Notes under the pieces: generated by a model | What the model saw: only the letters and a program-made list of their open reading frames with translations | What the model was told of the DNA's origin: nothing | Database searches by the model: none | In this document: positions 1 to 43,661 of the stretch, piece after piece | How the letters are laid out: the number at the start of each line of letters is the position of its first letter | How positions within the stretch are numbered: the first letter of the stretch is position 1 | Origin: Candidatus Thorarchaeota archaeon | Lineage (GTDB): Archaea > Asgardarchaeota > Thorarchaeia > Thorarchaeales > Thorarchaeaceae | Length of the DNA: 43,661 nt | NCBI GenBank assembly: GCA_016840855.1 | Contig: JAEORO010000134.1 | Location: 1 to 43,661, forward strand | Reading direction: 5' to 3' | Position numbers and translations under genes: made by a program

Positions 1-415
1 CTGTTTCAGCTCCAACTGCAATCTTACTTCCGAAGAAGACAAACACAAAGAGGAAAATATATGCAATCACAACCATAGTCCCCATATCAAACAAGTAACC
101 TTGTGTGACTGCATCGATGCCAGTTAGGAGTCCATATGTAAGTAGAGTTCCAAGAGCGTGTATGTAAACAAGCATGTTAGATATCAGTTTGTCATCGGGA
201 TGTACAAACCCAGTCATTTCTGTAAAAGTGTTGATTATACTAATAATCAGTACAACCCCTAATACAATAATGGCTCCAATCCATATGTAAAACGGATAGA
301 GTAATTGTTCAGGAGTTGCAGACAATGAATCAAGTAGGTATTTCAGCCCGATGGTAACACCAAGCAGAGTAAGTCCAATTCCAGAAAGGAAGTTACCAAT
401 TGTCGTAACTCTCAT
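1..415 (-). CDS. Hypothetical integral membrane protein (about 4 TM seen), 3' end truncated by window edge
   Basis: Not in the ORF track. Hand translation from ATG at 415: MRVTTIGNFLSGIGLTLLGVTIGLKYLL...FLFVFVFFGSKIAVGAET, open to the edge. Purine-rich GGGAGAG upstream. Confidence 0.8.
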   Translation of the reverse strand, partial: MRVTTIGNFLSGIGLTLLGVTIGLKYLLDSLSATPEQLLYPFYIWIGAIIVLGVVLIISIINTFTEMTGFVHPDDKLISNMLVYIHALGTLLTYGLLTGIDAVTQGYLFDMGTMVVIAYIFLFVFVFFGSKIAVGAET

Positions 416-504
416 ATTCGACTCTCCCTAATCAGAGTATTTGAAGGCTTTCTAGGTCTAGTTTCTATTAACTCTTTGCTATCTTTGATTAGCATAACCT
501 GTGT

Positions 505-1716
505 TTATTCTTCTATCAAAACAACGGGTGCTGCTTCTTTAAGGAAATAGGTTCCAATGCACGCAATAGCAATCAGAATCGCAACAAGTGCACCTAGACC
601 GGGAAATAGCCCTCCTATCGAGTATGCATATTCCCCTGCAAGAGGCCCTATTATCATCCCTGAGCCAAAGAAAATACTGTACACTCCCATAGTACTTCCA
701 CGGGCTTCTTCAGATGAAATATCGGTGAGGTATGCCATTGCAGCTGGAGGAAATGCTCCTGCGATGAATCCAAGTGCTGGTAATACTGGCCATATTGCCC
801 ACACCAATTCAAAACTATCTGCGTTTGCTACGAGCAGATATGCAAGAGCGCCAAAACCAATTAAACCAACTACAATGAATGGTCTTCTCTTCATCAAATA
901 ATCAGACAAATGCCCCATTGCGACGATACCAAGAAACAATGATCCTCCAAGCATACCAAAGAGAATTAACATGTCGGGTGCACTGAGTGAAAAATAGACC
1001 TCTATGATATGCTTTGCCTTTGAAATTACTAGACCATATAGAGAAATTATTGGGACGTAAACCGGCAGCATCAATTGTATTCTCCGATCACTTGCAACCT
1101 GCTTCAAGAGCGCGAGCATACTCGCTTCAGTATGTACAACAGTACGAGTTTCCTTGATCAAAATAATAGTAATAACTCCACCAATGAAACAAGCACCAGC
1201 TGCAGCAAAAAGAAGGATATTGGGTGCCCATCCAAATTCTAATAGTAGGATGCCAAGCCCAAAGCCTCCAGCAAGACCCATGAGCGTACTGAGATCGTAA
1301 TATCCCATCAATCTGGCTCTATTCGTTTCTGTTGAACAGTCTGCAATCATTGAAAGAGTTGTAGTTACTTGAGATGCTGCACCCAATCCAAAAAGTGCTG
1401 CAAGAACATATGCGAGGAATTCAAAAGTTGCAACTCCGAAAAGAAGTGCAGCAATGCCTGTCATGAAAAGACTAGCTATGAAAATTGGTTTTCTCCCAAC
1501 TTTATCGCTATATGAACCAAAGAATGAAACCGAACTTAACTCTGCAACTGGATAGATGGCAAGAACTACTGCAACTCCCCAACCAACCAGAGCTCCCCCC
1601 ATATATGCACTACTTGAAATTACAGCAATTGTAACATAGAAGGAAGCACGCATTATCAATGTCACAAGATACAACATCATTAGGGTCAGGAAATGACCTG
1701 ATTTTCTAAGTCCCAT
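505..1716 (-). CDS. MFS transporter
   Basis: 403 aa, about 12 hydrophobic segments. MFS motif A twice (GSYSDKVGRK; GHLSDYLMKRR); RGSTMG and GPLAG in the second half. Confidence 0.93.
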   Translation of the reverse strand: MGLRKSGHFLTLMMLYLVTLIMRASFYVTIAVISSSAYMGGALVGWGVAVVLAIYPVAELSSVSFFGSYSDKVGRKPIFIASLFMTGIAALLFGVATFEFLAYVLAALFGLGAASQVTTTLSMIADCSTETNRARLMGYYDLSTLMGLAGGFGLGILLLEFGWAPNILLFAAAGACFIGGVITIILIKETRTVVHTEASMLALLKQVASDRRIQLMLPVYVPIISLYGLVISKAKHIIEVYFSLSAPDMLILFGMLGGSLFLGIVAMGHLSDYLMKRRPFIVVGLIGFGALAYLLVANADSFELVWAIWPVLPALGFIAGAFPPAAMAYLTDISSEEARGSTMGVYSIFFGSGMIIGPLAGEYAYSIGGLFPGLGALVAILIAIACIGTYFLKEAAPVVLIEE

Positions 1717-1760
1717 TCTTTTGGTCTCCGTGTAATGTGCATCTGGCCCATGCGTTAGCG

Positions 1761-1767
1761 TTTATAA
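1761..1767. promoter_or_regulatory. Candidate TATA box, possibly bidirectional, between divergent MFS and 1793 ORF
   Basis: TTTATAA about 26 nt upstream of ATG 1793 (leaderless spacing). Reads TTATAAA on the minus strand about 45 nt upstream of the MFS start. Confidence 0.5.
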
Positions 1768-1792
1768 GCTTGGTAGGTCCAAGAATTGAAGT

Positions 1793-2155
1793 ATGGCAGG
1801 CAGTAGGATTCCAGGGGACATTGGTTCAACAGATTATATCTATCTATCACTCTATCGACTCCGAGTCTTGGACGATGACGACAAGAAGAAATGGTTCAAA
1901 TCATGGCGAGATATAAAGAGCAAAATGCCAAAAGGAATGAGGATTGTAACTGAAGCAACAAGCGCCTTTGGAACTGAATACACTGGCTTCACAGTCTATG
2001 AGGGGCCTCTTGATAAATTCCAAGAGCTTGCAGATATGATTGAAGAGTACTCACAAGGATTTGTCGAAAAGATTCTAACAATTATTGGAACAAAGGGGCT
2101 TTCACTTCCTACCGCTGAGTTCCAGAAGATTATCGAAGAACGTCCGGTAGATTGA
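1793..2155 (+). CDS. Hypothetical protein, possibly ferredoxin-like alpha/beta fold
   Basis: 120-aa ORF with ATG start, 13 nt before the DASS gene. The fold guess is from the hydrophobicity pattern only. Confidence 0.7.
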   Translation: MAGSRIPGDIGSTDYIYLSLYRLRVLDDDDKKKWFKSWRDIKSKMPKGMRIVTEATSAFGTEYTGFTVYEGPLDKFQELADMIEEYSQGFVEKILTIIGTKGLSLPTAEFQKIIEERPVD

Positions 2156-2168
2156 GAGGGTCGTCAGG

Positions 2169-3932
2169 GTGCAGTACAAATTCTCACGGAAGACTGCTGT
2201 CATTCTTTTCATTGCTATCGTAGCAGGTTATGCGATGTATAACCTCGCCCCCACTGAGATTGAACCAGGACTGTACCGCCTTGAAATACAGATTCACTCT
2301 GAGGGTATTGACACTTCTCAATTCTATAATGTGTCCTTTGTAAATGAAGTTACAGATGGAAGTAGCACTCACTTGCTCATTGGAACCTCAACTAATGTTA
2401 CTGTGACAATCCCGCATAATGTTGTGATATCTTCAGATAATCAGCTCAGAATAATTCTTGATGCGAGCGGAACTGCGTTATCAGCGAGCAATATTGTTGC
2501 TTTCCTCACAGATGAGAGTGGTTTTAATCTCACTCTTCGTCCCAGTAAGCAATCAGGACAGACATTCATTATCGAGTATCAACCATTGGTTAACTCAAAT
2601 GCTGCGGTAATGATACTCACAGTCGTTGCTATTCTATGGTTCACTGAAGGAATCAGTCTTGTGGCAACATCTCTACTAATTCCAATCTTGATAGTTCTGG
2701 CTGATATCCGAACACCTAATGCTGCATTAGCTCCATTCTTTGATCCTGCAGTAGCTTTGATACTTGGCGGATTTCTAATAGGTAGAGCATTGGACAAGTA
2801 TGAGCTTGACAAGAGACTTGCTCTTCTCATACTATCTAGGAGTGCTGGATCTGGCTCTAGCCTCATTCTTGCTGTAATGGGAATAACAGCTTTTCTTTCA
2901 ATGTGGATTAGTAACACAGCATCCGCAGCTATTATGATTCCAATTGCTCTAGCTATGATTAGTCGCATCAAAAGCACAGACACAAGAGATCGATATGGGA
3001 AAGCACTTGTATTAGGTGTAGCTTATTCTGCGACATTGGGTGGAGTGGCAAGTCTCGTTGGTTCTCCCCCAAATCCTTTGGCAGCCACATACATCAATTC
3101 ATTTCTTGGAATCCAGTTTACCTTTATGAGTTGGTTACCCTTTGGACTTCCAGTTGTTTTGATAATGCTGCCTTTAATTTGGCAATGGATTATGTTTCGA
3201 TTTAAACTCCCGAAGAGCATTGAAGAGATGAATGAACTGAAAGAGATCTCGTTCAAGGAATATCTCAAACTTGGTCCCATGCCAGTAGAACAAAAATTAG
3301 TTGTCATAGTTTTTATCTCAACCATAGCATTGTGGTTTACAGAGAAACTTCCAGACTTTATAGCGACTGCAATAGGTTGGCCAGGGCATGGAATATCAAG
3401 TTCAATCGTTGCGTTGATGGGTGGCTTATCGTTGTTAATTCTTCGCCTCCTCGACGAAAAGGATGTGTCTTCAGGTATAAATTGGTCATCGCTAATGATT
3501 CTAGGTGGCGGTATTGCACTTGGAGGAGCTATGATTGATACAGGACTTTCTACATTCATTGCTCATCAGATGGTTGGCTTAGGTGTACTCCCATCATTTC
3601 TTGTGATAGTGATAATTGGTACTATTGCAGTACTCGTGACAATGGTGGCATCGAATACAGGCGCTGCTGTAATCTTGATACCAATAGCGATACCTCTAGC
3701 CACAGGCCTTGGCATTGATCCACTCCTAATTGTGATGGTGATTGCCATTGCTGTTTCGATGGACTTTGCGTTACCAACAGGGACTCCACCATCAACCATA
3801 GCCTACAGCACTGGGAAGCTAGAGCTGCGTGAAATGGTGACTACAGGACTAGTTGTGGACCTAATTGCAATTACTGTTGTCACTATTATCGCAGTATGGT
3901 TGTGGAGTTTCCTAGGTTTCATTGTAATCTGA
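2169..3932 (+). CDS. DASS/SLC13-family Na+:dicarboxylate (or sulfate) symporter with extra N-terminal extracellular domain
   Basis: WFTEG, two SNT motifs (ISNTAS, ASNTGA), GSPPNP and GTPPST loops. About 140-aa N-terminal addition after one TM. Confidence 0.92.
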   Translation: MQYKFSRKTAVILFIAIVAGYAMYNLAPTEIEPGLYRLEIQIHSEGIDTSQFYNVSFVNEVTDGSSTHLLIGTSTNVTVTIPHNVVISSDNQLRIILDASGTALSASNIVAFLTDESGFNLTLRPSKQSGQTFIIEYQPLVNSNAAVMILTVVAILWFTEGISLVATSLLIPILIVLADIRTPNAALAPFFDPAVALILGGFLIGRALDKYELDKRLALLILSRSAGSGSSLILAVMGITAFLSMWISNTASAAIMIPIALAMISRIKSTDTRDRYGKALVLGVAYSATLGGVASLVGSPPNPLAATYINSFLGIQFTFMSWLPFGLPVVLIMLPLIWQWIMFRFKLPKSIEEMNELKEISFKEYLKLGPMPVEQKLVVIVFISTIALWFTEKLPDFIATAIGWPGHGISSSIVALMGGLSLLILRLLDEKDVSSGINWSSLMILGGGIALGGAMIDTGLSTFIAHQMVGLGVLPSFLVIVIIGTIAVLVTMVASNTGAAVILIPIAIPLATGLGIDPLLIVMVIAIAVSMDFALPTGTPPSTIAYSTGKLELREMVTTGLVVDLIAITVVTIIAVWLWSFLGFIVI

Positions 3933-4008
3933 AATCTCTAGTGCATCTTTGGAATTCACGAAGGGTTTAAATCACTCCAAAGAAGGAACCTGATTAAGGT
4001 GGCAAGAC

Positions 4009-4779
4009 ATGAGCTGGGTCGCAAAAATAATCAATGGAACTCCAGATGAATTCACACATGCAAAATTGGTCAAGTATGGAATTGGCTCTCACCCCGGTCC
4101 TAGAACCAAGCTCACCCTGAGTAAAGCTAGCATCAAATTCAAGGCTGACTTAGACCAAGAGAAAGATATTCTTCGCGGGTACGTCTTAGGTGCACCTTCT
4201 GGAACTCATAAGGTTAAGGGAACAATCATCACATATAGTGATCGTACGAATGAATTTAGTCAATTGAACATGCCCATTTCATGGTCGAAATCAAAAGGCA
4301 AAGGAGCTCCTGTCTTTAAAGCAAAGGTTGATGAAGTAGCTCCAATTGAGGATATTAGAGCTTTATTTGATGTTGATGATCCAACAACATTCTACCTTCT
4401 ATCAATAAATCCACGAGATGGATCTAAGCCTTGGAAAATTACTACGAAAACTTCTTTCCCGAAGGGAGGTCCTGCTGAAGAGGATGGGGAGTCTGATGAA
4501 AAGGACCCTGTCTTCACAAAAGGTGCTTTGGGTAATACTCCTGAGGTGTTTGATTATATTCTAAAGACGTTCCTTCCGGATTTGAAAGACAAGGTAAGTT
4601 CCAAAACAAAGAATATCACCATCAGAAATAATGTTGAAATCAAAGACATTGAGATTCCTAGTGATTCATCTCTTAGCTTCTCAGAGAAGCGTCGACTTGC
4701 TAAGAAACGAGGCAAGCTAATTCGGAATATTACTATCGATGGAAAGGACCACACCACAGAGTATGATTTCCTTGTGTAA
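4009..4779 (+). CDS. Lys-rich hypothetical protein
   Basis: 256-aa ORF. TATA-like TTTAAAT at 3966-3972 and SD AGGTGG at 3997-4002. Confidence 0.8.
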   Translation: MSWVAKIINGTPDEFTHAKLVKYGIGSHPGPRTKLTLSKASIKFKADLDQEKDILRGYVLGAPSGTHKVKGTIITYSDRTNEFSQLNMPISWSKSKGKGAPVFKAKVDEVAPIEDIRALFDVDDPTTFYLLSINPRDGSKPWKITTKTSFPKGGPAEEDGESDEKDPVFTKGALGNTPEVFDYILKTFLPDLKDKVSSKTKNITIRNNVEIKDIEIPSDSSLSFSEKRRLAKKRGKLIRNITIDGKDHTTEYDFLV

Positions 4780-4847
4780 TTACAACACCGTGACGTTTAA
4801 ATTCGAAACGAATGGCGACCCTATTACAGAAAGAAGAGGCGATATGT

Positions 4848-5048
4848 ATGCTCCAAGGATTTGAAGGATATTATTTTCCAATCTCACTTGTATTCATTTT
4901 TCTAGGCCTTTTTGCAGCGGCTTGGCTAATCATTCACATTGAGCATGGTCGTCACTTCTCGAGATTTAAGGTGATTTCAGCATTATTTCTTGCATCAATT
5001 TTGATAGGTTTTGGAATTCATTTCATACTACTTTCTGTTGGATTATAA
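4848..5048 (+). CDS. ost5: OST5/TMEM258-like small oligosaccharyltransferase subunit (2 TM)
   Basis: FPISLVFIFLGLFAAAW...LASILIGFGIHFILLSVGL follows the TMEM258/Ost5 pattern (FP..x.LL.IG.FF.AWF ... ASLF.GFG.LFLLL.VG). Start moved from 4812 to ATG 4848 (SD GAGGCGA upstream; TTTAAA at 4796-4801 is too close to 4812). Confidence 0.7.
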   Translation: MLQGFEGYYFPISLVFIFLGLFAAAWLIIHIEHGRHFSRFKVISALFLASILIGFGIHFILLSVGL

Positions 5049-5181
5049 GAACATCAACACTATTTCCTCAGCATCCTAGTAAACGCCTATTATGAACGAA
5101 ATACCATTATTTAGACACTTTGAGAACTAGTTTTGCTGCCCATAGTGGATAGCGTATTTTGAGTCTAAGAGGAATCTCGCC

Positions 5182-6369
5182 GTGTTACTTGAGCCCGATA
5201 TTCAGAAGCTAGCCGTAGAGAGCCGCCAGAGGCTAGTTCAAGAATTCGCAGATAAATATGCAAACCTCAGAGAGCGAGTTAAACGAGTACCTGAAGCTGA
5301 TGCAAATAAGATTGCAGAGAAACTATGTTGCCCTTTAGAGATTGCTATGATTGCGTATCTGATAAACATGGATGGTATCATGGGAGTTAAACAAGCTGTT
5401 GGACTTCTCAGTGCTGAGCTTCAAAGAAGGGCTAAGGTTGGTGATGGGGTTCCCAATCTACCTGGGAATATCATGGAGTTTGCTCTTGCTGAAGGTAAAT
5501 GGATATCACATATCTATGGAAGTTTTGTGAGGCAGCTCGAAATATCTGTTCGTGGGTTAGCGAATCTAGAAGAGGGAATTGATGGCGCTTCAATTGAAGT
5601 TGAAAAGGCTCTTTCAATCATAGCTGCTAGGACAAAGATGTCTGAAACAATGATTGCCCCAGTCATTGAAGAATGGCAAAAAGAACATCCAAAAGCTACA
5701 AGCAAAGATGCACTCATTTCTTTTGGTCAAGGAATAACAAAGTGGAATGTAAGTACGCTAAATGGTAAATTTCTACATGTTCAACGAAGGACACAAGCAT
5801 TATTTCGAGTATTGCGGGAAAGTTTACTCACTGCATCAGACTCCTTTACACTGGATGCAGCTATCAATCGTATAGACAGTCTCATAGAAGAACTTGGAAG
5901 TCCTTTTGAAGAAATGCCACTAAGAGCAGTTTCTCATTTCGTACTTCATATTGCACCTCGACAAGCCACTGGTAAAGGAGATAGGTCTCCATATGTTTCT
6001 GTAGGAGTCACATCCACCAGAGGAAACAAAGCCGAGCCTGATCTTAATTCTCCGTTTGATTTCCTTGAACGAGATGTTAAACTAGCAAAAAGGCGTTGGG
6101 GTGAAGAGCGAGAAGAATATCTGAAGGAAAAAATTGCGCGCGTGTTGCGTGTCTTAAAATATCAAGATAACACTCATGCAGAGAGTGTAGAACAGTGTTT
6201 GACAGAGATTGTTGAAAGGCTTAAGATTGAAAGTTCTCAATTAGATACGATTATTGAGGATTCCAAAGCTACTCTTACTAACGCGCCTGAGGCTGAGAGA
6301 GACATAATATCAGTGAGAATTATTTTCAATTTCGTTAATTCAAATATTTATGGAGCAGAATTGGCATGA
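5182..6369 (+). CDS. Hypothetical protein, predominantly alpha-helical
   Basis: 395-aa ORF, GTG start after AGAGGA. Stop overlaps the next start (ATGA). Confidence 0.85.
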   Translation: MLLEPDIQKLAVESRQRLVQEFADKYANLRERVKRVPEADANKIAEKLCCPLEIAMIAYLINMDGIMGVKQAVGLLSAELQRRAKVGDGVPNLPGNIMEFALAEGKWISHIYGSFVRQLEISVRGLANLEEGIDGASIEVEKALSIIAARTKMSETMIAPVIEEWQKEHPKATSKDALISFGQGITKWNVSTLNGKFLHVQRRTQALFRVLRESLLTASDSFTLDAAINRIDSLIEELGSPFEEMPLRAVSHFVLHIAPRQATGKGDRSPYVSVGVTSTRGNKAEPDLNSPFDFLERDVKLAKRRWGEEREEYLKEKIARVLRVLKYQDNTHAESVEQCLTEIVERLKIESSQLDTIIEDSKATLTNAPEAERDIISVRIIFNFVNSNIYGAELA

Positions 6370-7142
6370 GCCACGTCCATACTCCACTCTTTTGGTTGAT
6401 AGATGTTGAGAGCTATGATTTTCAAGTCGGCGCTTTCAAAGATGCTGATTTGAAAGGGAAAGCATTAATTCTATCAAATCAGTTATGGTCTATTATTCGC
6501 GGAACTCTTGTTTATTCTATTCTGATAGGTCCTGGAATTTTCAAAGGTGTAGCTACAAGAGGAAAAATACAGATCGATGTCTTAGAGTATCTTTCTGCTT
6601 TGATCTTTGATCCTACACTGTTACGCCTTGACGAACCACTTCCTCAAGTTGACATCGTAAATCCAGAGGTCATTGACCCTCTAAGTGCTCGGAAGCAGGA
6701 AGAGATTATCACCGTTATCCGAAATCTGGTAGTCGAGAAGGGGAATATCTTAGCTGCTGACACTTTGGCAACTGTTCAGATGAAAGCTAATGTTCCACAG
6801 ACTGCTCATTATGAGGAGATTTTCAAGCGAATCAATGTTTCACATGTATCTGGACTACAGAGAGCCAAATTTATCCTTGCAGGTACTAATGGTCCTTTAT
6901 ACAAACCCTTTGTTGAATACTACAATGAACGCAAATTTTGGAGTCGCGAAAAAACTAAGGTCATGGCAGCTCCTTTCTTTAAGTTTAGTAGCTTTGTTGA
7001 TATTGATGTCATGTCTGATTGGATGATTGTTGAGAAAGCAGGAGCGGACTCCAAGACTGGAATGGAAGCTATTGGTGAAGAGTTTGAAAGGACGCTCTCT
7101 ATTGTAGAGTCGCAGAGTGAGTCCTTCATCTTTGAACTATGA
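6366..7142 (+). CDS. Hypothetical protein
   Basis: 258-aa ORF translationally coupled to the 5182 ORF; no motif recognised. Confidence 0.85.
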   Translation: MSHVHTPLFWLIDVESYDFQVGAFKDADLKGKALILSNQLWSIIRGTLVYSILIGPGIFKGVATRGKIQIDVLEYLSALIFDPTLLRLDEPLPQVDIVNPEVIDPLSARKQEEIITVIRNLVVEKGNILAADTLATVQMKANVPQTAHYEEIFKRINVSHVSGLQRAKFILAGTNGPLYKPFVEYYNERKFWSREKTKVMAAPFFKFSSFVDIDVMSDWMIVEKAGADSKTGMEAIGEEFERTLSIVESQSESFIFEL

Positions 7143-7196
7143 TACAACCACAACAGTCATTGGTATAATGTTATGCCGAAAGTATGAGGTTTCTAG

Positions 7197-9818
7197 TTGG
7201 AGATTGCTGACGCCGACATACAAAAGCGGCTCGAAAAGCCCTATACACTCATTTTCAGAGCTGGACGGCAGGAGCTAACAACTAGAGTGGATATCTTTTC
7301 GGATGTGCTTCGCGACCGTCAACGATCTATGCTCAATGGAATGGTGGAATATGGATATCGAGAGTCAGGTCTCTTAGAAATCAAACGGTTCTGGTTTGTC
7401 AAATACAATAAGCCTGTCTATTATCAACCAAAGGAAACTCATGAAATTATCAGAAAAGCAAAGACGATTATTATTCCAAGAGAACAGAAACCCGCTTTCA
7501 TCATAGATCTCGAAAATCTTCTAATTCGTTTGGAAGCCCAAAAACCACGAGTAGTACCAACATGTCAACACTGTCTTCGGGATGACAGACTTACAATCTT
7601 GACAAAACGCAATGCTGTAAAAATTACTCAAAAACAGGTTGTATGTTCAAATTGTGCACAAGCTGACCTCCGAATAGAATTGAAGAACTTGGGTATTCAT
7701 CTATCTAAGGTCATGCTTACTCAACTGGAAAAACAGGTATCCAGAGTAAAATCCGTTCCAAGGATAATCGAAATGATGACACCAGGATTTGATCCTGCAA
7801 GTGAACCTGATTTAACCTTAGTTGATACTGTTGTTGCTCACGAAACAGGAATTTCCCGAAGAATAGCAGATCTTCCAATTCCATCTAAATTCAAAGAACA
7901 ACTCACGTCAGAAGGACTAGAATCTCTACTACCCATTCAATCTCAAGTGGTTGATGCAGGTCTTTTCAACGATGTGAACATGCTAATTGTGTCATCTACA
8001 TCATCAGGAAAGACATTGCTGGGCGAGCTTGCAGGAGTTCCCAAGGCTATCCAGGGAAAGAAAATGGTGTATATGTCGCCCTTAGTGGCTCTAACAAACG
8101 AAAAGTATGAACAATTTAGAAAACGATTCAAGTCAGTCGGGCTGCGCGTTGGTATCAAAGTTGGCATGTCGCGTTTAGATGTTGGTGATGAAGGTAAGCC
8201 AATTGTTGATACTGACATTACGAAAGCTGATGTTATCTGTGCTACCTATGAAGCGCTTGATCTAATATTTAGATCAGGTAATACCGCTGAGCTAGGAACG
8301 GTTGGAACAGTAATAATCGATGAAATTCAGAATCTTGCTGATCCAGAAAGAGGTCCTGAGCTTGACGGACTTCTAACACGAATGCGTATGCACTATCCAA
8401 AAGCTCAGTTTCTTGCACTTTCTGCCACCGTCGGTTCTCCAGAAGAATTGGCGAAGGAATTGCATATGAAGCTGGTAAATTATGAAGGGCGACCAATTCC
8501 TTTGGAACGACATCTTGTGTTCGCTCGTTCAGAAGAAGATAAGCGTACAATGATACGACGACTTGTTAATCAAGAGTTTCGACACACCAGTAGCTCAGGA
8601 AACAAAGGACAATCTATCATCTTTACTTATTCAAGAAGACGAGCGCATGCATTGAGCGATTGGCTAAGAGAACATCGCGTTTCAACAGCTGTATACCATG
8701 GAGGTTTATCATATTCTCGTCGTCGTAGAGTAGAATATTCATTTTCAAAACAACGATTTGCCAGTATTGTGACCACTGCAGCTCTTGGAGCTGGTGTAGA
8801 CCTTGCAGCATCCCAAGTGATTTTTGAATCTCTAGCAATGGGTGCTGATTGGCTTTCTACTGCAGAGTTTGAACAGATGCTTGGAAGGGCTGGTCGTCTT
8901 GGAAAGCATGATCGAGGCAAAGTCTACATCATTGTTCAGCCTGAGAAGAAATATCATGGTGGTCAGGACAAAGCTGAGGATGAGATCGCAGTAGAATTAT
9001 TGAATGGAATAATCGAAGATGTTGAACCGTTTGCAGATAAAGAGGAATGTGCAGAACAAATTCTTGCTACTATTTGCTCGACTGGTCTTGTGGATTTGAA
9101 GGAAGTAGCTCTTGCGTACAAACGCATGCTTTCGATGTCAATCCCTCCTTCAGAAGCTCTCAAGCATTTAGTTCGAACACATATGGTGCGCGTTAAAGAA
9201 GGTGGTGTCTATCCAACAGATCTTGGACGTGCAACATCACTATCGTTCTTGACTCCGAGCACTGGTCTTGAAGTCATGAAGCTCACATCCACATACGATG
9301 TCATTGATATTGCTATTATGCTGGAACCCTTTGAGAATGTCTATCTCACTGCGAAACTCCAAGAAGAGATCAACTCTGCATTTAGGACTCACATGCCAAC
9401 AAGGCTCTTTTCTGGTGTGTTTAGTGAAATTAGTGATGCAAGCCACCCAAAGACAGGAGTTGGACGCCTTCCTCAATGGGTCTTTGAGGTGTTTAGTAAG
9501 TGGACCACCACCTTCTTCAATTGTGGGTGTCGTGACTATCCCGAATGTGACCATGGGAAGGTCAGTCTAGGAAGATGGCTAGTCGAGAAACGAAAAGAAG
9601 GTCTTAATCCTTCTGGACTTGCACAAAAGCTTCATGATGATTTTGAGTTATGGGCTTATCCAGGTGATATTTTTTCATGGCTTGATTCACTAATCCATAG
9701 TCTCAAAGCTGTACAAAGGATTGCTAATGTTGCAGGAAAAACGGATCTTCATGTCCAGATTGAAGATCAAATAGCCCGGATTGAGCGACCATTAGAAAAT
9801 GTTGAAACAAGCGAATAA
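7197..9818 (+). CDS. Archaea-specific Ski2-like SF2 helicase (COG1202/ASH-Ski2 type)
   Basis: LLPIQ Q-motif, STSSGKT, DEIQ, SAT, HGGL, QMLGRAGR. N-terminal CQHC/CSNC and C-terminal CGCRDYPECDHG Cys clusters typical of this family. Confidence 0.9.
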   Translation: MEIADADIQKRLEKPYTLIFRAGRQELTTRVDIFSDVLRDRQRSMLNGMVEYGYRESGLLEIKRFWFVKYNKPVYYQPKETHEIIRKAKTIIIPREQKPAFIIDLENLLIRLEAQKPRVVPTCQHCLRDDRLTILTKRNAVKITQKQVVCSNCAQADLRIELKNLGIHLSKVMLTQLEKQVSRVKSVPRIIEMMTPGFDPASEPDLTLVDTVVAHETGISRRIADLPIPSKFKEQLTSEGLESLLPIQSQVVDAGLFNDVNMLIVSSTSSGKTLLGELAGVPKAIQGKKMVYMSPLVALTNEKYEQFRKRFKSVGLRVGIKVGMSRLDVGDEGKPIVDTDITKADVICATYEALDLIFRSGNTAELGTVGTVIIDEIQNLADPERGPELDGLLTRMRMHYPKAQFLALSATVGSPEELAKELHMKLVNYEGRPIPLERHLVFARSEEDKRTMIRRLVNQEFRHTSSSGNKGQSIIFTYSRRRAHALSDWLREHRVSTAVYHGGLSYSRRRRVEYSFSKQRFASIVTTAALGAGVDLAASQVIFESLAMGADWLSTAEFEQMLGRAGRLGKHDRGKVYIIVQPEKKYHGGQDKAEDEIAVELLNGIIEDVEPFADKEECAEQILATICSTGLVDLKEVALAYKRMLSMSIPPSEALKHLVRTHMVRVKEGGVYPTDLGRATSLSFLTPSTGLEVMKLTSTYDVIDIAIMLEPFENVYLTAKLQEEINSAFRTHMPTRLFSGVFSEISDASHPKTGVGRLPQWVFEVFSKWTTTFFNCGCRDYPECDHGKVSLGRWLVEKRKEGLNPSGLAQKLHDDFELWAYPGDIFSWLDSLIHSLKAVQRIANVAGKTDLHVQIEDQIARIERPLENVETSE

Positions 9819-9823
9819 TGTAC

Positions 9824-10090
9824 TCAAGGCGCTGTCTTTTCTTTGTCATTTGCGATTTCAAATAGAACTCTAATATTTCCGACAAGATTCGGAGGCATAG
9901 AATCAAGATTCAAGTCTAGCCATTTATGCAAGTCTCTTCGGATGGTTTCTTTCTCACTCAGTTCTGGTGGGAATTCCGACCTGTCTTCAGAAACTAAATG
10001 AAAATGAGTGCAACCACAACTGCATGCACCTTCTAGAACCATATCGATATCCACAGAAGTTTTTCCACACATTCTACAGACAAACAACAT
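9824..10090 (-). CDS. Zn-ribbon protein, OapC/ArvC (DUF2072)-like
   Basis: N-terminal CRMCG...LEGACSCGCTHF resembles the family pattern CxxCG...L.GCPxCG..KF; SD GGAG upstream. Confidence 0.6.
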   Translation of the reverse strand: MLFVCRMCGKTSVDIDMVLEGACSCGCTHFHLVSEDRSEFPPELSEKETIRRDLHKWLDLNLDSMPPNLVGNIRVLFEIANDKEKTAP

Positions 10091-10208
10091 CTTGTCATCG
10101 CTCCAAAAATAAAGATAAACAAGTATCTATGAGGATTGGTATGGCTTGGGTAATACTCGTTATTATGGGGCTAGACTTATTTGGTGCTAGTTAACGATTT
10201 TTGTTGGG

Positions 10209-10475
10209 GTGTTGAAGTTGGCTCGTTTATGCACGCTTTGTCGTGAAAAATCGAAAATTCGATGCGATCGATGCCGAAACGAATTTTGTCAAGACCATGC
10301 TATCAAATGCCCCTTTTGTGGCACTATTACTTGCATACGAGATTTGAATCGAAAAGCTATCTGCCCTACATGCCATAAGCATCTTGATATTTGTCCAGAA
10401 TGTCTTCTTAATGGGAGAATAGTTCGTACAATTGCTGGCTTCAAACAATGTCCTGAATGTGGATGGAGTAGTTAA
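10209..10475 (+). CDS. Small multi-zinc-finger protein
   Basis: 88 aa with 14 Cys arranged as CTLC, CDRC, CQDH, CPFC, CIRD, CPTC, CPEC, CPEC. Confidence 0.75.
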   Translation: MLKLARLCTLCREKSKIRCDRCRNEFCQDHAIKCPFCGTITCIRDLNRKAICPTCHKHLDICPECLLNGRIVRTIAGFKQCPECGWSS

Positions 10476-10732
10476 GGCAGCATGATGTATGCAAGAATAA
10501 AAAGCGATATTGCTACAATAGCAGCAGCAATCCATGTTTTTCTACCATAGCCCCACACTATAGGTATTGGACCTAGCAGAATAATACCCTTGCTCTCGCT
10601 TTTTTGTCCAACAGTTTCAATGTCTGAGTGCCTAAACATCGAAGCAATTCCTGACAATATTATCAAGCAACCTATAATGATAAGCGCCCATGCAACAAAG
10701 TCAACAATATTTGGTGCTTGCATTATTTTCAC
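10472..10732 (-). CDS. DUF131 (TIGR00304) family membrane protein
   Basis: Two TMs flanking GIILLGPIPIVWG, the DUF131 signature. Confidence 0.85.
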   Translation of the reverse strand: MKIMQAPNIVDFVAWALIIIGCLIILSGIASMFRHSDIETVGQKSESKGIILLGPIPIVWGYGRKTWIAAAIVAISLFILAYIMLP

Positions 10733-11283
10733 CTTGTCGAATGTGCTCCCTCTGCTAAATCAAATACCATTTTCTCATATCCCCCAACTTCATCTCCCTC
10801 TTGTGCCCATAGGGTCACTAGGTCTCCATAAATCTCGAATTCTAGAGTGGTTTCAATTTCCTTGATATGAGTGCCAACTGGAAATCTCCAGATAATTTCA
10901 AAATCATAAGGTGCTTCTTCCTCTTCAAGCCAAGTTTCTATCTTGTTCATGCCTTTCTGAAACCTACCAGTAAAATCAATCAAATAAATGACCGCTACAA
11001 CTTCTGTTGTTCCCTTTAGGAATATATCGCAATAATCAACTTGAGATTTCACTTGCTTACTATTTATCTCAACTCGTTCTTGATCAAGAAAGTACTGCAT
11101 GTTGTCTGATAACTTTTCGATTTCTTTTCTGAAGAGTTTCTCGTCACGAATTACTCTTCGATAGTACCCTTCCGGATCAAGATACTCATAGCAGAGACGT
11201 TCATGCACCTCTCCCAATCGAGAAACAGAAAAAAATGAATCAGCATGAACAGGCTCGACCAACTCTGAGAGAGCTTTTTCCAA
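10729..11283 (-). CDS. Acidic hypothetical protein
   Basis: 184-aa ORF, TTG start with SD AGGTGA, overlapping the DUF131 start; operon context. Confidence 0.8.
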   Translation of the reverse strand: MEKALSELVEPVHADSFFSVSRLGEVHERLCYEYLDPEGYYRRVIRDEKLFRKEIEKLSDNMQYFLDQERVEINSKQVKSQVDYCDIFLKGTTEVVAVIYLIDFTGRFQKGMNKIETWLEEEEAPYDFEIIWRFPVGTHIKEIETTLEFEIYGDLVTLWAQEGDEVGGYEKMVFDLAEGAHSTR

Positions 11284-11293
11284 GTCACATCAC

Positions 11294-12298
11294 CTACTCA
11301 AGTGGTACTGCATGAATCCCATTGTCTGAAAGATGTTTTGAGAGTGCTCTTCCATTCTCTGTGAAACAGTAAGCAACTCTGGGATTAACCTCGCTTGCAA
11401 ATTTAAGCAAGCCATTGAAATCGGAGTGAGCACTCAGGGGAAAGCCTCTCTCTCTGAACTTGCCCAAAGTCCATCCTGAGAGATTGAAATACTCAAGCTT
11501 TGCTTCATATTGGGCGAAAACCTTGCTCCCCAAGGTTCGTTTCAAATTGTCGATAGTATGACGTGAGGATGAACTTACAATAACTGCGCCTTCATCAAGG
11601 CTCTTTGTAAGATTATGACTCTGAAGAGTTTGATGTTGCAAATCGAATCCATGTTGTTGATAGACTGAACATACCTTGTCAATACTTGTATTTCCAGATA
11701 TTACACTGAATCCTCCACTCTGGAGAAGCGTAATTGCCTCTTGTGATTTTCCCAACGAATATGCATGAAATAATGGAATTCGTTCTTCCTCCATCATTCT
11801 TGTGGCAGTTTCTAAGATATCTTCATAGACCACTTTTCTTTTAGGAAAGACCCATTGAGGTGTACCGTAGGTTGCCTCAGTTATCAGAACATCTGTTTCA
11901 ACAGGTTTAGCGGCCCTATGCACTAAACTGTCTACATTGTTAAAATCGCCTGTATACAGAACCTTGAGACCATCATGAAATTCTAGAAGAAACATTGTTG
12001 AACCTAGGACATGACCTGCATTCAGAGCTGTGATATTGACACCTATCTGGCCAAACATATCATCATGTTTGATAATAGTCTTATTCGAAAATGAATCTGT
12101 CCTCCTTGCTTGCCATGTTTCAAAAGTCCCTTTTGTTGCAATGATATGTTGCGCATTCTTCAAGCCACCGATGTGGTCTGAATGAGAATGCGTTAGAAGT
12201 GTAGTTTCGCCCTTAATTCCAGTGTCTAAAGCCAGTTTCACATCGCCATATTTCAATAGAAATCCGGAACCACTTTTTTTCAGGCTGACAGTAGACAT
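11294..12298 (-). CDS. Metallo-beta-lactamase/beta-CASP family nuclease (COG1236-like)
   Basis: THSHSDH, AGHVLG, YTGDF, EATYG, YSLGKSQE, LSAHSDF. ATG 12298 preferred to TTG 12334. Confidence 0.9.
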   Translation of the reverse strand: MSTVSLKKSGSGFLLKYGDVKLALDTGIKGETTLLTHSHSDHIGGLKNAQHIIATKGTFETWQARRTDSFSNKTIIKHDDMFGQIGVNITALNAGHVLGSTMFLLEFHDGLKVLYTGDFNNVDSLVHRAAKPVETDVLITEATYGTPQWVFPKRKVVYEDILETATRMMEEERIPLFHAYSLGKSQEAITLLQSGGFSVISGNTSIDKVCSVYQQHGFDLQHQTLQSHNLTKSLDEGAVIVSSSSRHTIDNLKRTLGSKVFAQYEAKLEYFNLSGWTLGKFRERGFPLSAHSDFNGLLKFASEVNPRVAYCFTENGRALSKHLSDNGIHAVPLE

Positions 12299-12357
12299 TC
12301 GACAATCATCCTTTGACAGATTTGTGTTGAACAAAAGGGTTTCTCAGCATCAACAAA

Positions 12358-13245
12358 CTAGAGTGGTTTTCTAAACAGAGATAATCTCCTATGTGAAGTT
12401 ATGTTACATTTATTTTCAAGCTGTGAAATCAGTTCTCCCTGCCCATCTCCAATGAGAGGAAGTTCAATGAATTTCAAATCATTGATTTGAGCCTCAGAAA
12501 CAAGACTTTCTGCAACGAGTTCCCAACTGATTAAATTTGGATTGATCAATATTGGTGAAACACAAACCGCATCAGGTAATTTCCAGAAGCCTGCTACAGC
12601 TCCTATCTTCCCTTCTTGAAGGGCTGCCATTAGGCATTTCCTGCTAGCAGCAAAATCTCGCAAAACCCATACAAGAGAATTCGTCAATCCCATTGGTTTA
12701 CTCTGCTCCCAAATTAATTCCTTCACTAGATTCAAATTATATCCCTTTGTCCATCGTAAAGATTTCCGCTCCCTTCCGTCATTAATTTCTAGTGAATAAT
12801 AGTCAAGGACTCCCTCCTGTGAAAATCCTAACCGTTTGATATCAGGTTTGACCCATGAATCCAATTCGAGACTTAACGGAAATGCAAGGCTATTCTTTTT
12901 GGCCTCAAGAGGGATTAATGCATCAACATCTCGTATTGCAACAGTTTTAAAAAATGGTAACGAGGACTTGATAATTTGATATGTTGCTGACTCTCTGAAT
13001 TTTTCGATTACGCCAACAGAGGTTAACACCATAGAGAGCCTAGTTCTGTCTCTATAGATTGAAGTACCTCCAACAATATGGTCCTCTATGGATGATACAA
13101 AAGTGATACTTTCTGGAAGTTGTAAGAATGCCTTTGCGAGGGGTTGATTTATCGAACCTGATTCACTTACTTCATTTAGAAAATCCAACCAAGTGTCTAC
13201 TTTGTCCTTGCTCAATCTCCCGTTGAACATCATTGGCTTGTCCAT
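12358..13245 (-). CDS. Hypothetical protein, possibly tandem GNAT-like fold
   Basis: 295-aa ORF. HIVGG and KIGAVAG beta-hairpin-like segments in each half; the fold call is weak. Confidence 0.65.
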   Translation of the reverse strand: MDKPMMFNGRLSKDKVDTWLDFLNEVSESGSINQPLAKAFLQLPESITFVSSIEDHIVGGTSIYRDRTRLSMVLTSVGVIEKFRESATYQIIKSSLPFFKTVAIRDVDALIPLEAKKNSLAFPLSLELDSWVKPDIKRLGFSQEGVLDYYSLEINDGRERKSLRWTKGYNLNLVKELIWEQSKPMGLTNSLVWVLRDFAASRKCLMAALQEGKIGAVAGFWKLPDAVCVSPILINPNLISWELVAESLVSEAQINDLKFIELPLIGDGQGELISQLENKCNITSHRRLSLFRKPL

Positions 13246-13362
13246 TCGATTCCCTCAAAAATCTCCAATATTTGTTTCAAGGATAATGGTCATTGCGAAG
13301 CTCATAAGTCATATGTACTTACCATCGAAGGATTTATTCATGCTCAAGAGTCTTGCTCAGAA

Positions 13363-14358
13363 TTGAAAATGCAGTCACTTGTATTAACTGCAGATGGCCT
13401 TCAAATTGCGGACACGCCTATTCCTCCCCTAATGCCTGGTGATGTTCGGATAGAAGTCCGTTCGGTTGGCATCTGTGGTACTGATATAGCAATCTGGAAA
13501 GGCGATTTTGAAGTCCCTCTCCCAATTGTACTTGGACATGAGATTACTGGATCTGTTCACGAGAGTTCGGTACCTGAACTTGGTCTTGGAACATTAGTGA
13601 CAACTGAGATCGATATGTCATGTGGAAGATGTTGGTATTGTAGGAATGGAAAACGTCAACATTGTGCAGATAAAGAAATTTTAGGTATAACACGAGACGG
13701 AGGACTCTCAGAGTACATTAGCGTTCCAGCTGATCTTGTTCATCCACTTCCTGCAGGCGTTGATGTCTTATCTGGTACATTCGTAGAACCTCTTGCATCT
13801 GCCATCAAAACTGTCACTGATAGTCCTGCAGAAGTAGGTGAACCAGTGCTAATCGTAGGAAGTGGAAAGATAGCTTTACTCCTTGCCCAGGTTTATGATG
13901 CAAGTGGAGCAGATGTTTACATCGTTGGGCGAAACAGGTGGCAGCTAGGACTTGCGCGTCAATTGGGTTTATTGAATACCATTGATATAACAGGTGGTGA
14001 TTGGAAGAAGAAAATATTGGCCGCAACTCATGATGTTGGTCCTAGGGTTGTAGTAGAGGCAACTGGGAATACTGATGGCATTAGAATGGCATTTGATATT
14101 GTCCGAAATGGAGGTATTGTTAATCTAAAAAGCATGCATGGCCATGATTTCTCATTTGATCCAACCAACATAGTAAACAAAGAACTTACTGTGTTAGGAG
14201 CAAGTAGAGGCCCTTATTCCAAGGCACTTGAAATGCTTCAGAAAGGTCGTATTGAGGTTAAACGTCTCGTTTCTAAAAGTTTCAGACTCGAAGATGGGAC
14301 TAAAGCTTTTGAGTATGCAGATCAACCCGCAGTAACAAAAGTTGTAATCAATATTTGA
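13363..14358 (+). CDS. Zn-dependent medium-chain alcohol dehydrogenase (MDR)
   Basis: GICGTD, LGHE, structural Zn CGRCWYC...C, VEP, GSGKIA Rossmann loop, VEATG. Confidence 0.95.
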   Translation: MKMQSLVLTADGLQIADTPIPPLMPGDVRIEVRSVGICGTDIAIWKGDFEVPLPIVLGHEITGSVHESSVPELGLGTLVTTEIDMSCGRCWYCRNGKRQHCADKEILGITRDGGLSEYISVPADLVHPLPAGVDVLSGTFVEPLASAIKTVTDSPAEVGEPVLIVGSGKIALLLAQVYDASGADVYIVGRNRWQLGLARQLGLLNTIDITGGDWKKKILAATHDVGPRVVVEATGNTDGIRMAFDIVRNGGIVNLKSMHGHDFSFDPTNIVNKELTVLGASRGPYSKALEMLQKGRIEVKRLVSKSFRLEDGTKAFEYADQPAVTKVVINI

Positions 14359-14369
14359 GGGGTCCGTGA

Positions 14370-15647
14370 ATGCCTCTTTACAATACGGATTTACATATTC
14401 ACTCAAGGCATTCTATCGGCGTAAGTAAGGAGATGACAGTACCGATGATTGCTAAAGGCGCTGTTGAAAAAGGGCTTCATATTATTGGTACAGGCGATGC
14501 AACCCAACCAGACTGGCTTCGTCACTTGCGAAAAAACCTCACATTGAAGGATAATTCGCTCATTTATGATGCGGTGTCGTTTATTCTAACTGTTGAAATT
14601 GAAGATAATGAGTCCATTCATCATGTTCTGCTTCTGCCTGATTTTGAGTCCGTTGATGCATTGAGAAAAATCTTGAAACCTCATTCTCCAAACATAGATG
14701 ATGAATGGGGAGGACGTCCTCGCGTCAACGTGAATGGAGAAATTCTTGCAGGATTTGTTCGAGATGTGGCAGGAATGATTGGACCTGCCCACGCTTTTAC
14801 ACCCTTCAAGTCGATTTTTCGAGAGAACAAACACTCTAGTCTAAAATCATGTTATGGAAACGAAACTCCCCACATAAAATTTCTAGAACTAGGTCTTTCA
14901 GCTGATTCAGACACAGCAGATTTCATTCCAGATCTTAGACCACTCACTTTCATCACTTCGAGCGATGCACATTCACCAGTTCCAAACAAACTTGGGCGAG
15001 AGTTTGTAAGGTTTAAGATGCAGGGATCAACCTTTGACGAGTTAAGGTTAGCAATTACACAAAAAGGAGGAAGAAGACCAGTCCTGAATATAGGCCTCGA
15101 TCCAAGACTTGGCAAATATTATCTTTCATTCTGCTCAAACTGCAGGAGGACGTTGGTAATTCAAACCGGAGAGAAACCACCAAGTTTTGACAATTTGAAT
15201 ATATACATCGGTTGTAAGGATACCAAGGAGAAACAGCGCCTTTTGGATGACATTCACGAGAGAAGGGTGAAGTGTCCAGCTGATGGAAAGAAACTCAGAC
15301 TAGGAGTTCGAGACAGAGCAGCTGCTATCGGGGACGGAGAGATAAAGACGCCTCCTCATCGTCCACCCTACTTACATATTGCGCCACTTTTGGATATCAT
15401 TGCTCTATCACTCGAAGTGAAATCGTCTTCATCAAAACAGGTGCAGAGTCTTTACAACAACATGCGTGAGGTGTTTGGTCCTGAAACAATCATCCTTACT
15501 GAAACCTCTATCACTGAAATAGGTGAGCTTAATGACCGAGTCGCTCAGATGATAGAAGCATATCGAAACAAATCGATTGGCTATATATCTGGTGGGGGTG
15601 GTCGGTATGGTAAACTCATTCCTCCATGGGAAAGTGATTTGAGATGA
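14370..15647 (+). CDS. endoQ: Endonuclease Q family (TIGR00375) PHP-domain protein
   Basis: DLHIHS, GTGD, EIE..HH, GRP, PAHAFTP, ELGLSAD, SDAHS..KLGRE, LGKY..C, RPPY...PL, GGGGRYG. Confidence 0.88.
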   Translation: MPLYNTDLHIHSRHSIGVSKEMTVPMIAKGAVEKGLHIIGTGDATQPDWLRHLRKNLTLKDNSLIYDAVSFILTVEIEDNESIHHVLLLPDFESVDALRKILKPHSPNIDDEWGGRPRVNVNGEILAGFVRDVAGMIGPAHAFTPFKSIFRENKHSSLKSCYGNETPHIKFLELGLSADSDTADFIPDLRPLTFITSSDAHSPVPNKLGREFVRFKMQGSTFDELRLAITQKGGRRPVLNIGLDPRLGKYYLSFCSNCRRTLVIQTGEKPPSFDNLNIYIGCKDTKEKQRLLDDIHERRVKCPADGKKLRLGVRDRAAAIGDGEIKTPPHRPPYLHIAPLLDIIALSLEVKSSSSKQVQSLYNNMREVFGPETIILTETSITEIGELNDRVAQMIEAYRNKSIGYISGGGGRYGKLIPPWESDLR

Positions 15648-15949
15648 CTGTTGTACAAGGAATCATTCGTGAGATTGGTAAAAGCCGGACAACTCAAGTA
15701 TCTACACGCCGCTGGTATGGAACAACTGATATTGTTGTTCAGGACGAGGAAACAGGCAAGACATATAGTGTAAGACTCTCAGCTACTGTTATGGATAAGC
15801 ACAGATTTCTCCCACGAGTTGGTATGAAGATTATCCTTCATGGATATGTAGAAGAGGCTGAATATGGTCTGTCTGATTTTGTTGTTTCACGTGTTACCGA
15901 TATAAAACATGAAGGTGCTGGTTTGAAACGAGTCCATAAGTTAGACTGA
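15644..15949 (+). CDS. Small OB-fold-like hypothetical protein
   Basis: 101 aa, ATGA overlap with endoQ. VQGIIREI...IVVQDEETG...RVGMKIILHGYV matches OB-fold strand patterns. Confidence 0.65.
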   Translation: MTVVQGIIREIGKSRTTQVSTRRWYGTTDIVVQDEETGKTYSVRLSATVMDKHRFLPRVGMKIILHGYVEEAEYGLSDFVVSRVTDIKHEGAGLKRVHKLD

Positions 15950-15951
15950 TG

Positions 15952-16254
15952 TTACTTTTTTTTGGATCTGATTAAGAAAGCAGGTGCAAGTATCCATTGA
16001 GACCTGCACTTGGGACATTTGCTGGGTGCTTTTGCGGTCTTTCCAACTTTGAACACAAATTGACATTTGCCACAACTTGCTGGACGAATCAGAAGTTCCT
16101 TGTTATCTCTCTTCACTGATTTTGATATATGATCGAGGTCCTCATACACAATTGATCTTTTCTTTATGTCAAGCCGCTCACAGATCTCCTCAGCTGTCAT
16201 TGGGTATTCGGTCTTTTCTAGAAGTTCTGCAATAGTTTCTCTTCTGGTTTGCAT
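15952..16254 (-). CDS. HTH + Zn-ribbon transcriptional regulator (COG3357-like)
   Basis: TRRETIAELL...VYEDLDHISKS, PASCGKCQFVF, PSKCPKCRSQWI. Confidence 0.88.
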   Translation of the reverse strand: MQTRRETIAELLEKTEYPMTAEEICERLDIKKRSIVYEDLDHISKSVKRDNKELLIRPASCGKCQFVFKVGKTAKAPSKCPKCRSQWILAPAFLIRSKKK

Positions 16255-16295
16255 CGGGATTCAACATTACTCGGTTCCTAGAAATATACTTTGGG

Positions 16296-16327
16296 CTGTA
16301 CAGTGTTTTGAACAGGCTGTACAAAAC
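16296..16327. promoter_or_regulatory. Palindromic candidate operator
   Basis: CTGTACAG (16296-16303), then GTTTTGAACAG-G-CTGTACAAAAC (16305-16327; 10 of 11 arm positions complementary) in a divergent intergenic region. Confidence 0.6.
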
Positions 16328-16372
16328 GTAGAATCATATGGGATTTTATCATAATGATTCATGTGACATTAA

Positions 16373-17080
16373 ATGAGAAACTACAACACTGGTGTTTCAA
16401 GTAAGATGGCAGCAGCAGTCATAGCTGCAGTGATCTTAACAGCAGGAGTGTTTGCTATATCCATTTACTTTCCAGGTCTGGGCAACGGGCCAACCACTGG
16501 TCCAAAAAGTCTCGGTGCGACAACAGCTGAATTCCTTAACTCTAAGAGAGATGATGTGCAGTTCTATTTCATGTGCAACTCTACATTTGTAAATGAAGAC
16601 CTAACTGATTTCTATGCACAGTCTGAACCTAGTGCATATGTCGATGGGGTCCTCATGAATCGAACAGCCACTGGTGGTGACATCGGTGTTTTATTCTCCC
16701 CTTGGCAATCAAATATCGTTGGAGCTGGTGAAATCTCAACTGCAGAGTGGGATAGTCTTAGTGGATCAATCATAGACGATGGAATAGGTCTAATGGAGGA
16801 ACCAATTACTCCACCTACAGGATATTTTCCACTATCCTGGCCAATAACATTCTATTTCGAAATCTACTTTGATGATGGTTCTTGCTTTCTTGCAGGTTTT
16901 TCCTCTATAGATGGCTATCTATACATCCAAAATGGTACATGGAGTGGCGAATTTAGCGACTTTGGATGGCCAATCCCAACGAGTTGGGATTCCGGGGCAT
17001 GGCTCTTAGAAGGAGGTTACCTGTCAGCTGGAATGAATGCATTGCATGCAGCAATAACCACTAATGTTTCCTACCCTTAA
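16373..17080 (+). CDS. N-terminally anchored/secreted acidic surface protein
   Basis: N-terminal hydrophobic helix, Pro/Gly/Thr linker, Trp/Gly-rich acidic domain, 4 N-x-S/T sequons. Confidence 0.8.
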   Translation: MRNYNTGVSSKMAAAVIAAVILTAGVFAISIYFPGLGNGPTTGPKSLGATTAEFLNSKRDDVQFYFMCNSTFVNEDLTDFYAQSEPSAYVDGVLMNRTATGGDIGVLFSPWQSNIVGAGEISTAEWDSLSGSIIDDGIGLMEEPITPPTGYFPLSWPITFYFEIYFDDGSCFLAGFSSIDGYLYIQNGTWSGEFSDFGWPIPTSWDSGAWLLEGGYLSAGMNALHAAITTNVSYP

Positions 17081-17112
17081 TGATGGGTCTTTGCGCCCAT
17101 CATTTCTGTTTT
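17079..17112 (+). terminator. Hairpin plus T-rich tract after the 16373 ORF
   Basis: AATGATGGG (17079-17087) / CCCATCATT (17096-17104) perfect 9-bp stem, followed by TCTGTTTT. Confidence 0.6.
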
Positions 17113-17154
17113 ATTCGATATTATTCATACTAAGGAATGGATTGAAGTGATTCT

Positions 17155-17601
17155 ATGGACACGGATGCAGATGAGGCACTTGTTGACAGACTCCTCAAAG
17201 GTAGAACTATGAGTGTGTATGCCCTCCTGCTTTCCAGTGGTGATATGGGTGTGAGAGATGTCCAAAGAGCCCTTGGGTTTTCAAGTCCTAGCTTAGCTCT
17301 CCACCATCTCACGAAGCTGATGGAGCTAGATTTAGTCACAAAGGATTCAAACGGAATTTATGGTGTCACACGAACGGTTCGCGTAGGGTCACTCTCTCTC
17401 TTCATTAAATTTGGTACACGTCTTCTCCCTAGATTTCTCTTTCTTGGTACTTTATTTTGTGGAATGCTCATTGTCTACATCTTGGTCTTTGCATCATGGC
17501 CCCTGACTAGTGCTGATATCATGGTAATTTCAATGAGCGTTATTGCTGTTCTATTCTCATTTTATGAAACCAGACAGATTTGGTTACTCAAGCCATTTTA
17601 G
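17155..17601 (+). CDS. Membrane-anchored winged-HTH (ArsR-like) regulator
   Basis: GVRDVQRALGFSSPSLALHHLTKLMELDLV wHTH followed by two C-terminal TM helices. Confidence 0.85.
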   Translation: MDTDADEALVDRLLKGRTMSVYALLLSSGDMGVRDVQRALGFSSPSLALHHLTKLMELDLVTKDSNGIYGVTRTVRVGSLSLFIKFGTRLLPRFLFLGTLFCGMLIVYILVFASWPLTSADIMVISMSVIAVLFSFYETRQIWLLKPF

Positions 17602-17666
17602 TATCTCGGTTTTATCGAGAGTGACAAAGATATAGGTCTAAATGTGATGATATCCCATACAATAGC

Positions 17667-18959
17667 GTGGAGAAGATAATAGAACCGGATGAATCCTGCA
17701 TGGAACAGATAAAACTCGACCCTACACCAAAAGTGGCTAAAAGGCCATCATATAACGATAGAGTCTGTAGTAAGTGCATGGGACATCGACATCTATGTGG
17801 AATCAAACCGTGTCCGATTTTAATGAGGGCAAAAGCACAAGCCCAAATCGATAATGCATTTGTTGGAATGGATTTGACCGGGTCTTCACCCCCTTCAGTT
17901 TTTGTTGGAGAGAGTGGGTATCCAAAGGTACTAGCTGGGCCTCTTATTCCTCCTCTCCGATCGGAAGATGCAATGTATATGGAAAGACCTGATCATTGGT
18001 TAACCAAGACAATTGATGAGATTCTAGCTCTACGATTTAGTTTAGTCCGAACAAAGAAGTATATCCCGATTACAGCAGCTCAAGATCCTCCGAAAGACCT
18101 TGCTGAAACACAGACACTGGCGCTTTCTGAATCACCATTGTTGTCAGAAGCAACTCTCCTTAAGAGACCTCAATTTACGACAGTCTTCTCCGATGTAACT
18201 TTACCAATAGGACCTTCAGCTCCCCTTCGAACTTTCAAAATTGATGAGAATCCTTCAGTTCCAAAGGTGATTGATAGGGTGGCATTTGATACAGATCTGA
18301 AAGCGGAGGTTGGAATCAGAGACCTTTTTGATGGAGGGATTCGACTTGAGCATATCACAAGACTCCTCTCTGTGGGAACAATTGGCCAGAAGAAGAAACG
18401 AAGACTGGTTCCAACAAAATGGAGTATTACTGCAACAGATGATATAATTGGAAAGCAGCTCCATAAGGAAGTTTTGAGAAATCCCTGGATCAATGATTTC
18501 CGAGTGAGTGTGGACCATGCACTTGGTAACACTGTTGCTCTTCTCTTTCTTCCAAGTGGTTGGCAGTTTGAAGCTATGGAATCATGGCTTGGAGGTCTAA
18601 AACCACCAATAATTTCTGATCACGAATGGTTCAAAGGTAGAAAGGACTATGCAGAGGATGTTGTTGGGGCTTATTACGCAACCAGACTTCCCGCACTTGA
18701 GTACTTAGTCAATATCCGACGACAATCTGGTGTTATCGTTTTCATGGAGATTGATCCTCAACAGTGGGTACCGCTTGGTGTATGGAGATTTAGAGAGATT
18801 GCTATGCGCGCCTTGCAAACTAATGTGAAAAGTTTTGGCACAATCGACGAGGCTCTAAATGAAATCGCTCCCCACTTTAGAATCCCTATGAACAGATGGT
18901 TGGAAACGAGTAAAATCTATTCTGTGTTCATGAATCAGACAAAACTCACTGATTTCTAA
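17667..18959 (+). CDS. nreA: Nre family DNA repair protein
   Basis: CSKCMG..LCG...CP Zn motif, SPPSVFVG..GYPKV..GP, RRLVPTKWSITATD, GAYYATR, C-terminal PIP box QTKLTDF. Confidence 0.93.
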   Translation: MEKIIEPDESCMEQIKLDPTPKVAKRPSYNDRVCSKCMGHRHLCGIKPCPILMRAKAQAQIDNAFVGMDLTGSSPPSVFVGESGYPKVLAGPLIPPLRSEDAMYMERPDHWLTKTIDEILALRFSLVRTKKYIPITAAQDPPKDLAETQTLALSESPLLSEATLLKRPQFTTVFSDVTLPIGPSAPLRTFKIDENPSVPKVIDRVAFDTDLKAEVGIRDLFDGGIRLEHITRLLSVGTIGQKKKRRLVPTKWSITATDDIIGKQLHKEVLRNPWINDFRVSVDHALGNTVALLFLPSGWQFEAMESWLGGLKPPIISDHEWFKGRKDYAEDVVGAYYATRLPALEYLVNIRRQSGVIVFMEIDPQQWVPLGVWRFREIAMRALQTNVKSFGTIDEALNEIAPHFRIPMNRWLETSKIYSVFMNQTKLTDF

Positions 18960-19037
18960 TAAAATCAATCAATGAATCTATCATACATTTGTCTTTTAAT
19001 ATAAAATGCAGAAAGAATTGATGGAGAGTTTTATACA

Positions 19038-20396
19038 ATGCGCGCTACAAAAAGCAAAGTCATGACTCTATGGGTCGTGGTTTTAATAGCAATGCCATTC
19101 GTTCTCATTCCAAACGCCAATGCTTGGACTGCTGGTGATGAAGCAGCTGTTTTTGGCCACACCTTCGAGGAAGAGTATTGGACAAATGATTCAATCAGAA
19201 TCGAAGGGACGGATGGAACGAACTCAAGCTTCACAGCTTCATATGTGCATGTTGGAGAGTTCTCGTCTTTCTTAATCGCATTCAATAATGCAAACAAGAC
19301 TGACGGAACCAAGATGATACTGCCCTACCAATTGTTTGGTATGTATTTCAAAACTCCAGCTAATAGAGAAGTCTTCATTGGTGCAATTTTTGCATTTTTG
19401 CTTGCTCACAATGATACCTACAATCCTACCTATGATTTACCTGATGTGGGAAATGAACCCGCTTGGTATGTTGTACCTCTAGCCTCTGACAACACTTGGC
19501 CAGAGTATATCCCATCAGTTGTTCCAATCCCCGCGACAAAGGTAGGTGATAACCACTATCGTTTTGGAATGCATTATTACAATTTAACTTGTAGAGTAGT
19601 TGATGCCAACACACCTGGTGGTTTCTGGGCTTCGCTTATTCTACCTATTTTGAATGTTGTAATCAGTGAACTTACAATTCAATATGACATAACAATTGAT
19701 GAAACCGGTCAAGTACACGCTGAAACATTATATACACTTGGACAAGTGTTGAAACTCAAACTCTGGGGTGTGGAACTTCCACCAACAGATGTAATTGGTG
19801 ACTTGTTTGAAGTTTCAGCTGTTCACTATCTATCAATATTTACATCTCAATACACAGTCACTCGAGCAACCTCAGGTAACACTATTGATCCCCCAACATC
19901 AACTGAACTGCTTGATGAAGATATCAGCATCAAGGTTGGTGCCAATGAACGTGCTTTCGATATTGGACTTGGAAGGCAATATTCACTGATTAACGAAACC
20001 ACTGATCCTTGGACAACTGTTTCGAATGATGAGAATGCACTCAATTGCCTACTAGGAGCTCGACTAAGTGACCTGTTTCTAGTAGCTTGGCAAGCACCTC
20101 TCTCTGCATGGCTATTCGCCCACATGGCTTATGGCTTGTCAGAGAAACTAAGGTCAGATTACTCGACTGTTGGAGACATGGTTTCAGCAACAGTGGCGGG
20201 GACTGCATTCCATAATAGTGATTGGTGGTACGCCGTTACATTCCCCGAATGGGATGGTCTGCGAATCCAACAAGATCCTGTCTACACAGCTTATACCAAT
20301 TTGTACACGGAACCAAGTGATGCTGGTGGAGTCCTCGTCATAATACTTGTTGTTGGTGTTGTTGCTGTGGTATGGCTAGTCCGTCGACGCCGTTAA
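19038..20396 (+). CDS. Secreted, C-terminally membrane-anchored surface glycoprotein
   Basis: Signal peptide (ends about NANA), 6 valid sequons, C-terminal TM followed by RRRR. Confidence 0.85.
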   Translation: MRATKSKVMTLWVVVLIAMPFVLIPNANAWTAGDEAAVFGHTFEEEYWTNDSIRIEGTDGTNSSFTASYVHVGEFSSFLIAFNNANKTDGTKMILPYQLFGMYFKTPANREVFIGAIFAFLLAHNDTYNPTYDLPDVGNEPAWYVVPLASDNTWPEYIPSVVPIPATKVGDNHYRFGMHYYNLTCRVVDANTPGGFWASLILPILNVVISELTIQYDITIDETGQVHAETLYTLGQVLKLKLWGVELPPTDVIGDLFEVSAVHYLSIFTSQYTVTRATSGNTIDPPTSTELLDEDISIKVGANERAFDIGLGRQYSLINETTDPWTTVSNDENALNCLLGARLSDLFLVAWQAPLSAWLFAHMAYGLSEKLRSDYSTVGDMVSATVAGTAFHNSDWWYAVTFPEWDGLRIQQDPVYTAYTNLYTEPSDAGGVLVIILVVGVVAVVWLVRRRR

Positions 20397-20410
20397 TACA
20401 GTTCTAAAAT

Positions 20411-20454
20411 CCCTGGGTTTCAATAGTGGAACTCCAGGGTTCCTCTTTCTTTTC
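20411..20454 (+). terminator. Hairpin plus pyrimidine/T tract
   Basis: CCCTGG-GTTTCA-atag-TGGAAC-t-CCAGGG followed by TTCCTCTTTCTTTTC, 14 nt after the stop. Confidence 0.65.
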
Positions 20455-20507
20455 AAACATCGGGTAATTTAAGAGAAGCATAGACGACATAGCTCTAAGA
20501 GGACCTG

Positions 20508-22025
20508 ATGTTGCTGTACGAGAAACTCTGCAGATTTAGCGAACGAATCGTAGGGCGTACAGTTCAATCTACTCACGATAGGGAGCTTCAAAGAGCTGTC
20601 AAGTTTCTTGCTCCTTTAATGGATATTTCAGTCAAGGGCGTTAAAGCGGCTGCAAATCTCTTTTCAGTCCTCATTCTTGTTTCTGTGGTCTTTCTACTCA
20701 CCTATCTTGAGCTGAGCCTCATCATCGTTGCACCACTCGCAGGGATTGCCGGCGTAGTCACTTATTACATAATTGCCTCCTATCCCATATCTGTGATGAA
20801 TAGCTACAAACTTGGCCTATCCGAAGAAGCTGATTTGGTGTTTGAGCAGTTCATTCTCGTATTTCAATCAGGAGGAACCATCTTTGATGCAGTTGAGATG
20901 GTAGCTCAATCGAATCATCCTTACCTTTCATTAGCATTCAGAAAGCTGATTGGTGATATCAATGAAGGAATCCCTCCTGAAACCTGTTTGATGGAGTTTG
21001 CTAGAAACCAACCATCTGACGACCTTCGAAGATACTTTACGGCTATAGTTTCATCCTTGGAGAGGAAGACTGATTTGATAGACATGCTCTCTGGAGAGTC
21101 TTTCGAAGCTGACCTAGCTCTTCGCCAAAAAAATCTCGAATTGGAGAGTAGGCTGCTGATAGTAGCTGCTTTGGTTACATACCTACCCATAATGTTCACA
21201 CTAGCAGTTTCACTCGCAGGATTTGCTACAAGTATATTGCTAGTCCTTATTGCACCAATTTTCATTTTGATGAACGCCTTATTGAAGAGCAGATTTTCAA
21301 GACAATTCTCAGCCTATTTTGATAGACCGCGTGAAACCTCGATAATTGCTCCTTCACAGAATCAAATAATTTCCGAGTATGATGCTTTTCTAAATTTTCT
21401 AATCTTGCTCGGAGAACGTCTAAAATCAGGTGACAATCTAGAAGTATCTCTAGACTCAATTCGTGATGACTTAGAGCCTGAGGTACAGATACTTGTTGAT
21501 ATTGCGATTGACGCTATATATCACGAAAATGCTAGTATTGTCGAAGCCTTGGATCGCGCATCGAAATCAGCTCTGGGACAGAGAGTATCTCAAATGCTGA
21601 ATATGATTGCCATTATGTGCGAAACCTCTGCCCAAGCTGCTGGAGATAGAATATCAAGAATTGCAGCTCGTCTTGTTAAACGATCTGCTGTTGCAAAAGA
21701 AAGAGACTCCATCATTGCTGCTCAAAGAATGAAAGTATACTTACTAACTATTACAAGTGCTGCTGTATTAGGAATGCTTGCCTCACTCTCACCATTCCTC
21801 TTCATCGGCTCGCTTCTCTCCCAAGGTCCAACATGGACTCCTGGAAGTATAACAACTATTGACATCTTACCACTTCTTGTCACTCTCGGAATTACAACAT
21901 TGTCTACAGGATACCAAAATACTAAGATGGTTGGCGGGAATCGTCCGGTTCTAATAGGACTTGTGTGCGGATTACTGTTCTGGATAGCTTTTGGTCTATC
22001 ATCTATAATGATGGGTTTTGGATGA
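20508..22025 (+). CDS. Type II secretion F-family / type IV pilus platform protein (ArlJ/TadBC-like, two repeats)
   Basis: Two T2SSF-like units (QSGGTIFDAVEMVA...GIPPE; KSGDNLEVSL...ASIVEAL), each followed by TM pairs. Confidence 0.8.
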   Translation: MLLYEKLCRFSERIVGRTVQSTHDRELQRAVKFLAPLMDISVKGVKAAANLFSVLILVSVVFLLTYLELSLIIVAPLAGIAGVVTYYIIASYPISVMNSYKLGLSEEADLVFEQFILVFQSGGTIFDAVEMVAQSNHPYLSLAFRKLIGDINEGIPPETCLMEFARNQPSDDLRRYFTAIVSSLERKTDLIDMLSGESFEADLALRQKNLELESRLLIVAALVTYLPIMFTLAVSLAGFATSILLVLIAPIFILMNALLKSRFSRQFSAYFDRPRETSIIAPSQNQIISEYDAFLNFLILLGERLKSGDNLEVSLDSIRDDLEPEVQILVDIAIDAIYHENASIVEALDRASKSALGQRVSQMLNMIAIMCETSAQAAGDRISRIAARLVKRSAVAKERDSIIAAQRMKVYLLTITSAAVLGMLASLSPFLFIGSLLSQGPTWTPGSITTIDILPLLVTLGITTLSTGYQNTKMVGGNRPVLIGLVCGLLFWIAFGLSSIMMGFG

Positions 22026-22086
22026 TTTAGGAATAATTTATTTGCTCTGATGCTTATTGCCGACATAGTTAGGATGAGGTGAAATA

Positions 22087-22746
22087 ATGCTTCAAATCCC
22101 ATTTTTAGATTGGACCTTGGATGAAATCATGGCGTTCTTCAAGGATGATTGGATACTTGCCTGGGTACTCATACTTTCAGGTGGGCTCTTAGCAGTCTGG
22201 TTATTGGAGAACATCACTGATCCAATACCATTGTTAGGCACCATCTTCGACGGACTTGTTGCTGTAGGAACTTACATAGGATTCTTTGTCGGAATCTTAG
22301 ACATTTTCGTTGGATATGTAGTATGGTCGGATCCTGTACAGTCGAATGCAATTATTGTAGCTGGGATTTTAGTACTCATGGGCTTCTCACTAGTCATGAG
22401 AGTCTTATCGAAGTTCCCATTAGCCTTAGTATTTGCATTGGCTGTAGCAGTTTTCGGAGCGGCAACTATCTATTTCTTCTTGCTTCCCTATGCAGATCCA
22501 CTCATTCCTGTACTTGGAGACATTGCTGTTTGGTTAACATCGGGTAAAGGCTTGCTTGTAATCGGATTCATCATATTTTGCGTCGCATATGTAATTGGTG
22601 GACTGATAATCAAGCTTATCCAACTGATCGGGAAAATATTTGCATCACGTCCAGTGAGTGCTCTCGTGGGACTAGCAGCAATCGCAATTGGTGTGATTGT
22701 TATTCTCAACCCTGCATTAGTTGGACTTGTAGTACCTTGGCCATAA
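22087..22746 (+). CDS. Hydrophobic multi-pass membrane protein
   Basis: 219 aa, 6-7 TM, strong SD GAGGTGA. Confidence 0.85.
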   Translation: MLQIPFLDWTLDEIMAFFKDDWILAWVLILSGGLLAVWLLENITDPIPLLGTIFDGLVAVGTYIGFFVGILDIFVGYVVWSDPVQSNAIIVAGILVLMGFSLVMRVLSKFPLALVFALAVAVFGAATIYFFLLPYADPLIPVLGDIAVWLTSGKGLLVIGFIIFCVAYVIGGLIIKLIQLIGKIFASRPVSALVGLAAIAIGVIVILNPALVGLVVPWP

Positions 22747-22753
22747 TGAGTTC

Positions 22754-22786
22754 AGAGGGGTGCTTCACCCCTCTTCTCTTGTTTTT
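22754..22786 (+). terminator. GC hairpin plus T tract
   Basis: AGAGGGGTG-ctt-CACCCCTCT perfect 9-bp stem, then TCTCTTGTTTTT, between convergent genes. Confidence 0.7.
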
Positions 22787-22791
22787 CCAAT

Positions 22792-23172
22792 TCATTTTGG
22801 TTTCCTTATCTCTCTAAAATATAGGAATTTGAGATCCCTATCCGAATAGAACTTTGCCGCGGCATCAATTGCTTTCTTCGCTTTAACTATTCCATCATAC
22901 CATTCTGAAACATAGAATTTCTTGTCAGGATCGTGTTGAGTATTTGTAAGAGTGAAACCTTCAGGTAATTCAAATCCATCTGGAACAAGTAGTGCTACTC
23001 GAAACTGTGATAGACCACCTTTGGATTCCAACCAGAGTTCACAATATGTCATAAATGGTCTATTGAGGATTGTATTTCCGTCGATTAAGGTTTGCCTATG
23101 GGGACCAATAAAAGTGCCCAAAGGGTTCTTATAGTAGCATTGCATCACTTCTAGTAGTGTATATTTGTTCAT
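22792..23172 (-). CDS. Hypothetical protein
   Basis: ORF 22792-23217. Start shortened to ATG 23172 (or 23145) to avoid overlapping the divergent gene; start uncertain. Confidence 0.7.
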   Translation of the reverse strand: MNKYTLLEVMQCYYKNPLGTFIGPHRQTLIDGNTILNRPFMTYCELWLESKGGLSQFRVALLVPDGFELPEGFTLTNTQHDPDKKFYVSEWYDGIVKAKKAIDAAAKFYSDRDLKFLYFREIRKPK

Positions 23173-23210
23173 AGGAGAAAGAACAGGGTTTACGATAGGA
23201 GGCATCGTGT

Positions 23211-23753
23211 ATGTCATCAGATGATTCTGACAAGAAAAAGATCATCAGTGTCACGATGAGTCAATCATTGGTCAACCGGATTGATGATCTTGTACAAGAG
23301 AGGGTAGGTCGTTCTCGAGCCCAGCTGATAGAGGATGCAGTAAGATGGTTCTTAGACTTCACAGTCCACAAATGGAATGAACGCGGTGTTTATGTCAGCT
23401 CATTTAGAGCTGTCTTCGAGTCTGAAACATTATCATCATTGTTCTTCTCTAAATTTACACCTACCGACCAGTATGAACTTGGAGAAACTGCAGGGAGTCA
23501 ATCACCAATTGCAGATGTTGTACGTCTATTCTATGGCGGCGACCCAACACACAAGGAGAGTCGCGAGCTCGTTCTCAAACTTCTTCAAGAGAATGGATGG
23601 GGTTCCATTTCTCTTAATGATGATCTAATTGTTATTGGAAGCCCATTTTATCCAGCTCCCTTTATTCGAGGGTATCTTGAATCTTTACTCAAAGTGAAAC
23701 TAGATGTGGTAGAAACTACATCTAAGGAGAATGTAGCTTTACGAATCAAATAA
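23211..23753 (+). CDS. CopG/RHH DNA-binding domain fused to V4R-like domain
   Basis: IISVTMSQSLVNRIDDLV...SRAQLIEDAV (RHH); YELGETAG...GWG...FIRGYLESLL (V4R-like); SD GGAGG 23198-23202. Confidence 0.78.
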   Translation: MSSDDSDKKKIISVTMSQSLVNRIDDLVQERVGRSRAQLIEDAVRWFLDFTVHKWNERGVYVSSFRAVFESETLSSLFFSKFTPTDQYELGETAGSQSPIADVVRLFYGGDPTHKESRELVLKLLQENGWGSISLNDDLIVIGSPFYPAPFIRGYLESLLKVKLDVVETTSKENVALRIK

Positions 23754-23801
23754 AGATGAAACTAATCGACCACAAATATCTATATCACGGAAGGAGTGAA
23801 T

Positions 23802-24227
23802 CTACCATTCTTGGCCAATCTCAAGTATCTCAAATTCACTCTCGTATAGACCTGGAATACTCTCAATGGTCGTTCTAATCGTTGCTTGTTTTTCCTTGAT
23901 GGCATCTGCTGAAAAATAGACTTCATAGATGCAACGATTCTGTTCAAAGCAGAAACCTGTAGTGAATAAGACCTTGAGATCATGCTGCTTGAAAAGCTGA
24001 GTCATCGTCTGCATTAACGCAGGATTGACTTTCTCGACTTCAAGCCTTACACGAGCTCCACCTTCTTTGGTCATAGGGATGAGACGAATTTCCCCTGACC
24101 TCTCGAAGTAGATTACCATCGCCGCCTTCATATCTTGTAGTTCTGGATTTTTGAAGAAGTCTTCTGGAAGGCGAATCTCCCTCTTATTATGAACGTCCGC
24201 AATCATTCCCTTTGTAATACCGGCCAA
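23802..24227 (-). CDS. AbrB-like N-terminus plus ACT-like domain protein
   Basis: VHNKREIRLPEDF (AbrB-like); PALMQTMTQLFKQHDLKVLFTTGFC...IESIPGL (ACT-like); TTG start with SD GAGGCGA. Confidence 0.6.
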   Translation of the reverse strand: MAGITKGMIADVHNKREIRLPEDFFKNPELQDMKAAMVIYFERSGEIRLIPMTKEGGARVRLEVEKVNPALMQTMTQLFKQHDLKVLFTTGFCFEQNRCIYEVYFSADAIKEKQATIRTTIESIPGLYESEFEILEIGQEW

Positions 24228-24279
24228 GCATATCGCCTCTTACCTATGGTACTGCTTGAAGGTTTTATCTGTATTTGAG

Positions 24280-24302
24280 TCTTTAGCGAGTGTCGCTAAA
24301 GA
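24280..24302. promoter_or_regulatory. Perfect inverted repeat, candidate operator
   Basis: TCTTTAGCGA-gtg-TCGCTAAAGA in a divergent intergenic region. A second palindrome, TACACGTGTA, lies at 24320-24329. Confidence 0.6.
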
Positions 24303-24419
24303 GTAATCTCGTAAAAGCGTACACGTGTAGAGGCTTTCAAATCATTAAAAATATTGTCAGAAAGCCATAAATTGTACTGTTTCACGAATTTTCGAGTTAA
24401 TATTGGAGGAACTCACAAA

Positions 24420-24542
24420 ATGGCAAAAGAAGGCGGAATCTATGTTTGTGATGTGTGTCAACAGGTTGTCTTGGTTCAGAAGTCTGGAGTAGGAACTCTA
24501 GTTTGCTGCAACCAACCTATGCGACTTTATGAGGACGATTAG
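24420..24542 (+). CDS. Desulforedoxin-type FeS4 protein (40 aa)
   Basis: MAKEGGIYVCDVCQQVVLVQKSGVGTLVCCNQPM: CxxC...CC..PM signature. SD GGAGG at 24405-24409 supports ATG 24420. Confidence 0.9.
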   Translation: MAKEGGIYVCDVCQQVVLVQKSGVGTLVCCNQPMRLYEDD

Positions 24543-24629
24543 ACTTAGCTGGTATTTCGGACTCTTCATATTTTATTTCAAGAAATGGAAATGAACCATT
24601 TTCTGTGAATAGATATGTTATTTTCACAC

Positions 24630-24645
24630 TTGACAATGTTTATAT
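24630..24645 (+). promoter_or_regulatory. Candidate BRE-TATA promoter of rpo5 copy 1
   Basis: TTGACAATGTTTATAT, containing TTTATA; 15/16 identical to 25281-25296. Confidence 0.6.
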
Positions 24646-24687
24646 TGCCTCTAGAGGGGCGAAGCCAACGCTTCTTGGGGTGTATTA

Positions 24688-25251
24688 GTGATGATAGAGC
24701 TGCCCAGTAATGTAATCAGGACAAGAAGTCTTCTTAATTTGAGGTCTTTTTCAGTCAACGAAGTTTTTGAATACGATGACAGATATGTAATGTACCCCAC
24801 AAGAGAATTTCAAGGAGTAGTCCAAAAATACGTTATCTGGATACTTAAAGATTCTAAAGTAATTGGAGTCGCCTCTATAAAGGATCTTGCTCGTGAAATG
24901 GAAGAAACTGAATCTCAACGAGGGATGCTCGTTGGTGGACTCAGGTTCACTCCTGCTGCAAAGAAGATGGCTAAGATATCCCGGGTTGAACTGGTTGATG
25001 GTGGATATGCTTCATTCGAACTCTTTGAACATGAATTAGTGCCGACACATATCATCGCAAAAGATGAAGAACTGAAACTTGTTCTGAATTATTATGGTAT
25101 CAAAAAGAATCAACTTCCTAGAATTCATCGAGACGACCCCGCTGTCAAAGTACTAGGTGCACGACCTGGGCAGGTTATTCGGATTGAACGTAACAGTCCT
25201 ACAGCTGGTCAGAGCTTTTACTATCGTCTAGTAGTTGACTCAACAAGTTAG
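24688..25251 (+). CDS. rpo5: RNA polymerase subunit Rpo5/RPB5, long form with N-terminal jaw domain, copy 1
   Basis: C-terminal HELVPTH, QLPRI..DP, GARPGQVIRI.R.SPTAG..YYRLV; about 105-aa N-terminal domain. Confidence 0.92.
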   Translation: MMIELPSNVIRTRSLLNLRSFSVNEVFEYDDRYVMYPTREFQGVVQKYVIWILKDSKVIGVASIKDLAREMEETESQRGMLVGGLRFTPAAKKMAKISRVELVDGGYASFELFEHELVPTHIIAKDEELKLVLNYYGIKKNQLPRIHRDDPAVKVLGARPGQVIRIERNSPTAGQSFYYRLVVDSTS

Positions 25252-25280
25252 TCTTTATTGCATATCAAAAATTCAATTCT

Positions 25281-25296
25281 TTGATAATGTTTATAT
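25281..25296 (+). promoter_or_regulatory. Candidate BRE-TATA promoter of rpo5 copy 2
   Basis: TTGATAATGTTTATAT, near-identical to the element upstream of copy 1. Confidence 0.6.
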
Positions 25297-25326
25297 CAAA
25301 GGCTTTGAAACTGGTCATCATCACGG

Positions 25327-25902
25327 GTGTTTTCTAAATTGCCAAATCTGCCTGAAATACCAGCTATTGTAATGAAGACCAGAGCACTACTCGCACTCAG
25401 AGGTTTTACAACTACCGAGCTTCTTGAGTATGATGATCGGTACGTACTACATCCATCAAAACTGGTGAAGGACGTCTTGCGAAAGTATGTTGTCTGGATT
25501 TTAAAGGAAGAGAAGGTTATCGGTGTCGCATTAGTGAGAGAGGTCGTCAAGGAGATGGAAGAAACTGGGTCTCAACGAGGTATGCTTGTTGGTGGGTCTC
25601 GGTTTACTCCTGCATCCAACAAGTATGCGAAAGTTTCCAAGGTTGAACTTGTGGAAGGTCATTATGCTTCATTTGACCTTTTTGGACATGAAATAGTACC
25701 ACCTCATGTTATAGCTGAAGAAGCAGAAATTCAATTGGTTCTTGAGCACTATGGCATCAAGAAAACCCATTTACCAAGAATTCAAAGCAGAGACCCAGCA
25801 GCCCGTGTCTTGGGTGCTCGCCCTGGTCAAGTGATTCGCGTGGAGCGGTTGAGCCCTACCGCCGGACTATCATATTATTATCGATTGGTTGTCGACTCTT
25901 AA
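25327..25902 (+). CDS. rpo5: RNA polymerase subunit Rpo5/RPB5, long form, copy 2
   Basis: HEIVPPH, LPRIQSRDP, GARPGQVIRV.R.SPTAG..YYRLV; aligns without gaps to copy 1. Start could be TTG 25339. Confidence 0.92.
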   Translation: MFSKLPNLPEIPAIVMKTRALLALRGFTTTELLEYDDRYVLHPSKLVKDVLRKYVVWILKEEKVIGVALVREVVKEMEETGSQRGMLVGGSRFTPASNKYAKVSKVELVEGHYASFDLFGHEIVPPHVIAEEAEIQLVLEHYGIKKTHLPRIQSRDPAARVLGARPGQVIRVERLSPTAGLSYYYRLVVDS

Positions 25903-25904
25903 TT

Positions 25905-26681
25905 TTAGATTGCTATTAGTCCCATCCAAAATGCAGCTAGAAATATTATCATACAAGTAATCAGGGGCAGTGTGATATTATCAGTACCTTTTGGACTCAC
26001 AAATTCCACTGTTGTTGCAGAAATTGCTCCGACCAATGCTAGCACAATCATTTCAAACCAGAGAACATTTCCTCCTACAATGAATACAGGGCTAGCCAAA
26101 CTAAATATTCCGAACCACCAGAACGCCAGAAGAGAACCAAAGAATCCGAATATGAAAACTGCAAGTGTACCTGGTACACTCCGGTTTGATCCAAAGATGA
26201 CTCTAGTTGTGGTGCGACCATATCTCATACCAATTGGAGCACTCATTCCATCACCAAACATCATAATGTGAATTGCAGCTGCTGGAATGAAATAGAGTTC
26301 TTGATACCCAGTAAAGGTGAATATTCCAGTGAGTAGTGTTATTGAAACCGCATACCAGAATGGTCCTCTAACACTATTATGTTCTAAATCCTCAGGTCGA
26401 GCCATCGCAGCAAAAAATCCACTAAATCTTTCAGTATTTGCAAGAGCAAGCATGATAACAAACGTTAACGCGACAAGGGTAGCTACCCAAGGGTGAGGAT
26501 AATAAGGCACAGTCCAGATTGCAGCTCCAGCAAAGAGATGCACAATTCGTCTTGTTGTTTCTGAACCAAGATTGCGCCTCTTTCTTGTTATATCTGCTAT
26601 TGTTAGAATTATTACAGCATAGAACACGGCGATGAAGTAAACAACAATATCCTCAAGTACAATCGAGAACTCCACTTGCAT
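25905..26681 (-). CDS. SEC59/DGK1/VTE5-family polyprenol (dolichol/phytol) kinase
   Basis: RRIVHL, GDGMSAPIGMRYG, RSVPG, DNITLP; multi-TM. Confidence 0.85.
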   Translation of the reverse strand: MQVEFSIVLEDIVVYFIAVFYAVIILTIADITRKRRNLGSETTRRIVHLFAGAAIWTVPYYPHPWVATLVALTFVIMLALANTERFSGFFAAMARPEDLEHNSVRGPFWYAVSITLLTGIFTFTGYQELYFIPAAAIHIMMFGDGMSAPIGMRYGRTTTRVIFGSNRSVPGTLAVFIFGFFGSLLAFWWFGIFSLASPVFIVGGNVLWFEMIVLALVGAISATTVEFVSPKGTDNITLPLITCMIIFLAAFWMGLIAI

Positions 26682-26744
26682 GACAGTTCCACTCTCTGAA
26701 GAATCGAACTAAACGAGTGAATATATCTATCGGCAGGTTACAAC

Positions 26745-27593
26745 TTACTTTTCCGCTGGTTTAGAAGTAACTCCTGTAGATTTCTCCAAACTTGAGATTG
26801 CTTCCTCAACAAGCATTTTCAATTCGCTAACATCATTTCCTCGAGCTGATATCCATACCCTGATTCCCTTTGATGTCCCATATGGCTTTGGCAGTGATTT
26901 GATATACACACTTGGAATTTCTTTCATTACGAAGTCAATCGCTGGAGCAAACACAGACTCATCTTTCATTTCAAATTCAACAATTTGTTCATGGAATTTT
27001 TGAACGACATTTTCCTCTATCCAAGGAATCACAGAATCTTGGAAGATAAATTTCAGCTCAGCAGGAACTCCAGGGAGACAGAAAATGGTGATATTTCCAT
27101 CTTGAATTATCACACCTGGTGCGCCTCCTACACGATTATCAAGTGGTTTGGCTCCCTCTGGAAATTGAGCCATTTTTCTTCTGGCTTCAGTGAAATCTGG
27201 TGCTGTGACAATGCCTTTTTCATATAGTGACTTGTATTGACGCCTAATGATTTTTGCAGCATCTTGATTTTCAACAATTTTCCTTCCAAGAGCTTTTGCT
27301 AATGCTGCCAGTGTCATGTCGTCATGTGTTGGACCTAAACCTCCAGAACTAACTATCACATTACAAGACTCTCGAAGGAATCTCAACGCATATCCAATTT
27401 CTTCCATTTCATCTCGTACCGACACGAGTCTTCTAATCTGAGCTCCTAATCCGACTAGTTTGGTTTCCATCCAGTTTGAGTTCGTGTCCAGCACGATACC
27501 ATCTAGGACCTCATTACCAATTGCCATGATTCCTACAGTGAGTACTCCTTCAATTGAATTCCTACTATTCACAAGATCACATCCTCGATTCAA
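26745..27593 (-). CDS. CinA N-terminal-like / MoeA-fold pyrophosphatase (COG1058)
   Basis: IGNEVLDG..DTN, GGLGPTHDDMT, GGAPG, LPGVPAEL; no PncC domain. Start may be GTG 27572. Confidence 0.9.
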   Translation of the reverse strand: MNRGCDLVNSRNSIEGVLTVGIMAIGNEVLDGIVLDTNSNWMETKLVGLGAQIRRLVSVRDEMEEIGYALRFLRESCNVIVSSGGLGPTHDDMTLAALAKALGRKIVENQDAAKIIRRQYKSLYEKGIVTAPDFTEARRKMAQFPEGAKPLDNRVGGAPGVIIQDGNITIFCLPGVPAELKFIFQDSVIPWIEENVVQKFHEQIVEFEMKDESVFAPAIDFVMKEIPSVYIKSLPKPYGTSKGIRVWISARGNDVSELKMLVEEAISSLEKSTGVTSKPAEK

Positions 27594-28240
27594 AGTTTCA
27601 ACTCAACATCAAGACATCTTGACATTTCTCTAAGAGTATTCAGTCGCTTTTGAGCAAGCTTAATCCCCCGTTCCGTCACCATGCATTTTGCAATATCTGA
27701 TGCAAGAGGAAGAAAGTTTCTGAGACTCTCTGCTATCTGTACCATACTTCTTCCGGGTTCAATTCGAACACCATTTAGGATATATTGTATAAGCCCTATC
27801 ATCCCAAGTTTAAGGATCTTATCCGCCTCCCAAAGAACCTGCGCCTCAATTGGTTCAAGTGCTTCTTTGATTGTCAAGCCAACATGCTTCTGTATTGTAT
27901 CTGAAACCCTAGCTATTATCTCAATATCTACACCTTCTGCTGAAAGGATGTCTTCAGCTAGCTTAGCACTCACAACTCCATGATGCTGTGCAGAAATGCC
28001 CCCAACTCCAGGTTTTGCCAAGTCGTGCAACCATGATGCCAATATGACGATTTCCATATTCGCATTAGTTTCATCTGCAATATACTTAGCAAGATTAACC
28101 ACTTCTTTAATATGGTCAAATCGATAGTTGTAGAGTGGGGCTACTTGTTTTTCGCCAGCAGTTCTCCATTCTTCAATTGCTGCTTTTCTAGTTGAAGACT
28201 CAACAATCATCATTAGATTGTGCTCAATGTTCTCCTTCAT
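27590..28240 (-). CDS. HD-domain phosphohydrolase
   Basis: DHIKEV, WLHDLAK, HHG, KH, EADK motifs. Confidence 0.9.
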   Translation of the reverse strand: MKENIEHNLMMIVESSTRKAAIEEWRTAGEKQVAPLYNYRFDHIKEVVNLAKYIADETNANMEIVILASWLHDLAKPGVGGISAQHHGVVSAKLAEDILSAEGVDIEIIARVSDTIQKHVGLTIKEALEPIEAQVLWEADKILKLGMIGLIQYILNGVRIEPGRSMVQIAESLRNFLPLASDIAKCMVTERGIKLAQKRLNTLREMSRCLDVELKL

Positions 28241-28331
28241 CTTGGGTCAACGAGAAACACAAATGTTGTGGTGCTTAAGAATTGTATCAATGAGTATACC
28301 AATTTTGTGAACTCAGACTAGTACCGAATCA

Positions 28332-28784
28332 TCAGGTTGCCAGAAGTTTTCTAATATGATCTGCAGCTAGGTTCTTATCTGTAACATATTTAGTGAAAGT
28401 TTTCTTCTTTGCTTCTTCTATACAGGTCATTAAATTGTTCAGATCTTTACACCAAATCAAGTAGCCACGAGATGCCATCTCATGAATCAGTTGAGCTTGA
28501 TGACCTTCCATGAGGGTTGTGTTCTCCACCACAACAAGTTTGAGCCCACGAGTAACACATTCCATAGTTGTGCCTGCGCCGCCTGTGCTCACGACAACTG
28601 AAGCTTTTTGATATGCTTCACTAAGGCTCTTTAGATATCGGAAGTATCTGAAATGCTTTGGAATATACATTCCTCTACCTATCTGTCCAACAACCTGCTC
28701 TTCTAGCACGCCACTCCGAACCAATTCATCCATTTTCGAAATTAGAGGGTCATAATGAGCTGTTCCAACAGTAACAAAAATCAT
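28332..28784 (-). CDS. alg13: Alg13/PssE-like glycosyltransferase subunit (GT28 C-terminal domain)
   Basis: MIFVTVGT, QIG, GGAGT, HQ. ATG 28784 overlaps the alg14 stop (ATGA). Confidence 0.85.
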   Translation of the reverse strand: MIFVTVGTAHYDPLISKMDELVRSGVLEEQVVGQIGRGMYIPKHFRYFRYLKSLSEAYQKASVVVSTGGAGTTMECVTRGLKLVVVENTTLMEGHQAQLIHEMASRGYLIWCKDLNNLMTCIEEAKKKTFTKYVTDKNLAADHIRKLLAT

Positions 28785-29263
28785 AGTAACTGACCTCCGT
28801 AGATCACACCTGGATTTTTTTCTGCGAGCTCTTTCCACTGAACCATGAAAAGACTTACTCTTCCAAGAAGTAAACGTCCGGTCTTTGAAAGTGACTCAAC
28901 ACGTGACATACTTTCTATGAATACTGTTGGTATACGAAGTGCCCTAGCAGAATAGAATATTGGAACTGTCATTCCTGTTCCACAACTGACTATCAAGTTC
29001 GGTCGAAGTACTAGCAGATAGATGAATGAAAGGAAGAGCGTGAGAATTGTACGAATCACAGACATCAGTCGAGAATCTTGAGGTAACAACCTAGGTGTGA
29101 GAACACGAAGTACTCTCCCTTTTAGACGAATCTGCTTTGGTGTCAATCTATCGAGAAGACCGGTGATGTAGATATATTCAAAATCTTCCCCTAAGGAATC
29201 CACTAGGGCAAAAGTCTGTGCAGTGTGGCCTCCTCTACCCAACACAACTGCTATCTTCTTCAA
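28781..29263 (-). CDS. alg14: Alg14/PssD-like glycosyltransferase subunit
   Basis: LGRGGHT, RPNLIVSCG, FIESMSRV..LS.TG, VQWKEL; no N-terminal TM. Confidence 0.85.
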   Translation of the reverse strand: MKKIAVVLGRGGHTAQTFALVDSLGEDFEYIYITGLLDRLTPKQIRLKGRVLRVLTPRLLPQDSRLMSVIRTILTLFLSFIYLLVLRPNLIVSCGTGMTVPIFYSARALRIPTVFIESMSRVESLSKTGRLLLGRVSLFMVQWKELAEKNPGVIYGGQLL

Positions 29264-29421
29264 TGGTGTACCTCAGATGCTGACTCATTGACCTTACTGA
29301 TAAAGGGTTTTCCTAATTAACTAAGTTCAAAATCAGCCTTTTTTATTTGGAAATGGATTCGGTTAAATCTAATTGGATATGATAATCCATAAGTAGGATC
29401 AAATACTGATTGAGGAGTTAG

Positions 29422-29964
29422 GTGGAGAACATGCCCAAAGATAAGCCTAAGACAGGAGAAAATGTGTTTATTTCAGATACAGCAGTAATTTATCACGATG
29501 TAGAAATAGGGGACAACAGTAGAGTCTTTGATTTTGTTGTGCTAAGAGAGGGAACTCGTATTGGCAAGAACACAACTATTGGAAATGGTGTCTGTGTAGA
29601 AACCGATGCCAAAATAGGTAACCATTGCAGCATCGTTTCTCAGTGTCACATCACCAACAATATCGTCATTGAGGACTATGTGTTCTTTGGTCCTAATGTG
29701 ACAACTGTGAATACATGGAAGATTGGATACAAGCGCCCTGACATAAAAGCAATTACAGAAGCTCCAATCATAAGACGAGGTACTCGTATTGGCGGAGGTG
29801 CCACAATTCTACCAAGAGTGGAGATTGGCGAGGAAGCTCTCATAGCCGCCGGTGCAGTAGTGACAAGGAATGTTGGAACAAGAGAGGTTTGGGCTGGAAA
29901 TCCAGCTCGTTGTATCGGTACAGTTCCAGAGGAAGAGTGGCTACCACAAAAAATGCCTAGCTAA
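29422..29964 (+). CDS. Left-handed beta-helix sugar N/O-acetyltransferase (WbpD-like)
   Basis: Hexapeptide repeats, FFGPNV..TN, IAAGAVVTR, AGNPAR. Confidence 0.9.
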   Translation: MENMPKDKPKTGENVFISDTAVIYHDVEIGDNSRVFDFVVLREGTRIGKNTTIGNGVCVETDAKIGNHCSIVSQCHITNNIVIEDYVFFGPNVTTVNTWKIGYKRPDIKAITEAPIIRRGTRIGGGATILPRVEIGEEALIAAGAVVTRNVGTREVWAGNPARCIGTVPEEEWLPQKMPS

Positions 29965-30717
29965 TTATCTGCTATGAATTCTCTCAACATTTTCATACAT
30001 TATGTTCTTCATGTCCTGGGTGGATATGTCCACATCGTCTCGTTCCCAAACTTGTTGCATTGCATATCTTAGAACATGATACTCATGAAATGGAATATCG
30101 GTTCCAAAAAGTATGTGTTCTGACCCCACTACATTGATTGCTCTCACAATAAGCCTTGAAACATCAACTGAGGATGTGTCAAGGTAGAAGTTTTCAAAAT
30201 CACTTATTGTTTCTAACATCTCTAATGCGCGACTAATCAATGGTGGGGAAACTCCACCAAGGTGAGCTGCAACAATTGTGATGTTCCTCTTTTTGTAAGC
30301 CTCAATACAATATTCAATTCTGCTTTTGATATTCCTGCCACAATGGACTATGAGTGGAAGGCCCGTGTCCTCAACGAGATCCAATACATCTTTGGCTTGG
30401 TGGACCTCCATCTGTGATATTGATGGATGATATTTAATGCCTGCAACATCATAGGTTTTGACAATTTCAGGATCCACCTCATTTGCATGAGGCCAATAAA
30501 AACCCCAAACTTGTTTATTCAAACTGAATGCCTTTAGTTGCTTAAAGAAAAGGTGGTTGACTTCACGAGAGTCATGATTATTCTCCATAGATGGCATAAG
30601 CTGAACCCTAGATACAATTCCTAGGTATGACGTTAAATCCGCCCATGTGAATGTCATATCTCTCCCAAAGAGATTTCTATCCTCAATAACGTGTACGTGT
30701 GAGTCAATTACTTTCAT
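29965..30717 (-). CDS. Amidohydrolase-2 family metal-dependent hydrolase
   Basis: IDSHVH, GIKYHP, VHCG, AHLGG, DTS, FGTDIPF. Confidence 0.9.
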   Translation of the reverse strand: MKVIDSHVHVIEDRNLFGRDMTFTWADLTSYLGIVSRVQLMPSMENNHDSREVNHLFFKQLKAFSLNKQVWGFYWPHANEVDPEIVKTYDVAGIKYHPSISQMEVHQAKDVLDLVEDTGLPLIVHCGRNIKSRIEYCIEAYKKRNITIVAAHLGGVSPPLISRALEMLETISDFENFYLDTSSVDVSRLIVRAINVVGSEHILFGTDIPFHEYHVLRYAMQQVWERDDVDISTQDMKNIMYENVERIHSR

Positions 30718-30967
30718 CGATGTGATAGCCTCCTGGATTTGATGATCTTTTCTTTATTTCTAATTGTGGCATTGAAATCAAATTACTTTGGACACTACCA
30801 ATGTACCACACATTAAGATTTGTTAATGCGGGTTTCGATAGATTTTCTCCTTAAACCTTTACACTGTTTTTTAATCCCTTGGTACGACAAAAATCGTTGA
30901 AATTCAAATGATTGGTTTGATATTATGCTTGCATTCATAAGCATCATTATAGTGATGAGAATAACAT

Positions 30968-31792
30968 TTGGTGCTGAGAAAAATGGAAGAATATTTACTC
31001 GCTACTAAGTTCTTCAATGAGCGGGAGCAACTTCCATTATTCATTGCTAATATTGCAGAGCAAACCGTGAAACCTGTTGTAATTCTATTTGTAAACGATG
31101 GATCAAATGATGATAGCGCTGAGATTGCCAAGAAAGTTTCTTCGACATATAACTTGAATTATGAAATAGTGTCTATGCCCGTAAAAGCAAAGGGTAATCT
31201 AGACACTCTTGGTAGAGCATGGAATAAAGCTCAACCTCTAATCAAAGAACTGCTATCTGATGTCCCATATTTCGCTACCGCTGATGTGGATACAAGATTT
31301 CCACCAAACTACTTCGAATTCATGGTAAATTTCTTAGAAAGCCACCCGAAGGTGGGCGTTGTAGCTGGGCAAGTAACTGGAGAACGTAGAAGAACATTCC
31401 CTATGTTCACGGGAAAAGTTGTTCGTTCTAATGTCATTCAATATATTGACAAATACTGGGATATATCCATTGATTCATTTCTCAATATCAAAGCACTAAA
31501 ACTAGGTTACGAATTAGAAATTATCAATGAGATGAAAGTGAATGCAAGAACTTCCCATCTTGGCACAAAGAAAGGACGATTTAGAGCTGGCAGACTTGCT
31601 TATTATGGCGGGATAAATTCTCTTTATGCTATATTCAAGGCACTAACAAGTTTTGATTCAGAATTCCTTAGAGGTTATTGGTTTGAGTTTTTCAAAGGGA
31701 CATGGAAATGTGAGGATGAGGACATTCTGAATTACTATCATAATGAGTTCATAAGAAAAGCACGTCGAGTAGTCGAAATTCTATTTCAATAA
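30968..31792 (+). CDS. GT2-family glycosyltransferase
   Basis: FNE, VNDGSND.S, DVD (DxD) motif. Confidence 0.88.
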   Translation: MVLRKMEEYLLATKFFNEREQLPLFIANIAEQTVKPVVILFVNDGSNDDSAEIAKKVSSTYNLNYEIVSMPVKAKGNLDTLGRAWNKAQPLIKELLSDVPYFATADVDTRFPPNYFEFMVNFLESHPKVGVVAGQVTGERRRTFPMFTGKVVRSNVIQYIDKYWDISIDSFLNIKALKLGYELEIINEMKVNARTSHLGTKKGRFRAGRLAYYGGINSLYAIFKALTSFDSEFLRGYWFEFFKGTWKCEDEDILNYYHNEFIRKARRVVEILFQ

Positions 31793-31863
31793 TGAAGAAG
31801 CCTTAAAGGGTCACCATGATTCCCTTTAGTAGAGTTCTCTGTCATAAAGGTGAATTTGGGTTT

Positions 31864-32958
31864 ATGCGAGTCTGCATGGTTGAGGAAATAGCAAACTGCG
31901 CCTATCACTTGACAACAGGCTTGACACGGAAAGGACATTTAGTAGTTGCAGTACTAGATGTAAAACGACAGCTGAACCGATTGCTTTTCACTCATTCAGT
32001 GCAGAAAGGTGCTGAGGTGAAGTGGATTAAACCATGGCCACTTCGACCTAGAGCATTAGGATTGTTTGTACCAATGCTCCTTGCTATCATAAGAAGTAGA
32101 CCTCATATTGTCCACGCTCAGTATCTATGGTCACAATTTTTTATCGCTTTTATAGCTTCGAAACTTCTTCGAATACCGATTGTCGCCACAGGCCATGGAT
32201 GGGAGGTTCTTGAGGTCCCAAGATCAAGATTTCGTGGTAGAATCCAGAAGTGGTTCCTGAAACGAACTGATATGGTCATTCTAACTGCTGAATATTATCA
32301 TAAATATATGCAAGGAATCGTTTCACCAAAGAATCGCGTGTATATTCCACGAATGATAGACACTGATACATTCCGGCCTGGGATTAACGCAGAAGATCTC
32401 ATCAACAAGTATGGGAATAGAATTGTGACATTTATTGCGAGGCTTCACAAAATTAAAACTCCTGAAAAAACATTACAGGCATTTAGATTCGCACTTGATG
32501 AATTTCCTGACGCAAATCTCTTGATACTTGGAATTGGTGAAGAAGAGAAGAATATGCGTATGTTAATTGATGACCTTAATATGACTGCTAGTGTTCACTT
32601 TCTTGGTGAAGTGTCAAACACAGAGATTCCAAGATATTTGAATGCCTCAAAGGTTGAAGTTAGAGGTTTCAATCCTGATACTCCAGAGTTAGGAATTTCT
32701 CATTTGGAGGCATTGGCCTGTGAAACACCTGTCCTGACTTATAATGACTATAAGATGGTGGGTGGCATGATAATTTGCCTTGAAGTACCTGAAATAGCTG
32801 AGAACCTGAAAAAGATACTCAGAGATGAGAATTTTCAGAAGAGTCTTGGGAAAGCTGGACGGAAATATGTGTTGGAAAACTTTGGAATCGATGTGGCTAC
32901 AGATATGACAGTCAATGCATATCATGTTGTTCTCTCAAGAAGGAAGAGGAGGGCTTGA
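31864..32958 (+). CDS. GT4-family glycosyltransferase
   Basis: PHIVHA, TGHG, IARL..IK, ELGISHLEALACETPV (Ex7E). ATG 31864 follows SD AAGGTGA. Confidence 0.92.
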   Translation: MRVCMVEEIANCAYHLTTGLTRKGHLVVAVLDVKRQLNRLLFTHSVQKGAEVKWIKPWPLRPRALGLFVPMLLAIIRSRPHIVHAQYLWSQFFIAFIASKLLRIPIVATGHGWEVLEVPRSRFRGRIQKWFLKRTDMVILTAEYYHKYMQGIVSPKNRVYIPRMIDTDTFRPGINAEDLINKYGNRIVTFIARLHKIKTPEKTLQAFRFALDEFPDANLLILGIGEEEKNMRMLIDDLNMTASVHFLGEVSNTEIPRYLNASKVEVRGFNPDTPELGISHLEALACETPVLTYNDYKMVGGMIICLEVPEIAENLKKILRDENFQKSLGKAGRKYVLENFGIDVATDMTVNAYHVVLSRRKRRA

Positions 32959-34253
32959 TGATTATGAAGAAGAACAAAATGAAGATCAGCTTTGTACTTG
33001 GAACTAGACCTGAAATAATCAAGCTATACTCAGTGATGAAAGCTGCTGAAGTACACAAGATGGTCACACCTATTTTCATTCATACTGGACAACACTATGA
33101 TTTTGAAATGTCCCAAGTTTTTCTAGAGGAGTTAAAGTTACCAGAGTTTCATTATTTTCTAGATGTCAAATCAGGCTCTCATGCAAGTCAAACAGCTCTC
33201 CTCTTAGTTGAACTTGAAAAGACGCTCATGAAAGAACAACCTGATGTGGTGATTGTGCTTGGAGATACAAACACAACAATGGCTGGAGCTTTAGCGGCAT
33301 CAAAGCTGGGAATACCAGTAGCTCATGTTGAAGCGGGTTGTAGGTCCTTTGATATGGCAATGCCAGAAGAAATCAATCGGCTGACAGCAGATGCTATTAG
33401 TTCTATCCTATTTGCTCCATCAGAAGTTGCAGCTCTCAATCTTCTCTATGAAGGCCATTCACAAGATCGTGTATTTTTCTCTGGAAATACAGTTGTCGAT
33501 ATCGTGGAAGAAACAAGTGAACTACGAAAATCAATGAAGCTTGATTCAACAATCATCGAGGAATATGATGTTGTAGTTACTATCCATCGACAAGAAAATG
33601 TGGATCATGAGAAACGCTTGAGAGAACTGATAGTTGCGTTAAGTGAAATTGGTGGAAAGGTCATCTTTCCAATACATCCAAGGACTAGAAAAAGAATTGA
33701 AGAGTTTGGTTTAATGGACTTAGTTGAATCAACAACAAACCTGAAGCTCATAAAACCTCTCAACTTCCTCTCTTTCATGAAGCTCATGGAGGAATCAAAA
33801 GTTGTAATCACAGATAGTGGTGGTGTTCAAGAAGAAGCTGTTATGCTTGGAACACCTTGTATTACTGCACGGGATACAACGGAATGGCCAGAAACAGTAT
33901 GGGTTGGAGGAAATCGTCTTGCAGGTTCTAACGCAATGAACGTTACTAAATTTTGTAATGAGGTTCTGTTACGATCTAAAACCACTACAAAGAAAAGCAT
34001 GAATCCATTCAAAGGCAATGCTGGTACCTCAATCATTAACACACTCGTTGAACTTTGGCAGACGGGAAATCTAGGACTACCAAGACCAGATATGAGTGAT
34101 GGAAAATATCCTTTGCCTACACTACAAGGAAAATCGCATCAGCTGGAAAAAGTCTACCAAACATCACTGGAATTTGATAAGAATGGGAATGCTATCATCA
34201 ATCGTGATGATAGTGTGAATAATAAAGTAGTGAGGATTCCCAAGAGGAAATAG
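32955..34253 (+). CDS. wecB: UDP-GlcNAc 2-epimerase, non-hydrolysing (WecB/WbpI-like), with C-terminal extension
   Basis: GTRPEIIK, HTGQHYD, GDTNT, HVEAG.RS, PEEINR, TIHRQEN, TDSGGVQEEA. Confidence 0.93.
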   Translation: MMIMKKNKMKISFVLGTRPEIIKLYSVMKAAEVHKMVTPIFIHTGQHYDFEMSQVFLEELKLPEFHYFLDVKSGSHASQTALLLVELEKTLMKEQPDVVIVLGDTNTTMAGALAASKLGIPVAHVEAGCRSFDMAMPEEINRLTADAISSILFAPSEVAALNLLYEGHSQDRVFFSGNTVVDIVEETSELRKSMKLDSTIIEEYDVVVTIHRQENVDHEKRLRELIVALSEIGGKVIFPIHPRTRKRIEEFGLMDLVESTTNLKLIKPLNFLSFMKLMEESKVVITDSGGVQEEAVMLGTPCITARDTTEWPETVWVGGNRLAGSNAMNVTKFCNEVLLRSKTTTKKSMNPFKGNAGTSIINTLVELWQTGNLGLPRPDMSDGKYPLPTLQGKSHQLEKVYQTSLEFDKNGNAIINRDDSVNNKVVRIPKRK

Positions 34254-34261
34254 CATATCAA

Positions 34262-35194
34262 TTAGAAACCATCTGCGTACTTTTCTCCCTCTTTCAGAGG
34301 TTTGACCCCCAAACGACCTATAAGCCATTTAGGATAGGAAATGAGTAGTCTAAGAGCTCTTCTCAAAGTAAACTTAGGTTTGTGCATTGACTTGTATAAG
34401 TCATAGTAGTCCACAGGAGTTACTATTTTGTAATCCTCTATGATTTCATTTGGTTTGGCATCAGCCACTACTTTGCATCCACAGGCTATTGCTTCGATTG
34501 CATTCTTACTCAGTGATATTCCTGGAAATCCTTTGAATTCTAAGAAATATTCATACTTCGATAGAAACTCAGGCATCTCCTTGTATGGTATTGGAGGATC
34601 GATACTTCTGTCAACAATTGTGAGTTCAAGACCTCGTTCTTTACACCACTTCTTTGCCATCTCTCGCTGGTCTTTGTGATAATTAGGGTGATATGTCATA
34701 ACAGCTGTTCCTGGAACTCTACCACCTTTGTATTCAAACCATGTTGGTATAGGTCTATCAAGCCAGATGTCTCCATACCTCAACATATCATTAGTAGATA
34801 CAGCAATGATGTCCGCAAGAGATACTTCTGGATGTGGCTTTTTCCGAGAACGAATCTCTCCTCCATGGTACTCGAATACAATAGGCGTCCTTTTTTGATA
34901 TTGACGAGCCAATACCAAGGCACGAATCACAGTTGAAACATGAATGTGAGTCGGATTCCATTCTTTGAGATATTTTCTGCATTCTTTGTAGAAGTCCCTC
35001 GCAGAATCCACCATTACAGAACCTGACACTCTAGATGTATGTCCATACTTGTCGTACCCCGCTCTCATGATGATGACTGACTCATGACCGTTCTTATTCA
35101 GCCAGTCGCATACCTCTGCAAGAGAGCCACCAGTATTCCAGAGAATTAAGACTCTTAATTTGTCTTTACTTTTATTTTCCAATTCACTATTCAC
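34262..35194 (-). CDS. Short/divergent GT-B (GT4-like) glycosyltransferase
   Basis: LRVLIL N-terminus, HIHV, YHGGEIR, LSKNAIEAIACGCKV. Confidence 0.65.
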   Translation of the reverse strand: MNSELENKSKDKLRVLILWNTGGSLAEVCDWLNKNGHESVIIMRAGYDKYGHTSRVSGSVMVDSARDFYKECRKYLKEWNPTHIHVSTVIRALVLARQYQKRTPIVFEYHGGEIRSRKKPHPEVSLADIIAVSTNDMLRYGDIWLDRPIPTWFEYKGGRVPGTAVMTYHPNYHKDQREMAKKWCKERGLELTIVDRSIDPPIPYKEMPEFLSKYEYFLEFKGFPGISLSKNAIEAIACGCKVVADAKPNEIIEDYKIVTPVDYYDLYKSMHKPKFTLRRALRLLISYPKWLIGRLGVKPLKEGEKYADGF

Positions 35195-35315
35195 TTATTC
35201 TTACCTTCTAGGTCTCACTACAAGAATCAACGAGTGGTTTCTTACATTTATTTTCTTTTAGAGCTGAACATATAATCATCTATGTCCAAATATTGGCTGT
35301 CTACTGATTGTTATA

Positions 35316-36725
35316 TCATTTTGAGATGATTTCCAGTATCAGGTCGATCATTCGTTTTTTAGCTCCACTTCGAAAGAATCTCTCTGAATCGAAATGCTTG
35401 AAATTCTGATTCTCTTTAAGATGGTGGACTAACTCTTCTACGTTCGAAACTTTTACAGCGACTTCTTCTTCTACTAGCTGTTTGGGGTAATCCACATCTT
35501 GAATACCAGGTATATAGGTCTTCAATCCAAAAGCAAGACCCTCAAAAACTGCCGTGGAATACACTCCAATCTGGATTTCTGATTCTGCAAATAGCTTATA
35601 GAGTGGAATCCTAGAGTCAGAAATCACATCTACACTACTATCAACCAACCAAGGATATTTCTCCTGCCATCCTTTGACCTCTAATGGATGTAGTTTGTAG
35701 ACGATATCATAATCTAGATCCTTTACTTTTGATAAATCAACTATAAACTTGGATAGATCTTCACCGATTGTCCATTGAGAGATTACTAGAATCTGTTTCC
35801 TCTTTCGCAGATTTGAAAATACTTTACGCTCTTCATCCAAGTAAGGAAATCCTACACTAACCACATGCTGATTCTCAATTGTATAGTCCACGCTTTCAGT
35901 CCAATAATCACCAAATGTAAACAACCAATCCGGAAACGTCATCTTCCTATGTTTCTTATTAGGAAAGGAATAACCTGCATGGGATCGGTTGATTACTCCA
36001 TGCTGAAGCTCAATAACAGGAATACGTAAGGATTTTGCAGGTTCTATAAGATCTTCCTTACCATAGCTTGTAAGTAGTATTATCGCTCGAGGCCTGATTC
36101 TTTTCAGTACAAATTGAAAATAGTGAATTCTAATTCTCCTATATCCCAAATGTCTTAACACTAGTTTCTCAACATCAAGGTTCACACCAAATGAGAGATC
36201 TATCATTTTTCTGATTTTCTTTAGTATGATTCTTTCATCATGGTTTAATGAAACTCGAAATAACCTCAACTTTTCTGCAATATAGATGAGTGACGTTTCA
36301 AAATCAAAATACCAAAGGTTTGAGGTCTTTGGTGGGCTTTGATGTTGAAGATTGATACTATGCTCAATAGCCGCACAGCTTAGATTGATCTTTTCCATTA
36401 TGGGGTCTGTATAGATGTCCCACCAGAATCCATCTTTCCTTAAAATTCTGCGAGGACTTGAAATAAACAAAAGGTCCCGTTTTCCTGCAAAAATCGGGTT
36501 CTTCCATAGTCTCCCAAATGAAATAATAATTGACCAAATTCTCTCGCGAAGAGAAGGTCCTTTTATCAGAGAACTCCCTTGACCTTTAAGAAGTTCATAG
36601 ATGGTTACAACGATTGGTTGCCGTACATATTCCCAAAATCTAACATTAGCAATGGTTCTATCAAAGAGCTTTAGCTTGTCTTCTATTTCAAGGATTTTCT
36701 GAAATATATCATCAAAACCTAGCAT
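35316..36725 (-). CDS. GT-B protein, candidate nonulosonate (sialyl)transferase / capsule biosynthesis protein
   Basis: ELQHG, VGFP, KLHPLE, YSTAVFEGL motifs; clustered with neuABC. Confidence 0.6.
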   Translation of the reverse strand: MLGFDDIFQKILEIEDKLKLFDRTIANVRFWEYVRQPIVVTIYELLKGQGSSLIKGPSLRERIWSIIISFGRLWKNPIFAGKRDLLFISSPRRILRKDGFWWDIYTDPIMEKINLSCAAIEHSINLQHQSPPKTSNLWYFDFETSLIYIAEKLRLFRVSLNHDERIILKKIRKMIDLSFGVNLDVEKLVLRHLGYRRIRIHYFQFVLKRIRPRAIILLTSYGKEDLIEPAKSLRIPVIELQHGVINRSHAGYSFPNKKHRKMTFPDWLFTFGDYWTESVDYTIENQHVVSVGFPYLDEERKVFSNLRKRKQILVISQWTIGEDLSKFIVDLSKVKDLDYDIVYKLHPLEVKGWQEKYPWLVDSSVDVISDSRIPLYKLFAESEIQIGVYSTAVFEGLAFGLKTYIPGIQDVDYPKQLVEEEVAVKVSNVEELVHHLKENQNFKHFDSERFFRSGAKKRMIDLILEIISK

Positions 36726-36822
36726 TTTTTTACAACCCGTTTTGTGGGATAGTAGAAACCTTCTCTCTATGCGATTGGGATAAGGAACACGCTTTAAACC
36801 CTTCTTTGTTGAAGAACAAATT

Positions 36823-38406
36823 CTAATCGCCAGAAATTTGATTGCTTAGTTCTCCTCTCCTGATAAAAAGGGAAATCAGAAACCTCGTTACAGGATCCAC
36901 AAGTCGAGAAGGTAAAAAGACAGTAGCTTTCCTAATTTCTGATTCAGTGACCAATTTGAGAATTCGCGTAGCACCAATGTAAATCACAATGAATATTGAT
37001 GCATTTGCCGCTAGCTCAAGTATTGGGTTAATTCGTAGAAAATGGACTACAACTGCTGGTACCAATCCAGAAAATGCTATTGCGCTAAAATGCATAATTC
37101 TTCCGACTCGTAGATTCAAGTCTGGCACGCTCTTTTTAACAAAGACTACTGAAAAGAGAGCACTAAAGATGGGATTTGAAATATACCCTAAAACAACAAA
37201 CATGAGGCCAAAATCCATAAAGATGAACATTAAAAATCCACTCAGTATCGAAGCTAAAATTGAGGATGCCAGTATATATTGTGTATTTGCCGAAGCTGAA
37301 AGAATTGCATGTAATGGTCTCAAGAATAAGTAGAAGAACATTTGAATTATTAAAATCCCAAAGTATTGATATGCCCAATAATAACGCGGGAAGACTATTA
37401 GAAATGCAGATGGAGCCATTACAAGGCATACAACAATTACTGGCGTAAAAATAAAGAATGACATACGTACTGTCCATTGAAAGATATCATCAAGATCCTT
37501 AATACTTTTTCCCAATGCTACAGTATAGTATGAACCCAGAGTGCCATAATAGCCTAAAGTAAATGCATTAACAAACGTGACTATTCTCACAGCAAAGCCA
37601 TAAAGTCCCAGTTCTCCGCCATATCCTAAAGTGTCATAATATTGGAAAATTGCTCTTATCAAGACCTCATTTAATACATATGCAAACAAAAATGCAATTA
37701 TCGGCGGATATGCAAATTTGATGAGTGGTTTTAATGGATACAATGACCCTTTCAAAGACCAGATGTTTTTGACTGTGGAATAAAGAAAGATAGCTGTTAC
37801 CAATCCCAAGATTATTGATTTCATGAGTAGTGCTCGAATTCCCCAGTTCAAAGGAATCAATACCATTACAACAACTTGGCTGGCCACATTGGCAAGCAAG
37901 TTACCAATACCAAGATTACGAAACTCTCGATATGCTGAAGCCACAACGCTCGGAAATGATGATAAATTAATACTCATGACTCCAAAAGTGAAAACCAATC
38001 CATCAATTAGCAGATATTCTGAACCTCGCCCAGATAATGTCAGCACAATTGGTGTGATAAAAAAAGCGATGAGACCACTTAGCGGCACTAAAATCAATGT
38101 ACTTACAGTTAATGATTTTCTCAGATTAACCACTGATTCCTCATCTTCTTTGCCAATTGAGTACGCCATGTAACGACCTATTGCGTTGTGAATTCTAAAT
38201 GGAACTAAAGTAATGAGGAAGGAAGTGAGCACATCATACCACACAAAAAGACCATACTGATCCGTAGAAATGTAGAGCTGTATTTGCCAAGAAACAACGA
38301 GCCCTAAGATTAAGGATGCAAAAGGACTCAGAGACATAAAGACTCCGCCACGTAGCATCTTCTTTCTTGCATCTACTTGTTCATCTGATGGCATTTCAAC
38401 GGTCAT
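36823..38406 (-). CDS. Wzx/MOP-family oligosaccharide flippase
   Basis: 527 aa, about 14 TM, QYGLF and ELGLYGFA.RI motifs, inside the glycan cluster. Confidence 0.85.
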   Translation of the reverse strand: MTVEMPSDEQVDARKKMLRGGVFMSLSPFASLILGLVVSWQIQLYISTDQYGLFVWYDVLTSFLITLVPFRIHNAIGRYMAYSIGKEDEESVVNLRKSLTVSTLILVPLSGLIAFFITPIVLTLSGRGSEYLLIDGLVFTFGVMSINLSSFPSVVASAYREFRNLGIGNLLANVASQVVVMVLIPLNWGIRALLMKSIILGLVTAIFLYSTVKNIWSLKGSLYPLKPLIKFAYPPIIAFLFAYVLNEVLIRAIFQYYDTLGYGGELGLYGFAVRIVTFVNAFTLGYYGTLGSYYTVALGKSIKDLDDIFQWTVRMSFFIFTPVIVVCLVMAPSAFLIVFPRYYWAYQYFGILIIQMFFYLFLRPLHAILSASANTQYILASSILASILSGFLMFIFMDFGLMFVVLGYISNPIFSALFSVVFVKKSVPDLNLRVGRIMHFSAIAFSGLVPAVVVHFLRINPILELAANASIFIVIYIGATRILKLVTESEIRKATVFLPSRLVDPVTRFLISLFIRRGELSNQISGD

Positions 38407-38597
38407 TATGTCAACCTGCGGCTTAGTCTCTATTTATACTCTCTTAACTTGATTATCATTAAAATTGTGATTATTCAAGAATTGTGCTACGTCTTATCTT
38501 GTGAAAAGGGAATAATTCTTTTAGTCGTTCGATACTTTCTTCAAAGTTGGCTATGGTGTCCCATATGTCTATGCGTTAAAAATAAGGAGAGCAAGTC

Positions 38598-39917
38598 ATG
38601 GAGACATTATTCGAAATAATCTATTTCTGCTCCATTCTTGTAATTGGTTTGACTCTTCGTGCGATTCCTCACGTTAAGTATTATTTTCCAGGAACGCCTG
38701 ACACATTCTTCTTTCTAAATAAAATCAAGAACCCTGAGTATTTGTCTGAGGAAGTGCTTTACCCAAAATTGTTCGATCAGACACTCAGATTATTCGCTCG
38801 TGCTGGAAAATTAATCGATGGGCGTACAACTAATCGTCTATCAATCGTGCTTGATGCTATCACTGTGTCAATCCTCTATTTGTTCATAAGAAGTAATTCT
38901 TCAATTGAAATCGCTCTTTTTACTGCTCTCTTATTCTCTATCAGTCCCTTTATTGTAAAACAAGGCTCGACCTTATCTGCTAGGCCATTTGGATTGTTGC
39001 TTGCAAGTACTTCGGTCCTTCTCAACACACTTCCATTTCCATGGAACTGGTCTGCTCTGGTACCCATAGCAATGACATTACTAGCGCATAGGCTATCTAC
39101 ACAGACTTTGTTCGTGGTCTATGTTGGACTTTCATTTTTAGACATACAGTTCCCACTCATATTCATTGCTGGATTCATCTTCGCGGTTATTGTTACCAAA
39201 GGTAAGTATATCGAAATTCTTCGTGCCCATGTATCTGCAATCCTTACATATTATAGACAGAAAGGATATCCGAATGATAGAGTGGTTGGAGTTTTATTCA
39301 CTCCTGCATTCTTTGGGTATTTACTCTATCTCATTTTTTTCATTGTTCAGTCATATTCCTCCAATCCCATTTCTATTGGAGGATTAATAATTCCTGAACT
39401 CCTTTCATTTAATATCTTGTTTGAATTGGTTATGATAATCTGGGCATCTGCCTGTTTTCTTTTGCTTATTTTCTGGGTGGCTGGTGAATCGTATAAGCAT
39501 CTGTCGATGGCTGCTGGACCATTCGCATATCTCACATCATTGTTAGCATTTACAAATCAAGTCTTCCTCCTCCTAGCAATAATCATTGCACTTGGATCAT
39601 TAGTTCAATCTCTCTATTTCCAGCTTCGTTTTGAACATGTTGACAAAAACCTCGTTGAACTACTTGGCAGTGCTTCGCTAGTTGGCGACCATGGCACTAT
39701 GTTCGCGCCTAGTAAAGTTTACAGAGCTGTTTCGTTTTTCACTGACTGCGAAGTCGTACCAGTTAATCTCCATTTGTATAATCAAGACCATTTTGACAAA
39801 CGTTTCCTAGAATACAATCCCACACTTGCAGTTGAGGAGAGGAAGTATGGATATTGGTATTCCAATTGGGAGGAAGTAGGTAATTACGGAGACTGGGTGT
39901 TATTCAGGTTGAAATAG
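38598..39917 (+). CDS. Multi-TM protein, GT-C-like (lipid-phosphate-sugar-dependent) glycosyltransferase candidate
   Basis: TM1-R, then loop with PDTFF and YP, LFSISP, ARP, about 10 TM, soluble C-terminal domain. Confidence 0.55.
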   Translation: METLFEIIYFCSILVIGLTLRAIPHVKYYFPGTPDTFFFLNKIKNPEYLSEEVLYPKLFDQTLRLFARAGKLIDGRTTNRLSIVLDAITVSILYLFIRSNSSIEIALFTALLFSISPFIVKQGSTLSARPFGLLLASTSVLLNTLPFPWNWSALVPIAMTLLAHRLSTQTLFVVYVGLSFLDIQFPLIFIAGFIFAVIVTKGKYIEILRAHVSAILTYYRQKGYPNDRVVGVLFTPAFFGYLLYLIFFIVQSYSSNPISIGGLIIPELLSFNILFELVMIIWASACFLLLIFWVAGESYKHLSMAAGPFAYLTSLLAFTNQVFLLLAIIIALGSLVQSLYFQLRFEHVDKNLVELLGSASLVGDHGTMFAPSKVYRAVSFFTDCEVVPVNLHLYNQDHFDKRFLEYNPTLAVEERKYGYWYSNWEEVGNYGDWVLFRLK

Positions 39918-39990
39918 ATGGAAACACATCCATCTCGACTCTGATATCCAATGGATATTTTAATCAAGTCTTCAGAAATCTTTAGACGGT

Positions 39991-40719
39991 GTGGCTATAA
40001 ATTTGAAAATACTCGGTTTGGTTTGTGCTAGAGGTGGTTCAAAAGGTGTGCAAAACAAGAACATCCGAAAATTGAATGGAAAACCACTTATTTCATACAC
40101 TATTGAGATCTTTAGGAAATGGGGGAAGGCAGACCGAATTATCTGCTCAACAGATTCGCCTGATATTGCACGAATAGCGAATGAATATGGTGCTGAAACA
40201 CCATTCTTGAGACCTCCCGAATTAGCAACTGATGCGGCTCCAAAACTGCCTGTTCTGCAACATGCACTTCGTTTCTGTGAGGAAGAGGACAAAACCAGAT
40301 ATGATGTTGTAATTGACTTACAACCAACATCTCCATTTAGAAAGATTCAGGATTTAGATGCTGCATTTGATGAGTTTATCCGATCTGAGGCTTATGTGCT
40401 ATATAGTGTTGTTGAATCTGATACTAATCCATATTTCAACATGGTTCAACTAGATGAGAATGGGAATGCTCATCTGTCGAAAAAACTAGAAGGTGAACTT
40501 TCCAGGCGTCAAGATGCTCCCAAAGTATATACTATCAACGGCTCCATGTATTTTTATCAAAGGAATCATTTACTGAGAGCGAAAGGACTTCACTGTGAAA
40601 GGGAGCGGATTTTCATAATGGATAAGATTTCATCTGTTGATATTGATAATGAGCTCGATTTTCTTTTCGCTGAATTTCTAATGAGATATGGTGACAAAGT
40701 ATCGACTGAGTCAAGCTGA
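39991..40719 (+). CDS. neuA: Acylneuraminate cytidylyltransferase (CMP-NulO synthetase)
   Basis: ARGGSKG...KN, GKPLI, STD, RP.ELA.D, QPTSPFR, RRQD, NG.Y, DID...DF. Confidence 0.95.
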   Translation: MAINLKILGLVCARGGSKGVQNKNIRKLNGKPLISYTIEIFRKWGKADRIICSTDSPDIARIANEYGAETPFLRPPELATDAAPKLPVLQHALRFCEEEDKTRYDVVIDLQPTSPFRKIQDLDAAFDEFIRSEAYVLYSVVESDTNPYFNMVQLDENGNAHLSKKLEGELSRRQDAPKVYTINGSMYFYQRNHLLRAKGLHCERERIFIMDKISSVDIDNELDFLFAEFLMRYGDKVSTESS

Positions 40720-40895
40720 AATTAGATTTGATATTTTCAATTACTGCTTTATGCAGACTTCTGAGAAGAACTATCACAGAAAAATCAGCATGTGTCATCT
40801 ATATTTCATGTCAGTAAATTGATACAGCAATAAATTTCACAATACTAGTATCTCTTATTAATTAAAAACTTAGGATACTGCTTTGAGGTGATATC

Positions 40896-41318
40896 TTGAC
40901 AGAAATTATGTGGGTACCATGTGTGTTAGAAGATGTTTCAATTGATACACGATTCTTCATGGGTGGAACAAATTACACTTCAGCATCCGATGCTGATTTT
41001 CAAGCTTTATTCCTTCTTCCATTACCAACAATGAAGGGGTATCAAAGATTGTACGTGAGTGGAGTGAAAATTGGTGTCTTTGATGCTAATCCAGCGGATT
41101 ATGTTGATTGTGTGGTTCTTTATGCTGCAAGCTACAATGGATACCAGATTCTGATAGACGAAAAAACGAAGCGGACTATGAAGGGATCATATCCTTCCGA
41201 GTTCCCTCCTGTTGATGTTAGTGCACACGAGAAAGTTATAGCGCGATTGTTCTGTGTGGCATCAGCTCCCAAGGGTCTTGATATTTCAAGTGTATTGGTG
41301 AAATGTCATTACCAATAG
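40896..41318 (+). CDS. Hypothetical beta-rich protein
   Basis: 140-aa ORF, TTG start 5 nt after the SD GAGGTG; followed by its own hairpin. Confidence 0.75.
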   Translation: MTEIMWVPCVLEDVSIDTRFFMGGTNYTSASDADFQALFLLPLPTMKGYQRLYVSGVKIGVFDANPADYVDCVVLYAASYNGYQILIDEKTKRTMKGSYPSEFPPVDVSAHEKVIARLFCVASAPKGLDISSVLVKCHYQ

Positions 41319-41340
41319 CCTAACCATTTGATTAGTATTC

Positions 41341-41385
41341 GAAGGTGTAAGGAACTCCAGTTCATGCTGCACCTTCCTACTTTTT
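41341..41385 (+). terminator. Hairpin plus T tract after the 40896 ORF
   Basis: GAAGGTGTA (41341-41349) / TGCACCTTC (41368-41376; one G-U pair), inner GAAC/GTTC stem, then CTACTTTTT. Confidence 0.5.
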
Positions 41386-41629
41386 ATCTGATTCATAATC
41401 AATACTCAATTTATATCAAAACAGCTCGACTATTTTTTAAGACTATTAATTGAGTATAATCCAAGGTGCCTTTTAGGTATAATCTATTCATTAGGAGGTT
41501 TCTAGGCATCAAGAATTAGAACATAGAGAGTTAAATGGAGTACCACACATTTCCAACACAATCGGCACAATGAAAGAGTAGCATATGCAACAGCAATGAA
41601 ACATTCCGAAATTTAAGGAGTTAATTAAA

Positions 41630-42679
41630 GTGTCTTATAGTATAAAATTTGGTAACAGACGAATTGGTAATGGAGCACCAGTCTTCATAGTTGCAGAAGC
41701 TGGGGTAAATCACAATGGCAAAATAAAGATAGCAAAACAACTTGTGGATGATGCTGTGGCGTCAGGTGTAGATGCAGTAAAATTTCAAACGTTTAAATCA
41801 GAGATGTTGACAACAAAACAAGCCAATTTAGCTGAATACCAAAAAGATCAGATCAAAGAACATGAAAGTCAATTTGATATGATTAAACAGTTAGAACTTT
41901 CATACGACTCGTTTGTTGAGCTGAAGGAATATTGCGATAAAAAAGGAATACTTTTCCTGTCTACTCCACACTCCTCAGATGCAGTTGATTTTTTAGACCC
42001 AATAATGCCTGCTTTTAAGATTGGTTCAGGTGACTTGACAAATCTCCCGTTTCTTAGGATGGTTGCTTCAAGAGGTAAGCCCATATTTCTATCAACAGGA
42101 ATGGCGAATTTACAGGAAGTACGAGAAGCAGTTCAAGCAATTCAAGAAGTTGGGAAAAGTGAATTGCTATTACTTCATTGCCTAACAAATTATCCAGCAG
42201 ATATCAGAGATTCTAACCTTCGAGCAATAAGAACTATGAAGTCTGAGTTTAATCTCCCGGTAGGATTTTCTGATCATACGATGGGAATAGCGGCTTCAAT
42301 TGCTGCAGTTGCTCTCGGAGCATGCATGATAGAGAAACACTTCACCACGAATAGAAATCTTCCAGGACCAGACCACAAAGCATCTCTAGAACCAGAACAA
42401 CTAACTGAACTAGTTGAAACTATACGAAATACTGAGGCTGCATTAGGGACTGGACTCAAAGAACCTACAGAGCAAGAAATCAAGATTCGAGAAATCGTTC
42501 GTAAAAGCATTGTTTCAGTAAAAACAATACCTAAAGGAGCAGTGATAACCCAAGATATGATTGATATCAAGAGACCAGGTTTAGGCATTCCTCCTAAGTT
42601 TTACAATGATATTATTGGCAGAAAAGCCATTAAAGCCATTCAAGAAGACAGTATTCTAACTTGGGATATGATCGATTAA
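41630..42679 (+). CDS. neuB: N-acetylneuraminate/legionaminate synthase
   Basis: AEAGVNHNG, AVKFQTF, KIGSGD, LSTGM, LHC..NYP, GFSDHT, IEKHFT, GPDH, C-terminal SAF domain KRPG.GI. Confidence 0.96.
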   Translation: MSYSIKFGNRRIGNGAPVFIVAEAGVNHNGKIKIAKQLVDDAVASGVDAVKFQTFKSEMLTTKQANLAEYQKDQIKEHESQFDMIKQLELSYDSFVELKEYCDKKGILFLSTPHSSDAVDFLDPIMPAFKIGSGDLTNLPFLRMVASRGKPIFLSTGMANLQEVREAVQAIQEVGKSELLLLHCLTNYPADIRDSNLRAIRTMKSEFNLPVGFSDHTMGIAASIAAVALGACMIEKHFTTNRNLPGPDHKASLEPEQLTELVETIRNTEAALGTGLKEPTEQEIKIREIVRKSIVSVKTIPKGAVITQDMIDIKRPGLGIPPKFYNDIIGRKAIKAIQEDSILTWDMID

Positions 42680-42702
42680 CTTAGCTATAAGGTTGGATTT
42701 GA

Positions 42703-43661
42703 ATGAAACGCAAAATAGGTGTGGTAACCGGAACCCGTGCAGAGTATGGCTATCTAAAACCTCTGCTTAATGCCATTGAGAATGATCCAGATCTCGATCT
42801 TCAGCTCTTTGTAACTGGAATGCATCTTCTAAAAGAGTATGGTAATTCGATTAAGGAGATTGAAAGAGACGGATACAAGATATCTCGGATTGTCGATATG
42901 GGATCAAAAGCAATGAGCAATGAATATGATTTAGCTGTGTCGATTGGGAATGGGATTATTGAATTTTCTCAAGTATTCACAGAAGAACGACCTGATATTC
43001 TCATTGTATTTGGAGACCGAATTGAGCCATTTGCAGCAACCGTTAGTGCAACAACCATGAACATTCCAGTGGCTCATATCGCTGGTGGAGATGTTGGCAT
43101 TGGTGACATCGATCATGTTATGAGACATGCTATCACAAAGATGGCTCATGTTCATTTCACAATGAGTGAGCAAAGTACGGAGCGTGTGTTGAAGCTAGGT
43201 GAAGAATCGTGGAGAGTCTACAACGTTGGAGCTCTTACTTTGGATACAATCTTTAACTCCAATCTTCCAAGCAAGGCGATTCTTGAAGAGAAATACTCTA
43301 TCCCAAGTAAACCATTCATCTTAGTTGCTTACCATCCTACCTCGACTGAATGGCAACAGTCAGAGCAGCAAGTTGATGCCGTACTGCGTGCTGTTACTTC
43401 AATTGCTAATGAGCTCGACATGGAAATAGTTGTTATCTTTCCGAATGACTATCCCGGTGGAATAGCCATTGTGGAAGTCTTACGTAGCTTTAGTAAAAAG
43501 GGAACTAATTTCCATATTATTGAAAATCTTCCCAACGTTGATTATTTGGCAGTTCTTGGAATGTCCGCGACTTTCGTTGGTAACTCAAGTAGTGGAATAA
43601 TTGAAGCACCATCTCTCGGTATCCCTTTTGTTTGCATTGGTACTCGACAAATGGGCCGGGA
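42703..43661 (+). CDS. neuC: Hydrolysing UDP/GDP-sugar 2-epimerase (NeuC/LegG), truncated at window end
   Basis: Not in the ORF track. Hand translation MKRKIGVVTGTRAEYG...TGMHL...GDRIE...HIAGG...RHAITKMAH...GNSSSGIIEAP...IGTRQ, open to the edge. Confidence 0.93.
   Translation, partial: MKRKIGVVTGTRAEYGYLKPLLNAIENDPDLDLQLFVTGMHLLKEYGNSIKEIERDGYKISRIVDMGSKAMSNEYDLAVSIGNGIIEFSQVFTEERPDILIVFGDRIEPFAATVSATTMNIPVAHIAGGDVGIGDIDHVMRHAITKMAHVHFTMSEQSTERVLKLGEESWRVYNVGALTLDTIFNSNLPSKAILEEKYSIPSKPFILVAYHPTSTEWQQSEQQVDAVLRAVTSIANELDMEIVVIFPNDYPGGIAIVEVLRSFSKKGTNFHIIENLPNVDYLAVLGMSATFVGNSSSGIIEAPSLGIPFVCIGTRQMGR

Follow-up and report, generated by a model that had tools for sequence, protein, structure and literature searches.

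Two intact, adjacent genes on contig JAEORO010000134.1 of Candidatus Thorarchaeota archaeon (assembly GCA_016840855.1) encode paralogous Rpo5 subunits of RNA polymerase (RNAP). The whole contig, 43,661 nt read on the forward strand, is the window of this analysis. Both genes are long-form Rpo5 (RpoH/RPB5), in which an N-terminal Mrr-like domain precedes the universal assembly domain. We consider it probable, at about 0.6, that both tandem paralogues are competent and make two variants of one RNAP. As Rpo1'/Rpo1'' offer only one site for Rpo5, the two proteins would be competitors for it, and the cell would thus be able to assemble its one RNAP in two variants, via copy A or copy B. The expected difference between the variants lies in the lower jaw, the region in which RPB5 contacts downstream DNA and transcription factors. 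The features of the locus are as follows (positions in the window):

24420..24542, + strand: desulforedoxin gene, 40 aa (PF06397, E 3.7e-12), the upstream neighbour
24627..24646, + strand: copy A promoter, conserved cacttgacaatg followed by the TATA box tttatatt (24639-24646), 52 nt 5' of the ATG
24677..24682, + strand: ggggtg, a Shine-Dalgarno-like motif 5' of the copy A start
24691..25251, + strand: rpo5 copy A (upstream), 186 aa, ATG at 24691, stop TAG at 25249-25251
24691..25002, + strand: jaw-like N domain of copy A (residues 1-104), an Mrr-like PD-(D/E)XK fold whose catalytic motif is incomplete
24949..24960, + strand: T-P-A-A of copy A, aligned with the eukaryotic TPSA motif
25003..25248, + strand: Rpb5_C assembly domain at the C terminus of copy A (residues 105-186; PF01191, NF007129)
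25280..25297, + strand: copy B promoter, tttgataatg followed by the TATA box tttatatc (25290-25297), 49 nt 5' of TTG 25339
25325..25329, + strand: Shine-Dalgarno-like gggtg of copy B, containing the GTG (25327) that opens the longest ORF
25339..25902, + strand: rpo5 copy B (downstream), 187 aa, likely start TTG at 25339, stop TAA at 25900-25902
25606..25617, + strand: T-P-A-S of copy B, the counterpart of the TPSA motif
25905..26681, - strand: convergent membrane-protein gene, which bounds the locus downstream

The original prediction described two full-length, two-domain homologues of RPB5, and profile and structure searches bear this out. Rpb5_C (PF01191, cut-off 23.5) scores 96.3 bits in copy A and 85.1 bits in copy B, and the rpoH equivalog NF007129 (cut-off 83) scores 100.4 and 86.6 bits, respectively; the N domains match Mrr_cat, as detailed below. 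When the full-length AF2 model of copy A (pLDDT 93.6) was searched with Foldseek, ranks 1-35 were all RPB5-type chains (TMq 0.64-0.79, 143-216 columns), and the model superposes on eukaryotic RPB5 with a TM of 0.76-0.79. A profile built from Thorarchaeia only aligns with eukaryotic RPB5 from position 44 to 181 (E 9.9e-25). Both copies carry the C-terminal arginines of the family, in ..IR(I/V)ER.. and ..YYRLVV. Across a 66-sequence alignment, R180 does not vary and R168 reaches at least 90% conservation; the two align to the arginines of human IIR and YRLV. Yeast R200 and R212 are presented as conserved arginines clasping Rpb1 in the available text of PMC1802627, and from the alignment we infer that R168 and R180 are their equivalents.

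BLASTP aligns A with B without gaps over 182 residues, 117 of them identical (64%) and 153 positive (E 4e-92), which is exactly the count previously given for the two intact ORFs. The motifs quoted with it (LRSF/LRGF, KVIGVA, RGMLV and FTPA) are present in the translations. The differences had been said to cluster in the N domain, and they do so only mildly, identity being 61/102 there and 56/80 in the C domain. At the nucleotide level, 349/546 positions are identical, including just 66/182 third positions, and no identical stretch exceeds 13 nt. These values indicate that A and B are old paralogues.

The longest ORF of copy A runs from GTG 24688 (24688-25251, 187 aa) and that of copy B from GTG 25327 (25327-25902, 191 aa). 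Because the 5' ends of the orthologues align at ATG 24691 and TTG 25339, these codons, and not the GTGs, are taken as the true starts. An ATG stands at the aligned position in 33/36 upstream copies of relatives versus 0/36 downstream copies, the downstream members of all 36 pairs starting with TTG or GTG. Promoters were read from the orthologue alignments. A TATA-like box is found at -53..-45 in 36/36 upstream copies of relatives and likewise precedes 36/36 downstream copies; a Shine-Dalgarno-like motif lies at most 25 nt from the start in 30/36 upstream copies and is present in 34/36 downstream ones. With its own TATA box and Shine-Dalgarno-like site, each copy is, as judged from these motifs, separately promoted. 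A scan for sigma-70 promoters and terminators was set aside, as that model is inapplicable to archaea. Four metatranscriptome contig sets, compared at 80% likeness, placed nothing and are uninformative on expression.

The pair lies outside the rpo operon, as originally proposed: rpoB, rpoA' and rpoA'' are located on another contig (C77), and other genes flank the pair. The desulforedoxin gene adjoins the Rpo5 gene or genes in 62 of the 77 loci of relatives, and the convergent membrane-protein gene, for which no Pfam match was obtained, is conserved in 67/77. No restriction-modification or repair genes are found beside the pair at this locus. Rpb5_C has only two matches in the genome, copies A and B; the suggested count of copies thus found no third Rpo5 in an assembly that is 92% complete. 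In 29 relatives, the ORFs preceding rpoB (87 in all) include nothing Rpo5-like. The genome has a single rpoB with one rpoA'/rpoA'' pair beside it, one Rpo6 and one TBP, and with that one rpoB match there is no second polymerase core in it. Six TFB paralogues were also counted.

We modelled copy A in complex with Rpo1'' (48-443) and Rpo1' (700-885). The predicted complex scores 0.74, versus 0.05 for the best of three controls; this value is reached by 116/157 solved complexes and by 2/215 mismatched pairs, and since complexes of this kind have already been solved, it may reflect memory and is read as likeness only. At least 94% of contacts agree among the runs, the partner pLDDT is at least 76, and the confident contacts of copy A with Rpo1'/Rpo1'' all fall in the C domain (residues 105-182). 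Copy B is identical at 29 of the 39 predicted interface residues. The possibility raised earlier that only one copy docks on Rpo1 is therefore answered in part: the docking arginines occur in both copies, A has a predicted docking that is read as likeness, and B keeps most of the predicted interface residues.

The idea that the duplication might be strain-specific does not hold. Tandem pairs on the same contig number 36 and are spread over 5 of the 16 genera of the family, being present in 19/28 genomes of the organism's own genus and in genera g16, g24, g25 and g29. A single copy is found in 11/16 genera and in at least five species of its own genus. Four congeners (G001, G007, G012 and G017) keep the upstream-type gene alone and one (G067) the downstream-type gene alone, with the same flanking genes. 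In one relative that appeared to lack Rpo5 (G049, a one-scaffold genome), the absence is an assembly gap, a run of N interrupting the syntenic locus. Outside the family, long-form Rpo5 was detected in many Asgard families and some Bathyarchaeia by a scan that relied on a pair of peptide patterns and does not amount to a census, which indicates that this form is not special to the source organism. Seven genomes outside the family show two Rpo5 matches each.

Purifying selection acts strongly on copy A and copy B alike, in the N domain as well as in the C domain. Considering only pairs with dS between 0.1 and 2, median dN/dS is 0.099 for the upstream copies (40/171 pairs usable) and 0.085 for the downstream copies (28/171); against the nearest congener, dN/dS is 0.061 for copy A and 0.049 for copy B. 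Relaxed selection, which had been named as a way in which the proposal could fail, is thus seen in neither copy (dN/dS ~0.09). Fixed differences specific to one paralogue amount to five positions in the genus. In 4/5 genera, the upstream copies have lost the Gly of RG(Y/F). The upstream copy has RS(F/Y) versus the ancestral RG(Y/F) and DPAVK versus the ancestral DPAAR; the downstream copy keeps both RG(Y/F) and DPAAR. Gene conversion appears to be rare, since the only in-register identical runs found among the 36 pairs are one of 41 nt and one of 34 nt.

Upstream and downstream copies form separate clades in a quick tree, the backbone of which disagrees with that of a more careful tree. Three partial contig-end sequences (G016, G052 and G011) are left out of the careful tree and of the approximately unbiased (AU) tests. 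Constraining the genus sequences to one clade gives p 0.58, with a tree 4.6 lnL better than the free search, and separating all downstream from all upstream copies gives p 0.385, 8.5 lnL worse; neither is rejected. In a species tree approximated by RpoB, the tandem genera are scattered, with five changes, at least three of them forced. The phylogeny called for to date the duplication places it before the genus, with a possible family-wide origin.

It is plausible from these comparisons that alternative RNAP isoforms arise by swapping Rpo5. In a more specific and tentative version of this scheme, one ancient, family-wide duplication would have been followed by a functional split, in which A would serve the bulk RNAP and B a minor isoform whose different lower jaw would make other contacts with downstream DNA or with factors, some of the six TFBs being possible partners. 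TTG starts are associated with weaker translation, and weaker translation is accordingly suggested for the downstream copy. The upstream copy is both derived and started by ATG and is therefore probably the bulk subunit. It should be noted that the second copy is dispensable in many lineages, since 11/16 genera and at least five congeneric species manage with one; this counts against isoforms and fits redundancy as well as it does specialization.

Redundancy is the main competing explanation. In that case, the two Rpo5s would be interchangeable and kept for dosage or through a neutral partition of expression, and the RNAP forms would be functionally alike. The fewness of the paralogue-specific fixed positions in the genus (five) is consistent with this, as are the single copies, of either type, in most genera and several congeners, and the 29/39 predicted interface residues and the TP DNA-contact motif that A and B have in common. 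However, both genes have stayed intact at a dN/dS of ~0.05-0.1 while the whole genus radiated, and also in the four further genera, and the differences that recur across genera (the ATG of 33/36 upstream but 0/36 downstream copies and the loss of Gly in 4/5 genera) argue for differentiation. Gene conversion, which homogenizes redundant copies, is in addition rare among the 36 pairs. We regard interchangeable duplicates as doubtful, although well within consideration.

It is unlikely that one of the paralogues acts off the polymerase, as a free DNA-binding or regulatory protein, an assembly factor or a decoy that would compete to bind Rpo1 or the factors that bind the jaw. The fold of the N domain is a DNA-binding one that derives from nucleases, and the upstream copy is derived at conserved positions, with RS(F/Y) for RG(Y/F) and DPAVK for DPAAR, both of which would suit such a role. 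Nevertheless, the full assembly domain and the docking arginines are kept in both copies, and the derived copy A is the very one with the docking score of 0.74 (likeness only). Species with the upstream type alone or the downstream type alone exist, so each type can serve as sole Rpo5.

The original prediction called the N domain RPB5-like, which stands for its position and fold, whereas its Pfam family is Mrr_cat (PF04471, cut-off 21), with 26.4 bits in copy A and 30.2 bits in copy B over positions 43-108 of the 115 in the profile. The same model matched every one of the 34 N domains tested (best E 8.4e-11). The eukaryotic RPB5_N profile (PF03871) matches neither A nor B at E<=1, and 0/34 N domains. 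When a profile of the N domain only was compared with the PDB, the top 11 of 14 sequences were RPB5, yet the best E (0.013) was not significant; with the C domain attached, the alignment of the Thorarchaeia profile to RPB5 extends to profile position 41-48. Foldseek with a model of the N domain only ranked EndoMS best (E 5.8e-5, TMq 0.64) and RPB5 1dzf fourth (E 1.5e-3, rmsd 3.1 Å, 81 columns), the fold being as near to EndoMS and MspJI as to RPB5. In sequence, the Thorarchaeota domain is nearer to Mrr nucleases than eukaryotic RPB5 is. By its place in the protein and by its fold, the N domain is taken to be a homologue of the RPB5 jaw.

Two motifs extend the correspondence. T and P of the TPSA-type motif are invariant in 34/34 N domains and align to human MTPSAK; the motif is given as a downstream-DNA contact of eukaryotic RPB5 in the available text of PMC6690254. 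In L..R(G/S)(Y/F), the R shows no variation within the family, and its conservation is at least 90% across the 66-sequence alignment, which includes RPB5-length proteins. We infer, again by alignment, that this R is equivalent to the essential R26 in the conserved N-terminal helix of yeast RPB5.

The N domain is most likely catalytically dead: two residues before the invariant Lys, where the canonical (D/E)xK motif has its acid, I, V or L is found in 105/105 sequences, and the Mrr_cat match is confined to profile positions 43-108 of 115. The eukaryotic homologue of the jaw is likewise regarded as non-catalytic. It is very improbable, then, that the jaw is still an enzyme, with a non-canonical PD-(D/E)XK site through which the polymerase, or just one of its isoforms, could act as a nuclease or phosphodiesterase. 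Examples of PD-(D/E)XK enzymes in which the acidic residue has moved are nonetheless known, all 34 N domains score above the Mrr_cat cut-off, and candidate active-site residues are strongly conserved (E28 in 105/105, an acidic residue at position 30 in 105/105, K54 in 104/105 and E/D55 in 98/105). Finally, the chance that genes of two strains or organisms were merged in this metagenome-assembled genome is negligible in spite of its 259 contigs and 6.33% estimated contamination, as the genes stand 87 nt apart on one contig, 36 independent assemblies show the same order and flanks, among them contigs of >100 kb and a genome made up of a single 2.6-Mb contig, and the copies are only 64% identical and fall in separate upstream and downstream clades.

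An archaeal Rpo5 with a jaw-type domain contrasts with the published view, as far as the available text of these sources goes, of the RPB5 jaw module as eukaryote-only and of archaeal RpoH as lacking it (PMC1802627, PMC6690254, PMC3906176, PMC3424549). Our search found no literature on archaeal long-form Rpo5 or on Rpo5 paralogues; a 2021 paper on Asgard diversity may mention long Rpo5. Thorarchaeota Rpo5 was modelled with Rpo1/6/8 in a 2026 study (PMC13257274), the available text of which leaves the N domain unmentioned and does not contain the word 'paralog'. The N domain would be a plausible intermediate, a nuclease domain recruited to the DNA entry channel of the polymerase before eukaryotes. 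The conserved pair also raises the question of whether diversification of polymerases through their small subunits, as in plant Pol IV/V and trypanosomes, began in archaea with a single core. If true, the functional split would yield the first archaeal RNAP isoforms by subunit paralogy, and would fall in the lineage nearest eukaryotes, on a subunit whose jaw had seemed a eukaryotic invention.

Among known systems, eukaryotic RPB5/RPABC1 (PDB 1dzf, 8uhd_E and 7vba_E), which Pol I, II and III have in common, has the same order, a PD-(D/E)XK jaw followed by the assembly domain, and the sequence alignment continues beyond the C domain across about 60 residues of the N domain. RPB5 and the Thorarchaeota proteins have in common the TP(S/A)A motif, the L..R(G)(Y/F) helix motif and the C-terminal arginines. 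However, the N domain comprises about 104 aa here and 142 in yeast RPB5, the insert of about 20-30 residues that follows the RGY motif in RPB5 is absent, the Thorarchaeota domain keeps the invariant Lys of the nuclease motif that human RPB5 has lost, and two genes serve one polymerase core. Mrr and NucS/EndoMS nucleases (PF04471; PDB 5gkj, 2vld and 4f0q) provide the best Pfam family and structural matches for the N domain, which, unlike them, lacks the canonical catalytic acid and forms one protein with a polymerase assembly domain.

The C-terminal 80 residues are those of a typical subunit H, as in canonical archaeal Rpo5/RpoH (about 80 aa; PDB 8cro_H, 4qiw_H and 7ok0_H), and match the Pyrococcus chain with E 1.5e-21. 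The canonical rpoH is described, in the available text of PMC10833476, as short, single-copy and first in rpoH-rpoB-rpoA. By contrast, the genes studied here encode 186 and 187 aa with an N domain, are duplicated and occupy a separate, conserved locus; short-form Rpo5 is present in other families of the same phylum.

Paralogous RPB5 proteins exist in plants (NRPB5/NRPE5; PDB 7eu0_E and 8hyj_E) and trypanosomatids (RPB5/RPB5z), according to the available text of PMC6690254 and to the molecule names in the PDB. These resemble the Thorarchaeota pair in that a genome has more than one RPB5-type gene and the differences are concentrated in the jaw half. The analogy with plant Pol V that accompanied the first description of the pair applies to subunit paralogy but does not extend to separate polymerases. 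Plant NRPB5 and NRPE5 belong to polymerases with different catalytic subunits, Pol II/IV and Pol V, respectively, whereas with one rpoB any isoforms here would share their core and differ by Rpo5 alone.

Two tandem genes encode a long form of the RNA polymerase subunit Rpo5, with a jaw-like N domain (residues 1-104 of the upstream copy A) and an assembly C domain (residues 105-186). These paralogues are real, conserved and under selection. The genes and their promoter elements are as follows.

24639-24646, + strand, TATA box of copy A
24688-25251, + strand, longest ORF of copy A (187 aa)
25290-25297, + strand, TATA box of copy B
25327-25902, + strand, longest ORF of copy B (191 aa)

BLASTP gave 117/182 identities between the copies, exactly the hand count behind the gapless alignment of about 64% in the original prediction, with 153/182 positives, zero gaps and an E value of 4e-92. 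The RPB5-like motifs pointed out there are present in the translations of both ORFs, and the proposed clustering of differences in the N domain is found in a mild form only (61/102 residues identical in the N half, 56/80 in the C half). Since the copies share 349/546 bases and 66/182 third positions, with no identical DNA run longer than 13 nt, the duplication is old, without recent gene conversion in the source genome.

Both copies pass the NCBI rpoH equivalog and match the Pfam Rpb5_C model (copy A, 96.3 bits; copy B, 85.1 bits; cut-off 23.5). Their N halves match Mrr_cat (26.4 and 30.2 bits, respectively; cut-off 21), and the eukaryotic RPB5_N Pfam model matched neither copy. In PDB sequence searches, archaeal subunit H was matched by the C domain (E 1.5e-21), and the alignment with eukaryotic RPB5 spanned query residues 55-182, thus reaching into the N domain. 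A profile built solely from 45 Thorarchaeia-type sequences aligned to RPB5 over profile positions 44-181 (E 9.9e-25). With an N-domain-only profile (34 sequences), the top 11 of 14 matches were RPB5 chains, yet the best E value was only 0.013. Mrr_cat matches 34/34 N domains, PF03871 0/34. The TP of the TPSA motif, described in the accessible part of PMC6690254 as contacting downstream DNA in Pol II, is invariant in the 34 N domains, and the sequence alignment shows a conserved Arg in the helix motif L..R(G)(Y/F). The canonical nuclease triad is incomplete: the long-form family retains Lys54 and, at position 30, an acidic residue, but two residues ahead of Lys54 all 105/105 sequences have I, V or L.

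AF2 modelled copy A with high confidence (pLDDT 93.6), and the top 35 Foldseek matches to this model are full-length RPB5-type chains without exception (TMq up to 0.79); archaeal subunit H chains superpose on the C domain only. Modelled alone (pLDDT 92.7), the N domain resembles EndoMS, MspJI and AF1548 roughly as closely as it does RPB5, with RPB5 chain 1dzf at rank 4 (E 1.5e-3). We read both copies as two-domain Rpo5, in which a nuclease-derived PD-(D/E)XK fold holds the place and orientation of the RPB5 jaw and would be intermediate in sequence between Mrr nucleases and eukaryotic RPB5.

Co-folding of each copy with Rpo1 had been proposed. For copy A, modelled with Rpo1'' 48-443 and Rpo1' 700-885, the prediction scored 0.74 against 0.05 for the best control, a value that denotes likeness and not binding, because Rpo5-Rpo1 complexes have already been solved. 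Of 157 solved complexes, 116 attain this mark, as do 2/215 mismatched pairs. Contact agreement between runs was at least 94%, partner pLDDT was at least 76, and all confident predicted contacts lie within residues 105-182. Copy B was assessed by residue comparison: 29 of the 39 copy A residues in the predicted interface are identical in it, and most others are conservative changes. Rpo1'' (443 aa; contig C77, L111:2127-3455, - strand) carries an N-terminal low-complexity tail of about 47 residues rich in Lys, Thr, Ser and Ala and ends in KKKKK, features that are atypical of a split RNAP large subunit.

Copies A and B are the only Rpb5_C matches in the source genome (3.36 Mb, 259 contigs, 92% complete, 6% contamination), which gives a genome-wide count of two, with no third copy. 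The predicted location outside the rpo operon is borne out. rpoB, rpoA' and rpoA'' lie on C77, whose end truncates rpoB and hides its upstream side in this assembly, and across 29 relatives 0/87 same-strand ORFs upstream of rpoB are Rpo5-like. The Rpo5 locus is syntenic family-wide, comprising an RHH gene, a 141-aa ORF, a desulforedoxin, one or two Rpo5 genes, a membrane protein and a CinA-like gene, with neighbours present in 62-67 of 77 loci of relatives. Close homologues come from sources named Thorarchaeota or Promethearchaeota. Nearby genes without a Pfam match are listed below.

20508-22746, + strand, membrane proteins of 505 aa and 219 aa
22795-23217, - strand, another 141-aa ORF
23805-24227, - strand, 141-aa ORF conserved beside the Rpo5 locus (66/77 relatives' loci)

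Elsewhere, the window encodes a DEAD/DEAH helicase with a C-terminal DUF5814 (7197-9815, +) and an archaeal Nre gene with N and C domains (17667-18956, +). Adjacent, overlapping Glyco_tran_28_C and Alg14-like genes (28332-29263, -) correspond to the split Alg13/Alg14-type glycosyltransferase pair of eukaryotic N-glycosylation. A glycan or nonulosonic-acid-type cluster (30968-43659; G+C 0.36-0.40, below the rest of the window) includes NeuB, a cytidylyltransferase, two UDP-GlcNAc 2-epimerases, several glycosyltransferases and three large ORFs without Pfam matches.

An Rpo5 match was found in 72/87 genomes of the order, and the 15 without one range in completeness from 52 to 91%. For G049, a one-scaffold genome, absence was rejected because a run of N occupies exactly the expected Rpo5 site, after the 141-aa ORF (L193, G049:C1:828392-831724). 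Same-contig tandem pairs number 36, in 19/28 genomes of the genus (source genome counted) and in four other genera of the family (g16, 1; g24, 2; g25, 10; g29, 4), so the duplication is not strain-specific. Eleven genera have a single copy, and an extra short rpoH was seen in no genome of the order searched.

Neither copy is under relaxed selection. Median pairwise dN/dS was 0.099 for upstream and 0.085 for downstream copies (40/171 and 28/171 pairs with usable dS), values against the nearest congener were 0.061 (copy A) and 0.049 (copy B), and both domains are constrained. A TATA-like box lies 44-64 nt before the start in 36/36 upstream and 36/36 downstream copies, and most of both have a GGTG-type SD-like site. 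The start is ATG in 33/36 upstream copies and TTG or GTG in 36/36 downstream copies; in archaea, non-AUG starts may lower translation. A search for RNA data on the pair yielded none, and four metatranscriptome contig sets gave no match at 80% likeness, a result that bears on expression in neither direction.

The pair is best read as giving alternative RNAP isoforms, with a probability of roughly 60%. The source genome holds one TBP (C178), one Rpo6 (C105) and about six full TFB (TFIIB-repeat) genes plus one partial gene, spread over C19, C72, C97, C249 and C256 with a tandem pair on C97 and two on C72, and multiple TFBs could be partners of alternative polymerase forms. The main rival is simple redundancy of the two copies. 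Within the genus, four genomes (G001, G007, G012, G017) keep the upstream type alone and one (G067) the downstream type alone, each flanked by the usual neighbours; because these congeners keep one type only, either can serve as sole Rpo5.

The duplication is older than the radiation of the genus, whose upstream copies form one clade (support 98/91) with a species content matching that of the downstream copies, and it may be older still. A single family-wide event would agree with the ATG versus TTG/GTG dichotomy across five genera, with the RG(Y/F) Gly, gone from upstream copies in 4/5 genera and kept downstream in 4/5, and with the split of single-copy genera into ATG-type and TTG-type groups, although likelihood slightly favours a sister relationship between the genus's own two copies. 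Gene conversion happens between tandem copies and could blur the dating signal. In G015 (L026), the 5' region and TTG start of the upstream copy are those of the downstream copy, and the 41-nt identical in-register run at their 5' ends is a conversion tract; G046 has a 34-nt identical run.

Among the best 150 matches, long forms that align from about query residue 12 come from at least 11 further families of the phylum, and short forms, among the matches listed, from still others. A pattern-based scan retrieved long forms outside the Asgard phylum in six Bathyarchaeota/Bathyarchaeia MAGs (L177, L179-L183) and one Hadarchaeota MAG (L178); in L179, the 183-aa protein (1465-2016) is encoded between unrelated genes, not adjoining rpoB. 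A 465-aa frame from another family (G039:C63:11504-12376, -) has two query matches (residues 38-183 and 14-103), perhaps because it encodes an Rpo5 whose N domain is duplicated or joined by a further one. The Rpo5-like region is only part of P0150 (561 aa), P0152 (481 aa), P0156 (436 aa) and P0251 (378 aa).

The literature searched, which covered texts outside supplementary data, yielded no account of a long Rpo5 or of Rpo5 paralogues in archaea, and the RPB5 jaw module is stated to be eukaryote-only in the accessible parts of PMC1802627, PMC6690254, PMC3906176 and PMC3424549. The likeness of archaeal subunit H to copies A and B is confined to the C domain. Eukaryotic RPB5 shares the full-length fold of the copy A model, but its PF03871 model misses Thorarchaeia-type N domains.
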